NCBI GenBank assembly: GCA_033720975.1 | Contig: JAWWBL010000001.1 | Coordinates: 8,611 to 72,610 of the forward strand | From: Acidimicrobiia bacterium | Lineage (GTDB): Bacteria; Actinomycetota; Acidimicrobiia; Spongiisociales; ZC4RG35 | Direction of reading: 5' to 3' | DNA length: 64,000 bases | Part shown: positions 1-64,000 of the stretch, piece after piece | Layout: the number at the start of each line of letters is the position of its first letter | Position numbering within the stretch: position 1 is the first letter of the stretch | Program-made: the position numbers and the translations under genes | Notes under the pieces: model-generated | What the model saw: the letters and a program-made list of their open reading frames with translations, nothing else | Database searches by the model: none | Told to the model about the DNA's origin: nothing

Positions 1-96
1 GCCTTCGACATAGATCGAATCTCGTCTTGACAGATACTCATCGATCGGGCATACTGTCATTCGATAGATATCGAATCACCACAACGGAATCACAGA

Positions 97-1221
97 ATGG
101 TCGAATTGATCAACCCAGAAACACGGGTGCGGGACCTCACCTCGGCACCACGTCAAATCCCCATCGAAGTCGATGGAAGCGTTGCCTACGAGTCGCTGCT
201 CTCCATGTGGACCACCTTCAACCCCAAGGAGAAAGCCACGAGTTTCGACCTGGGAGCGGAGTGGAAGAAGAAGATCACCGACATGACACCGGATGACCTT
301 CGCGACGAGATCGTGGCCCTGGGCGGCCCTTACTGCCACACCTGGCTGGCCATCGCCGGTCTTGTGGCCACTGCCCCTCATCCCCACGACCCCGACTCGG
401 TCCTCAACTGGCTGTCCAGCATGGACCCAATGCGACTTCGGCGCTGGCTCATCGGCTACGTCAGTCACAACAAGGACGCCTCTCTCATCGAGCAAGCTGC
501 AAGCGGGGACATCACGGTGCTACCAGACCTGCTCGAAGACGACCACCAGGAGTTTGCCGACCATCTCGCAGAGATACTGCAGAACCCGGACGACGACCTC
601 CCGGCTCGTTTTGCCAACGCGGCGCAGCGGTTCCGCCGAGAGGTGTTCGCGGAGGCGGAGGTCGAGTTCGGCGCGGCGATCAACCGGGCCGCGGCGGCTA
701 GGAAGGCCGTTGCCACCCGGGACAGCGCCAAGGCTGTCATCGAGGACGTCACCAACGGGCTCGACTATGACATCCCGCTGGGCGTGACCCGAGTCGTGCT
801 AGTGCCATCGGTTGTGGTCAAGCCACTGTCGTTGATCGATCAGCACCGAGAGACCCTCCTCGTGTTCTACGCCGTGGCAGACGAATTCATCGACTCCGAT
901 CCGGAGGCACCGCCCTCGTGGTTGGTGAGGACCTACAAGGCGCTGAGCGACGAGAGACGCCTGCGCATCCTCCGACGGCTCAGCGAGGGAGAGACCACGC
1001 TCGACGAGATCACTGAGATGCTCGGCCTCTCCAAGTCGACGGTGCACCACCACATCAGCATCCTGCGCGCCGCCGGACTGGTACGGGTGCGGCTGACACA
1101 CAACGAATCAGGAGCCAAGTGCTCCACCTACAACCTGAGGGACCACTCGCTCACCGATGCATCGGCGTTCCTCGACTCGTACATCAAGACCACTACACAG
1201 AAAGAAGCACAACATGCCTAA
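97..1221 (+). CDS. Transcriptional regulator with a C-terminal ArsR/SmtB-type winged HTH and a ~290-aa N-terminal domain of unknown function
   Basis: C-terminal segment LSDERRLRILRRLSEGETTLDEITEMLGLSKSTVHHHISILRAAGLV is a typical ArsR-family HTH. The N-terminal 290 aa carry no motif I recognise. Long ORF in the track. Confidence 0.6.
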   Translation: MVELINPETRVRDLTSAPRQIPIEVDGSVAYESLLSMWTTFNPKEKATSFDLGAEWKKKITDMTPDDLRDEIVALGGPYCHTWLAIAGLVATAPHPHDPDSVLNWLSSMDPMRLRRWLIGYVSHNKDASLIEQAASGDITVLPDLLEDDHQEFADHLAEILQNPDDDLPARFANAAQRFRREVFAEAEVEFGAAINRAAAARKAVATRDSAKAVIEDVTNGLDYDIPLGVTRVVLVPSVVVKPLSLIDQHRETLLVFYAVADEFIDSDPEAPPSWLVRTYKALSDERRLRILRRLSEGETTLDEITEMLGLSKSTVHHHISILRAAGLVRVRLTHNESGAKCSTYNLRDHSLTDASAFLDSYIKTTTQKEAQHA

Positions 1222-1549
1222 CGATCTAGTCACCCAGACGCGATTCGTTCACGGCTTGTTCCTGGGAAATCAGGTTGCGGCAGGCTCGATCCGGGCTCTC
1301 CGCAAGGAGGCAGCCGAGGCTCGCTCTCAGAGCAACGCCCATGCGACTGCGCACCCCATCAGGGATGCTTTTGGCCACGGCCTCATCTCGCTGGGCGAGA
1401 AGTTGGTAGGCCACTCCCATCCTGAGCCCCAGTTCGAACAGGCCGCCTGAACTCCTCCCGCCGGGCAGCTTTCCGCCCGGGCCAACCAGCACCGGTTCTG
1501 TGGACCCGCTCCCCACACCGGGGACCACGGAGCCGGTGTTTGGCGTCGG

Positions 1550-2698
1550 TCAAGCCTCCAACCGCTCCTCGAGACGCGCCTCGAGAGTGTGAAGCACGGC
1601 TTCAGGGGCAAGAATCTCGACTGTGACGTCATCCACGTCTTCTCTCATGACGTCGGGAAAGAATCGACGACCGGCCTCAAACCACTCCGCCAACACCTGC
1701 GGGTCGAGACCCTTCGAAAGCGTCAGCCGAAACCCGCCCTCGATCCGTCTGGCAGACTCGACGCTCCGGTAGACCTCGCTCGAGACTTCGTTGTACCGGA
1801 TCAGATCCTCGTCGTCGTGTCCAGCCACATCATCGAGAAAAGGAAAATCCTCGGGTATCACCTGCAACATGGCGAGCGGTCGAACCGGTGACGGAGAGCC
1901 CCATTCATTGGTGAAGGGACCGCCAGGGCCAAGCCGGATTCTCTCGAATGTCTCCCTGGGCAGCACGTAGAGGCCACCGGGCGAGAAGGGGCGATCGGGA
2001 ACGTTCCGAGCCGAGACCGAGAACTGGTAGAAGTCGACCTCCTCGCCGGTCTTCCATGACCGATAGGTGGCAACCCCATTCCGGATCGATCCTTCGATCC
2101 GGCTGCGGTCGATGACCGCGAAGAACATGGCCCAAAGCCCGTCGTGGGTCCCGTAGACCGCCCCCAGATTTCCATGACCCCCAAAGTCCATGATCTCGAC
2201 ACTGTCCCGCCTTGGCTCGAAGACCTCGATGTCGGTCTTTGCCGATCCGTGGAATATGAACTCGTCTTTCCCCATCAGCCACATGATGAATTCGAACGGC
2301 CGGTACGGTGCGGGAACGGTGAGCTCCCCACCGGGACGATGTGCCGACCAGAATTCCTCGAAAATCGAGTCACGATTCGCATCCGGCGCGAACGGTGGCG
2401 CGAGCAGGCCTTCGCCCGGCGTGGGCTCCGGCGGCGTATCCGTCCTGTGGAACGGGAGTGCCCCATAGATCGTGCCCCCGACAACTATTCCGTCTTCGAC
2501 TTCGACATCCACCTCTGCGCCTGCACCGGGCCCGGAGAGCACACGCATGCGCGCTGGCCCGACCCACTCGACCTCAGGGCTGTACTCGTCGGGGATGGGT
2601 GGCTGACGGAGGAACAAGCGGTCTCCCCGCTCGAACACGCTGAAGCCGGAAATGGCGGCTGTCTGAAAGTGGCCGGTAACCAAAGGTCGGGTCATCAC
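1550..2698 (-). CDS. Hypothetical protein (382 aa)
   Basis: Long uninterrupted ORF with plausible composition and no recognisable motif. Convergent with the upstream regulator. Confidence 0.5.
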   Translation of the reverse strand: MMTRPLVTGHFQTAAISGFSVFERGDRLFLRQPPIPDEYSPEVEWVGPARMRVLSGPGAGAEVDVEVEDGIVVGGTIYGALPFHRTDTPPEPTPGEGLLAPPFAPDANRDSIFEEFWSAHRPGGELTVPAPYRPFEFIMWLMGKDEFIFHGSAKTDIEVFEPRRDSVEIMDFGGHGNLGAVYGTHDGLWAMFFAVIDRSRIEGSIRNGVATYRSWKTGEEVDFYQFSVSARNVPDRPFSPGGLYVLPRETFERIRLGPGGPFTNEWGSPSPVRPLAMLQVIPEDFPFLDDVAGHDDEDLIRYNEVSSEVYRSVESARRIEGGFRLTLSKGLDPQVLAEWFEAGRRFFPDVMREDVDDVTVEILAPEAVLHTLEARLEERLEA

Positions 2699-2716
2699 GC
2701 AAGACTAAATGCTGAC

Positions 2717-3580
2717 TCAGCTCCCAAAGACCGCCCGGGCCAGGAACCACGCGTTGGCCGGTCGCTCGGCCAAGCGCCGCGTCAAGTAGGGATACCACTG
2801 CGACCCGAAGGGCAGGTACACGCGCAGTGGGAAGCCTTGAGCGACCAACTCGAATTGCAGGTCGCGACGCACCCCGTAGAGCATCTGGAACTCGAAGGGT
2901 GCGCCGCGCTCGCCTGCAAGCGACCTGGTCAGGTTGACAAGCTCGAGATCGTGGGTGGCGACGGCGGGCATGGTCGAGTCGGAAGCCATCAGCGTTCTCA
3001 GCTGTTCCGCGAAGGCCTCATCCACACCCTGTCTCGAGGTGATTGCGACGTCTTCAGACTCAACATAGGCCCCCTTGCACAGCCGGATATGACCACCTAG
3101 GGGCATGAGACGGCTCAGATCCTCCGGGGTTCGATAGAGGTACGACTGGAGCGCAATACCCAGGTTCCCGTGTTCTAGCTGCGCCTTCTCGTAGAGCCGG
3201 ACGGTGGGTTCGGTATACCGAGAGTCTTCCATGTCGATAGTGACCGTCGTCCCGATCTCCGCAGCCCGGGCGGCGAGGCTCGAAATCGCCTCGGCAGCCT
3301 GGCCCTCGTCGATGGCGAGACCGAGCTGAGTTGGCTTGATCGAGATGTTGGAGTCGAGTCCCTCCACCTCGATCCGGTCGAGACACCCCATGTACTCATC
3401 CGTTGCCTGAAGAACCGATTCACGGTCACTCACCTCCTCCCCCAGCAAGTCAAGGGAGACCTTGAAGCCATCCTCGTTGAGCGCGGAAGCCACCTCGACG
3501 GCATCGTTCAGCGTGTCGCCGGCAACGAAACGTCCAGCCAGAGCCCGGCCCGGCCGGGTTCGCGTGATCAGCCTTTCCAC
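2717..3580 (-). CDS. Proline dehydrogenase (monofunctional PutA-type ProDH)
   Basis: C-terminal YLPFGSQWYPYLTRRLAERPANAWFLARA and overall layout match the bacterial proline dehydrogenase family. Confidence 0.8.
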   Translation of the reverse strand: MERLITRTRPGRALAGRFVAGDTLNDAVEVASALNEDGFKVSLDLLGEEVSDRESVLQATDEYMGCLDRIEVEGLDSNISIKPTQLGLAIDEGQAAEAISSLAARAAEIGTTVTIDMEDSRYTEPTVRLYEKAQLEHGNLGIALQSYLYRTPEDLSRLMPLGGHIRLCKGAYVESEDVAITSRQGVDEAFAEQLRTLMASDSTMPAVATHDLELVNLTRSLAGERGAPFEFQMLYGVRRDLQFELVAQGFPLRVYLPFGSQWYPYLTRRLAERPANAWFLARAVFGS

Positions 3581-3624
3581 AGGGGAGGCATTGGTGACCG
3601 AGACGGTCAGTCTGGTGAAGAGGC

Positions 3625-4437
3625 TCAGGGTGCCCCACCCAACTCTCTGGCTCGAATCGCCGCGGCGCGCACGGCATCCTCGACAAGCGCGCGAAAGCCT
3701 CGTTCCTCGAGAACATGGACGGCCGCTGCCGTCGTCCCACCTGGAGAAGTCACGTCGTAGCGCAGTTGGACGGGAGACTTGTCGGTGTCGGTGAGCAGGT
3801 GCCCAGCGCCCCTTATCGTCTCGTGGACAAAGCTCTCCGCTATGTCTCGGGGAAGCCCCTCACGCATGGCAGCCTCGGTGAGGGCCTCGGCGAGGAGGAA
3901 CACGTAGGCCGGGCCTGTTCCGGAAACTGCCGTGACGGCGTCGAGGAGCCCTTCGTCCATGACACGCACCGAGCCAACGGCTCCAAGCACTTGGCGTGCC
4001 GCAGCCATCGACTCCTCGGTCGCGTGACTTCCGGCGGCGAGGCCAGTCACACCCTGCCGGACAACCGCGGGAGTATTCGGCATGGCCCGGACGACGGGGA
4101 TCGGGCCCAGCTGCGCCTCGTAGCTATCCGTTGTGACACCAGCGGCGAGGGATAGGACCGTCTGTGTCTCCTCCACTTCGCCTCCGAGTCGTTTCAGGAG
4201 GCTTGACACGTCACGAGGCTTCACCGCAACGACCACGACGTCCCGACCCCTTATCGACTCGACGGGGTCGAGCAACACGGCACAACCGGTCTTCGCGGCG
4301 AGTTCGTCGGCTCGCTCGGACCGACGAACGCAAAGCGTTATCTCACCGGGTTGCCAACCGGCGCCGAGGAGGCCGGATGCCAGGGCCTCTCCCATGGCTC
4401 CGACTCCAACGATCGCCACCGATTTTCGCTCCGTCAT
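3625..4437 (-). CDS. proC: Pyrroline-5-carboxylate reductase
   Basis: N-terminal NADP-binding motif VAIVGVGAMGEALASGL. Also MPNTPAVVRQG and a C-terminal SPGGTT dimerisation motif. Confidence 0.85.
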   Translation of the reverse strand: MTERKSVAIVGVGAMGEALASGLLGAGWQPGEITLCVRRSERADELAAKTGCAVLLDPVESIRGRDVVVVAVKPRDVSSLLKRLGGEVEETQTVLSLAAGVTTDSYEAQLGPIPVVRAMPNTPAVVRQGVTGLAAGSHATEESMAAARQVLGAVGSVRVMDEGLLDAVTAVSGTGPAYVFLLAEALTEAAMREGLPRDIAESFVHETIRGAGHLLTDTDKSPVQLRYDVTSPGGTTAAAVHVLEERGFRALVEDAVRAAAIRARELGGAP

Positions 4438-4461
4438 GTCGGTGATTCTACGGGTGTGCTC

Positions 4462-5094
4462 TCAGTCCAGCCTCGCCCTGATCATGGCAATCACGGTCGC
4501 CACAGCGGCCGGGTTGTAGCCCTCTGGGATGATGAGGTCGGCGTACCGCTTGGAAGGCTCCACGAACTCGAGGTGCATCGGGCGGACAGTCTTGAAATAC
4601 TGGGTCATCACCGAAGCAACCGTGCGGCCCCTCTCTTCGATGTCACGCTCGAGCCGCCGCGCCAGCCTGATGTCGGGATCTGTGTCGACGAAGATCTTCA
4701 GGTCTAGAGCTGCGCGTAGCGCCGGCTCGGCCAGGACGAGGATCCCTTCGACGATCACGACGGGGGCGGGCTCGACTCGAACCGTGTCGTCGGTCCGCAG
4801 GTGCGCCGAGAAGTCATAGATCGGCTTCTCGACCGGCTCCCCCCTCCTCAGCCCCTCCAAGTTCTCGATGAGGAGAGATGACTCCAGCGAGTCCGGGTGG
4901 TCATAGTTGACCTTTGCCCGTTCTTCGGGAGAAAGCTCAGGTCTGTCTCGGTAGTACGAGTCATGGGTTAGGAGGGCAACCCTGCCGTCGAGGCGTTCGA
5001 TGACCGCCTCGGCGATCGTGGTCTTGCCGGATCCGGATCCACCGGCGACTCCGATGAAAAGTGGCGGGTCGGGATCCCACGGGCGGAAGGGCAT
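4462..5094 (-). CDS. udk: Uridine kinase
   Basis: P-loop GVAGGSGSGKTT followed by DSYY, DHP and IIEG motifs typical of Udk. Confidence 0.85.
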   Translation of the reverse strand: MPFRPWDPDPPLFIGVAGGSGSGKTTIAEAVIERLDGRVALLTHDSYYRDRPELSPEERAKVNYDHPDSLESSLLIENLEGLRRGEPVEKPIYDFSAHLRTDDTVRVEPAPVVIVEGILVLAEPALRAALDLKIFVDTDPDIRLARRLERDIEERGRTVASVMTQYFKTVRPMHLEFVEPSKRYADLIIPEGYNPAAVATVIAMIRARLD

Positions 5095-5110
5095 ACCCCG
5101 ACGTTAACGA

Positions 5111-6043
5111 TCAGGACTCGCCGACTTTGCTCCGCAATCGACGGATCTCGTCGTATACACCGTCGGTCAACATCGTCGACGCCGGTGCGGCGACGCCGTC
5201 AGCATTCTCACTGTCCTCCGAGTCCGCGGCAGGGGGCTGCGGTATCCGGCGCGGCCGTGCCGACGGGGGTTCAGCGGCTGCCGGTGCGGGCTCGTCTGCT
5301 GCCGCTGCCGGTTCGGCCGGTGCCGACGCCGGAGCAGGCTGTTCGCTCGCCGCGGTCTCCCGCCACGTGGGACGGTCGGGCTCGGGAGCGATCTGGTCGG
5401 CGAGCTTGTCAAAGAACCCCGACTCGGACTCGCGCTGAGCCAGTGGCTCCGACACCCCGAGTCGGTGCAGTGTGAACAAGATACGAACGGCCGCACCGCG
5501 ACCTAAGGTCGACTCGAGCTGTGCGAATGAAAACGGCTGCACGAGAGAGACCAGAACGGACCAATCCCCGGGGGTGAGCTCGACGGTACGGTCGATTTCC
5601 TCCACCAACTTGACACCCGGCGCCTCGATGAGACCCGCATTCGCCACCTCTGTCTCCAGCGCCTGAAGCGCGCCTATGTCGTCGATGACCTGTTCGACAC
5701 TCCATCCTTCGGTGTCGGGCCCGTCGGCCGCGCCCACGGAGAAGGTGCCCTGTGTCAGGCCCGCAAGCACGTACAGGACGTCAGCAATCCCCCCACGGTT
5801 GTTTCCTACGTAGGTGGTGCTGGCACCGGTCAGTTCAGCGCCTGTGACCATTCCCTCCCGAAAGTGGACCCGTCCGCGCTTTTCGCCTTCGATGTCCAGT
5901 GACCCGGTCTTGTGGGTCACCTGCATGATCTGAAGCAGATCGCTGATGCTCCAGTCCTTGAGCTGGCCTGAGAGATGCATGTGTCCTTCCAATACCGATC
6001 TCTGCCGTTTGGGGCTACGCAAAGAATCGGCCGTTTTGGTCAC
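5111..6043 (-). CDS. DUF4388-like domain protein with an Ala/Pro-rich low-complexity C-terminus
   Basis: N-terminal LSGQLKDWSISDLLQIMQVTHKTGSLDI pattern resembles DUF4388. The C-terminal run PAPASAPAEPAAAADEPAPAAAEP is low complexity. Confidence 0.5.
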   Translation of the reverse strand: MTKTADSLRSPKRQRSVLEGHMHLSGQLKDWSISDLLQIMQVTHKTGSLDIEGEKRGRVHFREGMVTGAELTGASTTYVGNNRGGIADVLYVLAGLTQGTFSVGAADGPDTEGWSVEQVIDDIGALQALETEVANAGLIEAPGVKLVEEIDRTVELTPGDWSVLVSLVQPFSFAQLESTLGRGAAVRILFTLHRLGVSEPLAQRESESGFFDKLADQIAPEPDRPTWRETAASEQPAPASAPAEPAAAADEPAPAAAEPPSARPRRIPQPPAADSEDSENADGVAAPASTMLTDGVYDEIRRLRSKVGES

Positions 6044-6073
6044 TGACCTAACAGATTTCTGAGAGCCGCTCCG

Positions 6074-6691
6074 TCAGCCCTTTTCCGCGGCTTTCATGGC
6101 CCGTTTCTGCTCCCGCAGCGTTGCAACGTCATCGAAGGTGGCGACGTCGGCGATGCTGGGCCAGTCCGCGGCGACATCCTCCCACCCTTCAGGCCGCACA
6201 CCCATCCGCTTACCGAGCAGTCCGACGAAGATCCGGGACTTTCCGATCCCGAAGCCGGGAAGGGCCTTGAGCCGCTCGAGGAGCTCCTCACCGTCGGAGG
6301 CCGACTCCCAAAGGTTCTCGGCCCGTCCCTTGTAATCGTCAACGATCACCTGGCACATCTCCTGAGTGCGCTTCGCCATCGATGCCGGGTAGCGGTGGAT
6401 GGCGGGTGGGCCACGGAAGAACTCCTCCATCTCCCCAGGAGCCCAGCCGGCGATCCGGGACGCTTCGAGGTCCTCGCCCATTCGCTCCTTGAGCAGCTGG
6501 GGGCCGTAGAAAGCTCTCTCCATTGGGAACTGCTGGTCGAGGAGCATCCCTATCAGCAGGGCAAGCCCGTCGGAAGCGAGAAGGCGGTTGGCATCTTCCG
6601 ACTCGGTGAAGTTCAGCGTCTCGGGTGATTTCATCGGATCCAAAATAACTCGGGGCGAGGGCAAGACGAACGGCGGCAAATCGACCAACAT
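6074..6691 (-). CDS. HhH-GPD superfamily protein (base-excision glycosylase-like fold)
   Basis: Helix-hairpin-helix segment LPGFGIGKSRIFVGLLGKRMGV inside an all-alpha ORF. Family-level call only. Confidence 0.55.
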   Translation of the reverse strand: MLVDLPPFVLPSPRVILDPMKSPETLNFTESEDANRLLASDGLALLIGMLLDQQFPMERAFYGPQLLKERMGEDLEASRIAGWAPGEMEEFFRGPPAIHRYPASMAKRTQEMCQVIVDDYKGRAENLWESASDGEELLERLKALPGFGIGKSRIFVGLLGKRMGVRPEGWEDVAADWPSIADVATFDDVATLREQKRAMKAAEKG

Positions 6692-7908
6692 TGGCTTCGA
6701 TGACGGACGTCTTCATAGTCGATGCCTGTCGGACCCCGATGGGAAAGCTGGGCGGCCAACTCGCTCTGGTCCGGCCTGACGACCTCGCGGCGCATGCCGT
6801 GTCACGGCTCATGGCGAGAAACCCCGATGTCGACCCCAACGCAGTCGAGGACATCCAATGGGGGGCTGCCAACCAGGCCGGCGAGGACAACCGCAACCTT
6901 GGCCGGATGGCAGGGCTGCTGGCGGGGCTACCGCTCGAGGTGGGCGGCGTGACCCTCAACCGGTTGTGCGGCTCCGGTCTCCAAGCGATCGTCTCCGCAT
7001 CTCACGCTCTGCGCGATGGGTGGGGAAATGTGATGATCGCGGGAGGCTCAGAGTCGATGAGTCGCGCGCCATTTGTGACACTCAAGGCCGAACATGGTTT
7101 TGCCAAGGGGCCTCCCCCAATGGCCGACACCGTCCTGGGTTGGAGATTCGTCAACTCGAGGATGGAGGAGCTCTACCCGCCCATCACGCTCGGAATGACC
7201 GCTGAAGTCGTGGCTGAGAAATACGACATAACTCGTGAGGATCAGGATGCGTTTGCTCTGAGAAGCCACCAACTCGCCCTCGACGCTGTCGGTACGGGAA
7301 GGTTCGACGCCGAGATCGAGCCGATAGATGCACCTACAGACCACAGACGACGCAGCACCAGCCGGATCGAAAGCGACGAAGGGCCTCGGCGTGACACTTC
7401 GCTGGAGAAACTCGCGGCCCTCCCCCCCGTCTTCAAAGACCGAGGCAGCGTGACCGCCGGTAACTCCTCGCCCATGAATGACGGCGCTGCCGCGCTCCTG
7501 TTGGCGACCCAGCGAGGGCTTGAAGAGCATGGGCTGGAGCCGATGGCGCGCATCATCTCATCGGGTGCTGCGGGTGTCCATCCCGACCTCATGGGCATTG
7601 GCCCGGTTCCCGCCTCCGAGAAGGCTCTGGAGCGGGCCGGCCTGTCCATGGACGAGATAGACCTGGTGGAGATAAACGAAGCCTTCGCCTCCCAGGCAGT
7701 GGCCAGCATGCGCCTGCTGGGGATAGACCCCGACAAGGTCAATGTGAACGGCGGCGCAATCGCCATTGGTCACCCGCTGGGCGCCTCGGGCGCACGGATT
7801 CTGGTGACCTTGGCGCACGAGATGGCCCGAAGGGAAAGCCGCTACGGCCTGGCAACTATGTGCATCGGGGTGGGACAGGGAATATCGATGGTCATCGAGC
7901 GTGTCTGA
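6691..7908 (+). CDS. Acetyl-CoA C-acyltransferase (thiolase)
   Basis: DVFIVDACRTPMGK N-terminus, LNRLCGSGLQAI active-site Cys region, NEAFASQ and a C-terminal GLATMCIGVGQG thiolase signature. Confidence 0.9.
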   Translation: MASMTDVFIVDACRTPMGKLGGQLALVRPDDLAAHAVSRLMARNPDVDPNAVEDIQWGAANQAGEDNRNLGRMAGLLAGLPLEVGGVTLNRLCGSGLQAIVSASHALRDGWGNVMIAGGSESMSRAPFVTLKAEHGFAKGPPPMADTVLGWRFVNSRMEELYPPITLGMTAEVVAEKYDITREDQDAFALRSHQLALDAVGTGRFDAEIEPIDAPTDHRRRSTSRIESDEGPRRDTSLEKLAALPPVFKDRGSVTAGNSSPMNDGAAALLLATQRGLEEHGLEPMARIISSGAAGVHPDLMGIGPVPASEKALERAGLSMDEIDLVEINEAFASQAVASMRLLGIDPDKVNVNGGAIAIGHPLGASGARILVTLAHEMARRESRYGLATMCIGVGQGISMVIERV

Positions 7909-9091
7909 CGCTCGGGGCCCTCTCGCGGGGACGTTGGTTCTCGAGCTGGGCAACCTGATCGCCGGTCCGTACGCCGGGATGCTTCTCGCCGACTTCGGGG
8001 CGCGTGTCATCAAGGTCGAGCCCCGATCCGGTGACATCGGCCGGCAGTTCGGGCCGTTTCAAAACGGCGAGTCGATCTTTTTCTTGTCGGTCAACCGTGG
8101 CAAGGAGTCCCTCTGCCTCGACCCCAAGCACTGGGTCTCCAAGCGAGTCCTAGACAAACTCGTGAAAAAAGCCGACGTCGTACTCAGCAACCTCCGACAC
8201 GGGGCCATGGAGCGGATGGGCCTCGGCGAGGACCGGTGCCGGGAACTCAACCCTGGGGTGATATACGCAACGGTCTCGGCGTTCGGTTCCAGTGGGCCTT
8301 ACGCAAAACGACCCGGCATCGACATCGTCTTCCAGGGTGAGAGCGGGATGGTGTCGATCACCGGTGACCCCAAGGACGGGCCGCGGAAAACAGCCACGAC
8401 GATCGGCGACTACGTGGCAGGCACCAACACAGCTCTGGCCATTGCCGCCGCTCTCGCCGAAACACCACGAAAGGGACGCCGAATCGACATCTCACTGCGC
8501 GATGGGGTCATGGCCGTGCAATCTGGGTGGAACGCGCTCGCGTTCTCGAGAGGGAAACAACCCGAGCGAACGGGCACCGCCAGCCCCTTCCTGGCTCCAA
8601 ATCAAGTGTTCGAAGCTGCCGATGGTTCCTTCACCCTGGCAATCGTCTCCGACCGGCACTTTGAGATCCTGGCCGATGCCCTGGAACGACCGGATCTCGT
8701 CAAGGACTTCCCCACCAACGAGGACCGAATGAGAGGTCGGGAGAATCTGGTCCGCAGACTCTCCAGGCTGTTCAAGCAGGAGCCCCTGAATCATTGGATC
8801 GAGTTATTCGAGTCAGCGGGCCTGCCGGTTGGAAGGGTCCTCACCATCCCCGAAGCCTTCGAGGACCCTCAGGCCCGCCATCACGGCATGCTCGTCGAGT
8901 TCGAGCATCCCACGGCGGGGTTTGTTCGCACTACCGGTTCCCCGATCCGGTTGGACGGGGATCAGGCCCGCGCCGAGTCGTTGCCACCGGTGCTGGGCCA
9001 GCACACGAGGGAGATCCTCGCCGAGGCCGGCGTCGATCGTGAGACGATCGACAAGATGATCGGTGAGGGGACGGTGGTGGCCCCCTCATGA
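7901..9091 (+). CDS. CoA-transferase family III (CaiB/BaiF-type)
   Basis: GPLAGTLVLELGNLIAGPYAGMLLADFGARVIKVEP glycine-rich N-terminus characteristic of the family. Confidence 0.85.
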   Translation: MSDARGPLAGTLVLELGNLIAGPYAGMLLADFGARVIKVEPRSGDIGRQFGPFQNGESIFFLSVNRGKESLCLDPKHWVSKRVLDKLVKKADVVLSNLRHGAMERMGLGEDRCRELNPGVIYATVSAFGSSGPYAKRPGIDIVFQGESGMVSITGDPKDGPRKTATTIGDYVAGTNTALAIAAALAETPRKGRRIDISLRDGVMAVQSGWNALAFSRGKQPERTGTASPFLAPNQVFEAADGSFTLAIVSDRHFEILADALERPDLVKDFPTNEDRMRGRENLVRRLSRLFKQEPLNHWIELFESAGLPVGRVLTIPEAFEDPQARHHGMLVEFEHPTAGFVRTTGSPIRLDGDQARAESLPPVLGQHTREILAEAGVDRETIDKMIGEGTVVAPS

Positions 9092-9462
9092 ACATTCACT
9101 GGGCTGAGACAGTGTCCGACCAATGGGAGGATGTGAGATCCGAGCTCGCCCGTGCGTTCGAGACCAGCCGCTCCGCGGCGCGGAACGAGGAGTCCTTCGT
9201 TTATGTCGTCCACCACGACGACTTGTTGGGCAGGCGGGGCTACGGAAACGCCATGGTTGCCACAGGGCTGCTCTCTGCCGCGAGGACCGCTGCAATCGAA
9301 GGAGCCCGGAAGGGCTGGACCGCAAACGTGATCGCCTTCGACGACGGGGCTGATCGCGAACAGGTCCAGGCCTGGGCCGAACGCGTCGCTGGAGACTCGC
9401 TCGGCGTCACCGGAGAGTTGATCCGGGTCGGGTCAACCCACCTGGGAAAGGCGCTGCCGTGA
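9088..9462 (+). CDS. Small protein resembling a degenerate C-terminal half of an SDR
   Basis: ATGA overlap with the CoA-transferase stop and a 4-nt overlap with the next SDR gene. YGNAMVATGLLSAARTAAIE resembles the SDR catalytic helix but lacks the Lys. Confidence 0.4.
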   Translation: MNIHWAETVSDQWEDVRSELARAFETSRSAARNEESFVYVVHHDDLLGRRGYGNAMVATGLLSAARTAAIEGARKGWTANVIAFDDGADREQVQAWAERVAGDSLGVTGELIRVGSTHLGKALP

Positions 9463-10157
9463 ATGGCTCGATCGTGGTCACTGGCGCGGCGCGCGGCATA
9501 GGAAGGGCGATCTCGAGCCGGCTTGCCGCCAATCCCTCACTCACCGTCATCGGCGTCGACATCTCACCGGACCTGGCGTCAGTCGACGACATCGTCCCGG
9601 TGCAGACGGATCTGACCAATGACGATGGCGTGGACGCAGTGACTAGAACGGTCGAAGAGAGTGGTTCACCGCTTCTGGGCATCGTCAACAACGCTGGCAT
9701 CACCCGGGACGCCAGACTGGTCAACATGACCGACGAGGACTTCGCGGCCGTCCTCGACGTGAACCTCGGAGCTTCCTACCGACTGTCAGATGCCCTGGCG
9801 CCGCTCATGACCGAGGGAGGCTCGATCGTCAACATCGCCTCGCGCGCCTATCTCGGCAACTTCGGCCAGTTCAACTACTCGATGTCGAAGGGCGGATTGG
9901 TCGGCCTCACCAGGGCGATGGCCCTCTCATTGGCGCCCGGCATCAGAGTCAACGCGGTCGCACCCGGGCTGATCGGCACCGAGATGGCCATGGCGATCCC
10001 AGAAGACGTGTTGGACAAGATGGTCGCGGCGATACCCCTGGGGCGAATGGGATCTCCGGACGAGATCGCAAATGTGGTCTGGTTCCTGCTCACCCCCCTC
10101 TCGTCCTACGTCACCGGTCACGTGCTCGTCGTCGGTGGAGGAAGGTCCCTCAGCTAG
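9459..10157 (+). CDS. SDR-family oxidoreductase (FabG-like)
   Basis: TGAARGIGRAI Rossmann motif, NNAG, and an S...Y...K-like catalytic region (SMSKGGLVGL, PGLIGTEM). Confidence 0.85.
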   Translation: MNGSIVVTGAARGIGRAISSRLAANPSLTVIGVDISPDLASVDDIVPVQTDLTNDDGVDAVTRTVEESGSPLLGIVNNAGITRDARLVNMTDEDFAAVLDVNLGASYRLSDALAPLMTEGGSIVNIASRAYLGNFGQFNYSMSKGGLVGLTRAMALSLAPGIRVNAVAPGLIGTEMAMAIPEDVLDKMVAAIPLGRMGSPDEIANVVWFLLTPLSSYVTGHVLVVGGGRSLS

Positions 10158-10603
10158 TAGTAGAGGCGGGAGAGCCGCTCCGCCACCATCGCCGGCTTCT
10201 CCTGGCCCTCGACCTCTGCGATCACCGTCTGTTTCATGTGAATCCCGCCGGGGACCTCACTGACCTCATCGAGCGTCACCCTCATACGGAGCCTCGAGCC
10301 GACCGGGACAGGGGCGGGAAACCTGACCTTGTCGAGGCCGTAATTGACTCCCATCATCGGGTTGCCGACGTCGAGAGGCACCTCGGCGGCCAAGGCGACG
10401 CTCAGGGACAGGGTGAGGAACCCGTGGGCGATCGTGCCGCCAAACGGTGTCTGAGCCGCCAACTCCGGGTTCACATGTATGAATTGATGATCGTCCGTTG
10501 CTTCCGCGAACGCGTCGACCCGCTCCTGGCTGATCTCATGCCAGGCGCTGGCACCTAGCTCCGTGCCGACCAGGCTTTGGAGTCGTTCCAGTACTTCCTT
10601 CAT
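10154..10603 (-). CDS. MaoC-like (R)-specific enoyl-CoA hydratase / hot-dog dehydratase
   Basis: FIHVNPELAAQTPFGGTIAHGFLTLS is the MaoC hot-dog signature. The track ORF runs to 10831, but the domain starts at MKEVLERL, so I trimmed the start to the ATG at 10603. Confidence 0.7.
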   Translation of the reverse strand: MKEVLERLQSLVGTELGASAWHEISQERVDAFAEATDDHQFIHVNPELAAQTPFGGTIAHGFLTLSLSVALAAEVPLDVGNPMMGVNYGLDKVRFPAPVPVGSRLRMRVTLDEVSEVPGGIHMKQTVIAEVEGQEKPAMVAERLSRLYY

Positions 10604-10693
10604 GAGTCGGATTCTCGCATGCAACAGAGGTTCGGGGCGAAGCGAAGTTTCAGGCATGGCCGCTTCCCCTCGGAGAGCGCTAGCCTTCAGGCC

Positions 10694-10999
10694 ATGGCCG
10701 AGAAAACCAAGTTGATGGTCTGGATCGATCAAGACCTCTGCACCGGGGACGGCATCTGCGAAGAGATCACCCCGGACGTGTTCGTCGGTAGAGACGATGG
10801 GCTGTGGGTGGTCAAAGAGGACGCCAAACACTTCGGTGACACAGTGGTCTTTGACGGCGAGCAGGCCCCAGACGGCGCGCGTGGCATGGCCCGAGTGCCT
10901 GACTCACTGATCGAAGACGTGATCGAGTCGGCCGAGGAGTGCCCCGGAGAGTGCATCATGATCGAGCCCTTCCAGGAGTCAGCCGTCCACAGCGGCTGA
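10694..10999 (+). CDS. Ferredoxin (single-cluster Fe-S)
   Basis: IDQDLCTGDGICEEITPDVF ... ECPGECI cysteine pattern. Start trimmed to MAEKTKL at 10694, inside the longer track ORF. Confidence 0.65.
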   Translation: MAEKTKLMVWIDQDLCTGDGICEEITPDVFVGRDDGLWVVKEDAKHFGDTVVFDGEQAPDGARGMARVPDSLIEDVIESAEECPGECIMIEPFQESAVHSG

Positions 11000-11036
11000 C
11001 CCAGCCGATCTGTCCCACTAACTACTCTCCCCGCTC

Positions 11037-12635
11037 ATGCAGGTTCTGAAGAGCAGGGTCGACACGCGTTCCGAGCAATATCGGGAAAATCGCGCCGCCA
11101 TGCTGGCAAAGCTGGAGGAGTTCGAGGCTCTTCTCGACAAGGCCCGCGAAGGAGGAGGACCCAAGTACATCCAGCGGCACCGCGAGCGGGGCAAGCTCCT
11201 CGCCCGGGAGCGCATCGAGCTGCTCGTGGACAGGGACTCACCCTTCCTCGAGTTGTCCACCCTGGCCGCGTGGGGCACCGACAAGCCGCTGGGGGCAAAC
11301 ATCGTCACGGGCATCGGGGTCGTGAACGGGGTGGAATGCGCGATCCTCGCAAACGACCCCACGAGCCAAGCCGGGGTTTTCAACCGGTTCACTCTTGCCA
11401 AGTCGCTTCGAATCATGGACATCGCGATGGAGAACCGGCTTCCTCTCGTCAACTTGATCGAGTCCGGAGGGGCGGACCTGCCCGACCAAGCCGAAGTGTT
11501 TCTCGTGGGCGGAAAGTGGTTCAGAAATCTGACCCGCCTTTCCAAGAAAGGCATACCGACCGTCGCCATCGTGATGGGAAGCTCTACTGCCGGTGGCGCC
11601 TACTTCCCCGCCATGTGCGACTACGCGGTGATGGTCAAAGACCGGGCCAAGGTCTTCTTAGGGGGCCCGCCACTGGTCAAAATGGCGACCGGAGAGGAGT
11701 CGACAGACGAAGAGCTCGGGGGTGCCGAGATGCACTCGAAAGTGTCTGGGCTCTCGGACTACTTCGCCGACGACGAGACCGAGGCAATCCGGATCGGCCG
11801 CGAGATCATTGGGCACATCAACTGGCGAAAACAGGGCTACGGCCCGACCAAACCGGCTGACGGCCCGGTCCATGACCCGGAGGAGTTGCTGGGTGTCATT
11901 CCCTCCGACCTGAAGATCCCATTCGACATGAGAGAGATACTCGCCCGTGTCCTGGACGGCTCCCGATTCGAGGAGTACAAGGCGGTTTACGGGACCTCGA
12001 TACTCACCGGTTGGGGCTCACTTCACGGCTACCCCATCGGAGTCGTCGCAAACCAACAAGGTGTGATCTTCTCGGAGGAGGCCCAGAAGGCGACCGAGTT
12101 CATCCAGCTCAGCAATCGCCATGACACGCCGATTCTCTTCATTCACAACACCACGGGGTACATGGTGGGCAAGGATTATGAGCAGAGGGGGATCATCAAG
12201 GACGGGGCGAAGATGGTCAACGCCGTAGCCAATTCCGAGGTACCTCACATCGCCTTGATGGCAGGCGTCTCGTACGGCGCCGGCAACTACGGGATGTCGG
12301 GCAGGGCATACGAGCCGCGTTTCGTATTCGGCTATCCGAACCACAAGGTTTCGGTGATGGGCGCCAAGCAGCTGGCTGGTGTCATGTCGATAGTGGCTCG
12401 GCAGTCTGCTGAGTCCAGAGGCGAGGAGTTCGACGAAGAGGCCGACGCGGCGCGTAGTGCCGAGCTCATCGAGGAGATGGAACATGCCGAGCAGGCCTAC
12501 TACTCAACTGGCAGGGTTCGGGACGACGGATTGATCGACCCCCGCGACACCCGAACGGTGCTTGGAATCTCCCTATCCGCCATTCATTCCGCACCGGTCA
12601 AAGGCACCGATCGGTTCGGGGTGTTCCGGATGTGA
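11037..12635 (+). CDS. Acyl-CoA carboxylase carboxyltransferase (beta) subunit, methylcrotonyl-/propionyl-CoA carboxylase type
   Basis: 532 aa. The N-terminus RENRAAMLAKLEEFEALLDKAREGGGPKYIQRHRERGKLLARERIELLVD matches the MCCase/PCCase beta-subunit pattern, and the ORF has the two-domain crotonase-fold length. Confidence 0.9.
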   Translation: MQVLKSRVDTRSEQYRENRAAMLAKLEEFEALLDKAREGGGPKYIQRHRERGKLLARERIELLVDRDSPFLELSTLAAWGTDKPLGANIVTGIGVVNGVECAILANDPTSQAGVFNRFTLAKSLRIMDIAMENRLPLVNLIESGGADLPDQAEVFLVGGKWFRNLTRLSKKGIPTVAIVMGSSTAGGAYFPAMCDYAVMVKDRAKVFLGGPPLVKMATGEESTDEELGGAEMHSKVSGLSDYFADDETEAIRIGREIIGHINWRKQGYGPTKPADGPVHDPEELLGVIPSDLKIPFDMREILARVLDGSRFEEYKAVYGTSILTGWGSLHGYPIGVVANQQGVIFSEEAQKATEFIQLSNRHDTPILFIHNTTGYMVGKDYEQRGIIKDGAKMVNAVANSEVPHIALMAGVSYGAGNYGMSGRAYEPRFVFGYPNHKVSVMGAKQLAGVMSIVARQSAESRGEEFDEEADAARSAELIEEMEHAEQAYYSTGRVRDDGLIDPRDTRTVLGISLSAIHSAPVKGTDRFGVFRM

Positions 12636-14581
12636 TGGTCAACAAGGTTCTGGTAGCAAACCGGGGGGAGATCGCCCGCCGGATCTTCCGCACGTGCGCC
12701 CGGATGGGTATCGGAACGGTGGCCGTCCACTCCGATCCCGACTCCTCCTCACCTCACGTCTCCGAGGCCGAAGAATCAGTCAACCTTCCCGGATCCGCCC
12801 CGTCTGAGACATACCTCGACATCGATGCCTTGCTCTCGGCGGCCAAGGCCACCGGTGCAGATGCCGTCCATCCCGGCTACGGGTTCCTATCCGAGAGCGC
12901 GGAATTTGCAGAGGCCGCCATCGGCGCGAATCTCACCTGGATCGGTCCGACCCCGGCGTCGATCGCAGCCATGGGCTCCAAGCTGGAGTCGAAGCGCATC
13001 ATGACCGAAGCGGGTATCCCCGTGCTCGAGAGCGCGGTCATCGACGGCTCGGCGAGCCTCGACGAAGCCGCCGCGTCGATCGGCTTCCCTCTCCTGGTCA
13101 AAGCGTCGGCCGGCGGGGGCGGCAAGGGGATGAGAGTGGTTGACTCGCCCGACGACCTCGCGACCGCAGTGGACTCGGCCAAGCGCGAGTCGAGATCCGC
13201 CTTCGGGGACGACACCGTGTTCCTCGAGAGATACCTCGACTCGCCGCGCCACATCGAGATACAGGTCTTCGGCGACACCCACGGAAACGTCATCTCGCTG
13301 TTCGAAAGGGAGTGCTCGATCCAGAGGCGACACCAGAAGATCATCGAGGAGTCGCCCTCCGTTGCCATCGATGAGACGACCCGGGCTGCCATGAGCACCG
13401 CCGCAATCGAAGCGGCCCGTGCTGTTGAGTATGTCGGAGCGGGAACTGTCGAGTTCCTGTTCCAGGACGGGGAGTTCTTCTTCCTCGAGATGAACACGAG
13501 GCTTCAGGTGGAACATCCCGTGACGGAGATGATCACTGGCCTCGACCTTGTCGAGATGCAGATCGAAGTCGCCCGGGGAGAGCCACTGGCAATGATGGAT
13601 CCGACGACGAGTGGGCACGCCATCGAAGCCCGTGTCTACGCCGAGGACCCCCTCAGCGAATTTCTGCCCGTTACCGGCACGGTGAAGGCCTTTGACTTCG
13701 TGCCTGCTCGAGGCCTTCGAGTTGACTCGGGAGTGGAGTGGGGCTCGGAGATCTCGGTTCATTACGACCCAATGCTCGCCAAGGTGGTAGCACACGCTCC
13801 CACCAGGGATGAGGCGGCCGCCCTCCTGGCGCGCTCGCTGCGCCAGGCCAAGATCCACGGATTGACGACCAACAGGGCACTTCTGGTGCGCATCTTGGAA
13901 CACGAAGAGTTTCTGGAAGGCTCGACCGACACACACTTCCTGGACCGCAACCTCCCTTCGGAGCTGGGTCGACCCCTCGCCGGACCTGGGCAGGAGCGTC
14001 TCGCCGCCGTGGCGTGCGCCTTGGCCGATCAGGCCTTCGAGCGAGCCAAGTCCAAGGTTCTCGGCACGATTCCATCGGGATGGAGAAATGTCCGTGTGAC
14101 CGGCCAAAGCCGGGCCTACCAGGGATACCACGGAGAATACGAAGTCGAATACACCGTGACCGGTGAGTCGGCCGTGGTCACCGGGATCGGTGAGATCCCC
14201 ATTTCGGAGATCGCATCGAACGGGGTATCACTCGGTCATGACGGTGTCGAACACATCTTTTCCGTTGCCCGCTACGGGCTCGACCGCTACGTGGACTCGG
14301 TCGAATGCCCAGCACACCTCGTCGAGCTGGCTCGATACCCCACCGCCGACATCGATGACGAAGTCGGGTCTCTGCACGCCCCTATGCCCGGGAAGATCCT
14401 CCAGATCGGGGTCGCCGTGGGAGATGAGGTCGAGGACGGCCAGGTGCTGATCGTGATGGAGGCCATGAAGATGGAGCACACGCTGCGTGCACCCCACGGC
14501 GGCATCGTGACAGAGCTGCGCTGTCAGGTCGGGGACCAGGTCGAAGGTGATGCCGTCCTGGCGGTCGTCGACGAGGCCTGA
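12632..14581 (+). CDS. Acyl-CoA carboxylase alpha subunit (biotin carboxylase + biotin carboxyl carrier domain)
   Basis: KVLVANRGEIARRIFR, ATP-grasp GGGGKGMRVV, and a C-terminal biotinylation motif EAMKMEH. ATGA-coupled to the beta-subunit gene. Confidence 0.9.
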   Translation: MMVNKVLVANRGEIARRIFRTCARMGIGTVAVHSDPDSSSPHVSEAEESVNLPGSAPSETYLDIDALLSAAKATGADAVHPGYGFLSESAEFAEAAIGANLTWIGPTPASIAAMGSKLESKRIMTEAGIPVLESAVIDGSASLDEAAASIGFPLLVKASAGGGGKGMRVVDSPDDLATAVDSAKRESRSAFGDDTVFLERYLDSPRHIEIQVFGDTHGNVISLFERECSIQRRHQKIIEESPSVAIDETTRAAMSTAAIEAARAVEYVGAGTVEFLFQDGEFFFLEMNTRLQVEHPVTEMITGLDLVEMQIEVARGEPLAMMDPTTSGHAIEARVYAEDPLSEFLPVTGTVKAFDFVPARGLRVDSGVEWGSEISVHYDPMLAKVVAHAPTRDEAAALLARSLRQAKIHGLTTNRALLVRILEHEEFLEGSTDTHFLDRNLPSELGRPLAGPGQERLAAVACALADQAFERAKSKVLGTIPSGWRNVRVTGQSRAYQGYHGEYEVEYTVTGESAVVTGIGEIPISEIASNGVSLGHDGVEHIFSVARYGLDRYVDSVECPAHLVELARYPTADIDDEVGSLHAPMPGKILQIGVAVGDEVEDGQVLIVMEAMKMEHTLRAPHGGIVTELRCQVGDQVEGDAVLAVVDEA

Positions 14582-14601
14582 CCCACCCTCACTTTCGTCG
14601 G

Positions 14602-15822
14602 TCATCTCGGGAAGGCTGCGAGGACCTCCAAGACCTCCTCGATGTCATCCGCAGTGTGGTCCGCGTTCACCTGAAACCTGATCTCCTCATCGCCCTTGGG
14701 CACCACAGGGAAGTTCAGACCCGTTGCCAGCACCCCATTGTCGAACAGATGGGTGACCAGATCCGTGGTGCGGGCGGTGTCTCTCACCATCAGAGGGACC
14801 ACCGGGTGGGGTCCGGAGATGGTCTCGAACCCCGCCTCCACCAATCCCGACTCAAACCGGGCTGTCATGTCACCGAGATGAGCAAGCATCTCCAAACCCT
14901 CCGGTGAGTCGACGATTCCGACGGCCATGTCGGCCGCCGCTGCCTCACCTGCGGTGATCGGGTTGGAATAGATGTACATCGGCGCCTTCTCCCTAAGAAA
15001 GGTGATGAGGCGCTCGGAGCCCACCACGTAGCCGCCGTTGACCCCGAACGCCTTGCCCAGTGTGCCGATCAGGACATCCGCCTTGCCGGCGGTTACCTCC
15101 TCCGTGCCCCGCCCGGTGGCGCCGAACGCCCCGACACCGTGTGAGTCGTCGACAACGACGAGCACATTTTCGGGATAAGACTGATCATGCCTTCGGGCCA
15201 CATCGATGATCGTGCCGACATCGGCGAAGTCACCTCTCATGGAAAAGACGCCGTCGGTCACGACAACCGCCCGACGCGCCTCGCCAGCGCGGCTTACCAG
15301 AAGCTCGTCGAGGGCATCCATGTCGAGATGGGAATAGACATGGCGGTCCCCAGACTGGGCCAAGCGCACGCCGTTGATGATGGAGTTGTGGTTCAACTCG
15401 TCGCTGAACACAGCCGTCTCAGACGTGATCAGTGAGACGATCGTCGATACGACCGCGGCATACGCTGACGAAAAGATGATCCCCGCTTCACGTCCGTGGA
15501 ATCCGGCCAGCCTCCTCTCCAGGTCGACATGCGTTCGATAGGTGCCGGAGATGAATCGGACGGCCCCTGGCCCGGACCCAAAGCGCGCTGTCACTCCCTC
15601 TTCAGCGCCTACGACGGCAGGATGATGTGAGAGGCCTAGATAGCTGTTCGAGTTCATCTTGATGAATTCGGTCTCAGAGCCCTCGAGGAGGTAGCGCCGT
15701 CCTCTGCCGCCCTTGGGCTCGATGGTCCCTGTGATCACCGACTCGGGCCCCTTCGCCGTTCCCGACGTCAGCAGCGAAGCGATTTCTTCAGCGAGGACCT
15801 CGTCGAGGCGGTCGTGTGGCAT
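14602..15822 (-). CDS. PLP-dependent alpha-oxoamine synthase family enzyme (glycine C-acetyltransferase Kbl / 8-amino-7-oxononanoate synthase-like)
   Basis: NSNSYLGL, DDSHGVGAFGATGRG, and GTLGKAFG, where the Lys binds the cofactor. Matches the class-II aminotransferase acyltransferase subfamily. Confidence 0.85.
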   Translation of the reverse strand: MPHDRLDEVLAEEIASLLTSGTAKGPESVITGTIEPKGGRGRRYLLEGSETEFIKMNSNSYLGLSHHPAVVGAEEGVTARFGSGPGAVRFISGTYRTHVDLERRLAGFHGREAGIIFSSAYAAVVSTIVSLITSETAVFSDELNHNSIINGVRLAQSGDRHVYSHLDMDALDELLVSRAGEARRAVVVTDGVFSMRGDFADVGTIIDVARRHDQSYPENVLVVVDDSHGVGAFGATGRGTEEVTAGKADVLIGTLGKAFGVNGGYVVGSERLITFLREKAPMYIYSNPITAGEAAAADMAVGIVDSPEGLEMLAHLGDMTARFESGLVEAGFETISGPHPVVPLMVRDTARTTDLVTHLFDNGVLATGLNFPVVPKGDEEIRFQVNADHTADDIEEVLEVLAAFPR

Positions 15823-15857
15823 CGCCCCGGGTTTAGCAGGTCGATAACGTCACGGTC

Positions 15858-16748
15858 ATGACGAGACTGGGATTCATCGGGCTCGGGATCATGGGGAGAG
15901 GCATGGCAGCGAACCTGATCTCGGCCGGGCACGAAGTGACTGTGTGGAACCGCACATCCGGAAGAGCAGAGGGTTTGGACGCGAAGGTCGTTGATCAGCC
16001 TCAGGCGGTAGGGCCCGAGAGCGACATCGTGTTCGTCTGCGTTTCAGATACATCGGACGTCGAAGAGGTCGTCTTTGGCGACGCTGGTGTCATCCACGGG
16101 ATGACAGAAGGCGACGTGTTGGTCGATCACTCCACCATCTCGCCGGTAGCCACTGCTGAGCTCGCCACTCAGGCTTCGAGTCTGGGCATCGACTGGGTAG
16201 ACGCCCCGGTCTCGGGCGGATCCGAAGGAGCGGTCAACGGCACGCTCGCCGTGATGGCGGGCGGACCCGCCGAGGCGTTGGAACGCGCCAGACCGTTCAT
16301 GGACGCGTTCTCCGCATCGATCGTCCACGTCGGCGAAAAACCAGGCTCGGGCCAATTGGCGAAAGCCGTGAACCAGGTCCTGGTGGCTCTTCACGCTCTC
16401 GCCTTGTCCGAGGCGTTGCTACTGGCTGATGCTGCCGGGCTAGACCTGAGGACAACCCTCAGCGCTGTGGAGAACGGCGCGGCTGGATCCTGGATGCTCT
16501 CCAACCGGGGACCACAGGTCATCGACCGCGACTGGACACCCGGGTTCACGATCGACCTTCAGCAGAAGGACAATCGAATAGTGCTCGAGACCGCAGACGC
16601 CCTAGGGGTCCCGCTGCCCGGCGTCGCGATGGTGTATCAGTTATACCGCTCTCTGCAGGCGCGGGGGTTGGGACATGAAGGAAACCATGCCTTGGTCAAG
16701 GCTCTAGAGCAGCTCGCCGGGCATGAGGTCGGTGACGGGAGCGGCTAG
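15858..16748 (+). CDS. NAD(P)-dependent 3-hydroxyisobutyrate dehydrogenase / 2-hydroxy-3-oxopropionate reductase family
   Basis: LGFIGLGIMGRGMAANL N-terminus. A 6-phosphogluconate-dehydrogenase-like fold about 296 aa long. Confidence 0.85.
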   Translation: MTRLGFIGLGIMGRGMAANLISAGHEVTVWNRTSGRAEGLDAKVVDQPQAVGPESDIVFVCVSDTSDVEEVVFGDAGVIHGMTEGDVLVDHSTISPVATAELATQASSLGIDWVDAPVSGGSEGAVNGTLAVMAGGPAEALERARPFMDAFSASIVHVGEKPGSGQLAKAVNQVLVALHALALSEALLLADAAGLDLRTTLSAVENGAAGSWMLSNRGPQVIDRDWTPGFTIDLQQKDNRIVLETADALGVPLPGVAMVYQLYRSLQARGLGHEGNHALVKALEQLAGHEVGDGSG

Positions 16749-17191
16749 CCCAGCAGGTCGGCCTTCACACGCTCAACGTGTCCGGTGGCGCGCACATTTC
16801 GATATTCCTTCTCCAGCTCACCGTTTTCGTCGACGACGAAGGTCGACCGAATGATTCCCTCGAAGATCTTCCCGTAGTTCTTCTTCTCACCCCAGGCTCC
16901 GAGGCTCTCGGCGAGCTCGTGGTCTTCATCGGAGAGCAGGTCGAAGTTGAGCCCTTCCTTCTCCTGGAACTTCTTGTTTCGCTCCGGCGGATCAGGGCTC
17001 ACACCCACGATCCGGTAGCCGGCGTCGGCAAACTCGGAGTAGGAGTCCCGGAAGTCACACGACTCGACAGTGCACCCGGGCGTCATCGCCCTCGGGTAGA
17101 AGAACATCACATATTTGCTCCCGGTGAAGTCGCCATCGGTGACCGTCTCACCGTCCTGGTTCACCAACGAGAAAGTGACCTTGTCTGTCAT
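16745..17191 (-). CDS. bcp: Thiol peroxidase / peroxiredoxin Bcp
   Basis: FFYPRAMTPGCTVESC peroxidatic-Cys motif and GVSPDPPERNKKF. About 148 aa. Confidence 0.85.
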   Translation of the reverse strand: MTDKVTFSLVNQDGETVTDGDFTGSKYVMFFYPRAMTPGCTVESCDFRDSYSEFADAGYRIVGVSPDPPERNKKFQEKEGLNFDLLSDEDHELAESLGAWGEKKNYGKIFEGIIRSTFVVDENGELEKEYRNVRATGHVERVKADLLG

Positions 17192-17234
17192 GGGTCTGAC
17201 GATACCGCCACCGCCAAGTCAACGACACCGATCG

Positions 17235-18179
17235 TTATGACGCAGCGTCCGCGGCCTTCGCCTCGTCGGACCGCAGGAAAGTGGACCCTCCCGCCCAGAA
17301 TCCCAGACCGGCGGGGAGCCAGTAGGACACGACTCGGAACACGAGAATCGGCACCACAGTGGTAGCTGCAGGAAAGCCGTATGCGGCGAGGATGCCGGCC
17401 AGACCGAGCTCGGTTATCCCCGCCCCTCCGGGGGTGCCGGGGAGCCCGCCGATGAGGGCCGAGCCTCCAAAGGCTGCCATCACCTGAAAGCCGTCTACCC
17501 GTATCCCGAAGGCGAGGAGCACCAGATAGAGAGCGGCCGCCTCGAGTCCGATACGGGCCCACACATAGAGCTGAGACTCGAGCTTGGGGAAGTGGTTGAC
17601 CATCGAGTCCTTGACCTTGTCCCGAACGAACCTGGGTAGGTAGTTCGAGATGGTCCCGAGACGCCCTGAGCCGAACATGAGGATCAGCCCGATGCCAAGA
17701 ACCACAGGAGCGAGAATGACGAGGCTTATCGAGAATCCTCCGATCTCAGCGGTTTCCAGGGGCCGAGCGAAGAGGAGGCCCAGGCCCGTCAGCATGAGCA
17801 GCCCTGCGTAGTTGAGAAGGACGGTCCGCAGTGCCGGCCCTGCCGTCGAGCCCTTGGTCTGGTCTCGCAACGTCCATGCCATCCCCACCGGGGTGATCGC
17901 CCCACCCGCCGGGATGAGACGGGCGATTCCCGCCCCGACCAGAGCGGCCTTGAAAGCGGTCCACGGTGAGACATCCTCACCCGACTCCTGAATGGACTCG
18001 CGGAACAACAGGCCGAAGAACCATTTGGCGGCTATCTGAGAGAGCGCCGCCAGAAGTACCAGCGCCACTGCGAGGTTGCTCAGGGGAGGGACCTCGAAAT
18101 TGGTGACGACCCAGTAGCCGACGGCGATGTAGAGGGCTGCGGCCGTTCCCGCAATCCACATGACCCGTTTCAGCGTCAT
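17235..18179 (-). CDS. UPF0104 / lysylphosphatidylglycerol-synthase-TM-region-like integral membrane protein
   Basis: About 8 predicted TM helices. The Gly-rich GGLPGTPGGAGITELG segment is typical of this flippase-like family. Overlaps the plsY stop by 4 nt. Confidence 0.6.
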   Translation of the reverse strand: MTLKRVMWIAGTAAALYIAVGYWVVTNFEVPPLSNLAVALVLLAALSQIAAKWFFGLLFRESIQESGEDVSPWTAFKAALVGAGIARLIPAGGAITPVGMAWTLRDQTKGSTAGPALRTVLLNYAGLLMLTGLGLLFARPLETAEIGGFSISLVILAPVVLGIGLILMFGSGRLGTISNYLPRFVRDKVKDSMVNHFPKLESQLYVWARIGLEAAALYLVLLAFGIRVDGFQVMAAFGGSALIGGLPGTPGGAGITELGLAGILAAYGFPAATTVVPILVFRVVSYWLPAGLGFWAGGSTFLRSDEAKAADAAS

Positions 18180-18841
18180 GAAGTCAGAGGGTCCTCTGCA
18201 GTATCGCCGGGGGCATTGGGATCCTGGTCTGTGTCGTACAAGATCCGCCTCATCGCGAATCCGGACTCGCGGGGGCTATCGGGATTCCCCTGCACCCGAC
18301 GCCCCATGAGGATCAACGCCAGGAGCGCCAACATCAGCGACTCCGTGGCAGGGCGCCCCAATGCCACCGCCAGGATCGGAAGCAGAGCCCAACCAAGGAA
18401 TCCCGCCAGGCCACCACCGATCTTCCATCCGACGATCGACCAGCCCGCGGTCCAGATCAGATACGGCCAGTAGAGGCCAAGAATCAGCCCTGCCGAGGTA
18501 GCCAACCCACGACCTGATCGGCCCCTCATGAATATCGACCAGTTGTGACCCGCTACAGCGGCAATGCCGGCCAGGCCGGATGCACCGGGGCCGAGACCCA
18601 TTTCCGCCGCCACCAACACCGGGGCCGTGCCTTTCAGTCCGTCGAGGAGTCCGGCGACAATCGCCCACGGCAGACCCACCTCACGCTTGAGGTTGCCCGC
18701 TCCGACGTTGCCAGTCCCCACGGTCCTGAGATCGACACCTTTGATCTTCGCCATCACTTGCGAGAACGGGATGGAGCCCAAGAGATAGGCCCCGAGCATG
18801 AGGGCGGGCCAATACACCAACGGCATCGATGGGTTGTCCAT
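18176..18841 (-). CDS. plsY: Glycerol-3-phosphate acyltransferase PlsY
   Basis: YLLGSIPFSQVMAKIKGVDLRTVGTGNVGAGN matches the PlsY N-terminal motif. Multi-TM protein about 220 aa. Confidence 0.8.
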   Translation of the reverse strand: MDNPSMPLVYWPALMLGAYLLGSIPFSQVMAKIKGVDLRTVGTGNVGAGNLKREVGLPWAIVAGLLDGLKGTAPVLVAAEMGLGPGASGLAGIAAVAGHNWSIFMRGRSGRGLATSAGLILGLYWPYLIWTAGWSIVGWKIGGGLAGFLGWALLPILAVALGRPATESLMLALLALILMGRRVQGNPDSPRESGFAMRRILYDTDQDPNAPGDTAEDPLTS

Positions 18842-18856
18842 CGAAGCGGAATCTAG

Positions 18857-20539
18857 CTAGTTGGGCCAGGCCTTCCCGCTAAGCGCCTGCTCCTGTACAC
18901 GAGCCAGCGTCAGCTCGAGGCGGAAAACGGTTTCTCCGTCGCTGCGGAAGTGCGATAGGGACCCGCCCATCATCTCAGCCAGTTGGCGAGCCACCGACAG
19001 ACCCAAGCCCACAGAGCCAGGAACTCCCTGGTGCGAGCTGGCATAGGGCTCGAAGATCCGCTCAGTGTCCTCGTCCGGAACGCCATCTCCGTCATCTCTC
19101 ACCTCGAGCCATGCGATTCCTTCTGACGAACCGGACAAGATTCTGAGGGTCGGTCCGCCGTACCGCTCGGCGTTGGTGAGCAGGTTTCGAATGATCTGGC
19201 GGAGTCGGTTTGGATCGGCCATAACGACATCTGACGACTCCGGGATCTCGGATACACGAACGGTCATTCCCCGCAAGGTGGTGTCAAGGGCGTCACCGAG
19301 GCTGACCGGCTCCGACTCGATCGTGATGTTGCCGCTCTCGACCCGGGCCGCAACGAGCAGATCTTCGACGATGTGCGACATCTCCTCGGCCTGCCCACTC
19401 ACCAGGTGCATCAGCTCATCGCGCTCACCCTCGCTAAGTGAGGACCCTGTCATCTCCCGAGTCAGCCCCATCACCGCCGTGAGGGGCGTGCGAAGTTCGT
19501 GGCTCACCCGGGCTATGAATTCGCTCTTGGAGCGGACCAAGTCGGCCATCGCCTCCTGACGGGACCTCATGAGGGTTACATCCGCCATTCCCACCAAGAC
19601 TGTGGAACCCGGCACGCCAGACGAAACGTCTACCGACCTCAGCTGCAGCCACATCGGTGTGCCTTTCATGCTGATGGCGGGTGTCTCCTGCTCAAACACG
19701 GACGACCCTTCGTATAGGGCAACCAGCGCGTCGACAAACGCAGGAAGTGTCTCGTCGGTGATCTTGTCCCCGTCCCGGTACCCGAGGAGCTCCTCAGGCC
19801 CATCGGCCTCGAGCAGCGTCACCGCGGCCGAATTAACCCTGACGATCCTCGCCCTGCCGACCGCTCGGCGCACCACTTCTGGATATGCCATCAGGAACGG
19901 TCGGATCCGCTCAGGCTTGCCGGTGTACTCGGAGCGAACGTAGGCGAGTGCCTTCGACCAGTCTTCCTCCATCACCGCTGTGGGCGAGTGCTCGAAGAGC
20001 ATTTGAAACCGGGCGTTCAGAGCCGAGGCAGCCTTGCTGACCGTCATGAAGATCGCAGCCGTGAGCAGGAAGCTGAGCGACATCCCCAGACCAAGCCGAA
20101 ATCCTTCGCCTGAAGCAGTCATCCAAAGTTGGGGAGCGGCGAATAGCCCCACTCCAATGACAGCCAACGCTATGCGTTGGCCGCGGGTCACGAAGAGCAT
20201 GCCTATCGCACAGATCACCACTAGAGATACCGCGGCGGGGAGCAAGGTGTCCTCGGTCCCGGCGACCACCACCCAGACCATCACCACAATGGCAGCGCCG
20301 ACCATGGCAACTCCGGCGTTCTCACGCCTGACCAGCACAAGGGCGGTCATGAAGGAAGCAGCGAGGACAGGAGCGACGGATTGAACGAACAGATGAGTCT
20401 GTCCCGAGAGGAACCCGGAAACGAGGAAGATCGCCGATGCTGCCCAGGCTGAAGCGGCCCCGACGCGCACCACCCGACGGTGGACATGGGCCATCTCGCC
20501 GGCGGCACCGATCAGCGACTCCGGAAGTGGAGAGGTCAT
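18857..20539 (-). CDS. Sensor histidine kinase (multi-TM sensor, HisKA + HATPase_c); no cognate response regulator nearby
   Basis: N-terminal 5-6 TM helices, H-box SHELRTPLTAVMG, and the N/G-box region LLTNAERYGG ... GLGLSVARQLAEMMGG. Confidence 0.85.
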   Translation of the reverse strand: MTSPLPESLIGAAGEMAHVHRRVVRVGAASAWAASAIFLVSGFLSGQTHLFVQSVAPVLAASFMTALVLVRRENAGVAMVGAAIVVMVWVVVAGTEDTLLPAAVSLVVICAIGMLFVTRGQRIALAVIGVGLFAAPQLWMTASGEGFRLGLGMSLSFLLTAAIFMTVSKAASALNARFQMLFEHSPTAVMEEDWSKALAYVRSEYTGKPERIRPFLMAYPEVVRRAVGRARIVRVNSAAVTLLEADGPEELLGYRDGDKITDETLPAFVDALVALYEGSSVFEQETPAISMKGTPMWLQLRSVDVSSGVPGSTVLVGMADVTLMRSRQEAMADLVRSKSEFIARVSHELRTPLTAVMGLTREMTGSSLSEGERDELMHLVSGQAEEMSHIVEDLLVAARVESGNITIESEPVSLGDALDTTLRGMTVRVSEIPESSDVVMADPNRLRQIIRNLLTNAERYGGPTLRILSGSSEGIAWLEVRDDGDGVPDEDTERIFEPYASSHQGVPGSVGLGLSVARQLAEMMGGSLSHFRSDGETVFRLELTLARVQEQALSGKAWPN

Positions 20540-20675
20540 GGCTCTTTATCGACTAAGCCCTAGCGGGAGAACACCGGTCGCTAGACCCATTCACGACGGG
20601 TGGTTTCGACGTTTGAGTTGCCCGATCTGATCTGCTGTATCGTCGCGTCTCGCAGCTCCAGATCGAGAGGCGCCA

Positions 20676-22238
20676 ATGGCTTTCAAAATCACATACGCAA
20701 CGATGTCGGCCGACAACGAGGAGCTGAACACTGCGTACGAGAAGGCAGTGGTTGAGGTCGAGTCGAAATTGGGCCAGACCCACGGGGTCATAGTCGACGG
20801 CGAGTCACGCACCGATCGCGAGCTCTACGAGGAGTTGTCCCCGCTCGACCGAGACATCCTCGTCGGACGCTATGCCCAGGCGACCGAAGAGGACGTTGAT
20901 GATGCGGTGGCAGCGGCGAAGCGGTTCGGGCCTGAGTGGGAGAACGTGGGGTGGGAGGCGCGGAGAGATCTGATGCTCCGTGCCGCTGACATCATGGAGG
21001 AGCAGACCTTCGAGATATCCGCGCTCATGTCCTACGAGATCGGGAAGAGCCGTCTCGAGGCGCTGGGAGATGTCGCGGAAACGGTTGAGTTCTTCCGCTA
21101 CTACTCGAGCCAGATCACCGACCACGACGGATTCGAGATCGAGCTGAACGCGCTCGGCCCCAACGAGAAGAACACCTCGGTTCTCAGGCCCTACGGCGTG
21201 TGGGCCGTCGTGGCGCCGTTCAATTTCCCGATGGCCCTGGCAGCGGGCCCATCCATCGGCGCGCTGATCACAGGAAACACCGTTGTGCTCAAGCCTTCCA
21301 ACACCGGCGCCCTGATGGCTTTCGAGTTCTATCGGGTAATGCGCGAGGCCGGCCTGCCTCCTGGCGCTCTCCACATTCTCTCGGGCGCGGGGAGTGTCGC
21401 CGGGGAGTTGCTGACCCACCACGACGACGTGGACGGCATCACCTTCACGGGGTCCTATCCGGTCGGCATGCACCTGCTGAACACGGCGAGCGCCAAGCGG
21501 CCCAAGCCCGTCTCTTGTGAGATGGGTGGGAAGAACCCCGTCATCGTCACCAAATCCGCCGACCTCGACACGGCCACCCAGGGGATCATCAGGGGGGCTT
21601 TCGGGCTTAGCGGTCAGAAGTGCAGCGCCACCTCCCGGGTATACATCGAAGACGACGTATACGACGAGATGGTCGACCGTATCGTGGAGGCGACGGAGTC
21701 CCTGAAGGTGGGAAGCCCCTTTGAACGGGACACCTTCACTGGTCCTGTCATCGATCGACGAGCAGTCGAGCGTTTCCAACGCTCCGTCGAGGAAGTCGAG
21801 AAGTCGGGCGGCGAGGTGCTCGCCGGTGGAGAGGTCCTCACCGACGGCGACCTCGTAAGGGGGTACTTCGTCGAGCCGACCGTGGTGACGGCACCCCTCG
21901 ACTCGTGGATCTGGCGCGAAGAGCTCTTCATGCCGTTTCTCACGGTCACCAAGGTCAGAAGCCTCGATGAGGGCATCGCCCTCTCCAACGACACTGAGTT
22001 CGGCCTCACAGCAGGGCTGTTCTCCAGCGATGACGAGGAGATCGAGAAGTGGTTCTCCCGCATTCAGGCGGGGGTGACATATGTCAACAGGGCCGCCGGC
22101 GCGACCACCGGAGCGTGGCCAGACATTCAGTCCTTCGGAGGATGGAAGGGATCGGGAACCTCAGGAGCGGGTGGTGGCGGTCCGTGGTATCTACGTCAAT
22201 ACCTCAGGGAGCAGTCCCGCACCCTGATCAGGCCCTAA
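20676..22238 (+). CDS. L-glutamate gamma-semialdehyde (1-pyrroline-5-carboxylate) dehydrogenase, ALDH superfamily
   Basis: The N-terminal pattern through ETVEFFRYYSSQ parallels RocA/PruA-type P5CDH. ALDH catalytic region FGLSGQKCSATSR and a nucleotide-binding GSxxVG-like motif are present. Confidence 0.75.
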   Translation: MAFKITYATMSADNEELNTAYEKAVVEVESKLGQTHGVIVDGESRTDRELYEELSPLDRDILVGRYAQATEEDVDDAVAAAKRFGPEWENVGWEARRDLMLRAADIMEEQTFEISALMSYEIGKSRLEALGDVAETVEFFRYYSSQITDHDGFEIELNALGPNEKNTSVLRPYGVWAVVAPFNFPMALAAGPSIGALITGNTVVLKPSNTGALMAFEFYRVMREAGLPPGALHILSGAGSVAGELLTHHDDVDGITFTGSYPVGMHLLNTASAKRPKPVSCEMGGKNPVIVTKSADLDTATQGIIRGAFGLSGQKCSATSRVYIEDDVYDEMVDRIVEATESLKVGSPFERDTFTGPVIDRRAVERFQRSVEEVEKSGGEVLAGGEVLTDGDLVRGYFVEPTVVTAPLDSWIWREELFMPFLTVTKVRSLDEGIALSNDTEFGLTAGLFSSDDEEIEKWFSRIQAGVTYVNRAAGATTGAWPDIQSFGGWKGSGTSGAGGGGPWYLRQYLREQSRTLIRP

Positions 22239-23308
22239 CCCTCCTGGAGTCTGATGGTGAGCCCGTCCGGATCGATGATCTCGAGATAATCCTCTCGTGC
22301 GTCTGGTACGACCCCGATCGTGCCCAGATGGTCCTTCCAGCGGCTCAGATCTTCCACCTGAAAAACGAGGGCCTCGGGCCGGTTTGAAACACCTTCTATC
22401 AATTCGATCTGACGACCCTGACTCGCTTCGACCACCGCGGCGTCGCCATCCCGACTCCGCGGGACCCGGGTGAACCCGAGCTTGTCGATGTAGAAATCGA
22501 TCGCCTGCTCCATGGAGCTGACGCCAATCGCGGTTCGCACTGCCGTCACCCCACCTGGAGCGACCGACGGCCCTCGCCCCGCCAGGACCTCCTTGGCCTC
22601 TTCGACCGTGAACCTCCCTGCCGTCACTTCGCGGCCCACGACGACCGCCCCCAGACGGCGGCCGGAGCTTTCGAGCTGAGTGAGCCTCGTGAGGTCCTCG
22701 AGGTTGCGGACTCCCCCGGAGGCAATCACCGGCTCCTCGACGATGTCCATCGCCTCGGCAAGGATCCGGTAATTGGGTGGTTCGGAGAGGGCGTCGCGAC
22801 CCGCCTCGGTTATGAGGAAGGCAACAGCGCCGGCCGAGGACATCTCGATGAGGACCTCTTCGAGGAATCGACCGCTGTTCTTGGTCCATCCTCGTGTCGC
22901 CAGCTCGTCGTTGTCCCGAACGTCGAGCGAGACGGCGATCTTCCCGGGATGATCCCGGCAGAGGTCCCACACCATCAGCTGGTTCTCGATGGCGGCGGTA
23001 CCCATGACGATCCGCCAGGCGCCGAAGTCGATGAGCCGTTCCGCTTCGCCCTCGGAGCGCACGCCACCGGCGAGCTGGACCGGGATGTCTACCGATTCGA
23101 CGATCCGCGAAAGCAGTTCTCTGTTGCGGTAGTCGCCGTACGCGGCAGCATCGAGATCGACGATGAGGAGGGCGTCCACACCCTGCTGCTCCCAGTTCTT
23201 GGCACGGCTTATCGGGTCGTTGTCGAGGGGGATCGCGTCGGAGATGTCGCCGTGTGGGAGCCGCACCGAAAGCCCACCGAGAATGTTGATGCGGGCATAC
23301 AGATCCAT
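22235..23308 (-). CDS. HisA/PriA-like (beta/alpha)8 isomerase fused to a C-terminal VOC/glyoxalase-like domain
   Basis: MDLYARINILGGLSVRLPHGDI ... VDLDAA ... IPVQLAGGVRS ... VIASGGVRNLEDL follows the HisA layout. C-terminal ~110 aa (MEQAIDFYIDKLGFTRV ... LEIIDPDGLTIRLQE) are glyoxalase/VOC-like. The track ORF runs to 23896; that N-terminal stretch is a non-coding-like extension. An alternative ATG lies at 23332. Confidence 0.65.
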   Translation of the reverse strand: MDLYARINILGGLSVRLPHGDISDAIPLDNDPISRAKNWEQQGVDALLIVDLDAAAYGDYRNRELLSRIVESVDIPVQLAGGVRSEGEAERLIDFGAWRIVMGTAAIENQLMVWDLCRDHPGKIAVSLDVRDNDELATRGWTKNSGRFLEEVLIEMSSAGAVAFLITEAGRDALSEPPNYRILAEAMDIVEEPVIASGGVRNLEDLTRLTQLESSGRRLGAVVVGREVTAGRFTVEEAKEVLAGRGPSVAPGGVTAVRTAIGVSSMEQAIDFYIDKLGFTRVPRSRDGDAAVVEASQGRQIELIEGVSNRPEALVFQVEDLSRWKDHLGTIGVVPDAREDYLEIIDPDGLTIRLQEG

Positions 23309-23360
23309 GAAGAGACCGTACCGGCCCTTCATTTCTACCGGGTTAACAAGGTCGAAACTG

Positions 23361-23415
23361 CAAACCTCAGGTAGGTAGCGCCCTATACGGGCGCTAACAG
23401 TCTCAAGAAAGCGGA
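23361..23415. repeat. 55-nt intergenic hairpin element, copy 1 (core GTAGCGCCC-TATAC-GGGCGCTAC)
   Basis: Near-identical to 52311..52365, with 4 mismatches over about 55 nt. Lies downstream of the Nfo-PolDom gene and upstream of the HisA-VOC gene. Confidence 0.7.
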
Positions 23416-25221
23416 TCAGGCGATCCCGAGCGCCTCTTCGGCAGCGTCGAGGGTCTGGCCTCCGTCGAGAACCGGTGCAAACAAGTCGCCGTACCGCTGA
23501 AGCCGGTCCCATAGGTTGGCGATGGTGATCTCGCCGTTTGCCACGGAACCGACCTCGTCCCATGTCAAAGGAACTGATACGGGCGCACCCGGCAGCGGGC
23601 GGACTGAATAGACCGAGGCGACCGTCTGGCCCGAAGCGTTCCGGTTGTGATCGATGAAGACCTTTCCCTTTCGCTTCGGTTTCTCCCAGTCCATCGTGAT
23701 GTCGTCGGGGTTGGCTGCGGCGAGATAGGTACCCACCTCCCCGACGAAACGGCGAACTCTCGAGTAATCGTGCACAGGGTCCAGCGGGACATAGACATGC
23801 AGCCCCTTCGAGCCGGAGAGCTTGGGATATCCCTTGAGGCCCAACTGCCCTAGGGCAACGCTGAGCAGCTTCGCCCCGGCGCACACCTGGTCCCAATCAG
23901 ATCCATCGGCGGGGTCGAAGTCGAACACGGCATAGGAGGGCATTTCGAGTGACCCCTCGGCCGAGTGGAAGGGATGGAACTCGATACACCCCATGTTGGC
24001 GAACCACATCACCGCCTCGGCCGAGTCGGCGAGGAGAAAGTCGATCACCCCACCCTGGGAGTCCGACTCAACCGGAGTCGTCCGCATCCAGTCTGGCTGA
24101 TGGCCTGGAGCCCTCTTCTCATAGAAGGAAGGGCCGCCAATCCCGTCGGGGTATCGCGACATCGAAATCGGACGGCCCGCCAGATGGGGAAGCAGCACTG
24201 GTGCCACCGATGTGTAGTACTGGATGAGGTCGCCTTTGGTGTAACCCTCATCGGGGAAGAACACCTTGTCGATGTTGCTGAACGTGATGGGGCGGTCGAT
24301 GGCAAGAGGCACAAAACGTTCACCATCCTTGGAAACCCTGACTGGGTTGGGAAACTCGATTGGTGCACTTGCCAAGGGACGCCCATCCGTAGCGCCAACG
24401 CTCCCGATGTGAGCCTGGATCTCCTCCCAGATCAGCCCATGGCTGGCGTTGTCTCGCGCCTCGGAGATGAGGACCATCGGCATCGCCATCTGCTCGGCGG
24501 CCCTGATCAATGGCCCGACCCGCAAACTCCCCTCCCCATAAGGGACGTGGCGGATCTCCCCTGACTTGCCGAACTCGTTGTCGGAGAACTGGGCTTGGAG
24601 GGGGGTGATCATCCATCCAGGGAAGCTGTCGCGGACGAAGCTCAACACAGACTCGAAGGCATCCTGGGAGATCAGCCCGCCCTGGGTCATGGCGTGGATG
24701 TGGGCCCAGTCGACCACCGGCCTGACAAATGAGAACTCTGCCGCCAGTTGGGCGATGTCGCCGAGGGAGCCGAACTGGCCCCTGTTGCCAGCCGTCTCCA
24801 GGCCCAGCCCCACCCCAAGGTTCTCGATCTTGGCCGCTATGAATTCGATGCGGGAACGCACGCGATTCATCAGCACGGCGGGCTCCTCCCCATGGGTGGC
24901 GCCAAAGTGAGCAACGATGACCGGTGCCCCCAGGGCACGGCCCAGCTTCATGGTGTGCTCGAGAGCATGGGCCGACTGCCGGCCGCGCTCCTCGTCCTCG
25001 ATGGTCAGGCCAACGAAATATGGGGCATGCACCGACAACCGGATGCCCCGCTCGGCAGCGAGCTCCCCGAATGCCTCGCAACGCTTCTCCTTCCAGGGGA
25101 AACCCTGGGTGAAGGGAAGCTCCAGCGCACGGTGACCGTGCTCAATCAGGCCGTCCAGGAACGAGACGTCATCCCCGTCGTCGGGAGGCAGCTCAGAAAT
25201 GCCGAATCGCAGCGAGAGCAT
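23416..25221 (-). CDS. Fusion protein: N-terminal endonuclease IV (Nfo)-like AP-endonuclease TIM barrel + C-terminal LigD-type polymerase (primase-polymerase, PolDom) domain
   Basis: N-terminus: SVHAPYFVGL, LETAGNRGQFG, VDWAHIHA and RHVPYGEGSL parallel the Nfo metal-ligand blocks (HxSYLINL, ENTAGQG, DTCH, HxxLGEG). C-terminus: KVFFPDEGYTKGDLIQYY, SGSKGLHVYVPL and KVFIDHNRNASGQTVASVYSVRPLPGAPVSVPLTWDEV are hallmark LigD-Pol/Prim-Pol motifs. Confidence 0.8.
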   Translation of the reverse strand: MLSLRFGISELPPDDGDDVSFLDGLIEHGHRALELPFTQGFPWKEKRCEAFGELAAERGIRLSVHAPYFVGLTIEDEERGRQSAHALEHTMKLGRALGAPVIVAHFGATHGEEPAVLMNRVRSRIEFIAAKIENLGVGLGLETAGNRGQFGSLGDIAQLAAEFSFVRPVVDWAHIHAMTQGGLISQDAFESVLSFVRDSFPGWMITPLQAQFSDNEFGKSGEIRHVPYGEGSLRVGPLIRAAEQMAMPMVLISEARDNASHGLIWEEIQAHIGSVGATDGRPLASAPIEFPNPVRVSKDGERFVPLAIDRPITFSNIDKVFFPDEGYTKGDLIQYYTSVAPVLLPHLAGRPISMSRYPDGIGGPSFYEKRAPGHQPDWMRTTPVESDSQGGVIDFLLADSAEAVMWFANMGCIEFHPFHSAEGSLEMPSYAVFDFDPADGSDWDQVCAGAKLLSVALGQLGLKGYPKLSGSKGLHVYVPLDPVHDYSRVRRFVGEVGTYLAAANPDDITMDWEKPKRKGKVFIDHNRNASGQTVASVYSVRPLPGAPVSVPLTWDEVGSVANGEITIANLWDRLQRYGDLFAPVLDGGQTLDAAEEALGIA

Positions 25222-25270
25222 TGGTAATGCAGGTTACGGCCAACCACGGTCGGGGAATTACCCTTCGTCC

Positions 25271-25343
25271 GGGTCCCTAGCTCAACTGGCAGAGCACCGG
25301 GCTTTTAACCCGTTGGTTGTGGGTTCGAGTCCCACGGGACCCA
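25271..25343 (+). tRNA. tRNA-Lys (anticodon TTT)
   Basis: Cloverleaf folds by hand. Acceptor GGGTCCC/GGGACCC, D-arm GCTC...GAGC, anticodon stem CGGGC/GCCCG with loop CTTTTAA, T-arm GGGTTCGAGTCCC. CCA is not encoded. Confidence 0.85.
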
Positions 25344-25381
25344 CAGCACTGTCCCGCCCGATTCGTCTCCGGATCCGGACT

Positions 25382-25726
25382 TCACATCGAGCGGGATGGG
25401 CGTGACAGCCAGAGGCCGATTATCGCCACTGCGGCCAGGACCAGAAAGATGATCTGAAACTCCTCTCCGAGGAGGAAGATTGCGATCAACACCAATGCGA
25501 CCGGATAGAGCAACAGTGCCCTCCAGGCGGAAGCGTCACCACTTCGGAGGGGACGCACCGCCATCGCCAGAGCAACGGCCGAGATGACGATAACCGCGAT
25601 CCCCATCACTCGATCCTCCGGCTCTGCGACCGCGGGATAGATCCCGCTGAGCAGTATGAGACCAGCGACTACGGCTACAAGAAGCCAGCCTTTCCCGGTC
25701 TTCGTCGTTGATTGCGGTTGCATCAC
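25382..25726 (-). CDS. Small integral membrane protein (hypothetical)
   Basis: 114-aa ORF with three hydrophobic helices and no recognisable motif. Confidence 0.4.
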   Translation of the reverse strand: MMQPQSTTKTGKGWLLVAVVAGLILLSGIYPAVAEPEDRVMGIAVIVISAVALAMAVRPLRSGDASAWRALLLYPVALVLIAIFLLGEEFQIIFLVLAAVAIIGLWLSRPSRSM

Positions 25727-25980
25727 GTCACCTCACGTCAGTCTGGCCTTCTCCAAAGTTGTAGCACACCAGCTCGACCGTTGATCGGGGGGGACCGCCC
25801 CCCATGAAGGGCCGCTATCTGAAATCAGGATCCCTTCCGGGACCCACCGAACCGGCCCGGAGCTGCCCAAGCATGACTGGGTTGGACGATTCCGCGCCGG
25901 CCGAGACCTCCAAACCTGAGCGCCATCTGCCACGAACCCTGCATGCGGCTCGAAAGACGGGTCGCGAGAGGAGAAGTTAG

Positions 25981-26955
25981 ATGAGCTCATTCATCAAGAA
26001 GCTCGGTGTTGGGGCGGTTGCCCTGGCGCTGGTGGCCCTGGCGGCGATGCCAGGTGCGCTTTCAGCGGCCGATCACCTCGATGCCCCCGGCCTTACATCC
26101 CCGGGAGGGGATAGTCGGCTCGACATCGGTGATCTGTACGCATTCAAGGACGGCTCGTACACGTCGATGATCCAGACCGTCAACCCGCTAACCGCGCCGG
26201 GGTTGAACCACGGGTTCCACCCGAGTGCTCGCTACGAGTTCATGGTCGATCAGACCGGCAATGCCAAGCCTGACCTTCGATACAGCGTCGAGTTCGGCGC
26301 TCAGCGGCCCGACGGTGAGCAATGGATGACCCTCCGCCAGCTGCCCGCCGACGGCGGTGGCTCGGTGATCGCCGAGGGCTGGACCGGCACCACACTGGAA
26401 GTGGCCGGCGGCGGATGGATCAGGGCGGATGTCTATGACGATCCGTTCTTCTTCGACCTGATCTCGTTCCTGGACAACCTCAACTTCTGCACGGTCGACC
26501 CGGCTCCTGACACTCTTGCAGGCGCCAACGTGTCGGCCATCGTGCTGAAGGTCCCTGCGGCGACTGTCGCCGGAACCGGCGATAGCCAAGTCGGAGTGTG
26601 GGCCCGCACCGTCCTCGACGAAGACCAGGTCGACCGCATCGGGTTTCCCGCAATCAACACCGTCTTCATCCCATCTGGTGTGAAGAACACCTACAACGAG
26701 ACCAAGCCGCGACTGGACTCGAAGAAGTTCAGCCAATACTTGGCCCCGTTCGACGGCGTACTGCTACCCGACATTCTGCCGCTGGACACGGCGAGCTCGG
26801 CCGGATTCGAGGTGTTCAACGGCCGTCAACTCGCGGATGACGTCATCGACATCGAGTTGAACATCATCACTGGTGGAGCAATCCCCAGTGACTGCGTCGA
26901 CGCCAACGACCGAGCGTTCTCAGCAACGTTCCCCTACCTGGCACCGAAGCATTGA
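25981..26955 (+). CDS. Secreted DUF4331-family protein
   Basis: Signal peptide followed by AADHLDAPGL...DIGDLYAF, which is the conserved N-terminal block of DUF4331 proteins. Confidence 0.65.
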   Translation: MSSFIKKLGVGAVALALVALAAMPGALSAADHLDAPGLTSPGGDSRLDIGDLYAFKDGSYTSMIQTVNPLTAPGLNHGFHPSARYEFMVDQTGNAKPDLRYSVEFGAQRPDGEQWMTLRQLPADGGGSVIAEGWTGTTLEVAGGGWIRADVYDDPFFFDLISFLDNLNFCTVDPAPDTLAGANVSAIVLKVPAATVAGTGDSQVGVWARTVLDEDQVDRIGFPAINTVFIPSGVKNTYNETKPRLDSKKFSQYLAPFDGVLLPDILPLDTASSAGFEVFNGRQLADDVIDIELNIITGGAIPSDCVDANDRAFSATFPYLAPKH

Positions 26956-28253
26956 ACACCTCGACTGGGGAGAGGCGCGCCAGCGCCTCTCCCTCCCCCA
27001 AGCTGCGACGGCTCGCCGCTGTCCTAGTGGTGGCACTAGCGGCAGGTCTGATGATCTTGGGCGCCGGACCGGTTCAGCACCCATCCTCCGCACGTAGCAT
27101 CGCCGAGAGCGAGATCGACTTCTTCTCGCACCGCGTCGCCGAAAACCCGAGAGATGTCGTAAGCGCAACCCGGCTGGCACAGGCGCTGCGGCAGCATCAG
27201 AGAGAGACAAGCGACATCGCTTCACTCGCCGAAGCCGATGAGATCCTCTCGGCCGCGATCCGGGCGATCCCCGGATATCTTCCTGCCCGCCTCGCCCATG
27301 CACAGGTGCTCATCGACCTCCACCGATTCGAAGAGGGCCTGGCCCTGGCTACCGCCGTGGTCGAGTCCGGAGGTGACTCGAGTGCGCAGCTCACCGTCGG
27401 CGATGCCCTGCTGGCCCTTGGTGAATACGACCTGGCTGAAGCCACATTCAGAGCGGTGAAGCTCACGAGTGACTCGCCTGCCGTCGATGCGCGCCTCGCC
27501 AGACTCGCCGAGCTTCGAGGTGACCGCGCGGCCGCAATCGCAATCATGGAAGACGCCTTTGCCTTGGTCGTAACCGAGGCTCGGGGAGGCGAGCAGGTCG
27601 CCTGGTTCGCCACGAGGCTCGGAAACCTATACCTCGACGACGGACAGACGGATCCCGCCCTGGAACGGTTCGAGTCAGCGTTGTTCGCCCTGCCCGATTA
27701 CGCACCGGCGTTGACCGGCTTGGGAGATGTGGGCGTCGCACGCGGTGATATCGATGGGGCGATCACGTGGTACGAGAGAGCGACATCGGTGGCAACCGAT
27801 CCTGACTGGTACTTCACACTCGCTGAGCTGCATCGACTGGCCGGCAACCTGGAAGCCGGGGCCACATACACTGAACTCGCCGTAGGCACAGTGGCCACGT
27901 TCGGCGAGATCCACCCACGCGATTTTGCCCTCCACTACGCCAGCCTGGACAACCCGACGGCGATGTCGTTCGCCCAGAAGGGGTTGGACCGGACCGACGA
28001 CATCTATGCCCACGACACGATGGCATGGGTGCTCTACCACGCCGGCAATTACGAACTAGCTCAGAGCCACTCGAGGATTGCCCTCTCCCTGGGAACGAAA
28101 GACGCCGAGTTGATCTACCACTTGGGAGCGATCCTCCTGGCACTTGGTGACACGGCGGGCGGGACTGCTCTCATCCTCGAGGCTGTCAACATCGGATTGG
28201 ACCCCTGGGTTGAGGCAGAGGCCGCGGAGCTGTTGGCGGACGCTGAGAACTGA
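26952..28253 (+). CDS. Membrane-anchored TPR-repeat protein
   Basis: N-terminal TM helix LAAVLVVALAAGLMIL followed by multiple TPR-like helical repeats. TTG start overlapping the DUF4331 stop (TTGA), so the start is uncertain. Confidence 0.65.
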   Translation: MNTSTGERRASASPSPKLRRLAAVLVVALAAGLMILGAGPVQHPSSARSIAESEIDFFSHRVAENPRDVVSATRLAQALRQHQRETSDIASLAEADEILSAAIRAIPGYLPARLAHAQVLIDLHRFEEGLALATAVVESGGDSSAQLTVGDALLALGEYDLAEATFRAVKLTSDSPAVDARLARLAELRGDRAAAIAIMEDAFALVVTEARGGEQVAWFATRLGNLYLDDGQTDPALERFESALFALPDYAPALTGLGDVGVARGDIDGAITWYERATSVATDPDWYFTLAELHRLAGNLEAGATYTELAVGTVATFGEIHPRDFALHYASLDNPTAMSFAQKGLDRTDDIYAHDTMAWVLYHAGNYELAQSHSRIALSLGTKDAELIYHLGAILLALGDTAGGTALILEAVNIGLDPWVEAEAAELLADAEN

Positions 28254-28288
28254 TCCGGCGAGCGCCGAAGTCGGTCTTCTGAGCTGGG

Positions 28289-28969
28289 CTATAGCTCAGC
28301 TGACAGCAGCACTGGGCCGGTCGGAGCCGGTGAACCCTCACGTGGCTCTTCGGTGATGCCGACTACCAGCCCAACTGACGGGCTTCCGTCTAGCAGGACG
28401 ACGGCGCTGCCTCCGGTCGAGTTGAACGTCCCGGCCGGCACCGGGCCTTCCGCTCCTATGAGCCACAGTTGGTAGGTGCGCCCAGGATCCAGCGTGGGAA
28501 GACCTTCGAGTTCGACAACAGCCTGCTCTCGGGCCGGGGAGAAGACCACCCTTGCGACCGAAGGTGGCTGACCCGGATAATCGGCGGTGGCAACGAGGTC
28601 CACAGCAACTGCGTCCGGCGCGTCGAGCACCCTCCCGATGTCCCCACGGCCGAACACCGCCAACACACCAATCACAACCACAGCGACGGCCGCCGCGGGC
28701 AGCAGAATCGACCTCGACAGAGGCCTCGATGACACCGTCGACCGGGTGACCGCTGAACCTGCCCCGATCTGCGTCAAAATGCTCTCACGCATGTGGGCCG
28801 GTGGCGACTCGGCTACAGCCATGGCGATGGCATCGGCTCCTTCGCTGAGGGTTCGAACCTCCACCTGACAGCTCTGACACCCATCCAGGTGCTCCTCGAA
28901 GGCGGCAAGCTCCGCGGCGGTCAGAGCGCCGAGTACATAAGGAGCCGCGAGGTCGTGAAGATCACTCAC
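28289..28969 (-). CDS. Anti-sigma factor, RskA-like (zinc-finger anti-sigma domain + TM + extracytoplasmic domain)
   Basis: LAAPYVLGALTAAELAAFEEHLDGCQSCQ N-terminus (HxxxCxxC). Central TM helix. A 4-nt overlap with the upstream ECF sigma gene. Confidence 0.7.
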   Translation of the reverse strand: MSDLHDLAAPYVLGALTAAELAAFEEHLDGCQSCQVEVRTLSEGADAIAMAVAESPPAHMRESILTQIGAGSAVTRSTVSSRPLSRSILLPAAAVAVVVIGVLAVFGRGDIGRVLDAPDAVAVDLVATADYPGQPPSVARVVFSPAREQAVVELEGLPTLDPGRTYQLWLIGAEGPVPAGTFNSTGGSAVVLLDGSPSVGLVVGITEEPREGSPAPTGPVLLSAEL

Positions 28970-29625
28970 CGGTCCACCTCGTAGTGCTGTCTCATCTTCA
29001 TGAGACCGTCGCGCATTCTCGTCTTGACCGTGCCCAGCGGAAGGCCGAGCTCCTCGGCGACTTCAACGTACGTCTTTCCGCCGAAATAGGCGAGCTCGAC
29101 AACCACACGCTGTTTCTCGGTGAGCGTCCCTAGGACGTCGCGCACCTCACCGTGCTCTGCCTTCACGATGAGATCATCGGCGGCATCGTCGTGAATGGGT
29201 GTTACCCAGCCGGGTCCCACCCTGCTCTGGCGGTCCCTGACAGCCTGTTCGCTGCGAACGCGATCGACCGCACGAGCGCGAGCAATCATGAAAACCCAGC
29301 TTCGGGCTCTCGATCGATGAGGCTTCCAGTCGGCCGCCTTCCGCCATACCTCGAGAAAGACTTCCTGGGTGACCTCCTCTGCGTGCTCGCTCGATCGCAG
29401 AATCCGAAGAGCCGTTCCATAGACGGCCGGTGAGAGCTCGTCGTACAAGCGCGAGAACGAGGCCTTGTCGCCTCGTGCAACATCTGCGAGAGCTTGGTCG
29501 AGGTCATTGCGTGGATGCCGCGGTGAAGGCTGGGACGTGCTCAGTGTTGGCTCCTCACGCGGGCTTCGCCATCGTACCCCCCGTCGGAGGGTCGACATCG
29601 GAATGGCCAAAGCGGACCCGGTCAT
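28966..29625 (-). CDS. ECF (sigma-70 family, group IV) sigma factor, SigK-like
   Basis: Region 2 (FSRLYDELSPAVYGTALRILRSSEHAEEVTQEVFLEVWRKA) and region 4 (LTEKQRVVVELAYFGGKTYVEVAEELGLPLGTVKTRM). The true start may be the internal Met near 29598. Confidence 0.8.
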   Translation of the reverse strand: MTGSALAIPMSTLRRGVRWRSPREEPTLSTSQPSPRHPRNDLDQALADVARGDKASFSRLYDELSPAVYGTALRILRSSEHAEEVTQEVFLEVWRKAADWKPHRSRARSWVFMIARARAVDRVRSEQAVRDRQSRVGPGWVTPIHDDAADDLIVKAEHGEVRDVLGTLTEKQRVVVELAYFGGKTYVEVAEELGLPLGTVKTRMRDGLMKMRQHYEVDR

Positions 29626-29700
29626 CGAAATCAGTTCGGACCCGACAGGGTCACAGTTCGGGTCTAGAGAGAGAAGCCTGATCGCGTCGAGCTACCGGTC

Positions 29701-31776
29701 CTAGCTTGTGACGGTCACTGGGATGCTCCCGCTGACAGTTGTGCCCGTTCCGACAATCGATCGAATCTCCAATGTGCCTCCCAGGGCCTCGATGCGATCG
29801 GTCATGTTGGTGAGGCCGCGGCCCTTTGCATCCGCACCCATCTCGAAGCCGTCACCATCATCCGTGACCCGAAACACAAGATGGCCGTCGTCTTGAGTGA
29901 GGCTCACCTCTACGCCGTTGGCATTCGCGTACTTGGCCGCATTCTGAAGAGCCTCGAGGACGCAGAAATAGACGGCGGCCTCGACCTCCGGTGGATAGCG
30001 CCGAACCTCCTCGGTCGCCGATACGGCGACACGAACCGGAGCTTTGGCAGCTCGAGCTCGAAGCGCAGTGGGCAGACCTTCGCTCTCGAGAAGAGGCGGG
30101 AAGATCCCATGAGCCAATTCCCGGAGGCTCTCCACACCCTCATCCATGTCGGTGAGCACCTCGCCCAGCATTGCCTCCGCACGGTTCCCGTCCCCACGAG
30201 CCACGAGCTGGCGCGCAACGCTGAGTTTCATCTTGATCGCGATCAGCTGTTGTTGGGCGCCGTCGTGGAGGTCGCGCTCGAGTCGGCGACGCTCTTCGTC
30301 TTGTGCCGAGACCAGCCGTTGCCTGGAGGCACGCAACTCTCGCACCAGTCTTGCGTTGCGCAGCACCAGCCCGGCTTGCGACGCCACGTCGTCCACCAAC
30401 TGCTCCTGTGACTTCGTCAGCTCCTCGTTGGCGGGCATCGTCACCGTCATCGCCCCGAGCAGCTCTCCCTCGTGTTCGACCGTGGCGAGGTGATCGACTC
30501 CTGTGATTGACGGTGTTCCGTCAACGAGGACCGCAGAAACCTCATTTATCTCGTCGCCTGGCCAGATCGCTAGGGGCGTCAGTTGGCCATCCGAGTTTGT
30601 CCACACGACCGCCCGGCTGGCACCGGTTCCCGCAACCAGCAACTGTGCCAGTTGCGGAATGACCTCTTCGACGTCGACGGCGTCCCGCATGTGCGCCGAG
30701 AACCGACTCAGCACCTCATAGGGGGTCGCCCGCTCCCCGTACACGAGCCGGTCGGCCCAGGTTCGCATCCTGACTCGAAGTGGCTGGAAGGCAATGGCTA
30801 CCACCACGGTGGCAGCAATCGATAGCGGAAGCGTTGCCTCTTCTCGCGATCCGACGGCAAAGCCGATCGCTCCCACAATGACCGCGTACACGACGGTGAT
30901 GAACCCGGCCAGCCCGGCCACCACCACGGTGCGACTGATGACGACGTTGATATCGAAGAGGCGGTGCCTGCCGACGGCGATGCCCAGGGCGGCGATGAGA
31001 ACGACTCCGCCGATCATCAGCAAGACACTCTCCAAACCTTGGAAGCGAGGCGCGTCGATGACGAGGGACATCACGGCCATGGGAACGAAGATCGATGCTC
31101 CCCACACCACCCATTTGAACTGTTCCCTGACCTCTCCGGAGCTGTGCCTGAACCGAACCACTAGCGCAGCCAGGGACAGGACCGCGCCGGCTGCAACGAT
31201 CATTTGTCCCGCCCGAAACAGGAACTGGTCCTGGTTCATCGAGGTGTTGCCAGGTCGCATGCCCCAGGCTGCGCCCGTTACTAGCGCGGCAATACCCACC
31301 AGGGCCAGCACCACCACCCAACGCCAACGGGGTGACGGAAGCCTTCCGTCCGGGAAGACCAGAAAGGCGAACAAACCCAAAGGTGTGACTACCCCGATGG
31401 GAAAGGTCACCGCCTTGATCAGGGCTGCCGATGTCGGAAGTTGAGCGGGCACCAAGTCGCTACTCACCGCCAGGGCCACCATTTCGGAGCTCTCACGCAC
31501 AACGAGCGCCGCACCAGCCATGCCGAGTAGATGGACGCCGGGGCTGAATGCCACCACCGTCATCACCCAAGCAAACGCGTTCTTCGGCTGCTGCGGTAGG
31601 ACCCACCACATCAACACGGCCGTGGAAATCGACACGAAGGCCAGAAACCCGCCGTCGATCGACCACCAAGTCTCGAAATCCGCGACCCCGATGATCACGG
31701 CTGATCCGATCAGTGCGCCAATACCCCCGACCACAGCCGCCGTCCGCAGAAGAGAGATCAACCGTCGGTCTGTCAT
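29701..31776 (-). CDS. Sensor histidine kinase, NarL/HisKA_3 type, with a large polytopic membrane sensor and a GAF-like linker
   Basis: About 10 TM helices, then the HisKA_3 box RRLERDLHDGAQQQL, then HATPase_c (LQNAAKYANA ... DDGDGF ... GRGLTNMTDRIEALGG). Confidence 0.85.
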   Translation of the reverse strand: MTDRRLISLLRTAAVVGGIGALIGSAVIIGVADFETWWSIDGGFLAFVSISTAVLMWWVLPQQPKNAFAWVMTVVAFSPGVHLLGMAGAALVVRESSEMVALAVSSDLVPAQLPTSAALIKAVTFPIGVVTPLGLFAFLVFPDGRLPSPRWRWVVVLALVGIAALVTGAAWGMRPGNTSMNQDQFLFRAGQMIVAAGAVLSLAALVVRFRHSSGEVREQFKWVVWGASIFVPMAVMSLVIDAPRFQGLESVLLMIGGVVLIAALGIAVGRHRLFDINVVISRTVVVAGLAGFITVVYAVIVGAIGFAVGSREEATLPLSIAATVVVAIAFQPLRVRMRTWADRLVYGERATPYEVLSRFSAHMRDAVDVEEVIPQLAQLLVAGTGASRAVVWTNSDGQLTPLAIWPGDEINEVSAVLVDGTPSITGVDHLATVEHEGELLGAMTVTMPANEELTKSQEQLVDDVASQAGLVLRNARLVRELRASRQRLVSAQDEERRRLERDLHDGAQQQLIAIKMKLSVARQLVARGDGNRAEAMLGEVLTDMDEGVESLRELAHGIFPPLLESEGLPTALRARAAKAPVRVAVSATEEVRRYPPEVEAAVYFCVLEALQNAAKYANANGVEVSLTQDDGHLVFRVTDDGDGFEMGADAKGRGLTNMTDRIEALGGTLEIRSIVGTGTTVSGSIPVTVTS

Positions 31777-31956
31777 CGCGACGCACCTCGAAAACGCGAT
31801 CTACCCCGCGAGGCCTCGACGTCGGAACAACCCATCTCGAGCCAATTGTCCAGGCCCTGGGGCGGGCCGTCAATCATGCCAACACAACCAGCAATGTGAG
31901 GGCAGCCCCACCAGCCACAAGGCGTGAGGGCCCGTACGCCTACCGGCGATCCGGCA

Positions 31957-32550
31957 TCAGTCCAACCCGATGTGATCCAGAAACAGATCGATCGCTAGAT
32001 CCATCACAGGAAGCCAGTCGCTGCCTCCCGGGTTGTAGGCGTGCTGTTGGGCGACCACTCCGTTGCCCAGGGCGATGAAGAGCCTGACCGTTTCTTCATC
32101 CTCAACACCGAGATCGGCGAGCATCCCGAATACGTGGACCTCAGCCACCTGCTCTGCCAAGGCAACCGATTCAGCCGACGGTGTGAAAGGAAGAGATTTG
32201 TCGAAGATCAGCGAATATCGCGCCGGGTCTTCGACACAGAAGTCGAAATACCGCCTCCCCGTCTCCTTGATCGACGAGCGGGTCAGGTCCAGCTGGCCAC
32301 CGTCGCGTTCAAGACGTTCCCTCAGCTGTAAGTACGCCGAGCGGTACATCGAGTCGTACAGATCGTTCTTGGTCTCGAAGTACTGATAGAGAGAAGGAGC
32401 CTTCATCCCAACGGTCGCGGCGAGCTCTCGGAGGCCGAAACGCCCAATGCCCCTCTCTCTCGCCAGATCCCAGGCCGCGTCGAGAATCTCCGACTTGACC
32501 CTCTCATGACGGCTTTCTCTCCGATCGGAAGCCTCTTGCATATCTAACAT
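31957..32550 (-). CDS. TetR-family transcriptional regulator
   Basis: N-terminal HTH ILDAAWDLARERGIGRFGLRELAATVGMKAPSLYQYF. Confidence 0.85.
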   Translation of the reverse strand: MLDMQEASDRRESRHERVKSEILDAAWDLARERGIGRFGLRELAATVGMKAPSLYQYFETKNDLYDSMYRSAYLQLRERLERDGGQLDLTRSSIKETGRRYFDFCVEDPARYSLIFDKSLPFTPSAESVALAEQVAEVHVFGMLADLGVEDEETVRLFIALGNGVVAQQHAYNPGGSDWLPVMDLAIDLFLDHIGLD

Positions 32551-32620
32551 TGTTAGGATATTCTAACGGTGTTAGAGACGAGTCCAAGGAACCAATCGGG
32601 ATGTATGGGCCGAATCTGAG

Positions 32621-33301
32621 ATGCCACGCAGTGCAGATCATCTGGGCGCCGACCTGATCATGTCAGTCGAAACGGAGCTGCTGGCCGGGCGCATCGGGGG
32701 AATACTCCTGATTCTCGGAGCAATCGTGATGTTCACAGGAGCGGCCATACCGTTCCTCACCCATTTGGGCGGGGAGGCCTGGACCGGCTTGCCAGGTGAA
32801 GTGATGTCTGCGGTGGCACGGGGTCCCGGATTGTGGCGTTGGGCCAACGGCCTCATCGCAGTAGCAGCACTGATCACTGTCTTGGGTCTTGCCGGCGCCG
32901 TACGCCTGTTTTGGTCCGACGGTCCTCTCGCCCTCGCCGGACTTGCGACCTTTGTCGTCGCAACCGGTCTCGAGATCACCAGCAGAACGCTCAACATGAG
33001 TGTCTACCCATGGGCAGCGGCACAGGGGAAGCCCGCAGCAACGGTCGTCTTCGAAGGCCTGTACGAGCTGAGCGAGAGCCTGATACAAGGCTTCATATTG
33101 ATAGCGTTCGTCGCCCTGGTGCTTTTTGGGATAGCCGCCCTTCAATACGGCGCGGGCGGGCTCGGAGCTCTCCTCGTTGTGTTTGGCGTGATTGGCATCT
33201 TCCTGGAAATCGTCGGCGCCGCAATTCCGGCCCTGGTTTTCATGGGCACCGGTGCGCTGGGCATCTGGATGCTGGCCATAGCTCGCCCGTCCGGGTCATA
33301 A
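32621..33301 (+). CDS. Integral membrane protein (hypothetical, 6 TM)
   Basis: Hydrophobic ORF divergent from the TetR gene. No motif recognised. Confidence 0.5.
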   Translation: MPRSADHLGADLIMSVETELLAGRIGGILLILGAIVMFTGAAIPFLTHLGGEAWTGLPGEVMSAVARGPGLWRWANGLIAVAALITVLGLAGAVRLFWSDGPLALAGLATFVVATGLEITSRTLNMSVYPWAAAQGKPAATVVFEGLYELSESLIQGFILIAFVALVLFGIAALQYGAGGLGALLVVFGVIGIFLEIVGAAIPALVFMGTGALGIWMLAIARPSGS

Positions 33302-33344
33302 CCCGTCAACGTCACCAGTTCCAACTCATGGATAGTCTCCTGGG

Positions 33345-34205
33345 ATGCCTCACGGTTCCCGCGAGGGTCGAGTTGATGTTCAGGGCGGCTCTATCTGGTA
33401 CCGGGTCCTAGAAGGCGGTGACCGCCTTCCTCTCGTGACTCTCCACGGGGGCCCTGGTTTCCCATCGATCTCACTGCAGCCGCTAGAAGCGCTCGCGACC
33501 GACAGGCCCGTGGTCTTTTACGACCAATTGGGATGCGGCAACTCCGACCGCCCCGAGGATGAGAGCCTGTGGGCGGTCGATCGTTTTGTCGATGAGTTGG
33601 AGTCGCTCCTCGATCACCTGGGTTACGACGAGGTTCACCTGCTCGGGCACTCGTGGGGAACGCTCCTAGCACTCGAGTTCTACTTGGCACACCCGGGCCG
33701 TGTGGCATCGATAGTCATGGTCGGTCCCTGGTTCAGCACGCCGAGATGGATCGCCGACTGTGGGCGCCTCATTTCCGGCATGCCGCCCGAGCTCCGAGCG
33801 ATCCACGCCAATCCCGACGCAACAGAAAAGGACATCGAGCTGCTGAACACGGAGTTCAGGAAGCGGCACATCCTGAGACTGGACGAAGCACCTGATGCAA
33901 TGAAGGAGGCGAGAGAGGGTTTCGGTCTGCCCGTTTACAACGCCATGTGGGGCCCGAACGAATTCACCTCGACCGGCACCCTTAAGGACTACGACAGGAC
34001 TAACGACCTCACAAAGGTTGAAGTGCCGGTGCTCTTCGTGTGTGGCCGACATGACGAGGCCACTCCCGAGAGTGCGACCTACTTCGCATCGCTAGTGCCC
34101 GAGGCTCAACTCCACGTCTTGGAGGAGGCCTCCCACTTCCCGTTTCTGGAACAGCCCGACGAGTTCCTAGAAGCCGTCGGGGACTTCTTGGCGACGAGGC
34201 GCTAG
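33345..34205 (+). CDS. Alpha/beta hydrolase, proline iminopeptidase-like
   Basis: HGGPG oxyanion motif and the GHSWG nucleophile elbow. About 286 aa. Confidence 0.8.
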   Translation: MPHGSREGRVDVQGGSIWYRVLEGGDRLPLVTLHGGPGFPSISLQPLEALATDRPVVFYDQLGCGNSDRPEDESLWAVDRFVDELESLLDHLGYDEVHLLGHSWGTLLALEFYLAHPGRVASIVMVGPWFSTPRWIADCGRLISGMPPELRAIHANPDATEKDIELLNTEFRKRHILRLDEAPDAMKEAREGFGLPVYNAMWGPNEFTSTGTLKDYDRTNDLTKVEVPVLFVCGRHDEATPESATYFASLVPEAQLHVLEEASHFPFLEQPDEFLEAVGDFLATRR

Positions 34206-34271
34206 AGAGGCAAGGCCCACCTACGCCTCACTCGGGGCAACACGACCTGCCGGACGAAACGTCCGACGGCA

Positions 34272-34550
34272 TCAGTGGTCTATCGGCGCCTCACCGGTCG
34301 AAGCCGAGCACAGGGCGTGACCACAAAAGCATTTCTCCTCGGAGTCGCCGCCGATCCCCATCCGGCAGGTTGGGCCGCAGTGGTCCAGATCGTCGGCGAT
34401 CTCGCAACTGCAGGGGCCGTTGCCACAGGTCTTGGTCCGAGTTGATGCTTTTGAGGCTCCTCCAGTCAAGAACGGGGGGTCGCTCGTGTGAGAGGGCGGC
34501 AGGTCGCCTGGCTTCGACCGATTTCGCTGGGTCATATGCACGGGTCTCAA
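34272..34550 (-). CDS. Cysteine-rich small protein, metallothionein-like (9 Cys + His in ~45 aa)
   Basis: KTCGNGPCSCEIADDLDHCGPTCRMGIGGDSEEKCFCGHALCS. ATGA overlap with the upstream small ORF suggests translational coupling. Confidence 0.4.
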   Translation of the reverse strand: MRPVHMTQRNRSKPGDLPPSHTSDPPFLTGGASKASTRTKTCGNGPCSCEIADDLDHCGPTCRMGIGGDSEEKCFCGHALCSASTGEAPIDH

Positions 34551-34846
34551 CCCTTGCGCCTCCCGTAGGTGCTCTTCCCGAGGGCTTCCATGAGCTCCTC
34601 GACCCGTCCCTCGATCACCCTCCCCAGGTCATTGAGATCCACAGACGTTCCGTCCTCAAGCGTCATCAGGGGATTCACCACTTCTCCGTTGAACTCTGCC
34701 AGCGAGTCACGGGCCGCCCGGGCCTTGGTCAAGTCAAAGAGAACCCGCTGCCACCAGCGCGATTCGCTCTCCCTGAGTTGTTGTAGCTTGCGATTTCGCT
34801 TTCGCTCCTCTTTGGCGGTCTTTGATTTCGGCTTGGTTTGAGCCAT
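34547..34846 (-). CDS. Small basic hypothetical protein (99 aa)
   Basis: Lys/Arg-rich N-terminus. Sits between the DUF7218-like gene and the Cys-rich ORF, with tight spacing suggestive of an operon. Confidence 0.4.
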   Translation of the reverse strand: MAQTKPKSKTAKEERKRNRKLQQLRESESRWWQRVLFDLTKARAARDSLAEFNGEVVNPLMTLEDGTSVDLNDLGRVIEGRVEELMEALGKSTYGRRKG

Positions 34847-34849
34847 CCG

Positions 34850-35104
34850 TCAGCTCCCTCTCAGGGCGTCTATCAGTTGATCTTTGGTCATCTCCGACCT
34901 GCCTTCTATTTCGAGACGCTGGGCCTTGCCGTAGAGCTCGTCCTTGGTCCACTCCTCATACGGATCGGACTGGCCACCCCTCGTGGCGGCCTCGGTCCGC
35001 GGCGTGTTGGCAATCCGCGCAGCCTTCTCTTTCCTCATACCCTGTTCACGCAAGGCCTCATACTGCTCGTTGTCTTTGATGGACGGGCCATGATCCTTGG
35101 CCAT
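34850..35104 (-). CDS. Small protein with a Rho-termination-factor-N-terminal-like domain (DUF7218-like)
   Basis: MAKDHGPSIKDNEQYEALREQGMRKEKAARIANTPR ... WTKDELYGKAQRLEIEGRSEMTKDQLIDALRG. Trimmed from the track ORF 34850..35449, whose N-terminal 115 aa look non-coding. Confidence 0.6.
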   Translation of the reverse strand: MAKDHGPSIKDNEQYEALREQGMRKEKAARIANTPRTEAATRGGQSDPYEEWTKDELYGKAQRLEIEGRSEMTKDQLIDALRGS

Positions 35105-35178
35105 CTGGACTCCCGTAAATCGCGTAGATAAGTCGTTACCCAATAAGCAGCACCGCGAAACACCCGCTCGAGGCGATT

Positions 35179-35406
35179 TCAGCGGTCTCGCAGTAGCAGG
35201 GCGATCAGATTGGCGACAACTGTCAGGACGACGCTGACCACGATCATCGAGGTTATGGGGATAAAGACACGAGAATTCTCCGACTCGATCCGCACGTCGC
35301 CGGGGAGGTTTCCGAACCAGGCGAACAGCCCTGGGACAAAGCGAACGAGGACGCCGACGACGACGAGCACCGCACCTATGAGAATCAGGACATTGCCCAA
35401 CCGCAT
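35179..35406 (-). CDS. DUF2905-family small membrane protein
   Basis: 75 aa with two TM helices and a central NLPGDVRIE motif typical of DUF2905. Confidence 0.55.
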   Translation of the reverse strand: MRLGNVLILIGAVLVVVGVLVRFVPGLFAWFGNLPGDVRIESENSRVFIPITSMIVVSVVLTVVANLIALLLRDR

Positions 35407-35493
35407 GGAAGAAGGATAAATCGCAACCAGCGAACACCCCGATCGACAAGGGTCATGTCAACATGCCCCCGGAGATCGAGCTGAGGAGAACCC

Positions 35494-36231
35494 ATGGTCG
35501 ACCTGTCGGGTCAGGTGGCGATCGTCACCGGATCGTCGAGCGGTATCGGGGAGGCGGTCGCACGTCAGATTTCCGAGCTAGGGATGCACGTCGTTGTCAA
35601 CTCGGCGCGCTCGATCGAAGCCGGAACGGCTGTCGCCGAGTCTCTAGCCACGCGCTCGGTGTACGTCCAGGGTGATATCTCCGACAAGACCCAGGGCCAG
35701 ACCCTCGTCGATACGGCGTTGAACGAGTTTGGGCGGCTCGACCTGCTGGTGAACAACGCCGGCTGGACGACGGTCGTCCCTCACTCCGACTTGGAAGGGT
35801 TGACCGACGAGATCCTGATACAGACCTTCGAAGTCAACGTCTATGGGACCTGGTGGCTGACCAAGGCAGCCATGCCTCCCCTTTCCGAATCACCCAACGG
35901 CAATGTAGTGATGGTCACCTCGATCGCCGGGCTGCGTCCACTCGGAAGCTCGTTGGCCTATGCCATGTCAAAGGCTGCCCTGAACCACTTGGCCGTTCTC
36001 CTCGCGAAGGCATGTGGCCCTGTGAGAGTCAATGCGGTGGCACCCGGGCTCATCGCCACTCCGTGGACCGAGGGCTGGGACGAGATGCATGAGTTTGTGT
36101 CCCAAACCGCTCCTATGGCCCGCTCCGGAACGCCCGACGACGTGGCACACGCCGTGGTGATGCTGGCGACCAACGCGTACACCACCGGGGAGATCCTCGT
36201 GGTCGACGGTGGCCTCACCCAGGTCCTCTGA
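35494..36231 (+). CDS. SDR-family oxidoreductase
   Basis: TGSSSGIGEAVAR, NNAG, and a catalytic SxnY...K region (SIAGL ... YAMSKAAL). Confidence 0.85.
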   Translation: MVDLSGQVAIVTGSSSGIGEAVARQISELGMHVVVNSARSIEAGTAVAESLATRSVYVQGDISDKTQGQTLVDTALNEFGRLDLLVNNAGWTTVVPHSDLEGLTDEILIQTFEVNVYGTWWLTKAAMPPLSESPNGNVVMVTSIAGLRPLGSSLAYAMSKAALNHLAVLLAKACGPVRVNAVAPGLIATPWTEGWDEMHEFVSQTAPMARSGTPDDVAHAVVMLATNAYTTGEILVVDGGLTQVL

Positions 36232-37224
36232 ATGGACACTCGGAGGGCGACACGATGGCTTGTCTCGATCGCGGCGACTGCAGGGCTAATCGGTTCGTGC
36301 TCGGCACTGACACCTTTGAGCGAACCCCTGGCCGAGACGATCGAGTACGAGTCGGTGAGCTTCCCCGGACGGCTGTGGGACCCATTCCTCCCCGACATCT
36401 CAGAGGGGGAGCCGGTGACAATCGCCGGCCACCTCACCGTGCCTGCAACGGACCGCCCCGTCCCAGCTGTGGTCATAGCCCATGGATGCGGAGGCCTTGG
36501 AGGCGCAGAGTGGGGTTGGGTCGACGTTTTGGCCGAAGCAGGCGTCGCAGCTTTCCTCGTTGACAGCTTCGGGGCACGAGGCATCACCAACATCTGCGGA
36601 GGAACCGAGACGATCAATGTGGCGAGTCCAATCGTTGACGTGTACCGGGCAGCCGAGGCCCTCGACGCTCACCCTTACGTCGACGGTTCAAGGCTCGCAG
36701 TCATGGGGTTCTCCTTCGGAGGACGAACCGCCATCTGGGCGGAGTTCGCCCGATTCCAGGAGGCATACGAGGGTCATCCATTCGTTGGCTACATCGCCTT
36801 CTACCCCTCCACCTGCTTCATCGAGCTGGAGGACGAGGGCGAGGTCGTCGGGGGACCGCTGCGGATCTTCCACGGAACTGCTGATGACTACACGCCAATA
36901 GATCAATGCCACCGCATGGTTGATCGGATGTCGGCGCTCGGTGTGGACGCAGAGATCAACGAGTACCCAGGTGCGCCCCACTCGTTCGACAACGTCATGC
37001 TCGGCTGGTCGCCGATCCACATGAGTCTGTGGGCTCTCAGCCCCCGTGGCTGTGAATTCATGGAGCAAGAAGGAGCCATCATCGATCCCGAAACAGGCCA
37101 GGCCGCGGGTGTCGGATCAACGTGCGTCGAGCGAGGAGTCACCTACGGATACGACGAGGAGGCCCGGGAGCAGGCGGAGGACGACCTGCTCGAACTGCTC
37201 GGCCGATTGTTCAACGAGGAATAG
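36232..37224 (+). CDS. Dienelactone-hydrolase-family alpha/beta hydrolase, probable lipoprotein
   Basis: Lipobox-like LIGSCS. HGCGG and the nucleophile elbow GFSFGG. C-terminal His region (GAPHSF). Confidence 0.7.
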   Translation: MDTRRATRWLVSIAATAGLIGSCSALTPLSEPLAETIEYESVSFPGRLWDPFLPDISEGEPVTIAGHLTVPATDRPVPAVVIAHGCGGLGGAEWGWVDVLAEAGVAAFLVDSFGARGITNICGGTETINVASPIVDVYRAAEALDAHPYVDGSRLAVMGFSFGGRTAIWAEFARFQEAYEGHPFVGYIAFYPSTCFIELEDEGEVVGGPLRIFHGTADDYTPIDQCHRMVDRMSALGVDAEINEYPGAPHSFDNVMLGWSPIHMSLWALSPRGCEFMEQEGAIIDPETGQAAGVGSTCVERGVTYGYDEEAREQAEDDLLELLGRLFNEE

Positions 37225-37282
37225 AGACCTCGCCGAGCACGGGCAGTGAGGCAGGCCTCACCCTAGAACGGAGGCGTCCCTG

Positions 37283-37744
37283 GTGTTGCGGCAGGCACAT
37301 CATTCGTACTCTCAGGCCATGGAGGAACGAGGATCTGTCCTGGCCCGCAGGTCGCTCCTGATCATTGGAGTGCTAATGGCTCTTGCTGGCCTTTACATCG
37401 TGGTCCAACCGGTCGATGCCAACGACTTCCAGGGAACCACCGGCGTGGTGTGGTCCGACTTCCAGAATGCCAACCCAGAGCCGGCTGCGTACCTGGAGAG
37501 GGAGGGACGTCTCCTCGGGGTCTCTTTCGCGTTTTTGGGAATCGTGGCGGCCGGGATGTCGGCAACGGTTCTCCGGAGGAACGATCGGAGCGCCTGGATC
37601 GTTGCCTGGTTCCTCCCCTTGACCCTTGCTAGCGCCGCCGCGGTTTTCTTCGGTGGCGACGGTGCGATGCTGGGCGCCTTCTACGCAGTTGCCGCGCTGA
37701 CTGCCGGAACCTTGGTGGCTATCGGAACCCGAACGGCGAGCTAG
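37283..37744 (+). CDS. Hypothetical membrane protein
   Basis: 153-aa ORF with 4 hydrophobic helices. Confidence 0.4.
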   Translation: MLRQAHHSYSQAMEERGSVLARRSLLIIGVLMALAGLYIVVQPVDANDFQGTTGVVWSDFQNANPEPAAYLEREGRLLGVSFAFLGIVAAGMSATVLRRNDRSAWIVAWFLPLTLASAAAVFFGGDGAMLGAFYAVAALTAGTLVAIGTRTAS

Positions 37745-40700
37745 GCCCGAGCCCTTTCGGCCTCCTCGAGTCCCTCGATGTCGTCCAACTGATGCAACAG
37801 TCGGGTCGCGCCAATCCGGGAAGCTGTGGATCTGGCGGCTTCCACTATCTCTGAGAAACGCTGATCCCCCTGATCGACAACCGCAGCAAGGTCGACCCGC
37901 GCTTCGAGCCCCACATACGTCTGGTCATAGCGGTCACAGATCGTCACGGCGGTCGCAAAGTGGTTGGCCGCTTCATCTGGTTCGCCCCTGGCCACGGACA
38001 TGTGCCCCAGGGCTCGAGCTATTCCAGCCTCGGGAAGGCTCCCAGTACCTCGCTCACTACCGTCGATGAGAGCACTGATCCTCTGAGTCTCGCCGAGCGA
38101 GGCGAGCGGTCCCGTCACGTATGGGATAAACATGTCTCGGTGAATGCCGATCGCATCCGATCCGAACCGGTCAGCAAGTGTGAGCATCCGTGACGTGTCG
38201 GCCGACGGAGCGAAGACGGTCACACCGAGCGCAAGGGTTGGACCCAGCGTCTGCTGCTCCCCGGTGCCGGTCGCGAAGGCAATGTGCTCATCCCACTCTC
38301 GACGGACATCCTCTCCCCGAACGAACCTCATCCAGTTCCTTTGAATCCTTATAACCTGACCCGCCTGGCTACCGCCGCGTTCGTCATCCGACCGAATCAG
38401 CTCGTTCGCGAGCGACATGCTCTCGTCCCAGTCACCGGTCCATAGGAGAATCTCCGACTTCGTCAGCTTCGCCCACTCCTCATTGGTGGGCAGGCCGCGC
38501 TCGACCGAGATTGCGAGTGCCTCGTCGATGAGCGGAACCGCCCGAGCGGGCGAACCGACCATGTAGTGGAGCGTGGCGAGATTGTTTCGGATCCGCATCA
38601 TCAGACCGGAGAAGTTGCCCTCATCCGCCATCTGCATGGCGCGCATCATCCCGTCGAAACCCCCATCTCCCTGCCAGTATGAGGAACGGGCTAGGAACTC
38701 GGCCTTATTCTCCGCCGATCCGTGGGCCTCTATCAGTGGGGCAATCCGCTTGCTCTCCGGCAGAGACTCGGCCGTGTCGCCCTTGAGGTCGAGGAGTGTG
38801 TAGCGGTTGAGCATCGCCTGCGCCTTTGCTTGGCTATCAGGCCGGTTTGAGAGAAGGCGGGCCGCCCGGTCCGCCTTCTCGAACGCCTCGTCGACCTCCC
38901 CTCTCCACCAGAGCCAACTCGACATGTCTCCCAACGCGAGGGCTTCGCCCTCGCGATCATCGGCCTCGTGGAACAGCCGAACTGCCTCGTCGAGCAGGCG
39001 CAGCCCGCCATCCACATCGTCCTGGTCAAGCACCCCTATCCATCTGAGGGCCTCGGCTCGGTCCAGTGGGGACATCGCGGCTTCTGCAGCCTTGTGGTAA
39101 TAGGCTATTCCTCGGCGCGGATCTAGCTCCCTTGCGCGCTCAGCGGCCTGCATGAGGGCTCGATAGGCACGCTGCCGGAGCTCCTCATCTGGGTCCTGGG
39201 TAAGGGTTATGGCCTCTCCCAGGTGATAGGCGAGTAGCTCCGATACGTCAACGACTCTCTCTCCGCTGACCGTCTCGATCCATCTGGCTGTCGCCTGGTG
39301 GAGATGTGCCCGGTCGTCTCGGGCCAGACGCCCATAGGCCACGTCCCTCACCAGGGCGTGAACGAACGCATATTCCTCTTGTCCGTGCATCGACGGGTCG
39401 CGTATTGGCCGGATCAGCTCTCGGCGCATCAGCTCACGCAAGGCCCCTCGCGAGTGAGAGGACGGCCTCAGCGCGGCAACCGCGCCCGACCAGAAGACCT
39501 TGCCCACAACTGCCGCAGCTTGAAGAAGGTCCTTCTCCTCACCCTCGAGAAGGTCCAAGCGGGCCCCGATGATGGCCTGGACCGAGTCCGGCAGACCGAG
39601 ATCGCTGATTCGGCCGGCTTCGTCTAGCAAGTTCGCCTCTTCTGCCAGCCGAACGAACTCGGTCACGTAAAGAGGGTTTCCGCCTGCTTTCTCGAGGATC
39701 ATCTGCTGGGAGTCGGCAGGCAGCACAGCCCTCTCGAGAAGTGCGGCAAGAAGCTGAGCGGCGGCGGCGTTGGCCAGCGGGGAGAGCGTCAAAGTTACTG
39801 CGTTCCGAACTCCTCCCCCCCAATCAGGCCGACTCGACAAAAGCTCAGGCCGAGCGGCTGTAACCAGGAGGATCGGCACATCGATCGCCCATTCGGCGAG
39901 ATGCTCCAGGAATTCCAGCAGGGCATCGTCGGCCCAATGAATGTCCTCAACCACCAGCACGAGAGGGTTTTTCTGGGCCATGGCACTGAAGAAACGGAGC
40001 CATGCCGAGAACAGCTCGCCTTGCTCGACGGATTGGTCATCGGTGAAAGTGCCCGCCAAAGGGGAAAGACGTCTCTGCACCCATTCTGCCTGTGCCTCCT
40101 CGGCGATGAGGCTCACCACCGCGTGTCGCAGCTTGCGGCTGGCTTCCTCATCGGAATCAGTCTCCAGGATCCCTGCTTGGGCCTTGACGATCTCACCAAG
40201 GGCCCAAAAGGTGATGCCCTCTCCGTAGGGCAGGCAGCGACCCTGTTTCCACCACAGGACGTCCGGCATCCTGTCGAGGACCGCTTTGAACTCGTGGAGA
40301 AGCCGACTCTTTCCGGAGCCTGGCTCGCCAATGATCGTGATCATCTGGACTGTCGAAGCCGTTTGGGTTCGATGAAGCGAGTCAACCAAGACCGCTAACT
40401 CCCGGTCCCGGCCGACAAACGGGCCCTTGTGGCGCTCCGTGACCGCAACCCCCTGGCGCGCCCTGGCGTGGGTCGCTTGCCAAATCGCAATCCGTGCGGC
40501 CTTTCCTTTCAACTCGACCGATTCGAGGTCGACGAACTCGATGGCGGCTCGGGTCGCCAGGTAGGTGCGCTCATCGACGACTATCCCGCCTTCGGGAGCC
40601 ACCGCCTCGAGCCGGGAAGCAGTATTGACGACATCGCCCACGATCGACTCCCGGTCCTTGTTGTCCGGATCGAGCTGGACGATGGCCTCCCCAGTAGTGA

Positions 40701-41196
40701 CGGCGATGCGCACGGATAGCCCGAGATCAGGCTGAGCCTCGTTGAGGGCGCCAATTTGCTCCTGGATTCGAAGCGCTGCGCGCACAGTGCGCTCCGGGTC
40801 ATCCTCATGGGCGGTGGGTACACCGAACACGGCGAACACACCGTCACCCATGAGCTTTTCGACCTTCCCACCGTGAGCCTCTACCTGCTCACGGACTGTG
40901 CGGTGATACACGGTCAGGCGCGCCCTGACGTCTTCAGGATCGGATCGCTCGGTCCTCGCGGTGAAGCCGGCGAGATCGGCGAACAGCACCGAAACCAGTT
41001 TCTTCTCCTCGGCGGCGCGATGGGCATCGTCAGGCTTGGAGGCGAGAGACTCCCCACAGTTGGCGCAGAACTTCGCACCCGGCGCGGCCTCGGCGCCGCA
41101 GTTGGGGCAGGCGCGGGCCAGTGACGATCCGCAATTCGCACAGAACTTTGCGCCCTCCGCTGCCTCTGCACCACAGGAAGGGCAACTGACATTCAC
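37741..41196 (-). CDS. Multidomain signalling protein: tandem zinc-ribbons + class III adenylate/guanylate cyclase + STAND/AAA NTPase + TPR repeats (1151 aa)
   Basis: N-terminal CPSCG...CANCG x2. Cyclase block SVLFADLAGFTARTE ... KLMGDGVFAVFG. Walker A IIGEPGSGKSRLL and Walker B LVLVVEDIHWAD. The C-terminal ~600 aa are helical TPR-like repeats. Confidence 0.85.
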   Translation of the reverse strand: MNVSCPSCGAEAAEGAKFCANCGSSLARACPNCGAEAAPGAKFCANCGESLASKPDDAHRAAEEKKLVSVLFADLAGFTARTERSDPEDVRARLTVYHRTVREQVEAHGGKVEKLMGDGVFAVFGVPTAHEDDPERTVRAALRIQEQIGALNEAQPDLGLSVRIAVTTGEAIVQLDPDNKDRESIVGDVVNTASRLEAVAPEGGIVVDERTYLATRAAIEFVDLESVELKGKAARIAIWQATHARARQGVAVTERHKGPFVGRDRELAVLVDSLHRTQTASTVQMITIIGEPGSGKSRLLHEFKAVLDRMPDVLWWKQGRCLPYGEGITFWALGEIVKAQAGILETDSDEEASRKLRHAVVSLIAEEAQAEWVQRRLSPLAGTFTDDQSVEQGELFSAWLRFFSAMAQKNPLVLVVEDIHWADDALLEFLEHLAEWAIDVPILLVTAARPELLSSRPDWGGGVRNAVTLTLSPLANAAAAQLLAALLERAVLPADSQQMILEKAGGNPLYVTEFVRLAEEANLLDEAGRISDLGLPDSVQAIIGARLDLLEGEEKDLLQAAAVVGKVFWSGAVAALRPSSHSRGALRELMRRELIRPIRDPSMHGQEEYAFVHALVRDVAYGRLARDDRAHLHQATARWIETVSGERVVDVSELLAYHLGEAITLTQDPDEELRQRAYRALMQAAERARELDPRRGIAYYHKAAEAAMSPLDRAEALRWIGVLDQDDVDGGLRLLDEAVRLFHEADDREGEALALGDMSSWLWWRGEVDEAFEKADRAARLLSNRPDSQAKAQAMLNRYTLLDLKGDTAESLPESKRIAPLIEAHGSAENKAEFLARSSYWQGDGGFDGMMRAMQMADEGNFSGLMMRIRNNLATLHYMVGSPARAVPLIDEALAISVERGLPTNEEWAKLTKSEILLWTGDWDESMSLANELIRSDDERGGSQAGQVIRIQRNWMRFVRGEDVRREWDEHIAFATGTGEQQTLGPTLALGVTVFAPSADTSRMLTLADRFGSDAIGIHRDMFIPYVTGPLASLGETQRISALIDGSERGTGSLPEAGIARALGHMSVARGEPDEAANHFATAVTICDRYDQTYVGLEARVDLAAVVDQGDQRFSEIVEAARSTASRIGATRLLHQLDDIEGLEEAERARA

Positions 41197-41238
41197 TGGA
41201 GAAACTCTAGGGAGCGCCTTCGACGAGACGCCCGGTTC

Positions 41239-41604
41239 TCACGACCGCAGCGCCTTTCGCAGGGCAAAGAGGGCCAGCAGGAACGTGACGCCGATCTTGG
41301 TCACATCGATCAGCGGCTGAACCTCGATTCCAGCCGGGGAGACTCTGATCACAGCCACCGGTCTTCCTTGAGCGCTACCCCCACCGCCGGCGCCAAGCCC
41401 CCGACCATTGTCATCGCCTCCTCCGCCAAAACCGTATCCGCCTGCTCTCTCCCACGCCGCGGCCATGATCACCACCGAGTCACCGACCTTCTCGGGCTCT
41501 GAAAACACGGTGTCGGGTCTGGCCTCGCCGAATATCCCTTTCAGTGCGGCAGCCGCAGCATCACCACCGGCGGCGTAGCCGAGTCCTTCTCTTGCCTCAC
41601 TCAT
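41239..41604 (-). CDS. GerW/YtfJ-family protein
   Basis: EPEKVGDSVVIMAAAWERAGGYGFGGGGD resembles the GerW core. Lies 42 nt upstream of the cyclase-STAND gene on the same strand. Confidence 0.6.
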   Translation of the reverse strand: MSEAREGLGYAAGGDAAAAALKGIFGEARPDTVFSEPEKVGDSVVIMAAAWERAGGYGFGGGGDDNGRGLGAGGGGSAQGRPVAVIRVSPAGIEVQPLIDVTKIGVTFLLALFALRKALRS

Positions 41605-41851
41605 CGTTCAACCTCCTGAGGACGAACATCACAGCGACAGCGATAGCCAATCGGGCTAGCCCTGTGAAGTCATGGATGCGGCGTTTCCGGCCGCCGTGTA
41701 GCTCGATCCACCCTGGACGGCTGTACTCGACTCCGAAGCGGAACCATGGCGTCGACATCGAGACCCCAAAGTGAGCGCTCACCGGCGTCACGGTCAACCC
41801 GGACACAGAGATCGGAACGCTCCTTTGCCTCTCGTTGTGCCACCTGATCAC
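41597..41851 (-). CDS. Small hypothetical protein (84 aa), first gene of the GerW operon
   Basis: 8-nt overlap with the GerW-like start. One hydrophobic C-terminal helix. Confidence 0.3.
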   Translation of the reverse strand: MIRWHNERQRSVPISVSGLTVTPVSAHFGVSMSTPWFRFGVEYSRPGWIELHGGRKRRIHDFTGLARLAIAVAVMFVLRRLNDE

Positions 41852-41888
41852 GTTTCAATCCTACGTTCGACCCGGTAATTTCGGTTAG

Positions 41889-42296
41889 GTGAGAACTGCG
41901 GAGATCACCATCGAGACCGACCGGCACGCAGCAGCCGTCGACCTCACCTCGGACGCCGTTGATTTCTGCCGGGATCAGGGAGACGGGCTGCTCTCGGTGT
42001 ACGTGCCCCATGCCACCGCAGGACTGGCGATATTCGAGACCGGAGCAGGGTCGGACAGGGACGTACTCTCATCGATCGACGAGCTATGGCCCCGCGACAG
42101 GTCCAGGTGGTCTCACGAGCACGGAACGCCGGGTCACGGCCGGGATCACGTGCTGCCGGCATTCATCGCCCCCTCGATCACGATCCCGGTCGTCGGCGGC
42201 GCCATGCAACTCGGAACTTGGCAGTCGCTTGTCTTGATCGACACCAACGTCGACAACCCGATCCGAAAAGTGCGTTTCAGCTTCCTACCCGGTTGA
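41889..42296 (+). CDS. YjbQ/UPF0047-family protein (secondary thiamine-phosphate synthase-like)
   Basis: Carries most conserved UPF0047 blocks: GLLSVYVPHATAGLAI ... HVLPAFIAPSITIPVVGG ... LGTWQSLVLID. Confidence 0.8.
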   Translation: MRTAEITIETDRHAAAVDLTSDAVDFCRDQGDGLLSVYVPHATAGLAIFETGAGSDRDVLSSIDELWPRDRSRWSHEHGTPGHGRDHVLPAFIAPSITIPVVGGAMQLGTWQSLVLIDTNVDNPIRKVRFSFLPG

Positions 42297-42331
42297 GGTC
42301 TGGCCGGTTTGGGATAGCCTTCTCGGTTGCC

Positions 42332-43294
42332 ATGAACAGGCAGCTCTTCCCCCAGAACGTAATCGCCATGATCTGGGACTTCGACAAGACACTTATACCC
42401 GGCAACATGCAGGGACCCCTCTTCCGGCACTACGGGATCGACGAGACCGAGTTCTGGAAAGAGGTGGACGGGCTGGAGGAGTTCTACCGCAGCCGGGGAG
42501 CGAAGCTGATCCAAAGGGACCACCTCTATCTTCACCACATCCTCACCTACGTGCGTGAGGGCCGCATGCCAGGGCTGAGCAACGCACTGCTACGGGAGTT
42601 GGGCGCAGAGATCGAGTTCTACAGCGGAATGCCCGACTACCTGGAGATGGCGCGAAAGGCGATCGAGTCCAACCCCCACTATGCCGAGCACCAGATCCGG
42701 ATTGAGCATTACATCGTGTCAACGGGGCTGCGCGAGATGATCCTTGGATCCTCGGTTGCTCGCCAAATCGAGTTCGTCTGGGCCTGCGAGTTCACCGAGC
42801 AGGTAGCCCCGCCCGATTACGAACTGCACCAGGGTCGGCTCTTCTCACCCGAGGGCGAGATCCGCCAGCTGATCTACACCATCGACAACACCTCGAAGAC
42901 CCGAGCCATCTTCGAGATCAACAAGGGGACCAACAAGAATCCAACCATCGACGTCAACGCCAAGATCGCAAGGGAAGACCGCCGGGTTCCGTTCCAGAAC
43001 ATGATCTACGTCGCGGACGGCCCCTCGGACGTTCCAGTGTTCTCCATCATCAACGAGAACGGCGGTCGGACCTACGCGGTATACCAACCCGGGTCGGAGC
43101 GGCAGTTTCAGCAAGCCGCGCGGCTCCTGGAGCAAAACCGTGTCGACGCTTTCGGGGAGGCCGACTATTCGGAGGGATCACACACCGCGATGTGGCTCCG
43201 CCATGCTGCCGAGACCATCGCGGACCGGATCGTCCAGGACCGCGAGGAAGCGCTCAACGAACGAATGGGTCTCCCACCCCGCCACGTGGAATAA
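42332..43294 (+). CDS. HAD-superfamily hydrolase-like protein (320 aa)
   Basis: Motif I WDFDKTL and motif IV VADGPSDVP. Trimmed from the track ORF 42086.., whose 5' 82 codons overlap yjbQ out of frame. Confidence 0.6.
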   Translation: MNRQLFPQNVIAMIWDFDKTLIPGNMQGPLFRHYGIDETEFWKEVDGLEEFYRSRGAKLIQRDHLYLHHILTYVREGRMPGLSNALLRELGAEIEFYSGMPDYLEMARKAIESNPHYAEHQIRIEHYIVSTGLREMILGSSVARQIEFVWACEFTEQVAPPDYELHQGRLFSPEGEIRQLIYTIDNTSKTRAIFEINKGTNKNPTIDVNAKIAREDRRVPFQNMIYVADGPSDVPVFSIINENGGRTYAVYQPGSERQFQQAARLLEQNRVDAFGEADYSEGSHTAMWLRHAAETIADRIVQDREEALNERMGLPPRHVE

Positions 43295-43396
43295 AGCCTG
43301 GCGCGTTCTACGCGGCCAAAGTCCGGGATACCGGACGTGGAACCTTAGGTTGGCATGTAGACCGATCCGGGCGGGGTCTCCGTGGGATAATCGAGT

Positions 43397-44275
43397 GTGG
43401 AGTGGCTCACTGACCTGATCGGCGATAGCGCGGCGGCCAACAATGTCTTGCTTTCGGCCGCCGTCTTCCTCCTGGTGCTGCTCGTGCGCTACACCTTGCT
43501 GCGGATAATCGACTCGAGCGTCGACGACACGGAGGCTCAATACCGGGCCCGGAAGATCGTGAATTACGTCGCAACGGTCCTCTTCCTCATCTCACTGGCG
43601 TTCATATGGGTCGAGGCCTTCGACAGTCTCCCCACCTACCTGGGACTCGTTTCCGCCGGTATTGCCATCGCCTTGGCCGATGTGCTGAAGAACATGGCCG
43701 GGTGGGTCCTGATCCTGACCCGCAAGCCTTTCCAGGTTGGAGACCGCATCGAGGTAAAGGGCTTGATCGGAGACGTCGTCGACGTCCGCCTATTCAGATT
43801 CTCGATGCTCGAGATCGGAGGATGGGTCGACGCCGAGCAGTCAACGGGACGTCTAGTCCACGTTCCCAACGGTTTGGTGTTCAACGAGCCTGTCGCCAAT
43901 TACACCGAAGGGTTCGCCTACGTATGGGACGAGATCCCGATCCTCGTCACGTTCGAATCCGACTGGAAGCTCGCCGAACAGCTGATCGCGGGAATCCTGG
44001 AGGCTGAGGCTCCAGACGTCGAAGGCGCAGCCGGCACGAGGATCCGAGAAACGGCGCGGCTCTACAACATCCGGATCGGGACTCTGACACCTGTCGTATA
44101 CGTGTCAGTGAAGGACAGCGGCGTTCTCCTCACCGCCCGCTATCTGGTGGAGACGCGCACCCGCCGTGGACGCGCCGACCGGATCTGGCGCGCCGTCCTC
44201 GACGCGTTCGAAGCAGAACCAAAGATCGAGCTTGCCTACCCGACGATCCGGACTTTCCGGTCCGACAAGGTTTGA
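43397..44275 (+). CDS. Small-conductance mechanosensitive channel (MscS family)
   Basis: Three TM helices, then FQVGDRIEVKGLIGDVVDVRLFRFSMLEIGG, the MscS beta-domain signature. GTG start. Confidence 0.8.
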   Translation: MEWLTDLIGDSAAANNVLLSAAVFLLVLLVRYTLLRIIDSSVDDTEAQYRARKIVNYVATVLFLISLAFIWVEAFDSLPTYLGLVSAGIAIALADVLKNMAGWVLILTRKPFQVGDRIEVKGLIGDVVDVRLFRFSMLEIGGWVDAEQSTGRLVHVPNGLVFNEPVANYTEGFAYVWDEIPILVTFESDWKLAEQLIAGILEAEAPDVEGAAGTRIRETARLYNIRIGTLTPVVYVSVKDSGVLLTARYLVETRTRRGRADRIWRAVLDAFEAEPKIELAYPTIRTFRSDKV

Positions 44276-45048
44276 ACCTCGAAGCGCTGATCGCCGAGGC
44301 AGCGCACACTCTTGCTGCGGCCGACCAGATCCTCGTGTTCACGGGCGCCGGGTTGAGCACCGAGTCCGGTATCCCGGACTTCCGGGGGCCCGATGGGCTG
44401 TGGAGCAAGGTCGATCCTGACGACTTCACCATCGAACGCTTCGTCGTCAACCGCGATCTCAGAGTTCGAGGTTGGAGGATGCATGCCGACGGCGAGTTGT
44501 GGGGAGCGAGATCGACAGTCTCGCCCAACACGGGCCACGAGGCGATCGTGTCACTCGAGCGGGCGGGGCGCTTGGCCGGAGTCATCACACAGAACGTCGA
44601 CGGCCTCCATCTCAAGTCCGGTCTTTCCACCGAGCACGTCGCAGAGCTTCACGGCAATGTCCGTGACAGCCGGTGTCTCAGCTGTGGCCATGAGTGGGAG
44701 ACGACCGAAGTGCTCGAGTGGGTTGATGCCGGTGAGGAAGACCCTCACTGCACCGAATGTGGAGGGATCGTCAAGACGGCAACCGTGATGTTTGGCCAGC
44801 TTCTCCCGGAGGATGAGCTGCGCAAGGCATCGGTCTTCCTCTCCATCGCCGACGCGGTTTTGGTGGTCGGATCCACCGTCGGTGTGTGGCCCGCCGCTGA
44901 CTTCGTGATGAGAGCGGCCCAGCAGGCCAAGCCCATCGTGATCATCAACCGCGGCGAGACCGAGGCCGACCGTCTCGCCTCGGTCAAGATCGACGCCGGT
45001 ATCGGTGATGTGCTTCCACGAATCGTCGAGCGAGTCCTGGATAGTTAA
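44272..45048 (+). CDS. NAD-dependent protein deacylase (sirtuin, CobB/Sir2 family)
   Basis: GAGLSTESGIPDFRG, QNVDGLH, and the zinc ribbon CLSCG...CTECGG. TTG start overlapping the mscS stop. Confidence 0.85.
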   Translation: MNLEALIAEAAHTLAAADQILVFTGAGLSTESGIPDFRGPDGLWSKVDPDDFTIERFVVNRDLRVRGWRMHADGELWGARSTVSPNTGHEAIVSLERAGRLAGVITQNVDGLHLKSGLSTEHVAELHGNVRDSRCLSCGHEWETTEVLEWVDAGEEDPHCTECGGIVKTATVMFGQLLPEDELRKASVFLSIADAVLVVGSTVGVWPAADFVMRAAQQAKPIVIINRGETEADRLASVKIDAGIGDVLPRIVERVLDS

Positions 45049-45125
45049 AGCGATCGAACGCGATCGAGATCCCGAACGGCAAGGTCCGAGCTTCTGCTAT
45101 TAGCAGGCCAGGTACCATCACACCC

Positions 45126-46910
45126 ATGTCCGGCTACACCGCTCCTCTTGCCGACATGTCATTCGTCCTCAATCACGTGGCGAACCTGGAGGCAATCTCC
45201 AAGCTGAACGGCTTTCAGCATGCGGATCCAGCGACGGTCGACGCACTATTGGAGGAGGCCGGCCGCTTCTTCTCCGAGGTAATCGCCCCCCTCAACCGGA
45301 TCGGAGACGAAGTCGGGTCTGTCCTCGACGACGACGGTTCTGTGCGCACCCCCGACGGGTTCAAGGATGCCTACAAGATGTACGTCGAATCTGGATGGGC
45401 CGGAGCACACATGCCCGCCGAGTGGGGTGGCGGCGGCCTTCCCTACATCGTGGGTGTTGCCCTCAACGAGATGTTCAAGTCGGCCAACCTCGCCTTCTCC
45501 CTCTGTCCGATGCTGACCCACGGCAGCGTCGAGGCGCTGAAGCACCACGGCGACGACGCGTTGGTCTCCACCTACGCCGAGAAGCTGACAGTCGGCGAAT
45601 GGACAGGGACGATGCACCTGACCGAACCCCAGGCGGGGTCCGACGTCGGGGCCCTCCGCACTCGAGCCGTCCCCAAAGAGGACGGCACATACCGCCTGTT
45701 CGGAACAAAGATCTTCATCACATGGGGCGACCACGACCTCGCCGGAAACATCATCCACTTCGTTCTCGCCCGGACGCCGGACGCCCCGCCGGGCACCCGC
45801 GGGATCTCAATGTTCGTGGTCCCCAAGTTCGTGCCCGACGCCAACGGCGAGCCCGGTGAGCGCAATGACTACACGATCGTGTCACTCGAGCACAAGTTGG
45901 GCATTCATGCCTCTCCGACGTGCGTGATCTCCTTCGGCGACGGGGGCGAGGGAGCCGTTGGCTACCTCATCGGCGATGAGATGGAGGGGATGCGCAACAT
46001 GTTCACCATGATGAACGCGGCGCGGATCGGTGTAGGGGAAGAAGGCCTGGCTATATCCGAGCGCGCCCTTCAACAAGCCCTCCGGTACGCCCACGAGCGA
46101 ATCCAGGGGAGGCCGGTAGGCGCCTCGGCGAAAGAGAGCGTCTCCATTGTGGAGCACCCCGACGTCCGTCGGATGCTGCTGACGATGAAGGCCTACACCG
46201 AGGCGATGAGGGCCCTCGTGTATGTAACCGCCCAAGAAGGAGACCTCGCTGCACACGGGGAAAGCGATGAGATACGGTCGCGGGCGGGAGAGAGGCTCTC
46301 ACTCCTCACACCCGTCGTGAAGGCCTGGTGTACCGACCTCGGAGTCGAGATGGCCTCGCTGGGTATCCAGGTCCATGGCGGCATGGGATATGTAGAGGAA
46401 ACCGGCGCCGCCCAGCATCTACGCGACTCGCGGATCGCCCCCATCTACGAGGGGACCAACGGGATACAAGCGATCGATCTCGTACTGCGGAAGCTGACGC
46501 TCAGGGACGGGGCGGTCATTGAGGAGCTGATCACCGACATGACCGAGGCCCTTTCCGACATGAACGACCATGAGCAGCTGGCACTATTCCGCGATCAGTT
46601 GACGACAGCAGTTCAAGGGCTGGCCGACACATCCGGTTGGCTCATTGGGCAGATTGCCGAGGGCCACACCAATGACGCATTAGCTGGGGCAACACCATTC
46701 CTGACCCAACTCGGCACCGTCGCCGGGGGCTGGTTGATGGCCAAGGCTGCCGTGGCCGCATTGAGACAACCGGCCAACGTCGACCCGGGCTTCCTCGCCG
46801 ACAAGATCACCACCGCAAGGTTCTACGGCGAGCATCTTCTTCCCAAGGCAAACGGGCTCGTTCCCACCATCAAGGCCGGATACACGCTCCTCGCCGAGTC
46901 CCGGCTCTGA
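45126..46910 (+). CDS. Acyl-CoA dehydrogenase (long, ~600-aa FadE type)
   Basis: ACAD middle and C-terminal domains (TEPQAGSDVG, GIQVHGGMGYVEETG), with an extended N- and C-terminus. Confidence 0.9.
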   Translation: MSGYTAPLADMSFVLNHVANLEAISKLNGFQHADPATVDALLEEAGRFFSEVIAPLNRIGDEVGSVLDDDGSVRTPDGFKDAYKMYVESGWAGAHMPAEWGGGGLPYIVGVALNEMFKSANLAFSLCPMLTHGSVEALKHHGDDALVSTYAEKLTVGEWTGTMHLTEPQAGSDVGALRTRAVPKEDGTYRLFGTKIFITWGDHDLAGNIIHFVLARTPDAPPGTRGISMFVVPKFVPDANGEPGERNDYTIVSLEHKLGIHASPTCVISFGDGGEGAVGYLIGDEMEGMRNMFTMMNAARIGVGEEGLAISERALQQALRYAHERIQGRPVGASAKESVSIVEHPDVRRMLLTMKAYTEAMRALVYVTAQEGDLAAHGESDEIRSRAGERLSLLTPVVKAWCTDLGVEMASLGIQVHGGMGYVEETGAAQHLRDSRIAPIYEGTNGIQAIDLVLRKLTLRDGAVIEELITDMTEALSDMNDHEQLALFRDQLTTAVQGLADTSGWLIGQIAEGHTNDALAGATPFLTQLGTVAGGWLMAKAAVAALRQPANVDPGFLADKITTARFYGEHLLPKANGLVPTIKAGYTLLAESRL

Positions 46911-46913
46911 GGC

Positions 46914-47696
46914 ATGCGCCTCGCCGACAAGACAATCGTCATCACGGGCGCGGGCTCCGGAATCGGAGCGGCGCTGGCAAACAGATTCGCTGCCGAGTCT
47001 CCGCGGGGCCTCATCCTGGCCGACCTCAACCTCGAGGCGGTCACCGAAGTGGCCGAACAGGTCGGAGGCGTGCCTTTCGAGGCCGACGTCTCCTCCTCGG
47101 AGGCAAACGCCGAACTGATCGGGCTTGCGGAGAATCGGTTTGGGCCCGTCGACCTCTTCTGTGCCAACGCCGGATACGGCGCGGTGGGAGACGAACAGAG
47201 CCCCACCGAGGACTGGGACCGCATGTGGCATGTGAATTTCATGTCCCACGTCCATGCGGCACGCCATCTGATTCCAGGTTGGGTCGAGCGCGGTGACGGG
47301 TACCTGCTGGTCACAGCCTCCGCTGCCGGCCTACTCACCAACCTCCGAGCCGCCCAATACTCGGTGACCAAGCACGCTGCGGTTGCCTTCGCCGAGTGGC
47401 TGGCAGTGACATACGGCGACGCAGGAGTGAAGGTGAGCTGTCTCTGTCCTCAATTCGTCAACACAGCGCTGGTCGAGGGCGCGGACGAGTTCGAGCTCCT
47501 GGCCCAACTCGCCCCGTTGCTCGAGCCGGAGGAGGTCGCCGAGTCCGTCGTGGCCGGGCTCGATGCCGAGGAGTTTCTGATCCTTCCCCATCCCGAGGTG
47601 GCTCAGTACTTCAAGAACAAAGCAAATGACTACGACCGATGGATCGGCGGGATGCGCAAGTTGCAGCGCAATCTTTTCCCCCCATCCGCGGAATAG
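46914..47696 (+). CDS. SDR-family oxidoreductase
   Basis: ITGAGSGIGAALA and NAG motifs, then a catalytic YSVTKHA region. Confidence 0.8.
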   Translation: MRLADKTIVITGAGSGIGAALANRFAAESPRGLILADLNLEAVTEVAEQVGGVPFEADVSSSEANAELIGLAENRFGPVDLFCANAGYGAVGDEQSPTEDWDRMWHVNFMSHVHAARHLIPGWVERGDGYLLVTASAAGLLTNLRAAQYSVTKHAAVAFAEWLAVTYGDAGVKVSCLCPQFVNTALVEGADEFELLAQLAPLLEPEEVAESVVAGLDAEEFLILPHPEVAQYFKNKANDYDRWIGGMRKLQRNLFPPSAE

Positions 47697-47711
47697 GGCA
47701 GAATTGGGGTC

Positions 47712-48875
47712 ATGAGCAAGAGACGGGTCGTCGTAACCGGCGTTGGAGTGGTGGCAGCACCAGGCATCGGCATGGACGATCTTTGGAAAGGGCTTCAGCG
47801 GGAGCCCGGTCCCGCCCCACGGCTCATAGAGGACTGGGATCCGGAGCCGTGGATCCCCAAGCGGGAGTCCCGGCGTTTGGACAAGTTCACCCAGTTTGCG
47901 TTGGTTGCAACCCAGGAGGCTTTCAGCCAATCGGGCATCCCCGATGTCGACCCCAATCGCGTGACAGTCTCGGTGGCAACCGGAATTGGCGGGTTGGAGG
48001 CGCTCGAGGACCTTGTGCACGCCTCCGATGAGGATTCGCCGCGGGTTTCCCCGTTCCAGATCCCCATGATGATGGCCAACGCCGCGGCAGCCGCGATCTC
48101 AATCAAGTACGGATTTGGCGGTCAGGTGTCGACACCGGTCGTGGCCTGCGCCGCAGGATCGCAGTCGGTCCTCGATGGTCTTCGTCAGCTGCAGTGGGGA
48201 TACGCCGACGTCGCCGTCGTGGGGGGGAGCGAAGCCGCAGCGCGGCGCCCCGCCAGGGAGGGATTCAAGGCGGCACGGGCTCTCTCCACTTCCGGGTACG
48301 CCAGACCGTTTGATGTCGATCGCGACGGGTTTGTCATGGGGGAAGGCGCCGCCATGCTCGTTCTCGAGGCAGAAGAAGCAGCTCAGGCGCGCGGGGCAAC
48401 GCCGCTGGCCGTCGTATTAGGCGCAGCATCCACCGCCGACGCGCACCACATCACGGCACCACATCCCGAAGGCGAAGGAGCGGAACGCGCCATGAGGCTC
48501 GCCATGGAAGACGCTGGCCTGCAGCCGTCTGATGTCGCCTACATCAATGCCCATGGCACCGGCACCGACCTCAACGACCGAACCGAGGGTCTGGTCATCA
48601 GCCGGATCTTCGGAGAATCGCAGCCCGCGGTCTCCTCTATCAAGGGAACGACCGGGCATGGCCTGGGGGCGTCGGGTTCGATCGAAGCAGCCGTTGTGGT
48701 TGAGGCAATCAGGCGCAAGGAACTGCCGCCGAACATCGGGCTGGTGAATCAGGATCCTGAGATCCCGCTCAACGACATCGTGCGGGAAGCGCGTCCATGG
48801 GAACCAGGGCCTGCTCTGTCCAACTCGTTCGGGTTCGGGGGGCACAACACGGTTCTCGCCATAGGGCCTGTCTGA
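47712..48875 (+). CDS. Beta-ketoacyl-[ACP] synthase II-like (KAS II / FabF family)
   Basis: RRVVVTGVGVVAAPG, active-site region VACAAGSQ, and a His pair (INAHGTGT, GHGLGASG). Confidence 0.85.
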   Translation: MSKRRVVVTGVGVVAAPGIGMDDLWKGLQREPGPAPRLIEDWDPEPWIPKRESRRLDKFTQFALVATQEAFSQSGIPDVDPNRVTVSVATGIGGLEALEDLVHASDEDSPRVSPFQIPMMMANAAAAAISIKYGFGGQVSTPVVACAAGSQSVLDGLRQLQWGYADVAVVGGSEAAARRPAREGFKAARALSTSGYARPFDVDRDGFVMGEGAAMLVLEAEEAAQARGATPLAVVLGAASTADAHHITAPHPEGEGAERAMRLAMEDAGLQPSDVAYINAHGTGTDLNDRTEGLVISRIFGESQPAVSSIKGTTGHGLGASGSIEAAVVVEAIRRKELPPNIGLVNQDPEIPLNDIVREARPWEPGPALSNSFGFGGHNTVLAIGPV

Positions 48876-48904
48876 GCAAAGCGGCTGCCCCTGTATGATT
48901 CAGT

Positions 48905-48998
48905 CCGACGGGAGCTCGGTGAGACCGGGCTGAGAGGGAGCCTCAAGGCTCCGACCGACAGAACCTGATACGGGTAATTCCGGCGCAGGGACCCAGGC
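48905..48998 (+). ncRNA. TPP (thiamine pyrophosphate) riboswitch, THI-box
   Basis: GCUGAGAGGGAGCCUCAAGGCUCC ... GAACCUGAUACGGGUAAUUCCGGCGCAGGGAC matches the THI-element consensus (CUGAGA; ACCUGAUCNGG..AAU.CCGGCGNAGGGA). Sits immediately upstream of the thiB RBS AGGAGGA. Confidence 0.85.
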
Positions 48999-49021
48999 TC
49001 ATCGCTCCCAAGGAGGAGAAG

Positions 49022-50062
49022 ATGAGACTGTCCAAACTCACCGCGATCGGGATCTCGGCGCTGGCATTGGCCATAGCTGCCTGCTCAGCCGAACAGGCTC
49101 CTGGCACCCTCACCCTGATCGCCCACGACTCTTTCGCCGACGGGGTGACCGAAGACACCTTCGCCGCATTCACAGAAGAGACCGGCATTCGAGTCGAGGT
49201 CCTGGCTGCCGGCGATGCCGGTTCGATGGTCAACCAAGCCGTGCTTTCAAAAGGAAATCCCCTTGCCGACGTCCTGTTCGGAGTCGACGACACCTACCTA
49301 TCTCGGGCTCTCGATGAGGAAATCTTCAGGGTGTACAGGTCCACTGAGGTCGACAAGGTTCATCCGGAGCTGGTCGACACCCAATATCGGGTCACGCCGA
49401 TCGACTACGGCGATGTCTGCATCAACTACGACACGGCATGGTTCGAGTCGACCTCGATCGCGGTTCCGGAGCGTCTGGAAAGTCTGCGTGCCGAGCTCTA
49501 CGCGAGCCACCTGAGCGTGGAGCACCCTGCAACCTCCTCGCCCGGACTGGCCTTCATGTTTGCGACCATTGCCGAATTTGGAGAGGAGGGATGGCTGGAT
49601 TTCTGGGCTGACCTGAGAGATGGCGGTGTTCGCGTGGCATCCGATTGGACTACTGCCTACTACACGGACTTCCTCACACATGGCGGCCCCTCCAGCATGG
49701 TGGTCTCCTACGCGTCCTCGCCGCCAGCCGAGGTGGTTTTCTCGGAGGAGCCGATCGACAGCCCTCCCACGGGTGTGATCGAGGCCGGGTGCTACCGGCA
49801 GGTCGAATATGCCGGGATCCTGGCCGGGACCCAATATCCGGCGGCGGCTGGGAAGCTGATCGACTTCATGCTCTCGCTCGAGTTCCAGGAGCAGATTCCT
49901 CTCTCCTGGTTCGTGTTCCCCGCCAACCAGGACGCCCAGCTCCCATCGGTGTTCGCCGAACACGTCGTGATACCCGACGATCCGGCGCGCCTGTCGCCGG
50001 CCTACATCGCGGAGAACCGGGACCGCTGGATCGATGAATGGATACAGGTGATGGAAGGCTGA
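49022..50062 (+). CDS. thiB: Thiamine ABC transporter substrate-binding lipoprotein
   Basis: Signal peptide/lipobox LAIAACS. Family-1 SBP with thiamine-binding-protein-like blocks (DVLFGVDDTYL). Context is the TPP riboswitch and a ThiP-like permease. Confidence 0.8.
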   Translation: MRLSKLTAIGISALALAIAACSAEQAPGTLTLIAHDSFADGVTEDTFAAFTEETGIRVEVLAAGDAGSMVNQAVLSKGNPLADVLFGVDDTYLSRALDEEIFRVYRSTEVDKVHPELVDTQYRVTPIDYGDVCINYDTAWFESTSIAVPERLESLRAELYASHLSVEHPATSSPGLAFMFATIAEFGEEGWLDFWADLRDGGVRVASDWTTAYYTDFLTHGGPSSMVVSYASSPPAEVVFSEEPIDSPPTGVIEAGCYRQVEYAGILAGTQYPAAAGKLIDFMLSLEFQEQIPLSWFVFPANQDAQLPSVFAEHVVIPDDPARLSPAYIAENRDRWIDEWIQVMEG

Positions 50063-51612
50063 GACGCTCGATACGGTGGGGTTGGGTGGGGGTCGCCACC
50101 GTCCCCGCGCTCTTCGTCGGCTACTTCTTTGCCTACCCGGTCGTCCGGATCCTCGATGTGGGCCTCTCCGAACTGAGCATCGGGGCCTCCGGGCTGCAGG
50201 CACGGCTGCTCAGGGTGGGGTGGTTCACCCTTTGGCAGGCGTCGCTGTCCACCGTCCTGACCCTTCTGGCGGCGACCCCACTCACCTGGGCTGTGTCCTC
50301 ATACGAGTTCAAGGGTCGTCGTCTCGCCACCGCTCTCGTAGCTGTCCCCTTCGTCCTCCCGACGGTGGTGGTCGGCACCGCGTTTCTGTCTCTCGGCTTC
50401 GTCCAATCGATCGGATCGATCCTCGCCGCCCACGTCTTTTTCAACGTGGCGGTCGTGGTGAGAACTGTCTCGTCAGTCTGGTCCAGGATCGACCCTCGGC
50501 TCATCGAAGCTGGCCGAGTCCTCGGCGCCGGCCCCTGGCAGACCTTTCGCCTTGTGACGCTGCCCTTGCTGCGGCCGGCAATCGCCGCGGCGTCTTCGAT
50601 CGTCTTCCTTTTCACATTTACGTCCTTTGGGGTAGTTCTGATCCTCGGTGGCTTCCGCTTCGCCACCTTGGAGGTCGAGATCTATCGGCAAGCCGTGAAC
50701 CTCTTCGACCTTCCTCTGGCTGCTTCGCTGGCGATAGTCCAACTGATCGGGGTCACCACCGCCCTCTACGTCTACTCCCGCTATCAGGAGTCGAGATCGG
50801 CGTCATGGGAAGTTGCCGGTGCCCGCCTCCTCCCAAGGCCTCGGGGAGCAATGAGATGGCTTGTCGGATCGGTGGTGATCGCCAGTCTTACCGTGCTCAT
50901 GGCCCCGTTGATCTCCCTCTTCTCTGACAGCCTGGGCCGAGGGTTCTACACGGGTCTGTTCGGGTCTGATGCGGTGGTCGGCAGCCCGATCGCGTCGGTC
51001 GGTAACAGTCTCCGATTCGCCGCCATCGCCACGCTCATTTCGACAATCGTTGGCCTGATGGCGGCTGCGGCGATATCCGCCCGCCGAGGAACCCTGTCCA
51101 AGTGGTTCGACATGCTCCTGATGCTTCCTCTGGGCACATCAGCGGTGACGATCGGTTTCGGATTCATTGTGGCACTCGATTGGCCTGTGGATCTGCGCGC
51201 ATCGTTCTGGCTGATACCAATCGCGCACGCATTGGTCGCCGTCCCGTTCGTGGTGAGGACAACGCTTCCCACCCTGCGGTCGATCCGCCAAGAGATGCGG
51301 GACGCGGCGGCAGTACTGGGGGCTTCCCCATGGAGGGTGTGGCGGCAGATCGACCTGCCCATCGTGAGTCGAGCAGCCATGGTCGGCTCCGGGTTCGCAT
51401 TTGTCGTCTCTCTCGGTGAGTTCGGAGCGACGTCGTTCGTCGCCCGTCCCAACATCCACACGGTGCCCACCATGATCTTCAGGCTGCTGGGACGTCCCGG
51501 CGAGGTGTCCTTCGGGATGGCCATGGCTCTCTCGGTTCTCCTCGCTGCGATCACCGCTGGTGTCGTCATGTGGCTGGACCGAGCTCGCGTGGGAGAGTTG
51601 GGGAGGTTCTGA
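50038..51612 (+). CDS. thiP: Thiamine ABC transporter permease (two fused permease domains)
   Basis: 12 TM helices. Two EAA-like permease signatures (EAGRVLGAGPWQTFRLVTLP; RDAAAVLGASPWRVWRQIDLP). Confidence 0.85.
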   Translation: MDTGDGRLRRSIRWGWVGVATVPALFVGYFFAYPVVRILDVGLSELSIGASGLQARLLRVGWFTLWQASLSTVLTLLAATPLTWAVSSYEFKGRRLATALVAVPFVLPTVVVGTAFLSLGFVQSIGSILAAHVFFNVAVVVRTVSSVWSRIDPRLIEAGRVLGAGPWQTFRLVTLPLLRPAIAAASSIVFLFTFTSFGVVLILGGFRFATLEVEIYRQAVNLFDLPLAASLAIVQLIGVTTALYVYSRYQESRSASWEVAGARLLPRPRGAMRWLVGSVVIASLTVLMAPLISLFSDSLGRGFYTGLFGSDAVVGSPIASVGNSLRFAAIATLISTIVGLMAAAAISARRGTLSKWFDMLLMLPLGTSAVTIGFGFIVALDWPVDLRASFWLIPIAHALVAVPFVVRTTLPTLRSIRQEMRDAAAVLGASPWRVWRQIDLPIVSRAAMVGSGFAFVVSLGEFGATSFVARPNIHTVPTMIFRLLGRPGEVSFGMAMALSVLLAAITAGVVMWLDRARVGELGRF

Positions 51613-52307
51613 TGCTCGAAATCGACCAGATCGACGTCTCCATCGAGGACACACCAATACTCCGTCAGGCCGACCTGACGGTCGGGAACGGTGAGGTCGT
51701 GGGACTACTGGGACCATCTGGATCGGGGAAGTCGACACTGCTGAGGGCGGTGGCGGGTCTCGTCGACGTGGCGTCGGGTGACATCCGCTGGGATGGCGCA
51801 TCGCTCCTCGATGTGCCTACCCACCGTCGTGGGCTCGGACTCATGTTCCAGGGGTACGCACTTTTCCCTCATCTGGATGTGGCACAAAACGTGGGGTTCG
51901 GGCTGCGCATGCAACGGAACGCGACTCCCGGCCCCCTGATATCCGAGGCTCTCGAGATGGTCGGGCTGGCGGGCTACGAGAATCGAGAGGTCGACTCGCT
52001 CTCGGGCGGGGAGAAACAGCGCGTGGCCCTCGCCCGGACTCTCGCCCCGCAGCCCCGATTCGTGATGCTCGACGAGCCCCTCGGAGCCCTGGACCGAAAC
52101 CTGCGGAGGATGCTGATGACCGAGATGAGGGAGATACTCACCGAGCGAGAGGTCACCGGGATCGTCGTCACCCATGATCGGGACGAGGCGGTTGCCATGG
52201 CCGACCGTTTAGCCCTCATGAGGGAAGGGACCATTGTTCAGACCGGCACTCTGTCAGAGATCCTGGACCGTCCGGCGAACGACTGGGTCCGCGCCTTCGT
52301 CTCCTGA
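51612..52307 (+). CDS. thiQ: ABC transporter ATP-binding protein (thiamine importer ATPase)
   Basis: Walker A GPSGSGKST, signature LSGGEKQRVALAR and Walker B FVMLDEP. Start at the ATG 51612, preceded by GGGAGG. Confidence 0.85.
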   Translation: MLEIDQIDVSIEDTPILRQADLTVGNGEVVGLLGPSGSGKSTLLRAVAGLVDVASGDIRWDGASLLDVPTHRRGLGLMFQGYALFPHLDVAQNVGFGLRMQRNATPGPLISEALEMVGLAGYENREVDSLSGGEKQRVALARTLAPQPRFVMLDEPLGALDRNLRRMLMTEMREILTEREVTGIVVTHDRDEAVAMADRLALMREGTIVQTGTLSEILDRPANDWVRAFVS

Positions 52308-52310
52308 TCG

Positions 52311-52365
52311 CAAACCTCAGGTAGGTAGCGCCCTATACGGGCGCTACCGGTCTCAAGAATGCCGA
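52311..52365. repeat. 55-nt intergenic hairpin element, copy 2; probable bidirectional terminator
   Basis: Immediately follows the thiQ stop, between convergent genes. Same CAAACCTCAGGTAGGTAGCGCCCTATACGGGCGCTA..GTCTCAAGAA sequence as copy 1. Confidence 0.7.
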
Positions 52366-52434
52366 GATGGCCCCCGAAATTCGGGGGCCATCTCCACCTG
52401 GGCGGTGCGGGGAGGAGGAAGTGAGAGGGACCGC

Positions 52435-53091
52435 CTAGGAATCCATCGACTCCTTGTACTGCTGGAAGAGCTCACGCAACTCGGGTGGGGTGATCAGGCC
52501 ATCATCGAGAGCATCGCCGATGTCCATCTGCTTCAACGGATGTTCATCTGGGATGGCGTCGTACTCGTCCTGGTCGATTCCCCCGTCGTCCATCAGCATT
52601 CCGAACCTGGCCCCGTGCCGAAAAGCGTTTCGCCGAGGATGTTGCCGCTCTGCCCTCACCTCTTCGAGTGTGAGGACGCCGTCTTCCCATGCTTCCTCGA
52701 AGCGCTCGGAGAGCAACCAATTGCCCTCGGGGAGTATCTCGGCTTCCTCCAAGGTCATCTCGCCGTCCTCGAAAGCCTCCTCGATGGCCGCCCGGAGCGC
52801 TTCTCGCTCGGCCTTGGCTTCGGCGATGGCCTCCTCAACTGCGGCCAGCACCGTGTCGGCGTCTTCCTGGTTGATCTCGCCCTCGCTCACCAGATCGGCG
52901 AGGACCCCGCTTAGAAAGGCCAGTCCTCGACCGGCGTGGCTGACCTCATCTGTCTCCTGGGCAATAGCCGCACTCGGCGACGAGATCAAAGCGGTGGCGA
53001 ATCCCGCTCCAACGAGAATCGCGCCCGCTGCCAGGGAAGCGATGATCTTGTTTCGCATTTTCGAACTCCTTGGTCTTGTTGTCATGACCAA
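52435..53091 (-). CDS. Hypothetical secreted/membrane-anchored acidic protein
   Basis: N-terminal TM/signal segment IIASLAAGAILVGAGFATALI, then an Asp/Glu-rich helical region. The true start is probably the internal Met at 53058. Confidence 0.5.
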   Translation of the reverse strand: MVMTTRPRSSKMRNKIIASLAAGAILVGAGFATALISSPSAAIAQETDEVSHAGRGLAFLSGVLADLVSEGEINQEDADTVLAAVEEAIAEAKAEREALRAAIEEAFEDGEMTLEEAEILPEGNWLLSERFEEAWEDGVLTLEEVRAERQHPRRNAFRHGARFGMLMDDGGIDQDEYDAIPDEHPLKQMDIGDALDDGLITPPELRELFQQYKESMDS

Positions 53092-53189
53092 TGTCGCCCT
53101 GGCTTGTTAAGAGGCGGTGAGGCAGAAGTTCGGGGTTGGGGCACTTTCTCGGGCTGGTCCGACTAGGCGTGGCACGGAGAATCGGAGAA

Positions 53190-53531
53190 TCAGGGGCGGA
53201 GCTGGTCGATCCGCGCCGCGAACTCGGGCGGGATTCGACGCGGCTTGCCGTCCAGATCAGTGAACGCTGCCGAGATGGTCAACTGGGCGACCCGCTCGTC
53301 TCCTCTGAGCATCAGCTGCTTCCAGGTCGACTTGACGCGGCCCGCCTCGTGAACCCAGGTGTGAATGGTCAGCTCCTCTCCGTACCGTGCAGCAGCCAGG
53401 AACCGAGCATTGGCCTCGACCACGACGAACTGCCATCCCCGCTCCTTGAGGACGTCCAACCCCCAACCCATGTCCGCCAAATACTCGATACGGGCCGTCT
53501 CGAAGTAGGAGAAGTAGTTGGTGTGGTTCAC
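53190..53531 (-). CDS. Acyl-CoA thioesterase, 4HBT/YbgC hot-dog family (start uncertain)
   Basis: YFSYFETARIEYL ... ELTIHTWV hot-dog motifs. The conserved N-terminal strand (HTTRLKVRFYELDPYDH) is encoded upstream of the GTG at 53531. It is bounded by a stop at about 53612 and has no ATG/GTG/TTG. Confidence 0.6.
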   Translation of the reverse strand: MNHTNYFSYFETARIEYLADMGWGLDVLKERGWQFVVVEANARFLAAARYGEELTIHTWVHEAGRVKSTWKQLMLRGDERVAQLTISAAFTDLDGKPRRIPPEFAARIDQLRP

Positions 53532-53669
53532 ATGGTCGTAAGGGTCCAGCTCGTAGAACCGGACCTTGAGCCGGGTCGTGTGGACGTCCCGATCAGTGGG
53601 CAGCTCGAGGGTCAGGCTTCACTCCTCAGGTGGAAGGCCGGTGAGGCTACCCCAGCTACTCTCGCCGAT

Positions 53670-54680
53670 ATGAAGGCGTGGCAGCTGACCGACACCAACG
53701 GCATCGACTCCTACGTGCTCAATGACGTGCCCGAGCCCGAACCCGGGCCGGGGGAGGTGAGGGTTGACATCAAGACCGCTGGGCTCAACCACCTCGACAT
53801 CTGGGTGTCGATGGGTCTCCCCGCACCCGAGCACCTTCCACACACCACGGGGGCTGACGCCGCGGGGACCATCGACGCCATTGGCGAGGGTGTCGACGGA
53901 TTCGAGATCGGCGACGAGGTGATAGTCGATCCCTCTCTGTCGTGCGGACGCTGCGAATTCTGTCTCAATGACGACATCGTCTACTGCGAGGACTTCGGGA
54001 TTCTCGGTGAGCACGCCCCGGGAACCTTCACAGAGAAGATCGTGATCCCCACGATCAACGCTGTCAGGAAACCGAAGAGGGTCGAATGGGAGGAAGCCGG
54101 AAGCTTTGGGCTGGCCAATGTCACCGCTCTGCGGAAGCTCGAGAAGGCAAGGCTGAGCAGAGGCGAGGTGGTGCTCGTGGTTGGGATCGGTGGAGGAGTC
54201 GCCACCGCCTCGATGCAACTGGCGATGGCGTTCGGAGCCAAGGTCTACGTCACCTCCCGATCCCAGAAGAAGATCGACTGGGCCGTTGAGAACGGCGCGG
54301 CGGGCGGATTCGACTCGGCCGGCGAGTTCGGCAAAGAGATGGCTGCTCTGGGTGGAGCGGACCTCATCATGGAGAACGTCGGGCCAGCCACCCTCAAGCA
54401 GTCGATGCGGGCTGCCAAGAAGGGGGGACGCATCGCCATCTCAGGTGGGACCAGCGGATCGAGATTCGAGCTCACCATCCCGATCCTGTTCTTCCGCCAA
54501 CTGGAGCTCGTGGGATCGTCCATGGGCAACCATGCCCAGTTCGCCAGGGCCCTCAACTGGATCAGGCTTGGCAAGGCCAAGGCAATAGTCGACCGCGTGT
54601 TCCCCTTCGACCAGCTACCCGAGGCGCTTCGTTATCTGGACTCGGGCGAGCAGATCGGAAAGGTCGTCCTAGCCCGCTAG
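53670..54680 (+). CDS. Zinc-binding alcohol dehydrogenase / quinone oxidoreductase (MDR superfamily)
   Basis: MKAWQL start, GEVRVDIKTAGLNHLD, structural-zinc Cys cluster CGRCEFC, and the Rossmann motif VVLVVGIGGGVATAS. The track ORF beginning at 53136 is a spurious extension overlapping the thioesterase. Confidence 0.8.
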   Translation: MKAWQLTDTNGIDSYVLNDVPEPEPGPGEVRVDIKTAGLNHLDIWVSMGLPAPEHLPHTTGADAAGTIDAIGEGVDGFEIGDEVIVDPSLSCGRCEFCLNDDIVYCEDFGILGEHAPGTFTEKIVIPTINAVRKPKRVEWEEAGSFGLANVTALRKLEKARLSRGEVVLVVGIGGGVATASMQLAMAFGAKVYVTSRSQKKIDWAVENGAAGGFDSAGEFGKEMAALGGADLIMENVGPATLKQSMRAAKKGGRIAISGGTSGSRFELTIPILFFRQLELVGSSMGNHAQFARALNWIRLGKAKAIVDRVFPFDQLPEALRYLDSGEQIGKVVLAR

Positions 54681-56023
54681 TTCAGAGAAGGCGCCTCGAC
54701 CGAGTACAGCTGCCACTCCCCGTCGAAGCCTTTCAAATGGTGGGATCCTCGATCGGCAAAGACGATGTCAGATCCCACGACCAGGTCACGAACCGTCCTA
54801 GAGACCATGATCTGGCCCGGTGCGGCCGCCGACATCACTCTCGACGCCAGGTGCACCGCCACACCTCCGACGTCGTCGCCCCGCACCTCAACCTCGCCCG
54901 CGTGGATACCGGTCCGAAGCGTGACATCGACCCTGGCTATCTCCCGGCTCAAGCTCTCAGCACAGCGGATCGCTCGTCCGGGGCCGTCGAAAATCGCCAA
55001 CGCTCCGTCGCCGGTGCTCTTGACCAATTCGCCGCTGTTGATCTCCACGATTCGTCGCGTGGTCGAGTCGTGCACATCGAGAAGGGCGCGCCACTCGCGG
55101 TCACCCAGTTGCCCGGCACGGCGGGTTGAGTCGACGATGTCGGTGAACATGACCGTCGCCAAACGCCGGTCGGTCACGCCTGGTGACGCTTCGGACCCCA
55201 CGACGAACTTCTCGATGATCGAGAGGACTTCGTCCGGGTGTTCCCAGTACGGAGTGGCGTCCGTGCCTTCGAGCTCGACGAATTCGGCGCCTTCGATGCG
55301 CTCGGCGACGTATCTGCCGAGCTCAATGGGGATCGCAGGATTGTCCTTGACATGGGTGACCAACGTCGGCACCTGGATCGCGGGTAGCAGCGCGCGTGCA
55401 TCGGAACTGAAGTTCTGCTGCATGTAGGCTCGCGCTGCGGCTGGGCTAGCCACCGAGCGCTGGACCTTCGCCATCCAGTTCATGAACGCACGGTCGCCTA
55501 CCTTGCTCGGTATCCAGAGGCTGGCGCCATCAGGTGTGCCCCATGCGTCACCGATCCTCCGGCTCAATTCCTCGACAGCGTCGGCGGGATACCCAATTGG
55601 GTAATCGTCAGTCGCGGAGAGGCGGGCATAGGTGCAATGGAGAACCAGGGAGTGCACTCGTTCTGGGTGATTGGCCGCAAAAAGCAGTGTGGTGGGTCCT
55701 CCATCGCCGCCACCCAAGAGGGTCGCGTTCTCGCTCCCAACGGCGTCCATCACGCATTCAAGCTCCTCGACAAATGACTCCCATGGGGGAAGGGCGTCGA
55801 GTGGGACTGGATCAGAAGCCCCCGAGCCTCGTCTGTCGAAAACGATCGTCCGGCCCAACCGAGACGCCTTCTGATAGAAGAGCCGGATTCCGGGGTCCTC
55901 CCACTCGATGTCGATGGAGCCCCAAAAACCTGCATTTACGACCAGGTCGGGCGGGCCCTCCCCCATCGTCATGTAATAGATGGCCTGATCGCCGAGGCGG
56001 GCGTAACCGGTTAGCGGCTCCAT
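54677..56023 (-). CDS. Alpha/beta-hydrolase domain fused to a class III adenylate/guanylate cyclase domain (LipJ-like architecture)
   Basis: N-terminal alpha/beta hydrolase fold (VFDRRGSGASD). C-terminal cyclase block VMFTDIVDSTRRA ... KSTGDGALAIFDGP. Confidence 0.8.
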   Translation of the reverse strand: MEPLTGYARLGDQAIYYMTMGEGPPDLVVNAGFWGSIDIEWEDPGIRLFYQKASRLGRTIVFDRRGSGASDPVPLDALPPWESFVEELECVMDAVGSENATLLGGGDGGPTTLLFAANHPERVHSLVLHCTYARLSATDDYPIGYPADAVEELSRRIGDAWGTPDGASLWIPSKVGDRAFMNWMAKVQRSVASPAAARAYMQQNFSSDARALLPAIQVPTLVTHVKDNPAIPIELGRYVAERIEGAEFVELEGTDATPYWEHPDEVLSIIEKFVVGSEASPGVTDRRLATVMFTDIVDSTRRAGQLGDREWRALLDVHDSTTRRIVEINSGELVKSTGDGALAIFDGPGRAIRCAESLSREIARVDVTLRTGIHAGEVEVRGDDVGGVAVHLASRVMSAAAPGQIMVSRTVRDLVVGSDIVFADRGSHHLKGFDGEWQLYSVEAPSLN

Positions 56024-56049
56024 GCGGAAAACCCTATCCCCGCTCCCTT

Positions 56050-56361
56050 ATGGTTGCTCGTGTGGATCACGAGTTCAGCGCCGAACTATGGGAGTACGAG
56101 GGAGAGGCGCCGTGGGTCTTTGTCACTCTCCCGGCCGACCTCGCTGACGAGATCGAAGACCAAGCCCCTCGAGGTGGCTTCGGATCTGTGAAAGTCGAGG
56201 TCAACTGTGGCCAGAGCCTTTGGAGCACCTCTCTGTTTCCGGACAAGAAGTCGGCCTCGTTCGTACTTCCGGTGAAGAAGGAGATCCGGATTGCTGAAGG
56301 GCTGAGTCCCGGGGACCAGGCCAGATTCAAGATCTCGGTGGTCCGGCGGGCGAGCCCCTGA
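56050..56361 (+). CDS. DUF1905-family small protein
   Basis: MVARVDHEFSAELWEYEGEAPWVFVTLP ... VKVEVNCGQSLWSTSLFP matches the DUF1905 beta-barrel family. Start trimmed from the track ORF 55534... My own reading of the nucleotide text put the ATG one position earlier, so treat the coordinate as +/-1. Confidence 0.6.
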   Translation: MVARVDHEFSAELWEYEGEAPWVFVTLPADLADEIEDQAPRGGFGSVKVEVNCGQSLWSTSLFPDKKSASFVLPVKKEIRIAEGLSPGDQARFKISVVRRASP

Positions 56362-56519
56362 AACGCGAACGGCGCCGCACCCCTCCGGGCGGCGCCGCTC
56401 AGATACCTGTCGGCTTTCAATGATCCGATATTGGCCCACCGGAACACCGACGGTTCTCGATGAAGATCGGCGGCGCGCCGACAGTGTCTAGAGGATCAAT
56501 CGGCGATCGCCCGAACGGA

Positions 56520-57026
56520 CTAGTTCGAAGATCGTGATCTGTCTTCAGCCAAGATCTCCTCGATCTGGCCCAGCGCGCTGGTGATGCCCTCTTCCATTCC
56601 CATCTCGAGCACTTTCTCCATCGCCGCAGAGTTCTCGTATCGCGTCGTGATCGTCATGCGAGTGCGGCCGTCGCCCTGGTCCTCGATTGCAACCGTTGAC
56701 CTCGATATTGGGAGATCGACGTTCTCGGAACCGTCCTGGTTTGCGAAGTAATCCTCGAACTCGAGCAGATTCGGAGCCTCGACGCCCAACACGCGCCAAC
56801 CCCCATGGAACTTCTCCCCTTCTGGGGATGTCATGTAATAGCTGACAACTCCGCCTGCGGTGAGGTCGTGATGTACCACTGTCGCCGGGTGGGAAGGCGG
56901 CCCCCACCACCTCTCGAGCTGACGGGGATCGGACCAAAGTCGCCAAATCCGTTCTGTGGGGGCCTCGTACACGGCCGCAACAGTGAAGGTCGCGGAATCT
57001 CTGTCGGTTGTGACCGTCGGGGTCAT
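56520..57026 (-). CDS. SRPBCC-superfamily protein (AHSA1/activator-of-Hsp90-ATPase-like)
   Basis: FEAPTERIWRLWSDPRQLERWWGP motif. Classic genomic partner of ArsR regulators. A 4-nt overlap with the arsR-like gene. Confidence 0.7.
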   Translation of the reverse strand: MTPTVTTDRDSATFTVAAVYEAPTERIWRLWSDPRQLERWWGPPSHPATVVHHDLTAGGVVSYYMTSPEGEKFHGGWRVLGVEAPNLLEFEDYFANQDGSENVDLPISRSTVAIEDQGDGRTRMTITTRYENSAAMEKVLEMGMEEGITSALGQIEEILAEDRSRSSN

Positions 57027-57379
57027 CTCGTTTCTCCTTCGGTGAGTTGAGCAGCGAGGACTTCGCCAAAGAGGTTGATTCGATCTCGCCAGAGTTGCTC
57101 GATCTCGTCGAGGACCTCTCGTGCCGTGTCCAGGGCTCGGGGTTGGGGTCTGACCAGCTGTTCTCTGCCGCTCCGATGCTTACGAACCAAACCCGCTGAC
57201 TCGAGCACCGATACATGCTTCTGCACTGCAGTGACGCTCATGTCGTAGTTACGGGCCAGGGCCGAGACCGAGAGGTCGCCGATCGCGGCCCGCACGACGA
57301 TGTCCCTTCTGGTGGCATCGGCGAGGGCACGGAACAGACGATCCACCTCGTCGCTACTCAGAGCAGTATCTACAACCAT
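57023..57379 (-). CDS. ArsR/SmtB-family transcriptional regulator
   Basis: LFRALADATRRDIVVRAAIGDLSVSALARNYDMSVTAVQKHVSVLESAGLV winged HTH. Start set at the ATG centred in the 24-bp palindrome; the track ORF begins 6 codons earlier. Confidence 0.8.
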   Translation of the reverse strand: MVVDTALSSDEVDRLFRALADATRRDIVVRAAIGDLSVSALARNYDMSVTAVQKHVSVLESAGLVRKHRSGREQLVRPQPRALDTAREVLDEIEQLWRDRINLFGEVLAAQLTEGETR

Positions 57380-57391
57380 ATGGTTGTAGAT
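57368..57391. promoter_or_regulatory. 24-bp perfect palindrome ATCTACAACCAT|ATGGTTGTAGAT overlapping the arsR start codon; candidate ArsR operator
   Basis: Exact reverse-complement symmetry read directly from the sequence. Positioned at the 5' end of the arsR-SRPBCC operon. Confidence 0.6.
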
Positions 57392-57430
57392 AAGCACATG
57401 AGATGGATCATGTCAAGGGGGTTTGAAGTT

Positions 57431-58057
57431 TCACTCCTTGTCGACTTCCGGTGTCAATAGCCCGCTACGGCTCGCCCAGATCAACGCTTCGGTGCGATTG
57501 CGCACCCCGATTCGTGTGTACAGGCTCCTGAGGAGCCGGAACATCGCCCGCTCCGAGTACCCATTGTGAGCCGCCAGATCGGAGACGGTCTGTCCTTCCG
57601 CCATAGCCTGTAACCATCCAGCTTCATCGTCGGTCAGCCACCCCTCGAAGTCATCGCTGTCAGGCGTGGTCTCCGCCATGGCTCGTGCAAATCGATAGGG
57701 CAACGAGACCCGACCATCAAGTGCCTCACCGACCACAGATTGAAATCCTCGAGCGTCATCGTGCTCATCGACGACTGCTGCCGCGCCCGCCCTCATCAGC
57801 CTGGCGACGCGCCCAACTGACGGATCGTCGACAACCGCCACTACCGGAATGTCCTCATGAAGGTCGACATGAGCCTGGATCTTGCCTTCGTCTCCCCGGC
57901 CTTCGACGAGGGCCACGACCGCGCTCCCTCCGATCCCGGGCTGCCACACGTCCAAGGCTTCGAAGAACGCTGTCTCATAACCGCACTCCTCGAGCATCGA
58001 CGCCATACCACGACGCCATGCCTCGGATCCTCCGGCGACCGCGATCTTGTGGGACAT
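57431..58057 (-). CDS. LuxR-family transcriptional regulator with a degenerate N-terminal receiver-like domain
   Basis: C-terminal HTH LTDDEAGWLQAMAEGQTVSDLAAHNGYSERAMFRLLRSLYTRIGVRNRTEALIWA. N-terminal ~130 aa receiver-like fold lacking a clear phospho-acceptor context. Confidence 0.7.
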   Translation of the reverse strand: MSHKIAVAGGSEAWRRGMASMLEECGYETAFFEALDVWQPGIGGSAVVALVEGRGDEGKIQAHVDLHEDIPVVAVVDDPSVGRVARLMRAGAAAVVDEHDDARGFQSVVGEALDGRVSLPYRFARAMAETTPDSDDFEGWLTDDEAGWLQAMAEGQTVSDLAAHNGYSERAMFRLLRSLYTRIGVRNRTEALIWASRSGLLTPEVDKE

Positions 58058-58212
58058 CCATTGAACCTACCGCTTCGGCTCACGCTGGCAGACGACTGCC
58101 AAACACAGTCAGGTGCCCCTTGGGTCGCGTCATTGACCGGCAGGCTCATATGCCCCGAAGATCTACTCGTCGGCCTCGATTCCAATTGGTGGAATCGGAA
58201 AGGAGAAAAAAA

Positions 58213-59034
58213 ATGGCTGAAGAGTCAGCGACCGGAAAGGTACAAGAGAGTATCTCCGGTGTGTTGAAGGGAACCGGCGGAATCGTATCGGGCGCAGCTG
58301 ACGTCGCACGTGACGTCGCAGTGACCACGCTTGGAAACGCCAAGGATGTTGCGGGCGCGATCGGTAGCACTGCGTCCGGCATCGTGGGTGGCGCATTGCG
58401 TGCCGTTCAGGATGTTGGGACCGGCCTGGTCAGAACCGTGAAAGGTGTGATCGTCGGCATCATCGAAGGTGTTGGCGAGGTCGCGACGGTGTCTGCCGGG
58501 ACTATCGCGGACACGGTTCGGGCTGCCTTCCAGGGCACCCGTGACGTTGGCGAGAGCGTGACCCACACGGCGTCGGCAATCGCCGAGGGAGTCGTCACCG
58601 CCGCCAAGAGAACCGGGATCAGTCTCGGCGACGCGGCTCTCACCCTGGGCAAATCCGTCATTGGTGGTCTCGGGGAGATGACCAGCGAAGTGATGGGCGT
58701 CGCCAAGAGCACCGTTTCGGGCGTCGTGACGGGCGTTGCCGAAGTCGGTGCAGATACGTTGGAGGCCGTGAAGGCCACGACCAAGGGCATCATCTCCGGT
58801 GCCGGGGAGGTGGGTGCTGACATCGCCGAGGCGACGTCAGGCGCTCTTTCGGGTGCAATTGATGGCGCCAAGAAGGTGGGCCTCAGTGCCGAGGATGCGG
58901 TCTCCGCAGCTGCGGAAGGCGCTCTCGAAGCCGCCGAGGAGATCGGCGAGGCCGCGGTTCACGCGGTCCGCGACGTCGCCGCCAGTGGTGTTGATGGCGT
59001 GAAGGCCGTCCTCAAGGGCGATCAAGACACCTAG
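58213..59034 (+). CDS. Gly/Ala/Val-rich protein built of ~20 tandem 11-residue amphipathic repeats (apolipoprotein/alpha-synuclein-like 11-mer periodicity)
   Basis: Successive units VKGVIVGIIEG / VGEVATVSAGT / IADTVRAAFQG / ... / VRDVAASGVDG keep an 11-residue register. Preceded by an AT-rich leader GGAAAGGAGAAAAAAAATG. The track ORF 57685.. is a 5' extension. Confidence 0.6.
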   Translation: MAEESATGKVQESISGVLKGTGGIVSGAADVARDVAVTTLGNAKDVAGAIGSTASGIVGGALRAVQDVGTGLVRTVKGVIVGIIEGVGEVATVSAGTIADTVRAAFQGTRDVGESVTHTASAIAEGVVTAAKRTGISLGDAALTLGKSVIGGLGEMTSEVMGVAKSTVSGVVTGVAEVGADTLEAVKATTKGIISGAGEVGADIAEATSGALSGAIDGAKKVGLSAEDAVSAAAEGALEAAEEIGEAAVHAVRDVAASGVDGVKAVLKGDQDT

Positions 59035-59112
59035 CCACACAGAAGAGAGGTAGGGATTCCCTACCTCTCTTTCTCGTTGTTCAGCTCGGGCCCCCGCAGC
59101 CGGCTGTGGCGC

Positions 59113-59826
59113 CTAGTCAGCGATCGATTCGACGAGTTGACGGAATGCTCCCGCTGCACCGGAACGGATCGAAGGAGAATGCCCGAAGACTGCAACGCCA
59201 AAGTCCTGCTCCGCAAGGTGGCGAATGCTTGCGTCAATCAACGGCGTGGAACGGTTGAAGTAGCCGCGAACCACCTGGCCGCTCTTGGTCGCCTTGGCCG
59301 CATCTCCGACGAAAGCGACACCGCCGCCTCGACCCAGCAGATACGAGGTGTGCCCAGGTGTATGGCCGGGAGTGTCCAGCGGACGTAAGCCCCCAGGAAG
59401 ATGCAGTTTCGGGTCTTCGGTGACGAGGTGGTCCACCGTCACCGGATGGGCACGGGGGAGGACCTGCACGAGCCATTTGAACGGTAGGGCGTAGAACGGA
59501 ACGGGGGGCGCCGGCGTCTTCTCCTCACCCTGTATCGCCGGGGCATCGGCTCTGGAGGCGTACACCTCCGCGCCCGATTCGTCCTTGACGGCGGCTGCGT
59601 TGCCAGTGTGATCATTGTGGGAGTGGGTCAACACGATCGCGGTCACGTCTCCAACAGAGCGACCGATCCCGGCAAGGGCTTTCGCTATCAGCCCTTCAGT
59701 CCTGGGAAGACCCGTGTCCACGAGAACGATCCCCTCATCGCCATCAATGAGGAAGGAGTTAACTGGCGCAGAGCCGATTTGATATACACCGTCGACAATC
59801 GATTCAACTGCCACCAGATCCTCCAC
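59113..59826 (-). CDS. MBL-fold metallo-hydrolase
   Basis: LTHSHNDHTGN (HxHxDH) zinc-binding motif, plus downstream His/Asp ligands (DTPGHTPGH). Confidence 0.8.
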   Translation of the reverse strand: MEDLVAVESIVDGVYQIGSAPVNSFLIDGDEGIVLVDTGLPRTEGLIAKALAGIGRSVGDVTAIVLTHSHNDHTGNAAAVKDESGAEVYASRADAPAIQGEEKTPAPPVPFYALPFKWLVQVLPRAHPVTVDHLVTEDPKLHLPGGLRPLDTPGHTPGHTSYLLGRGGGVAFVGDAAKATKSGQVVRGYFNRSTPLIDASIRHLAEQDFGVAVFGHSPSIRSGAAGAFRQLVESIAD

Positions 59827-60010
59827 TCATCAGCAACTAGACGCCAAACCTAATGATGGCCTGCCTCCGCGGGCTCGCCAGACCCGTCACCCGCATCGTC
59901 GTTGATGAGAATCGCCCCGGTTCGACGCGACCGCTATTCCCTTCCCAGTCTTGAGGAGCCAAGGGCGGTCGATATACTTCGGCGGTCGCCCGGCACTACC
60001 GGGAATTCCA

Positions 60011-60085
60011 GGGAGCGTAGAACAGTCTGGAGTGTTCGCCGGCCTGTCAAGCCGGAGGTCGCGGGTTCAAATCCCGTCGTTCCCG
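60011..60085 (+). tRNA. tRNA-Asp (anticodon GTC)
   Basis: Folded by hand. Acceptor GGGAGCG/CGTTCCC (one G-U), D-arm GAAC...GTTC, anticodon stem CCGGC/GCCGG with loop CTGTCAA, T-arm GCGGG-TTCAAAT-CCCGT. Confidence 0.75.
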
Positions 60086-60117
60086 CCCCATCGGAATCGA
60101 GAGGTTTCGGTTGAGGA

Positions 60118-60190
60118 GGTCAGGTAGCTCAGTTGGTAGAGCGCCGGTCTGAAAAACCGGAGGTCGACGGATCGACGCCGTCCCTGACCA
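60118..60190 (+). tRNA. tRNA-Phe (anticodon GAA)
   Basis: Acceptor GGTCAGG/CCTGACC, D-arm GCTC-AGTTGGTA-GAGC, anticodon stem CCGGT/ACCGG with loop CTGAAAA, T-arm GACGG-ATCGACG-CCGTC, discriminator A. Confidence 0.85.
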
Positions 60191-60224
60191 CTACCCGGTG
60201 GATGCCCGGACGACGGCTCCCAGT

Positions 60225-60458
60225 TCACTGGTCGCGGAAGTCCTCGCGCATCTCCCCGACAGCCTGATCATGGGTGAGGATCCGCTCGAGTCCTTTATTG
60301 AACTCTTCGACGATCCCCCACCGATAGAACGCACGCTGCGTCGAAGACAGGCTCGACATACGCTGGGTGAGGGCCTCGCGATCAACCCAAAATTCGGCCC
60401 TCTGGTCGGAATCGAGATCGGTTCGCCATCCGCATACGTCGGCAACTGAGTAGTCCAT
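60225..60458 (-). CDS. Hypothetical small protein (77 aa)
   Basis: ORF immediately 3' of tRNA-Phe. Coding-like composition but no motif recognised. It competes with an overlapping 154-aa minus-strand ORF that I consider less likely. Confidence 0.3.
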   Translation of the reverse strand: MDYSVADVCGWRTDLDSDQRAEFWVDREALTQRMSSLSSTQRAFYRWGIVEEFNKGLERILTHDQAVGEMREDFRDQ

Positions 60459-60481
60459 CCCGGGAAGCTAGCGCATCGAAC

Positions 60482-61486
60482 GTGTTCCAAACTCGCTGCC
60501 TCACGACGACACAGGCCCGCTTCCTGGATGCGGGGATTCAGCTCGAAGCGCGTAGACTGGTCCCACCCACTGCAAGGATTCCGTTGGCCAAGACCGAGAA
60601 GCTCGAACTCGTCAAGGCCATCGAGCACGAAGTCGAAAGACTCACCGCTGAGCACCTAGAGCGCCGCTCCGACTGGTACTACCACGACATCGTTCCCTGG
60701 GAGCGCGGAAAGAGTTACAGGGACAAGCCGTGGGATCCCTCCCAGGTGACCATTTCCGAGAACGCCAGAACGTCGCTCGTCCTCAATCTTCTCACCGAGG
60801 ACAACCTTCCCTACTACCACTCACTCATCGAGAAACACATGCCGAAGGGCTCTGCTTTCGTGCGGTGGAACCGTCTGTGGACCGCCGAGGAGGCTCAGCA
60901 CTCGATCGCGATCCGTAGCTACTTACTTACCTCCCGCAACACCGACCCCTACCAACTCGAAGATGATCGCAAGGCAACGATGATCAACGGTTACCAGCCC
61001 ACCTACGACGACCCCACCGAGATCTTCGCCTACACCGCGACCCAGGAATTGGCGACGCGGGTGAGCCATCGCAATGCGGGGAAGATCACCGACGACCCGG
61101 CCGCATACGAACTGATGAAGAACATCGCCGCAGACGAGAACCATCACTTCATCTTCTACAAGGAGGTGATGCGGGCCATGCTCGACCGCGCCCCTCAGCT
61201 AGTCCTCGACAGCATCTTCCGCGTGTTCGACAACTTCGAGATGCCTGGCGTCGCCATGCCCAACTTCTTGCGTCGATCGATTCAGGTGGCCAAGGCCGGG
61301 GTCTACAACCTCCGCATCCACCACGACCGTGTGCTCACGCCGCTGATCAAAGATTGGGGGATAGCCCGCCTATCCGGTCTAACCCCGCATGCGGCCGAGA
61401 TGCAGGAGAAGATCATGGCGCTGCCCGACCTGATAATGCGCAAAGCCGAGGTCTTCGAGAAGCGGGTAGGGCTGGGCTATGCCTGA
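60482..61486 (+). CDS. Acyl-[acyl-carrier-protein] desaturase (soluble di-iron desaturase, DesA-like)
   Basis: Di-iron ligand helices with EExxH-type motifs (WTAEEAQHSIAI; AADENHHFIFY) and overall similarity to stearoyl-ACP desaturase-family layout. Start uncertain. Confidence 0.75.
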   Translation: MFQTRCLTTTQARFLDAGIQLEARRLVPPTARIPLAKTEKLELVKAIEHEVERLTAEHLERRSDWYYHDIVPWERGKSYRDKPWDPSQVTISENARTSLVLNLLTEDNLPYYHSLIEKHMPKGSAFVRWNRLWTAEEAQHSIAIRSYLLTSRNTDPYQLEDDRKATMINGYQPTYDDPTEIFAYTATQELATRVSHRNAGKITDDPAAYELMKNIAADENHHFIFYKEVMRAMLDRAPQLVLDSIFRVFDNFEMPGVAMPNFLRRSIQVAKAGVYNLRIHHDRVLTPLIKDWGIARLSGLTPHAAEMQEKIMALPDLIMRKAEVFEKRVGLGYA

Positions 61487-61781
61487 CCACTCGTCAACCA
61501 CAGGAGCCATGTTTGCCCGAGAGCAAGAACTGAGGGCAATGAGCGACCAGGAGTTGAGCGCCGAGTGGGTTCGGGCGATGACCGTCGAGATCGATCCTGA
61601 TAACCGAACCGCCCAACTAGCTACCATCGACGAGGTCGTGGCCGAAATCAATGCTCGCTCTGAACGAGCGCCGTCCACCTCCCTCATTATCACTCCCGAC
61701 GACGCGCTTGCAGTCAGCGAGTACCTGAAGAGCACCATCACCGCTGGCGGTACGGGTTGGTATGAGGAAGAACCCGCCTAG
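61479..61781 (+). CDS. Hypothetical protein (100 aa), translationally coupled to the desaturase
   Basis: 8-nt overlap with the desaturase stop. No recognisable motif. Confidence 0.4.
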   Translation: MPDHSSTTGAMFAREQELRAMSDQELSAEWVRAMTVEIDPDNRTAQLATIDEVVAEINARSERAPSTSLIITPDDALAVSEYLKSTITAGGTGWYEEEPA

Positions 61782-62168
61782 CGGTCAGCGATCTTCGGCG
61801 TCCTCAGAGTCCCTTTCATTCCGCTCACGATCCTCGAGACGTTCCCGTTCGTGGCGTGCGTGCGATTCCTTTCGCTCACGTTCGTGGCGTTCTGCGTCCT
61901 CTTTGCGTTCTCGCTCGTAGCGTTCGGAGTCTGTTTCCACTGGTTAGGCCGTTTCCTCGTTGATTCTAGGCCTCGAGTGTCTCAAGCCTTCCCCCGGCAT
62001 TCTTGACTGGCAGGATCCCTGGTAGCGGTGGAGCGCCATTACAATCACACCATGTCGTGATGCTTTCGGCGACGTTAAACACGAAAGTGAGTTAGGAAGC
62101 TTGGACCTCGCTATCTCCATGCCGTAGGAGACAGCGCAGGTCCTTTTCCTATTGGTTCACGACGTCCG

Positions 62169-62423
62169 TTACTCGGCCTCGAGTCCGAGTTCGACAAAGA
62201 TACGATGCCGCTCGTCGCTGTAGTCGTCGTGCGACACCTCGCCCGATTGGTACCGAGCACTCAGGCGCGCGAATTGCTGCATGAGGGCATCTTCCTCCGC
62301 CTTGGTCATCTCATCGCCGTCCGACTCCCGGGAAAAGCGTGCTTCCCGCTTCCGGGCCTGCTTCTCTTGTCGGGCTTTCTCACGATTCCGCTTCTGGAAG
62401 CTCTCGCGACCGCGGTTCCCCAT
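62169..62423 (-). CDS. Small charged hypothetical protein (84 aa)
   Basis: 15 nt downstream of the RRM gene on the same strand. Basic N-terminus (KRNREKARQEKQARKREARF). Confidence 0.4.
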   Translation of the reverse strand: MGNRGRESFQKRNREKARQEKQARKREARFSRESDGDEMTKAEEDALMQQFARLSARYQSGEVSHDDYSDERHRIFVELGLEAE

Positions 62424-62438
62424 CTAGACCGGCGCGGT

Positions 62439-62690
62439 TCAGGATCGGGGTTTGGCGATGTTGACCTTCAGCGACCGTCCGTCGAGATCGCGTCCGTTGA
62501 GGGCCTCGATGGCCGAGTTGGCCGCCTCTCTGCTCTGCATTTCCACGAAACCGAAGCCTCTTGATCTGCCGGTGTCACGATCGGTCACCACTTGGGCGTT
62601 AGTTACCTGCCCATGCTCAGCGAAGAGACTCTCGAGTTGGCTTGTGGACGTCTGGAATGAAAGATTCCCAACATAGATATTGGCTGACAT
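62439..62690 (-). CDS. RNA-binding protein with a single RRM (RNP-1 RGFGFVEM, RNP-2 IYVGNL)
   Basis: MSANIYVGNLSF ... RGFGFVEM are canonical RNP-2/RNP-1 motifs. 83 aa. Confidence 0.85.
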   Translation of the reverse strand: MSANIYVGNLSFQTSTSQLESLFAEHGQVTNAQVVTDRDTGRSRGFGFVEMQSREAANSAIEALNGRDLDGRSLKVNIAKPRS

Positions 62691-63060
62691 TGCATGCTCC
62701 TTTGAGCTCGTACCGTCGTTGGATCACCGAGCGCCGGATTTATCGCCAAATTTGACGACTCACTCAGGCTGCAACATCCGACGGAACGAAGAAGCAAGCA
62801 AGGCGTGGCACACAAATGGCGTGTGCACAGTTCAAGGTTAACCACGACGCGGGCTCATCCGGACATCAGGACTCGGACGCCGGGTGGCTTTGAGGTCCGC
62901 CAACTGTTTGGGGAGGCAGTGCGGATGCAAACCAATCTGCAAACGCACTGGAGCAAACAAGGGGCACAGGATCACGCAAGCGGCACGTCAGCACAGCCGA
63001 ATCCTCTTGTCCTGCCTCATGCGAGGGCACATTGCGACACAGGAGGCTAAGTGGCTCAAC

Positions 63061-63104
63061 GGTCTGAAAACCGGAGGTCGACGGATCGACGCCGTCCCTG
63101 ACCA
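63061..63104 (+). repeat. 44-nt direct repeat of the 3' half of tRNA-Phe (anticodon-stem to discriminator); candidate attR
   Basis: GGTCTGAAAACCGGAGGTCGACGGATCGACGCCGTCCCTGACCA equals tRNA-Phe 60146..60190 apart from one A deleted from the anticodon-loop A-run. Sequence upstream of it diverges from the tRNA. Confidence 0.8.
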
Positions 63105-63141
63105 CCATCTTTCACGACTCGAGCAACGGGACGTGAGCGCT

Positions 63142-63726
63142 TCAGCGTGGCGCGAGAAGGCGAGAGACGACCCAACGGTGTTTGTCGATCTTTAGGTCAC
63201 GTTGGAAGCCCAACTGTTCGAAGGTGGACAGGGCCCCCATGAACAGAAATCCTGCTGGGACGGATTCGGCGGGTTCGGGATAGCCCTCCACGACACCGCC
63301 TCCCATCTCTGTAATCAGCTCGAGCACTCCTTCAAAGGCAGCCGTGGCTACACGGCTGCGGCGATGCCCTTTGGCAACGTAGTGGCACGCGATACGCCAG
63401 TCCGTCAAGCTGGTTACGGTCTTTTCGTGGGCTGCCCGATTCTTGATTCGGGGTAGTTCGGCCGGCGAACCGAACTGGCACCAGCCGATGCAGTCGTCTC
63501 CCTCGAAGACGAGCGCGGCGTGAGCATCACCCCGGAATACACGTTGTTTTTTGCGCTTCCTGTTGAGGGCGGCGCTCGTGTCCTTTCCATCGCCCTCAGG
63601 GTGGAACGCCATACACCAGCACCCACTGGGAAATCCGTCGGATGTCTCCACTAGGTGAGCAAAGGCAGGCCATGTCGATCGATCCAGGGCCTTGACCGTC
63701 AGCTCTGTTCCAGCCGCGTCATTCAT
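63142..63726 (-). CDS. GNAT-family N-acetyltransferase
   Basis: About 194 aa from MNDAAGTELTVKALDRSTW. Acetyl-CoA-binding-like segment RSRVATAAFEGVLELITEMGG. The track ORF 63142..63948 carries a non-coding-like N-terminal extension. Confidence 0.65.
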   Translation of the reverse strand: MNDAAGTELTVKALDRSTWPAFAHLVETSDGFPSGCWCMAFHPEGDGKDTSAALNRKRKKQRVFRGDAHAALVFEGDDCIGWCQFGSPAELPRIKNRAAHEKTVTSLTDWRIACHYVAKGHRRSRVATAAFEGVLELITEMGGGVVEGYPEPAESVPAGFLFMGALSTFEQLGFQRDLKIDKHRWVVSRLLAPR

Positions 63727-63787
63727 GCTTCGACCATAGGTTCTTCGTGAGGGTGCGACATTCAATTGCATTTTGCAGGTTGTCTCG

Positions 63788-64000
63788 TCACCCGCTTGTT
63801 GCCCAGTCCAACACACGCGTAGCCCGCATAGTGTTCCAGCGGCTGGGGAAACCGTCCGGTCCTTCCATCTCGAAATGGGTCGGACCCTGGTGGGTGTTCT
63901 CCAGTGGCCAGCGCCCCGCGGCATCGCGCTTTTTTGCGACCAGGTCAATGGCCTCGGCGCACCGATCGTCGACGACGGCTCCCGTCGAGCGAAAGTACTC
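63788..64000 (-). CDS. 3' end of a CDS running off the window (C-terminal fragment, function unknown)
   Basis: Open frame from the window edge to the stop at 63788, ending ...PTHFEMEGPDGFPSRWNTMRATRVLDWATSG. Confidence 0.3.
   Translation of the reverse strand, partial: EYFRSTGAVVDDRCAEAIDLVAKKRDAAGRWPLENTHQGPTHFEMEGPDGFPSRWNTMRATRVLDWATSG

Follow-up and report, generated by a model that had tools for sequence, protein, structure and literature searches.

The gene analysed here lies in a 64-kb stretch of DNA from an Acidimicrobiia bacterium (this whole stretch is referred to as the window) and codes for a protein in which a HisA/PriA-like barrel is followed by a VOC domain. The protein is identical to NCBI MDX1467734.1, which is named 'HisA/HisF-related TIM barrel protein [Acidimicrobiia bacterium]'. 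The HisA-VOC gene, its parts and the features around it are located in the window as follows.

20676..22238, forward strand: gene for an aldehyde dehydrogenase of 520 aa, the conserved neighbour on the downstream side; convergent, with a tail-to-tail overlap of 4 nt
22235..23308, reverse strand: whole gene for the 357-aa fusion of a HisA/PriA-like barrel and a VOC domain (ORF, Pfam); 357 codons plus the stop codon at 22235-22237
22238..22573, reverse strand: linker (GPxxAPGG) and VOC domain, residues 246-357 (Pfam, family profile, AlphaFold, Foldseek)
22574..23308, reverse strand: (beta/alpha)8 barrel, residues 1-245 (full-length alignment to PriA structures)
22628..22630, reverse strand: codon of Glu227 at the end of strand beta8, invariant in the family; Ala in 216 of 223 canonical proteins
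22793..22795, reverse strand: codon of Asp172, the second catalytic Asp (D171 in Streptomyces coelicolor, D175 in Mycobacterium tuberculosis)
23285..23287, reverse strand: codon AAC of Asn8, which takes the place of the Asp that is the catalytic general base (D11 in PriA, D7 in Salmonella enterica HisA)
23315..23320, reverse strand: -10-like hexamer TACGGT, 6 nt before the ATG, with conserved spacing in orthologues
23360..23415, unstranded: 56-nt repeat with a perfect 8-bp hairpin (TAGCGCCC-N5-GGGCGCTA) and an ACCTSAGGT box
23416..25221, reverse strand: conserved upstream neighbour, a 601-aa fusion of AP_endonuc_2 and LigD primase-polymerase (Pfam)
52310..52365, unstranded: other copy of the 56-nt repeat with hairpin, located 3 nt behind the stop codon of a gene for an ABC-transporter ATPase

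The original prediction of a HisA/PriA-type barrel with a C-terminal VOC domain was borne out, as the ORF is real, Pfam finds both domains and the family profile, AlphaFold and Foldseek back the VOC domain. His_biosynth (PF00977) spans residues 7-226 (E = 1.6e-48, 165.6 bits) and the barrel can be aligned end to end with the PriA structures 4wd0, 4u28 and 1vzw (E ~1e-38). All HisA/PriA equivalog models, however, score the protein below their cut-offs: TIGR00007 gave 159.5 bits (cut-off 228.95), NF010112 148.4 bits (cut-off 243) and TIGR01919 142 bits (cut-off 306.45). The full-length AlphaFold model was built on a shallow alignment and its barrel is poor (pLDDT below 50 over much of residues 127-242); Foldseek searches with it returned HisA/HisF structures alone, at rmsd values that are meaningless.

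It is the active site that sets the barrel apart. The general base of canonical enzymes, located at the end of beta1 (PriA D11, HisA D7 or D8), is Asp in 219 of the 223 canonical HisA/PriA sequences aligned, whereas 122 out of 123 family members have Asn. The first catalytic Asp is thus replaced (Asn8), and the second, which sits after beta6 (D176 in S. enterica), is kept as Asp172. The latter position is Asp in 116 and Asn in 7 of the 123 family members, both acid/base positions being Asn in 7 of them, and it is followed by a family-specific Ala173-Leu174 in place of the canonical Gly-Thr. According to two reports, D11 and D175 form the catalytic pair, R85 and T105 grip the distal phosphate and W145 stacks (PMC13055916; PMC9088769). 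In the family, the distal phosphate grippers R84, T104, G81-G82 and G103 are retained, leaving the N-terminal phosphate site fully canonical, and so are the stacking Trp141, Arg16 (PriA Arg19), Asp129 (PriA Asp130) and usually Asp172. Around the phosphate pocket of the reacting ribose the residues are remodelled (Gly to Ala173, Thr to Leu174, Ser/Thr to Arg201-Asp/Asn202, Ala to Glu227). Both Gly-rich loops noted originally (G81-G82/G103 and G198-G199/G225) are indeed present and invariant, but the residues beside the C-terminal motif (A173, L174, R201, N/D202, E227) are non-canonical. Judged from general barrel topology only, and not from a model, N8, R201, D202 and E227 would cluster in space. 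Since the general base is Asn, and both acid/base residues are Asn in 7 of 123 sequences, Amadori isomerisation by the HisA mechanism appears unlikely for these proteins. That a bare barrel of 245 aa should keep a polar set (N8, D129, R201, E227) strictly invariant speaks for catalysis, while hydrogen-bonding roles are favoured instead by the exchange of Asp and Asn at position 172.

The gene had been taken for a stand-alone oddity, which it is not. Sequence comparisons identify its product as a member of a discrete, uncharacterised and Acidimicrobiia-wide family of HisA/PriA paralogues, here named N8 barrels, with matches in at least 207 GTDB species. Identity within the family is at least 47% (median 63%), while identity to canonical proteins reaches 46.6% at most (median 38%), and in a representative search the E-value falls from E-99 to E-46 on passing from the family to canonical proteins. 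Three architectures are found, namely VOC-fused barrels, barrels with a 45-aa tail and bare barrels, the bare 245-aa form being common. The N8 signature is upheld across all three groups in 74 further sequences, every one of which has Asn8. The full-length reading frame is undisrupted in 80 GTDB species and on 74 metagenome contigs, and 130 columns are invariant in an alignment of 50 VOC-fused relatives, showing that the family is under purifying selection. N8 barrels would be paralogues of canonical HisA within one genome. Relatives are labelled ProFAR isomerase by JGI, and no description of the family was found in the literature searched.

A VOC domain hidden in the small downstream ORF of the 290-aa group was considered and rejected, as this ORF encodes a membrane-anchored acidic protein. 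A separate VOC gene follows a bare barrel at one locus only (L147), and its product is of another VOC family (Glyoxalase_6); near the bare barrel of a second locus (L160) there is, again just once, a fructosamine kinase gene. These are single-locus anecdotes, and Rosetta-stone support for a link between barrel and VOC domain was rejected.

The C-terminal region of the fusion matches VOC models. In the single sequence the match of Glyoxalase (PF00903) to residues 258-330 is weak (E = 2e-4; 22.2 bits, cut-off 20.6); the family profile retrieved TnmS-type proteins and Escherichia coli glyoxalase I from the PDB sequences at E ~5e-7. The AlphaFold model of residues 246-357 (mean pLDDT 87.9) displays the expected order of strands and helices, with paired beta-alpha-beta-beta-beta modules in the predicted fold, and Foldseek gave TM-scores of 0.7-0.82 to VOC structures, small VOC proteins being on top. 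The domain has its fold in common with glyoxalase I (E. coli GloA, PDB 1F9Z) but retains a single one of the four metal ligands: His5, Glu56, His74 and Glu122 of GloA correspond to Arg258, Glu302, Ala313 and Arg352, of which Glu302 is conserved and the last two positions are variable. A Ni/Zn site cannot form as in GloA and, with three of the four ligands missing, a metal-dependent VOC reaction would not be expected. The same small two-module VOC fold without a His/Glu metal site is found in metal-free binders, i.e., the enediyne-binding TnmS1-3 and the bleomycin-binding proteins. The top TM-scores (0.82 and 0.81) are to TnmS3, and the family profile likewise scores best against this group, although its E-values there are no better than those to FosA, FosB and glyoxalase I. 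Unlike these binders, the VOC domain here is fused to a barrel and lies outside any biosynthetic or resistance cluster.

The placement of the gene outside a his or trp operon was confirmed, as a Pfam scan of 54 ORFs of the window, among them the gene and those flanking it, showed no his or trp gene and tblastn found no second HisA/HisF-like sequence in the 64-kb window. When the window and approximately 170 related loci were searched with HisA/HisF by tblastn, the sole match was the N8 gene itself. In these approximately 170 loci no family member is placed in a his operon or adjoins hisH or hisF, whereas the closest canonical type, used as a control, lies in a classical hisD-C-B-H-A-F operon. 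No neighbouring NCBI accession blocks were found for fusion and canonical proteins. The flanking genes also agree with the original assignment to a P5C dehydrogenase and an Nfo-PolDom fusion. L-glutamate gamma-semialdehyde dehydrogenase is the best model for the downstream aldehyde dehydrogenase, at a score under its cut-off, and the upstream gene combines AP_endonuc_2 with LigD Prim-Pol, its AP_endonuc_2 barrel being xylose-isomerase-like and weakly Nfo/UvdE-like. Where upstream DNA is available for a VOC-fused locus, the AP_endonuc_2/LigD-polymerase gene always precedes the HisA-VOC gene on the same strand (75 of 75 GTDB loci, 27 of 27 from metagenomes), and the spacer can shrink to 22 nt. 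The pair is also present in two distant lineages, once with unrelated flanks (L006) and once with one inserted gene (L088). Other branches of the family have different neighbours, either an ABC ATPase and FUR or a PIG-L deacetylase, and in one distant member the gene directly downstream codes for IMP dehydrogenase. Neither a Ku nor a ligase gene is present in the window, and PADLOC defence models did not match the HisA-VOC gene or its neighbour.

Co-transcription with the AP_endonuc_2/LigD-polymerase gene is favoured by adjacency and co-direction, yet there is a -10 element of the gene's own and a hairpin in the spacer. Among 75 distinct upstream regions of orthologues, 72 have the pattern TAnnnT with exactly the same spacing to the ATG (background 0.0009 per position), which identifies it as the putative -10 promoter element of the HisA-VOC gene and is consistent with a leaderless mRNA. 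A scan for E. coli-type promoters and terminators gave nothing above chance. The hairpin repeat predicted in the 5' region is real; it is, however, 56 nt long instead of 55 and lies outside the gene, in the intergenic spacer, where it begins right behind the stop codon of the upstream gene. No Rfam family covers it.

Compared with HisA/PriA (EC 5.3.1.16; bifunctional PriA also EC 5.3.1.24), N8 barrels share the fold, with 35-41% identity over the full length, together with the distal phosphate grippers, the stacking Trp, Arg19, Asp130 and mostly Asp171/175. They differ in the Asn at the general base, the altered proximal pocket, the scores below cut-off, the lack of his-operon placement and the VOC domain or other tails. 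Parallels are seen in the actinobacterial HisA/PriA homologues SubHisA, SubTrpF, SubTrpF2 and AdeK of the Barona-Gomez laboratory, for which co-occurrence with the canonical enzyme or its replacement is described (PMC13055916; PMC5404923). As in N8 barrels, these PriA-derived subfamilies are reported there to have conserved active-site substitutions, and some were recruited to new genomic contexts (PMC13055916; PMC5404923). SubTrpF2 and AdeK, however, are described as having conserved Asp11, Asp130 and Asp175 and one of the two isomerisations, while N8 barrels have lost the general base (PMC13055916). In the passages searched in that report, Acidimicrobiia appear solely as the source of a HisA seed, from Acidimicrobium ferrooxidans (PMC13055916). 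The substitution itself, at the same position, is known from the engineered variants D11N of M. tuberculosis PriA and D7N of S. enterica HisA (PDB 2Y88, 5AHI, 5A5W), which, as the PDB titles show, carried ProFAR or PRFAR in the crystals. These variants were made in the laboratory from true isomerases, whereas the Asn of N8 barrels occurs naturally, does not vary and comes with five additional family-specific changes.

Since the key catalytic Asp of the family is replaced by Asn, the HisA-VOC protein is almost certainly not an enzyme of histidine biosynthesis, though some databases label it so. We lean, by a modest measure, towards the N8 barrel being a neo-functionalised or possibly non-catalytic barrel for a phosphoribosyl ligand. 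The original proposal of a recruited paralogue acting on a different substrate is thus retained as far as divergence from the housekeeping enzyme is concerned (N8, scores below cut-off, no his operon), while an isomerase for another aminoaldose is only one of several options. The conserved distal half-site would still dock a nucleotide-like phosphoribosyl moiety, and the rebuilt proximal half-site would serve something besides an Amadori rearrangement. For the latter half-site, a new reaction using the Asp129/Asp172/Glu227/Arg201 constellation seems an even chance, and ligand binding without turnover is a more tentative suggestion. The VOC domain, free of a metal site, would most likely be a dimerisation or accessory ligand-binding module, and the core function can probably do without it, as versions with a bare barrel or a helical tail exist. 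Transcription would start from the gene's own -10 element and apparently yield a leaderless mRNA. In the VOC-fused clade, the constant adjacency to the AP-endonuclease-like/LigD-polymerase gene hints at a role in damage or stress physiology.

A somewhat unlikely reading is that the barrel is a pseudoenzyme, i.e., a natural substrate trap for ProFAR, PRFAR, AICAR-ribotide (ZMP) or a similar compound that would work as a sensor, a sequestering protein or a scaffold, with the VOC domain for dimerisation or as a second pocket. Asn stands at the general base exactly as in the ligand-bound D11N and D7N crystals, the second catalytic position also interchanges Asp and Asn and the distal nucleotide-phosphate half-site is intact. 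The absence of a metal site in the VOC domain, the top TM-scores to the antibiotic-binding TnmS3 and TnmS1 and the IMP dehydrogenase gene directly downstream of one distant member point in the same direction. However, many members are bare barrels of 245 aa that lack any output or partner domain, which fits an enzyme better than a sensor, and the newly acquired R201, D202 and E227 show the degree of invariance usual for catalytic residues.

It is doubtful that the protein is an accessory factor of the neighbouring AP-endonuclease-like/LigD-polymerase enzyme that recognises or processes sugar-phosphate lesions at DNA ends or abasic sites (5'-deoxyribose phosphate, ribonucleotides, glycosylamine-type adducts). 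Adjacency is strict and co-directional in the VOC-fused clade and the pair recurs in the two distant lineages; abasic sites are reportedly a target of LigD and the AP endonuclease Nfo acting together (PMC4770248). We also infer that a 2'-deoxyribose substrate would be barred from the Amadori step, making the general base dispensable. The link to the DNA-repair neighbour is weakened by the gene's own conserved promoter element, by the hairpin repeat between the two genes in the window and by the different neighbours of the other family branches. In addition, the window is devoid of Ku and ligase genes, the sequence shows no sign of DNA binding and known defence or repair models gave no match. 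Rather improbable, too, would be a HisA barrel turned into a novel type of enzyme or receptor for sugar-phosphate or glycosylamine chemistry beyond amino-acid synthesis, with the carboxylate moved from beta1 (Asp to Asn8) to beta8 (Ala to Glu227) and the VOC-fused clade acting with the LigD-polymerase neighbour on lesions of the abasic-site or 5'-deoxyribose-phosphate type. The general base would not be needed there because the Amadori step is impossible on such substrates.

It is highly improbable that the protein is a housekeeping HisA/PriA with an odd C-terminal tail, in which Asn, perhaps aided by Glu227 on the neighbouring strand, supports ProFAR isomerisation. The barrel is full length, most ProFAR-binding residues are kept (R16, R84, T104, D129, W141, D172), relatives carry the ProFAR isomerase label and a canonical hisA was not found by tblastn (window and approximately 170 loci) or by the NCBI accession-block search. 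All the same, an Asp-to-Asn change at the general-base position reportedly leaves no detectable activity in Thermotoga maritima HisA and M. tuberculosis PriA, and it is this very change that is nearly universal in the family, with both catalytic positions Asn in 7 members. Furthermore, every HisA/PriA equivalog cut-off is missed, residues around the proximal phosphate pocket are remodelled and hisH/hisF never adjoin in approximately 170 loci, unlike in the canonical relative. A decaying, functionless relic of a duplicated hisA, as the loss of one catalytic residue and of the VOC metal ligands might suggest, is effectively ruled out by the conservation pattern, i.e., intact ORFs in more than 150 independent genomes and contigs and the 130 invariant columns, the replacement residues being invariant too.

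Because N8 barrels are labelled ProFAR isomerase by JGI, metabolic reconstructions of Acidimicrobiia MAGs can score the HisA step as present by virtue of a protein that very probably cannot perform it. HisA/PriA serves as a model for how enzyme specificity evolves, and here a natural, class-wide clade has fixed the Asp-to-Asn change used in the laboratory for ligand trapping, along with defined compensating changes. N8 barrels would therefore illustrate how a TIM barrel is neo-functionalised or turned into a pseudoenzyme, and the invariant adjacency to the LigD-polymerase fusion provides a positional lead to a possible accessory role in actinobacterial DNA-end or abasic-site repair.

The gene under study encodes a 357-aa product, identical to NCBI MDX1467734.1, with the Pfam His_biosynth domain at residues 7-226 (E=1.6e-48). 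The features considered here are the following.

22235-23308, minus strand: HisA-like gene, ORF with a 357-aa product
23315-23320: -10-like hexamer TACGGT of this gene, 6 nt before the ATG
23360-23415: 56-nt repeat with a perfect 8-bp hairpin, directly after the stop codon of the upstream gene
23416-25221, minus strand: AP_endonuc_2 and LigD primase-polymerase fusion, 601 aa, directly upstream on the same strand
Downstream, convergent: aldehyde dehydrogenase gene
52310-52365: second copy of the 56-nt repeat, directly behind the stop of an ABC ATPase gene

The Pfam Glyoxalase/VOC match at residues 258-330 is borderline (22.2 bits, gathering score 20.6). The VOC assignment is nevertheless firm, since a C-terminal-region profile made from 24 relatives matched small VOC proteins of known structure (E about 5e-7), residues 246-357 gave a confident AlphaFold model (pLDDT 87.9) and VOC structures superpose on that model with TM-scores up to 0.82. 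The original prediction of a HisA-type barrel with a C-terminal VOC domain is thus borne out. Of the metal ligands of the E. coli glyoxalase I GloA, Glu56 aligns to Glu302, conserved in the family, while His5 aligns to a conserved Arg258, and His74 and Glu122 each to a variable position. With one ligand kept and three positions without a match, formation of the canonical metal site is ruled out. By TM-score the nearest structures are those of TnmS3 and TnmS1, two antibiotic-binding proteins without a metal, but the E-values of the TnmS matches are no better than those of FosA, FosB and the glyoxalases. The domain may serve dimerisation or accessory binding.

More than 120 full-length homologues share 67-85% identity with the window protein. 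GTDB species genomes gave 207 matches, and all 80 of the 80 inspected were Acidimicrobiia-type metagenome-assembled genomes. Among 1.84 billion cluster representatives there was a handful of family clusters, and the first canonical HisA marked a fall in E-value from E-99 to E-46. Three architectures emerged when metagenomes were scanned with distant family members as seeds: the VOC-fused form (about 357 aa, 30 loci), a barrel extended by a conserved, helical tail some 45 aa long (about 290 aa, 32 loci) and a bare barrel (about 245 aa, 12 loci). All three carry the signature N8, A173, L174, R201, D/N202 and E227, and the family is named N8 after the first of these residues. Any two family members are at least 47% identical (median 63%); to canonical HisA/PriA the identity is at most 46.6% (median 38%). 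Since the signature is shared with or without the VOC domain, this domain is an accessory of one branch and a few scattered others, and the core function resides in the barrel. The "stand-alone" fusion is therefore real, yet only one form of a class-wide family: the VOC-fused form was found in 75 GTDB loci with upstream DNA and in 30 metagenome loci, and bare or tailed barrels occur elsewhere in the family. No published description of the N8 family was found in literature searches. NCBI names its members HisA/HisF-related TIM barrel protein; JGI/IMG label them as ProFAR isomerase, which probably over-annotates their function.

Every HisA/PriA equivalog model scores the window protein below its cut-off. 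When the window protein is aligned to PriA structures with phmmer, its Asn8 (ARINIL) falls at the catalytic Asp11 (PAVDV motif). Residues were compared by aligning 123 family members, 223 canonical HisA/PriA sequences and S. coelicolor PriA.

Positions differing between the N8 family and canonical HisA/PriA (S. coelicolor numbering).
D11: family, Asn in 122/123; canonical, Asp in 219/223
T166: family, Ala or Ser, but Thr in 4 sequences, the window protein among them; canonical, Thr in 219/223
G172: family, Ala; canonical, Gly in 220/223
T173: family, Leu; canonical, Thr or Met
S200-S201: family, Arg-Asp/Asn; canonical, Gly/Ser-Thr/Ser
A224: family, Glu in 123/123; canonical, Ala in 216/223

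In the same alignment Arg19, Asp130 and Trp141 do not differ between the two sets, nor does the N-terminal phosphate site (Gly82, Gly83, Arg85, Gly104 and Thr105). In M. tuberculosis PriA, D11 and D175 form the catalytic pair (PMC13055916), Arg85 and Thr105 grip the distal phosphate, and the Trp stacks on ProFAR (PMC13055916, PMC9088769). Regarding the catalytic Asp residues, the first is replaced by Asn8 whereas the second, the Asp171 equivalent, is mostly kept; in seven relatives the acid/base positions are both Asn. D11N and D7N variants have been crystallised with bound ProFAR or PRFAR (PDB entry titles). Taken together, the altered positions (D11, T166, G172, T173, S200-S201 and A224) gather round the half-site where the reacting phosphoribosyl group is bound and converted. 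Judging by the conserved residues, the half-site for the second, nucleotide-like moiety is intact. The changed residues would lie close in space, at the ends of beta1, beta6, beta7 and beta8, as judged from barrel topology, the full-length model being too poor. The window protein has some peculiarities: Leu48 (codon 23165-23167) stands where His is found in 121/123 family and 221/223 canonical sequences (PriA His50), and Thr167 and Asn202 occur together as in P0122, a distant member. In the passages searched of a 2026 survey on how PriA has expanded in Actinomycetota, the catalytic Asp residues are conserved in AdeK and SubTrpF2, in contrast to the N8 family, which lacks the general base, and Acidimicrobiia are named solely as the group that supplied a HisA seed sequence, from Acidimicrobium ferrooxidans (PMC13055916).

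As originally proposed, the gene lies outside any his/trp operon: a Pfam scan of 54 window ORFs, the HisA-like gene and its neighbours included, found no his or trp gene, and the window holds no second HisA/HisF-like sequence. Neither hisH, hisF nor a second barrel was found in about 170 family loci. A canonical relative sits in a textbook hisD-hisC-hisB-hisH-hisA-hisF operon. Elsewhere in the window, 37741-41196 (minus strand) encodes a 1151-aa protein with zinc-ribbon, adenylate/guanylate cyclase, AAA and TPR domains, and 54677-56023 (minus strand) an adenylate/guanylate cyclase domain fused to an alpha/beta hydrolase.

The neighbouring genes match the original claim. Among VOC-fused loci with upstream DNA, the AP_endonuc_2/LigD-polymerase gene directly precedes the HisA-like gene, in the same orientation, in 75/75 GTDB and 27/27 metagenome cases. 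The spacer starts from 22 nt (median 67 nt), and the aldehyde dehydrogenase gene is usually convergent downstream. Here the tails of the latter and the HisA-like gene overlap by 4 nt (22235-22238), which leaves no room for a terminator between the two genes. In more distant lineages the polymerase-fusion/HisA-like pair has unrelated flanks (L006, a 1.03-Mb contig) or a methyltransferase gene inserted between its members (L088). Neighbours differ elsewhere in the family: genes for an SDR and an IMP dehydrogenase in L003-L005, a divergent ABC ATPase accompanied by FUR in the 290-aa group and, for bare barrels (L139, L147, L158 and L169), a PIG-L family deacetylase gene 38-73 nt upstream on the same strand. 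In L169, the complete 2.21-Mb genome CP129495.1, the deacetylase and bare barrel span 9145-10738. This partnership differs from that of the VOC-fused form and is possibly operonic. A separate Glyoxalase_6 VOC gene (6292-6732) lies 15 nt downstream of the bare barrel in L147, and in L160 a fructosamine kinase gene (3815-4681) follows the bare barrel after about 680 nt; each case comes from a single locus and is only a hint of a sugar-amine or carbonyl theme.

The upstream gene was described as an Nfo-PolDom fusion. The LigD polymerase fusion stands, but the "Nfo" label is loose, as TIGR00587 scores 34.8 bits against a cut-off of 129.65. The closest solved sequences to its N-terminal domain are a xylose-isomerase-domain protein and UvdE (E about 1e-3), and this AP_endonuc_2, xylose-isomerase-like barrel is only weakly Nfo- or UvdE-like. 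Across species the polymerase part is about 82% identical, compared with about 68% for the HisA-like gene.

A TAnnnT hexamer precedes the ATG by exactly 6 nt in 72/75 distinct orthologous upstream regions (background frequency 0.0009 per position). In actinobacterial transcription, a -10 element this near the start codon is the hallmark of a leaderless mRNA. Its spacing favours the start at 23308 over the upstream ATG of some annotations (P0002 and P0399), and the conserved element predicts an own promoter for the HisA-like gene, even where the spacer is 22-24 nt. The "55-nt hairpin repeat" of the original prediction is real, but is 56 nt long and sits in the spacer, outside the coding sequence. 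Both window copies begin 0-3 nt past a stop codon and contain a perfect 8-9-bp GC-rich hairpin with a TATA-like loop, followed by an ACCTSAGGT box. In the first copy the hairpin, a predicted site of termination, spans 23376-23396. Related elements occupy the same spacer in L026, L031, L036, L039, L057, L059, L061, L068 and L079. No Rfam family matched the repeat, which looks REP-like or terminator-like. The second copy closes an ABC transporter operon (49022-52307; solute-binding protein, permease and ATPase) preceded by a TPP riboswitch (48898-49010, 57.5 bits). Some spacers are longer, with about four tandem hairpin-containing units in L051 (399 nt), two in L009 (186 nt) and a 1.6-kb insertion between the two genes in L042.

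Catalysis of the Amadori rearrangement of ProFAR or PRA is very improbable for the N8 family, which through its conserved half-site would still bind a phosphoribosyl, nucleotide-like ligand. There is an even chance, on present sequence evidence, that the barrel is a new enzyme; the invariant new polar residues in the bare barrel favour catalysis. Less probably, it would be a binder or pseudoenzyme; the general base is gone, and the Asp/Asn interchange seen at the catalytic positions speaks for roles in hydrogen bonding. A role beside the neighbouring repair-type enzyme, suggested by gene position, is possible but unlikely. LigD and the AP endonuclease Nfo are described as cooperating on abasic sites (PMC4770248). 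The window contains no Ku or ATP-dependent ligase gene, and the own promoter and the hairpin repeat after the upstream stop weaken a strict operon argument, though the conserved adjacency stays. The proposed "recruited paralogue" was half right: the protein is HisA-derived and diverged, but the phenomenon is class-wide and the catalytic base is gone, making the result both more general and more pointed than claimed. The N8 barrels of Acidimicrobiia are a discrete HisA/PriA-derived family under purifying selection, with the general base absent, the proximal pocket rebuilt and a location outside his operons.

Follow-up and report, generated by a model that had tools for sequence, protein, structure and literature searches.

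A single open reading frame in the DNA of an uncultured Acidimicrobiia bacterium encodes both an endonuclease-IV-like TIM barrel and a LigD-type primase-polymerase. This raises the questions whether the fusion is real, whether both halves have kept the residues needed to act on DNA, and what the two might do together. The gene lies in a 64-kb window, by which we mean the whole stretch of 64,000 nucleotides that was analysed.

Integrity of the fused gene

The original prediction of one 601-aa reading frame with two domains was borne out, and the strand, which it had not given, can be added (Table 1). Every motif block that it quoted was found again in the translation. The proposed comparison of each half with Pfam gave matches to both expected families, PF01261 (AP_endonuc_2) at aa 27-259 with E 7.6e-28, and PF21686 (LigD_Prim-Pol) at aa 328-581 with E 7.5e-87. 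The predicted lack of an attached ligase or phosphoesterase domain was confirmed as well, as the Pfam search of the 601-aa protein, together with NCBIfam for ligase, returned no match to a ligase or phosphoesterase family.

Table 1. Features of the fused gene and its product (nucleotide positions refer to the window)
Feature	Nucleotides	Strand	Residues	Remarks
Complete CDS, two-domain protein	23416..25221	minus	601 aa + stop	ATG at 25221, stop codon 23416-23418; ORF list and translation
Endonuclease-IV-like TIM-barrel domain	24406..25221	minus	aa 1-272	
Inter-domain linker	24292..24405	minus	aa 273-310	FPxP-like stretch, P291, R310, predicted beta-hairpin aa 295-305
LigD-type primase-polymerase (AEP) domain	23467..24291	minus	aa 311-585	PF21686, TIGR02778, structure alignments
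Short C-terminal tail and stop codon	23416..23466	minus	aa 586-601	
N-terminal block HAPYF			aa 65-69	
N-terminal block ETAGNRG			aa 142-148	
N-terminal block DWAHIH			aa 171-176	
N-terminal block HVPYGEG			aa 225-231	
Putative metal ligands of the N-terminal domain			H65, H105, E142, D171, H174, Q209 (His in many relatives), E222, H225, E254	
C-terminal block KVFFPDEGYTKGDL			aa 319-332	
C-terminal block SGSKGLHVYVPL			aa 469-480	
C-terminal block KVFIDHNRNASGQTVASVYSVRP			aa 520-542	
C-terminal block GAPVSVPLTWDEV			aa 545-557	

The fusion might in principle be an artefact, with two neighbouring genes merged by a sequencing error or joined in a chimeric assembly. A handful of database entries (P0130, P0143, P0144, P0152, P0155 and P0146) seem to hold split or truncated versions, and in P0146 the polymerase gene is found 11 nt downstream. 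However, the C-terminal tails are scrambled in most of these entries, and the contig of P0146 is labelled with 3x coverage, both of which are typical of frameshift errors. An identical protein is present on a 157-kb ENA metagenome scaffold, and there are at least 236 full-length colinear homologues with 40-87% identity, counted as independent fusion clusters from NCBI, ENA, JGI and Logan assemblies. A scan in which each GTDB species was represented by a single genome shows both domains in the same frame at 78 of the best 80 loci; the remaining two are cut off by contig ends, so that the fusion is uninterrupted in 78/78 assessable genomes. All of these are metagenome bins, with titles that refer mostly to Acidimicrobiia or Actinomycetota. 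Two genes separated by a frameshift in the true sequence, which had been named beforehand as the outcome that would speak against the fusion, were thus not what we found. We reject the artefact, to which we assign a practically negligible probability: the split versions come from error-prone contigs, and the intact fusion recurs across the clusters and genomes counted above.

The linker provides further evidence against joined genes, since it is conserved and predicted to be ordered. P291 and R310 are near-invariant, and the FPxP-like stretch is conserved, in the alignment of fused homologues (A3). The linker is disordered when the N-terminal domain is modelled by itself (pLDDT 44-57), and has pLDDT 75-92 in the full-length AlphaFold model (overall pLDDT 93.7, pTM 0.89). 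Because this model is high-scoring and has an ordered linker, it suggests that the domain arrangement of the protein is fixed. A Foldseek search found no PDB chain spanning both domains (best TM-score normalised to the query, 0.47). Four further clusters have the reverse domain order, in which the TIM barrel comes after the polymerase. As the fusion is conserved down to 40% identity and the reverse order exists, selection appears, judging from the sequences, to act on the pairing itself and not on one given junction.

The nuclease half

The TIM-barrel fold of the N-terminal domain is nearest to solved endonuclease IV structures. Among solved structures, the best sequence match of its family profile is MJ1311 (E 2.5e-20), followed by endonuclease IV structures (E 5e-16 to 2e-8), whereas sugar epimerases are matched with E 5e-3 or worse. 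An assignment to a sugar isomerase family had been given in advance as a result that would undermine the prediction; instead, endonuclease IV homologues match far better, and the Nfo-specific ligands align and are invariant. The sugar isomerase/epimerase branch of PF01261 is therefore rejected on profile, fold and ligands. The description of the barrel as Nfo-like stands with respect to the endonuclease-IV-type fold and the Nfo-specific ligands, but not in the sense of a canonical bacterial Nfo, since the domain scores 34.8 bits against the TIGR00587 (nfo) cut-off of 129.65. Its stand-alone relatives also stay under this cut-off, with 20-62 bits. The archaeal PfuAPE/MJ1311 branch fits better, and by sequence the domain belongs to it as a divergent endonuclease IV homologue. 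It aligns end to end with one archaeal member, P0310, with 24% identity and E 1e-28. No linkage to repair genes was seen around the stand-alone relatives P0191 and P0199.

Alignment to E. coli Nfo pairs H69, H109, E145, D179, H182, D229 and H231 of the latter with H65, H105, E142, D171, H174, E222 and H225 of the fusion protein, with Glu in place of Asp229. This direct alignment stops before E254, which is placed opposite Nfo E261 indirectly and aligns with E261 of P0310, the position matching E261 mutated in PfuAPE from P. furiosus; H70 and H110 of P0310 likewise correspond to residues mutated in PfuAPE. Altogether, eight of the nine trinuclear-site positions carry a ligand-type residue, and none of the eight varies among 79 fused homologues. 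The Nfo DNA-inserting pair Tyr72/Leu73 is represented by Y68/F69, invariant across the fused family; in the profile alignment the first 68 residues are unaligned to Nfo, and the Arg37 region is outside the comparison. The exception among the ligands is the equivalent of Nfo His216, which is Gln209, and the adjoining His is Gln211. Among 242 fused proteins, the motif in this region is QxQ in 146, HxQ in 68 and HxH in 25. Gln209 may thus change or weaken the second metal site. Sugar epimerases require the E-D-H-E metal tetrad only, and it is within this tetrad that the one changed ligand falls, and not among the Nfo-specific ligands, which are kept.

The change at His216, shared with most fused homologues retrieved, could mean that the barrel is not a working nuclease at all, but is degenerate or has been given another use, such as binding DNA or damage as a platform, mediating oligomerisation, or acting as an enzyme on a small molecule or sugar phosphate. 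Catalysis on DNA would then be left to the polymerase alone. The score below the threshold of the curated nfo model points in the same direction, as does the fact that MJ1311, which among solved structures is nearest in sequence, was deposited as a 'D-tagatose 3-epimerase-like protein' whose function is unknown. There is also a precedent in P. furiosus, where the endonuclease-IV-like paralogue PF1383 has neither DNA-binding nor AP-endonuclease activity (PMC2770678). However, PF1383 lacks both histidines (H70, H110) as well as a counterpart of Glu261 (PMC2770678), and these three are invariant in the fused family over 40-87% identity, together with D171, H174, E222, H225 and Y68. PfuAPE itself has AP-endonuclease, 3'-5' exonuclease and 3'-phosphatase activities, and its single-ligand mutants H70A, H110A and E261A each retain some activity (PMC2770678). 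The position of the altered ligand in the epimerase tetrad, with the Nfo-specific ligands retained, also argues against a loss of nuclease function, which we regard as quite improbable.

The polymerase half and its surroundings

The LigD-Pol/Prim-Pol identity of the C-terminal half, already suggested by the original prediction, is secure, as both models are matched above their cut-offs: PF21686 with 291.5 bits against 27.4, over the whole 254-position profile, and ligD_pol TIGR02778 (NCBIfam) with 247 bits against 214.7. Foldseek TM-scores of the domain, normalised to the targets, range from 0.82 to 0.91. Residues were mapped by alignment to 5dmu, 5op0/6sa0 and 2iru, with roles after PMC7442782. 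The catalytic residues D140, D142 and D231 of Prim-PolC correspond to D434, D436 and D524, a triad that is invariant in the fused family. In motif II (SGSKGLH), H475 aligns with Prim-PolC H182 and is not invariant. The 5'-phosphate pocket N20/K23/Y25/K35/P65 has its counterpart in N316/K319/F321/K329/P358, with K329 and P358 invariant and N316 and K319 conserved in at least 90% of the family. The template wedge I73/Y74 becomes F366/Y367, and R224 becomes R517. Loop 3 of Prim-PolC (Msm residues 313-333), which is required for short-gap synthesis, is absent: Prim-PolC residue 292 is the last to be aligned, and the aligned region is followed by 16 residues only, too short for a loop of this type. 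Prim-PolC identity is rejected, as Loop 3 and a LigC neighbour are both lacking.

The absence of the feature that specialises Prim-PolC for short gaps, the passing of the ligD_pol equivalog-domain threshold, and the identity of the best solved match, 5dmu, a Methanocella NHEJ polymerase, are all consistent with a role in Ku-dependent NHEJ. The gene would then be part of a LigD in pieces, with Ku and an ATP-dependent ligase elsewhere in the genome; the polymerase would work on the ends of double-strand breaks, with the endonuclease IV domain as the end cleaner in place of the phosphoesterase. The known processing of abasic sites near breaks by LigD and Ku (PMC6547435, PMC4245934) fits this reading. 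On the other hand, separate LigD modules are usually operonic (PMC5663958), and neither Ku nor an ATP-dependent ligase is found in the 64-kb window or among the Pfam-annotated neighbours, up to 10 kb on each side, of 5-6 related fused genes (five in the comparison that weighs against NHEJ). We therefore consider an NHEJ function unlikely.

There is no glycosylase gene in the window or the related neighbourhoods examined, and no LigC-type operon with a ligase in any neighbourhood examined. A role in anti-phage defence is rejected, as there was no PADLOC match.

A proposed repair route and its relation to known systems

Of the explanations considered, we favour a bifunctional repair enzyme for single-strand lesions, which incises or cleans and then fills the gap; judged by sequence, this is probably what the gene encodes. 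The sequences show which families the two domains belong to, that catalytic and DNA-binding residues are retained in both halves, and that the fusion is conserved; from this we infer both activities, their order, and the coupling of incision to filling. In the first step, the N-terminal domain would act as a metal-dependent phosphodiesterase that cuts 5' of an abasic site or strips a 3' block (3'-phosphate, 3'-unsaturated aldehyde or 3'-phosphoglycolate) left by glycosylase-lyases or oxidative strand breaks. Either action would yield a 3'-OH. The C-terminal primase-polymerase would then anchor on the downstream 5'-phosphate and fill a gap of 1-3 nt from this 3'-OH, perhaps incorporating ribonucleotides like its relatives. 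Finally, the nick would be sealed by a ligase encoded elsewhere. The endonuclease IV module would thus heal 3' ends, a task that falls to the phosphoesterase domain in canonical LigD.

The two branches of the first step differ in what they demand. A 5'-deoxyribose phosphate remains after incision by endonuclease IV. B. subtilis LigD removes this group with a lyase located in its ligase domain (PMC4770248), and since such a domain is absent from the fusion protein, the AP-incision route depends on a further factor. For the 3'-cleaning route, no extra factor is needed for this purpose. Precedents for cooperation of the two activities come from mycobacteria, where repair after FPG was reconstituted with EndoIV, Prim-PolC and LigC1, with EndoIV as the best end-processing nuclease (PMC5663958), and from B. 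subtilis, where nfo and ligD show epistasis in spore resistance (PMC4770248). Besides the 5'-deoxyribose phosphate left by AP incision, the points that we count against the bifunctional repair enzyme are Gln209, the sub-threshold nfo score, and the absence of an adjacent ligase, Ku or glycosylase gene.

In the literature that could be searched, we found no description of an endonuclease IV-LigD-polymerase fusion, which agrees with the failure of the original prediction to recognise the architecture. It is apparently undescribed, although the proteins are already deposited in databases under generic or misleading names, such as 'non-homologous end-joining DNA ligase' and 'bifunctional NHEJ protein LigD'. 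The former name is wrong, because the fusion protein has no ligase domain, and the analysis exposes a systematic misannotation of ligase-free proteins with LigD or ligase names.

The wider reading, to which we give somewhat less than an even chance, is that of an unrecognised, self-contained enzyme that first cleans and then fills, found mainly in Acidimicrobiia/Actinomycetota bins. If it is true, a rigidly attached endonuclease-IV-type module would hand the fresh 3'-OH straight to the AEP polymerase; base-excision and single-strand-break repair in the lineage would have a primase-polymerase, not Pol I, as its dedicated polymerase; and the LigD phosphoesterase module would be evolutionarily replaceable by an unrelated nuclease fold. 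The link between LigD/LigC-type primase-polymerases and base-excision repair has so far come from work on mycobacteria and Bacillus, by pull-downs, reconstitution in vitro and epistasis. A conserved natural fusion in both domain orders is independent evolutionary evidence for two activities on the same substrate, and at the level of sequence it supports the idea that endonuclease IV and a LigD-type polymerase repair damaged bases together. The protein could also serve as a compact single-polypeptide model for the passage of a 3'-end from a nuclease to a polymerase site, and may be of interest to enzyme engineers.

Among known systems, the N-terminal domain shares its TIM-barrel fold with archaeal PfuAPE (PF0258) and MJ1311 (PDB 3wqo), and the HAPY, H-x-G, E-T-x-G, D-x-A-H, GE-x-x-H and S-E motifs with the archaeal homologues. 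In PfuAPE-like P0310, all metal-ligand positions are in register and identical except Gln209. However, the archaeal homologues stand alone as proteins of about 270-290 aa, none of them polymerase-fused, and have His-x-His where the fusion protein has Gln209-Ala-Gln211; moreover, PfuAPE works with PCNA. Compared with bacterial Nfo (E. coli 1qtw, T. maritima 2x7w), the N-terminal domain has a ligand-type residue at eight of the nine ligand positions and conserved Tyr72/Leu73 equivalents, but the identity is only 15-18%, and His216 and Asp229 are replaced by Gln and Glu.

The mycobacterial LigC/Prim-PolC/EndoIV complex combines the same two activities in sequence, with filling anchored on the 5'-phosphate (PMC5663958, PMC7442782). 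The polymerase domain is ~35% identical to Prim-PolC, with the catalytic residues, pocket and wedge in common, but it is without the Loop 3 of the latter, and Loop 1 Arg97 is not conserved. The mycobacterial enzymes are separate proteins held by LigC, whereas the fusion is covalent and has no ligase gene nearby. Canonical LigD (POL-PE-LIG, as in M. tuberculosis and P. aeruginosa) likewise unites a polymerase and a 3'-end-processing nuclease in one polypeptide. The fusion protein differs from it in having no ligase domain and no adjacent Ku gene, and in the fold of its nuclease, which is a phosphoesterase in LigD and an endonuclease IV TIM barrel in the fusion.

The fused gene, its relatives and its neighbourhood

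The predicted fusion of an endonuclease-IV-like AP endonuclease with a LigD-type primase-polymerase is encoded by a single open reading frame (see table), and all motif blocks quoted in the original prediction are found in its translation. Pfam recognizes both halves, and Pfam and NCBIfam scans gave no match to ligase or phosphoesterase models outside the polymerase region, in agreement with the expected lack of both domains. The exact protein is also on record from a 157-kb metagenome scaffold in ENA.

Two protein searches retrieved full-length two-domain homologues in identity tiers of 75-87%, 50-63% and about 40-43%, with at least 236 homologues colinear over more than 560 residues. Scanning a single genome from each GTDB species revealed 548 stretches that encode relatives of the N-terminal domain. 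The best 80 of these all originate from metagenome bins, with titles that refer mostly to Acidimicrobiia or Actinomycetota and sometimes to other phyla. The two domains are consecutive and in the same frame in 78 of these 80 loci, and the remaining two are cut by contig ends. The gene is thus not a frameshifted pair, a possibility that had been raised with the prediction. A handful of database entries look split or truncated, mostly with scrambled C-terminal tails and in one case on a contig of 3x coverage. Such entries, the locus L095 included, are probably frameshift errors and not true split genes. The reverse domain order, with the polymerase first and the TIM barrel second, occurs in four protein clusters (P0207 and P0346-P0348). 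From the identity tiers, the in-frame loci and the reverse-order clusters, the domain pairing appears to be a conserved and selected feature. The explanation of the long reading frame as an artefact is refuted by the homologues, the in-frame genomes and the existence of both orders.

Of 12 related loci that were checked, 9 have a tRNA-Lys(ttt) upstream of the fusion gene, between about 50 nt and about 5 kb away. The genes in between vary, and in one locus (L002) a phage-type integrase lies beside the tRNA. This side of the gene has the appearance of a variable or integration region associated with a tRNA. Of the 66 related species-level genomes that extend far enough, 63 have a HisA/PriA-like gene downstream; in a more distant relative its place is taken by a TrpD-like gene. 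In the window, the C-terminus of the HisA/PriA-like protein matches weakly to the glyoxalase/bleomycin-resistance fold (E 2e-4). The two genes either form an operon or merely share a conserved order. The rest of the window contains ordinary metabolism and signalling genes, and PADLOC reported no defence-system match.

Features of the fusion gene, its neighbourhood and related loci
Feature	Sequence	Position	Strand	Remarks
Fusion ORF	window	23416-25221	minus	ATG start, 601 residues
PF01261 (AP_endonuc_2, 'xylose isomerase-like TIM barrel')	fusion protein	residues 27-259		Pfam E 7.6e-28
PF21686 (LigD_Prim-Pol)	fusion protein	residues 328-581		Pfam E 7.5e-87, whole 254-position profile covered
tRNA-Lys(ttt)	window	25271-25344	plus	divergent, 49 nt upstream of fusion ATG
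HisA/PriA-like gene	window	22235-23332	minus	His_biosynth E 1.7e-48; 83 nt downstream of fusion, same strand
1151-aa protein	window	37741-41196	minus	double zinc ribbons, adenylate/guanylate cyclase domain, AAA_16 ATPase, TPR repeats
Second cyclase	window	54677-56023		joined to alpha/beta hydrolase
TIM-barrel gene, split-looking version	L095	5001-5837		contig labelled 3x coverage
Primase-polymerase gene, split-looking version	L095	5848-6807		11 nt from TIM-barrel gene
Reverse-order fusion	L087	10001-11848		primase-polymerase, then TIM barrel
Stand-alone AP_endonuc_2 gene	L087	11932-12735	convergent	second such gene, just downstream of reverse-order fusion
Reverse-order fusion	L089	10001-11803		primase-polymerase, then TIM barrel

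Identity of the N-terminal domain

The Pfam match alone does not settle the identity of the N-terminal domain, because PF01261 spans endonuclease IV and sugar isomerases. Among NCBIfam families, the deoxyribonuclease IV (nfo) models score best for this domain, and likewise for six relatives scanned separately; UV-damage endonuclease and CbiR phosphodiesterase match more weakly, and none of the scores reaches its curated cut-off. When a profile of 28 family members was searched against PDB sequences, it matched MJ1311 of M. jannaschii (E 2.5e-20), endonuclease IV structures from eight organisms (E 5e-16 to 2e-8) and UvdE (about 4e-9), with sugar epimerases reaching only 5e-3 or worse. Relative to E. 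coli Nfo (sequence verified against 1qtw), the metal ligands H69, H109, E145, D179, H182, D229 and H231 correspond to H65, H105, E142, D171, H174, E222 and H225, and the DNA-inserting Tyr72/Leu73 to Y68/F69. E254 was set opposite Nfo E261 via the related protein P0310, because the direct alignment stops before that residue. All these residues are invariant across 79 fused homologues of 40-87% identity. H65, H105 and H174/E222/H225 correspond to the ligands that set trinuclear phosphodiesterases apart from E-D-H-E sugar enzymes, a distinction that reportedly derives from the Nfo structure of Hosfield et al. 1999. The family ranking, the profile matches and the retention of the putative metal ligands assign the domain to the nucleases within PF01261, and not to the sugar isomerases or epimerases that had been considered as the competing assignment.

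A family search over 1.84 billion representatives identified 728 relatives of the domain, most of them stand-alone proteins of 270-290 residues with 25-35% identity. Among them is P0310, which aligns end to end with the domain (24% identity, E 1e-28). The residues that were mutated in PfuAPE (PF0258), an AP endonuclease of P. furiosus, fall precisely on His70, His110 and Glu261 of P0310, and the termini of P0310 are similar to those specified by the PF0258 primers in the literature; we infer that P0310 is a Thermococcales orthologue of PfuAPE. PfuAPE acts as an AP endonuclease, a 3'-5' exonuclease and a 3'-phosphatase, and the same study names MJ1311 as the endonuclease IV homologue of M. jannaschii (PMC2770678). 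Judged by this kinship, the N-terminal domain belongs to the archaeal-type branch of endonuclease IV, and not to canonical bacterial Nfo.

One ligand is discordant. The equivalent of Nfo His216 is Gln209, and two residues further on Gln211 stands where relatives have histidine. The archaeal-type branch has His-x-His at these positions, whereas the fused family mostly has Gln-x-Gln or His-x-Gln (QxQ 146, HxQ 68 and HxH 25 among the 242 full-length fused homologues retrieved), despite the invariance of the other ligands. The substitution may indicate an altered metal site, and the variation a lineage-specific change in metal use. It lowers the confidence in predicted activity and would fit a non-catalytic or repurposed domain. 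Such a loss of function is unlikely, since the residues missing from the inactive P. furiosus paralogue PF1383 are all present. Moreover, the PfuAPE single mutants H70A, H110A and E261A are still partly active, and it takes the triple mutation to abolish activity (PMC2770678), so that Gln209 may be compatible with catalysis.

The polymerase domain and the whole-protein model

The C-terminal half is a standard LigD-type archaeo-eukaryotic primase-polymerase, as anticipated. In addition to the PF21686 match, it passes the NCBIfam domain model ligD_pol (247 bits, cut-off 214.7) and resembles the Methanocella NHEJ polymerase 5dmu (203 bits, target-normalised Foldseek TM 0.90), M. smegmatis Prim-PolC 5op0/6sa0 (180 bits, 0.82-0.84) and M. 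tuberculosis LigD PolDom 2iru (157 bits, 0.90-0.91). Residue roles were taken from Prim-PolC (PMC7442782) and transferred by alignment. The counterparts of the catalytic aspartates D140, D142 and D231 are D434, D436 and D524. The residues of the 5'-phosphate pocket (N20, K23, Y25, K35, P65) align with N316, K319, F321, K329 and P358, those of the template wedge (I73/Y74) with F366/Y367, the gate residue R179 with K472, and R224 of Loop 2 with R517. The fused family retains the aspartates, K329, P358, F366, Y367 and R517 without exception; conservation is at least 90% for N316 and K319, and F321 and K472 reach neither level. Unlike Prim-PolC, the fusion protein does not conserve Arg97 of Loop 1 and lacks the defining Loop 3 (residues 313-333), which cannot exist because the alignment stops at Prim-PolC residue 292 with 16 residues remaining.

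From 79 sequences, AlphaFold gives a full-length model with a mean pLDDT of 93.7 and a pTM of 0.89. The linker, disordered in the model of the N-terminal domain only, becomes ordered (pLDDT 75-92), with a hairpin at residues 295-305, which suggests a fixed arrangement of the two domains. In the PDB, Foldseek found no chain spanning both (best query-normalised TM-score 0.47).

Possible role and relation to known repair systems

For both halves, sequence comparison establishes the domain identities and the retention of putative catalytic and DNA-contact residues, and the fusion has been conserved long-term in both domain orders. It is a new architecture assembled from two known repair modules. 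As originally supposed, it seems undescribed: no account of an endonuclease IV-primase-polymerase fusion was found in the full-text literature searched, and a survey of LigD domain combinations in metagenomes does not mention it (PMC10140301). The proteins are already deposited in public databases, in part under ligase-type names ('non-homologous end-joining DNA ligase', 'bifunctional NHEJ protein LigD') that are wrong, because there is no ligase domain.

The resemblance to an NHEJ polymerase and the absence of Loop 3 could point to Ku-dependent end joining. However, operonic Ku or ligase is entirely lacking in the neighbourhoods examined, which makes this role rather unlikely: the 10-kb flanks of the gene in the source scaffold contain no Ku, ATP-dependent ligase or glycosylase gene, and neither do the surroundings of five related fused genes, which include the 41% tier and two genes in reverse order. 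In the favoured scheme of gap repair, the endonuclease IV module would create a 3'-OH, either by cutting on the 5' side of an abasic site or by stripping a 3' block that stems from a lyase or from oxidative breakage. The polymerase would then dock on the downstream 5'-phosphate and fill the short gap, and a ligase encoded elsewhere would close the nick. The 3'-cleaning route seems more self-consistent, because its product would be a 5'-phosphorylated gap of the kind recognised by the polymerase pocket. Incision at an abasic site would leave a 5'-deoxyribose phosphate; the lyase that removes it in B. subtilis LigD sits in the ligase domain (PMC4770248), which the fusion protein lacks.

The fusion provides independent evolutionary support for the link between primase-polymerases and base excision repair. 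With 3'-cleaning, it would follow the same sequence as the mycobacterial in vitro reconstitution, in which FPG, EndoIV, Prim-PolC and LigC1 act in turn and EndoIV is the best end processor (PMC5663958). For B. subtilis, epistasis between nfo and ligD in spore survival is documented (PMC4770248). Compared with LigD, the endonuclease IV module would take the functional place of the phosphoesterase domain.

What the first reader, a model, noticed from the sequence alone, without database searches (positions are those of the whole stretch)
37741..41851. Three-gene operon: small protein, GerW/YtfJ-like protein, and a zinc-ribbon / nucleotide-cyclase / STAND-NTPase / TPR giant
The 1151-aa protein has four parts in order: two CxxC...CxxC zinc ribbons, a class-III cyclase domain, a STAND-type Walker A/B NTPase, and a long TPR array.
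- It is related to the mycobacterial cyclase-ATPase regulators but has no LuxR HTH.
- It is preceded on the same strand by a GerW-family protein and an 84-aa ORF, with 42-nt and overlapping junctions respectively.
- Signal-transducing STAND-TPR proteins with enzymatic effector domains also resemble bacterial Avs-type immune sensors.
I know of no described pairing of a GerW-like protein with a cyclase-STAND protein.
Basis: partly seen in the sequence, partly recalled or inferred. Interest (0 to 1): 0.6.

Follow-up and report, generated by a model that had tools for sequence, protein, structure and literature searches.

The report
Cyclase-STAND sensor with incidental GerW neighbours
The large gene is an ordinary member of a very large, duplicate-rich family of signal-sensing adenylyl cyclases, and the two small genes ahead of it are a separate gene pair with its own promoter that lies next to it in only a few related genomes.

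Summary
The sequence-level observation is correct. Three minus-strand ORFs lie at the stated coordinates. The 1151-aa protein is double zinc ribbon + class III cyclase + AAA_16/STAND NTPase + TPR array, with no HTH. The 121-aa protein is a divergent GerW/YtfJ-family member.

The "three-gene operon / new pairing" interpretation is not supported.
- The 84-aa ORF plus the GerW-like gene form a conserved two-gene cassette. In all 8 cassette lineages examined it has its own TAGNNT -10 box 6 nt before the start codon.
- The cyclase gene keeps its own conserved TAGAGT box 7-8 nt before its GTG, whether or not the cassette is there.
- Among seven orthologous, syntenic lineages the cassette is present in two and absent in five.
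- None of 80 more distant homologue loci has a GerW-like gene within 6 kb.
- Five of seven independent cassette lineages have unrelated neighbours.

The cyclase keeps all catalytic residues, including an adenylyl-type Lys, so it is probably an active, STAND-gated adenylyl cyclase. Context is housekeeping and there are no defence hits beyond generic cyclase similarity.

Verdict: a new member of a known kind, in an Acidimicrobiia metagenome-assembled genome. Low interest.

The parts
37741..41196 (-). Gene for the 1151-aa DZR / class III cyclase / STAND NTPase / TPR protein (GTG start, stop included)
   Evidence: Orthologues at 68-98% identity in conserved synteny.
41044..41190 (-). Double zinc ribbon, aa 3-51 (C5,C8,C19,C22 / C30,C33,C44,C47)
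   Evidence: Pfam DZR E 2e-11; Zn_Ribbon_1 twice, E 4.8e-13. Missing from roughly a third of the close homologues, so it is an accessory module.
40495..41013 (-). Class III nucleotide cyclase catalytic domain, aa 62-234. D73 and D117 (metal), K113 and S183 (substrate positions), N190, R194.
   Evidence: Pfam Guanylate_cyc E 1.3e-22. PDB alignments to Cya2 2w01 and converted RhGC 5oyh. Invariant columns. Foldseek to CyaB 3r5g, TM 0.85.
39892..40422 (-). P-loop NTPase domain of the STAND core, aa 259-435. Walker A is G289-EPGxGK295-S296; Walker B is around E416-D417.
   Evidence: Pfam AAA_16 E 7e-21; motif residues invariant in A1.
39127..39891 (-). Helical / winged-helix / arm part of the STAND core, aa 436-690 (invariant R448, H612, D617)
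   Evidence: AF2 secondary structure. Foldseek alignment of the NOD-TPR region to STAND protein PH0952, 6mfv. Boundaries are inferred.
37744..39126 (-). TPR-like helical repeat sensor, aa 691-1151
   Evidence: Pfam TPR_12/TPR_10. Profile hits to LGN/Pins TPRs and to PH0952. AF2 pLDDT around 90.
41204..41209 (-). -10-like box TAGAGT, 7 nt upstream of the large gene's GTG (predicted own promoter, leaderless mRNA)
   Evidence: The same hexamer lies at 7-8 nt in orthologues that lack the cassette (L081, L088, L089) and in those that have it (L091/92). A TANNNT box lies 5-9 nt before the start in 14 of 22 family members, against 0.08% at random anchors.
41239..41604 (-). 121-aa divergent GerW/YtfJ-family protein with a Gly-rich loop and a C-terminal hydrophobic helix
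41597..41851 (-). 84-aa conserved small protein (motifs TPWF, Y-x-R-P, D-x-V/x-M-x-A-R, C-terminal hydrophobic helix); first gene of the cassette
   Evidence: Alignment A3. Homologous ORFs in L087, L090, L095. Annotated as R3258_00270 in the public genome.
41858..41863 (-). -10-like box TAGGAT, 6 nt upstream of the small ORF's GTG (cassette promoter, leaderless)
   Evidence: TAGNNT at exactly 6 nt in all 8 cassette lineages examined.
41612..41617 (-). AGGAGG ribosome-binding site, 7 nt before the GerW-like ATG and inside the end of the small ORF (translational coupling)
   Evidence: Equivalent AGGAG/AGGTG/AGGAT in the other cassettes.
41889..42296 (+). Context marker: divergent UPF0047/YjbQ gene. 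In orthologues without the cassette it abuts the large gene directly.
   Evidence: Pfam UPF0047 E 5e-21. Gene tables of L081, L088, L089, L090, L094. DNA alignments A4 and A5.

Best explanation
The region holds two independent units that are neighbours only in this lineage and one related lineage.

Unit 1: the large gene.
- It is transcribed from its own -10 box as a leaderless mRNA. This is inferred from sequence.
- It encodes a cytoplasmic, signal-gated adenylyl cyclase.
- The C-terminal TPR array is the sensor and autoinhibitor.
- The STAND NTPase core is the ADP/ATP switch.
- Proposed mechanism, inferred by analogy with MalT and PH0952:
  - binding of an unknown ligand or protein opens the core;
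  - the core exchanges ADP for ATP and multimerises;
  - multimerisation brings the N-terminal class III cyclase domains into the head-to-tail dimers that this fold needs for catalysis;
  - cAMP is produced.
- The N-terminal double zinc ribbon is an optional add-on of unknown role.

Unit 2: the small ORF plus the GerW/YtfJ-like gene.
- It is a translationally coupled, leaderless bicistronic cassette, found widely in Acidimicrobiia next to unrelated genes.
- Each protein ends in a hydrophobic helix, so the pair probably forms a membrane-associated complex. Its biochemical function is unknown.

Juxtaposition.
- In this genome the cassette occupies the short divergent intergenic region between the YjbQ gene and the cyclase promoter.
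- Read-through into the cyclase gene is possible but not required.
For: Shown here.
- Domain architecture.
- Catalytic residues are conserved. D73, D117, N190 and R194 are invariant and K113 is more than 90% conserved.
- K113 aligns with the Lys of the ATP-converted RhGC (5oyh) and with the GC-type Glu of Cya2 (2w01).
- Walker A and B residues, R448 and H612 are invariant.
- The NOD-TPR region matches STAND protein PH0952 by profile (E 6e-6) and by Foldseek (762 columns).
- The STAND activation model is taken from PMC6468293.

Independence of the two units.
- Orthologues L089, L081, L088, L093 and L094 keep the YjbQ gene, and the longer contigs (L081, L088, L089) also keep MscS/Sir2 and/or the 153-aa, DLH and SDR genes. 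All five lack the cassette.
- Only the window and L090-92 carry it.
- DNA alignments show a block of about 670 bp inserted exactly between the YjbQ start and the TAGAGT box.
- 0 of 80 homologue loci have a GerW-like ORF within 6 kb. The positive control scored E 4e-48.
- The cassette lies next to a Na/H exchanger, DUF72, an ABC transporter, an ABC-like ATPase and a B12-binding protein in five other lineages.
- Both units have conserved -10 boxes.
- Purifying selection on the large gene: all 158 codon differences from L089 (139 synonymous, 19 non-synonymous) fall in the first 1440 nt.
Against: - No terminator-like site lies in the 42-nt gap, so co-transcription cannot be excluded.
- The arrangement is retained between the window and the L090 lineage despite 18-26% protein divergence.
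- In L095-97 the cassette lies directly downstream of a distant cyclase-AAA_16-TPR paralogue on the same strand. This could hint at a loose association.
- The second substrate-specifying position is Ser183, and the family consensus there is Gly. It is not the canonical Asp or Thr, so ATP specificity is inferred only.
- The promoters are sequence predictions only.
- The ligand, oligomerisation and enzyme activity are untested.
Confidence: 0.75

Rival explanations
1. A true three-gene functional module. The membrane-anchored small/GerW pair is the input (ligand or partner of the TPR sensor) or the output (cAMP-controlled target) of the cyclase-STAND protein, and the three genes are co-transcribed.
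For: - Same strand, a 42-nt gap and no terminator-like site.
- The arrangement is shared with the L090-92 lineage.
- A distant cyclase-AAA_16-TPR paralogue sits immediately upstream of the cassette in L095-97. That makes 2 of 7 independent cassette lineages with such a neighbour.
Against: - Five of seven syntenic orthologue lineages lack the cassette, while the cyclase protein stays under purifying selection.
- 0 of 80 wider homologue loci carry it.
- Five cassette lineages have unrelated neighbours.
- Each unit has its own conserved -10 box.
- No cNMP-binding domain is found in either small protein.
- The cyclase family is so duplicate-rich that chance adjacency is plausible: 23 of 80 loci have a second long copy within 6 kb.
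- Once the window lineage is removed for ascertainment bias, only 1 of 6 cassette lineages has such a neighbour.
Confidence: 0.12
2. An anti-phage sensor of the Avs or Pycsar type. The STAND-TPR part recognises a phage protein, and the cyclase makes a nucleotide signal that triggers a membrane effector (the small/GerW proteins).
For: - PADLOC PycC models hit the cyclase domain, best E 2.3e-17.
- STAND-TPR sensors with enzymatic effectors exist among defence systems (PMC13581612).
- The small proteins have hydrophobic helices.
Against: - The PycC hits are no better than the generic Pfam cyclase hit, and no Avs or other STAND defence model matched.
- Neighbours are hydrolases, SDR, MscS, a CobB-like Sir2, acyl-CoA dehydrogenase and YjbQ, in conserved synteny across seven lineages.
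- The substrate Lys is of the ATP type.
- The supposed effectors are absent from most orthologous loci and occur alone elsewhere.
- The family occurs in tandem arrays of many copies per genome.
Confidence: 0.04
3. The cyclase domain is not the output enzyme. It acts only as a dimerisation or regulatory module, and the protein works as a scaffold.
For: - The second specificity position is non-canonical: Ser183, with Gly as family consensus.
- No activity data exist for this clade.
Against: - Both metal Asp, the transition-state Asn and Arg, and the substrate Lys are conserved across 20 diverse homologues at 42-76% identity.
- The fold matches active cyclases at TM 0.83-0.92.
Confidence: 0.08

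Closest known systems
Mycobacterium tuberculosis Rv0386 / Rv1358 / Rv2488c (class III cyclase - ATPase - TPR - LuxR HTH)
   Same: The same order of cyclase, AAA_16/MalT-like NTPase and TPR region. The architecture is as described in bioRxiv 10.1101/2024.03.06.583649. That preprint ascribes adenylyl-cyclase activity with a guanylyl side activity (Gln-Asn substrate pair) to this group, naming Rv2488c; from my own knowledge (Castro et al. 2005, not read here) the enzyme characterised was Rv0386.
   Different: - No C-terminal HTH here, so the output is the nucleotide only.
- This protein has an N-terminal double zinc ribbon.
- The substrate pair is Lys/Ser rather than Gln/Asn.
STAND NTPases with a TPR sensor: PH0952 (PDB 6mfv) and MalT
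   Same: - A NOD plus arm plus TPR sensor.
- Profile hit E 6e-6 and a Foldseek alignment over 762 columns.
- An N-terminal effector, as in PH0952.
- The likely ADP-closed to ATP-open multimerisation switch (PMC6468293).
   Different: - The effector is an enzyme (cyclase) rather than a DNA-binding domain.
- Sequence identity is about 15%.
- The inducer is unknown.
Stand-alone class III cyclases Cya2 (2w01), CyaB (3r5g) and CyaC (1wc0)
   Same: The catalytic fold and all catalytic residues. E 7e-22 to Cya2, with TM 0.83-0.85.
   Different: - Cya2 has the GC-type Glu where this protein has Lys113.
- These enzymes are regulated by other domains, not by a STAND core.
TIGR03903 TOMM system kinase/cyclase fusion protein
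   Same: Shares the cyclase-AAA-TPR region (aa 79-685 against model positions 299-906, E 1e-60).
   Different: - Scores 205 bits against a cut-off of 706.
- No kinase domain and no TOMM cluster nearby, so it is not a member.
Bacillus subtilis GerW (YtfJ), Pfam PF09579
   Same: The 121-aa protein's family matches PF09579 in 32 of 37 members. It has the Gly-rich loop followed by a conserved RPVAVI beta-hairpin.
   Different: - The Bacillus protein is forespore-specific and soluble, and its function is unresolved (PMC4366231).
- This one is in a non-sporulating Acidimicrobiia lineage.
- It carries a C-terminal hydrophobic helix.
- It is always paired with a small upstream membrane protein.
- The window protein itself is below the Pfam threshold.
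Pycsar (PycC cyclase + effector) and Avs defence sensors
   Same: A class III cyclase fold (PycC hits) and the general STAND-TPR logic.
   Different: - No cNMP-binding effector.
- No defence neighbourhood.
- Conserved housekeeping synteny.
- An ATP-type Lys.
- No Avs model hit.

Membership tests
Class III nucleotide cyclase (Pfam PF00211) | Significant match to the catalytic-domain model | tested here: met
   E 1.3e-22, 80.7 bits against a cut-off of 21.9. Foldseek TM 0.83-0.92 to solved cyclases.
Class III nucleotide cyclase (Pfam PF00211) | Two metal-binding Asp plus the transition-state Asn and Arg | tested here: met
   D73, D117, N190 and R194 are invariant in 20 homologues. Their positions were confirmed against 2w01 and 5oyh.
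Adenylyl (versus guanylyl) cyclase | Substrate-specifying Lys + Asp/Thr (AC) versus Glu + Cys/Gly (GC) | tested here: inconclusive
   K113 is AC-type. It aligns with the Glu of Cya2 and with the engineered Lys of 5oyh. The second position is Ser183, with Gly as family consensus.
Adenylyl (versus guanylyl) cyclase | Measured cAMP synthesis | not testable with these tools
   Needs an enzyme assay.
STAND NTPase (MalT / PH0952-like, Pfam AAA_16) | P-loop domain with Walker A and B | tested here: met
   AAA_16 E 7e-21. G289, G292, G294, K295, S296, E416 and D417 are invariant.
STAND NTPase (MalT / PH0952-like, Pfam AAA_16) | NBD followed by helical and winged-helix domains, an arm and a repeat sensor | tested here: met
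   AF2 model. Foldseek to 6mfv over 762 columns, E 2.6e-9. Profile hit to 6mfv.
STAND NTPase (MalT / PH0952-like, Pfam AAA_16) | Inducer-dependent ADP/ATP exchange and multimerisation | not testable with these tools
   Inferred from PMC6468293 only.
Mycobacterial cyclase-ATPase-LuxR regulators (Rv0386 group) | C-terminal LuxR/GerE HTH | tested here: not met
   No HTH family at E<=0.1. The TPR-like helices run to the C-terminus.
TOMM kinase/cyclase fusion (TIGR03903) | Score above the curated cut-off; N-terminal kinase domain | tested here: not met
   205 bits against 705.75. The match covers only model positions 299-906.
GerW/YtfJ (PF09579) | Match to the Spore_YtfJ model | tested here: inconclusive
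   The window protein scores E 2.2, 9 bits, against a cut-off of 25. However, 32 of 37 close family members match at E<=0.01, best 1.2e-5.
GerW/YtfJ (PF09579) | Forespore-specific expression or a role in spores | not tested
   The organism is an Acidimicrobiia metagenome-assembled genome. No sporulation genes were seen among the neighbours.
Operon (functional gene cluster) | Gene order conserved at orthologous loci | tested here: not met
   The cassette is present in 2 of 7 syntenic lineages and in 0 of 80 wider loci.
Operon (functional gene cluster) | A single promoter upstream of the first gene only | tested here: not met
   A conserved TAGAGT box lies 7-8 nt before the cyclase start, with or without the cassette. 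This is a sequence prediction only.
Pycsar / Avs anti-phage systems | A defence-model hit beyond the generic cyclase domain; an adjacent effector with a cNMP-binding domain; a defence-island context | tested here: not met
   Only PycC hits through the cyclase domain. No CNB domain in the neighbours. Housekeeping synteny.

The most novel reading that the evidence does not exclude
The small-protein + GerW-like cassette has a real but facultative functional link to cyclase-STAND-TPR sensors. It would have been recruited at least twice to different paralogues: upstream of the DZR-bearing orthologue in the window and L090 lineages, and downstream of a DZR-less paralogue in L095-97. One form of the link would be a membrane-anchored partner that the TPR sensor reads. 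That would give the enigmatic GerW family its first biochemical context.
Probability: 0.1. Interest if true: 0.5.

Novelty: new member of a known kind. Interest (0 to 1): 0.2.

Why it matters
Little changes for the cyclase. It joins thousands of uncharacterised 'class 3 adenylate cyclase / AAA ATPase / TPR' proteins of Actinomycetota whose signals are unknown.

Three by-products are useful.
- The apparent operon is shown to be an accidental juxtaposition, so it should not seed a 'GerW-cyclase system'.
- GerW/YtfJ-like proteins of non-sporulating Acidimicrobiia always travel with a conserved ~85-aa membrane protein as a leaderless bicistron. This is a concrete lead for a family whose function is unresolved even in Bacillus.
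- Both gene families show a very regular TANNNT-N6-8-start arrangement. That pattern can help gene-start and promoter annotation in this class.

Tried and rejected
- **Metagenome scan with the GerW alignment.** The Gly-rich patterns matched junk and returned one short locus, so it gave no neighbourhood statistics.
- **Homologue search with the 84-aa protein.** The word index found only the protein itself. Homology had to be shown from the loci instead.
- **Matching contig lengths between the two hit lists as a proxy for co-location.**
  - P0123 and P0112 both list a longest contig of 433,661 bp, but the ±6 kb around P0123 (L082) holds no cyclase gene.
  - P0170 and P0042 both list 7,732 bp, but the P0170 contig encodes no 1156-aa protein.
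- **Mobile-element hallmarks around the cassette.** No boundary direct or inverted repeats were found.
- **Classical sigma-70 consensus scan.** It found no promoter in the region. The -10-only leaderless pattern appeared only through comparison with other loci.
- **L089 as a 'same-strain' control.** This was rejected once the 98% protein identity proved to be a mosaic. Identity is 84-93% in the first 1440 nt and 100% afterwards.
- **Literature.** No paper linking GerW/YtfJ to cyclases or STAND proteins was found.


Full report
**1. What is in the sequence**

Three ORFs lie on the minus strand at exactly the stated coordinates:
- 37741..41196, 1151 aa, GTG start;
- 41239..41604, 121 aa;
- 41597..41851, 84 aa, GTG start.

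The stop of the 121-aa ORF and the start of the large ORF are 42 nt apart. The two small ORFs overlap by 8 nt, with an AGGAGG site 7 nt before the downstream ATG.

The public protein identical to the 121-aa ORF is 'R3258_00265 [Acidimicrobiia bacterium]', on a 157-kb contig of a metagenome-assembled genome. The organism is therefore an uncultured member of class Acidimicrobiia, with about 62% G+C.

**2. The large protein**

Pfam gives:
- two zinc ribbons / DZR at aa 3-51;
- Guanylate_cyc at aa 62-234 (E 1.3e-22);
- AAA_16 at aa 259-435 (E 7e-21);
- TPR_12 and TPR_10 just above threshold;
- no HTH.

AlphaFold2 on a 20-sequence alignment gives mean pLDDT 78.8, with about 90 across aa 690-1150. 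The model is a cyclase fold, a P-loop/helical core and an uninterrupted helical-repeat solenoid that runs to the C-terminus.

Foldseek places the cyclase domain on CyaB, Cya2, CyaC, Rv1900c and Ma1120 at TM 0.75-0.92. It aligns the remainder over 762 columns to PH0952 (6mfv), the solved STAND NTPase with a TPR sensor. A profile of the family also hits 6mfv at E 6e-6.

Catalytic residues across 20 homologues at 42-76% identity:
- D73 and D117 (metal), N190 and R194 are invariant;
- K113 is more than 90% conserved.

In the HMMER alignments:
- K113 sits opposite the GC-type Glu of Cya2 (2w01);
- K113 also sits opposite the Lys engineered into the ATP-converted rhodopsin cyclase (5oyh);
- the second specificity position is Ser183, opposite the engineered Asp of 5oyh and the Gly of Cya2;
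- the family consensus at that position is Gly.

The enzyme is therefore not a pseudo-cyclase. It is most likely an adenylyl cyclase, though specificity is an inference.

The Walker A residues G289 to K295-S296, the Walker B residues E416-D417, R448 and H612 are invariant. This fits a working STAND switch.

**3. How common is this protein?**

It is very common.
- 7992 of the 8000 scored candidates were significant. The best hits are full-length Acidimicrobiia proteins, which JGI names 'class 3 adenylate cyclase/TPR repeat protein'.
- In 23 of the 80 loci kept, at least one further long homologue lies within 6 kb, and some loci hold tandem arrays of four.
- About a third of the close homologues lack the zinc ribbons.

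**4. The two small genes**

The 121-aa protein alone is below the Pfam threshold for Spore_YtfJ (E 2.2). It nevertheless belongs to a tight family:
- 188 hits, at 44-74% identity;
- 32 of 37 sampled members match PF09579 at E<=0.01;
- the alignment shows the Gly-rich loop, the invariant RPVA motif and a C-terminal hydrophobic helix;
- the AF2 model gives pLDDT 77.

No solved structure resembles it, by sequence or by fold.

The 84-aa ORF has no family hit. It is nevertheless clearly a gene. A homologous 83-92-aa ORF overlaps the start of the GerW-like gene in L082, L083, L085, L086, L087, L090/91 and L095-97. The copy in L087 had not been called as a gene. These ORFs share N-terminal residues, the motifs TPWF, Y-R-R-P-x-R-V-E and D-H-V-M-x-A-R, and a hydrophobic tail.

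**5. Is it an operon with the cyclase?**

Three lines of evidence say no.

(a) Orthologous loci. Seven lineages carry an orthologue of the large gene with the UPF0047/YjbQ gene divergent upstream. On the longer contigs (L081, L088, L089) MscS/Sir2 and/or the 153-aa, DLH and SDR genes are also conserved.

| Lineage | Identity of large protein to window | Cassette |
|---|---|---|
| window | - | present |
| L090-92 | 82% over 476 aa (GerW-like 74%) | present |
| L089 | 98.4% | absent |
| L081 | 76% | absent |
| L088 | 75% | absent |
| L093 | 72% | absent |
| L094 | 68% | absent |

DNA alignments show the cassette as a block of about 670 bp. It lies between the YjbQ start codon and a conserved CCTAGAGT motif just before the cyclase start. 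No flanking repeats mark it as a mobile element.

(b) Wider homologues. An HMM of the GerW-like family finds no ORF at E<=1e-3 in 80 loci (33-63% identity, ±6 kb). The best score was E 0.15. The positive control in the window scored 4e-48.

(c) The reciprocal view.
- In five other cassette lineages the flanking genes are all different: a Na/H exchanger, DUF72, an ABC transporter, an ABC-like ATPase and a B12-binding protein.
- One further lineage (L095-97) does have a cyclase-AAA_16-TPR gene next to the cassette. That gene is a distant, DZR-less paralogue (HMM score 332 against about 1800 for orthologues), and it lies upstream of the cassette rather than downstream.
- Given the copy number of this family, and after removing the window lineage for ascertainment bias, one neighbour in six lineages is compatible with chance. 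I keep a facultative link as the 'novel case' at 10%.

**6. Promoter anatomy**

- TAGAGT lies 7-8 nt before the GTG of the large gene in the window, L081, L088, L089 and L091/92. The box is there whether or not the cassette is present.
- Among 22 homologues with a mapped N-terminus, 14 have a TANNNT box 5-9 nt before an in-frame start codon. The rate at random anchors is 0.08%.
- Every cassette has TAGNNT exactly 6 nt before the small ORF's start codon.

By established knowledge of actinobacterial transcription, a -10 box this close to the start codon implies a leaderless mRNA. I therefore read the region as two leaderless units: a bicistron (small + GerW-like, translationally coupled) and a monocistron (the cyclase).

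These are sequence predictions. No terminator-like site separates the units, so read-through is possible.

**7. Defence reading**

- PADLOC returns only PycC models, through the cyclase domain. The best is E 2e-17, weaker than the generic Pfam hit. Nothing of the Avs or other STAND type matched.
- Neighbours are hydrolases, SDRs, MscS, a 258-aa CobB-like Sir2, acyl-CoA dehydrogenase and YjbQ. They are in conserved synteny.
- The large gene is under purifying selection. All 158 codon differences from L089 (139 synonymous, 19 non-synonymous) fall in the first 1440 nt, the part that is not 100% identical.

None of this looks like a defence island.

**8. Mechanism, with status of each step**

Shown here:
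- the architecture;
- intact catalytic and NTPase motifs;
- structural similarity to PH0952.

Inferred from the MalT/PH0952 paradigm (PMC6468293) and from the dimer requirement of class III cyclases (established knowledge):
- in the resting state the TPR sensor and arm lock an ADP-bound closed core;
- an unknown inducer releases the lock;
- ATP binding drives multimerisation;
- the N-terminal cyclase domains are brought together as active dimers;
- cAMP rises.

Unknown:
- the inducer;
- the role of the zinc ribbons;
- the cAMP receptors.

For the cassette I can only propose a membrane-associated heteromer. Even Bacillus GerW has no established function (PMC4366231).

**9. Comparison and novelty**

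- The protein works like the mycobacterial Rv0386 group but lacks their defining LuxR HTH, so it is not a member of that group.
- It fails the TIGR03903 cut-off.
- It is a member of the class III cyclases and of the AAA_16/MalT-PH0952-like STANDs.
- I found no paper describing a GerW-cyclase link. The data here say there is none to describe.

Verdict: a new member of a known kind. The pairing is incidental. Interest 0.2.

Noticed in passing
window 37741..39756 versus L089 5441..7456 (continuing into the 153-aa gene, 37283..37744): The window and L089 are 84-93% identical over the first 1440 nt of the large gene. They are 100% identical over the remaining 2016 nt, and 97% in the next gene. Flanking genes are 78-87% identical. 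This is either a very recent recombination tract between two Acidimicrobiia populations or a chimeric metagenome assembly.
   Followed up: partly
window 41889..42296 (+) and 42086..43294 (+): A UPF0047/YjbQ gene (E 5e-21) is hidden under the 5' end of a mechanically longer 402-aa ORF. The real downstream gene is probably about 322 aa, starting near 42326, as in the gene calls of L081, L088 and L089.
   Followed up: yes
window 54680..56047 (-): A second class III cyclase lies in the window: a 456-aa alpha/beta-hydrolase + Guanylate_cyc fusion with the architecture of LipJ/Rv1900c.
   Followed up: partly
L044, L045, L050, L062, L078, L079 and others: Cyclase-AAA_16-TPR genes often occur as tandem same-strand arrays of 2-4 copies in Actinomycetota metagenome-assembled genomes. 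23 of 80 loci have an extra long copy within 6 kb.
   Followed up: partly
L086 3658..4575 and 8413..10366: In one Acidimicrobiia genome the small + GerW-like cassette lies among defence- or toxin-type genes (CAP12-PCTIR TIR-domain protein, Fic, AbiEi). This was not seen in the other cassette loci.
   Followed up: no
window 50001..52000: A strong negative AT skew (-0.239), compared with |0.14| or less elsewhere in the window. It coincides with a 524-aa plus-strand ORF at 50038..51612.
   Followed up: no
window 37741..37744: The large gene and the convergent 153-aa gene (weak YwiC-like membrane protein) overlap by 4 nt at their 3' ends. This convergent pair is conserved in L081, L088 and L089.
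   Followed up: partly
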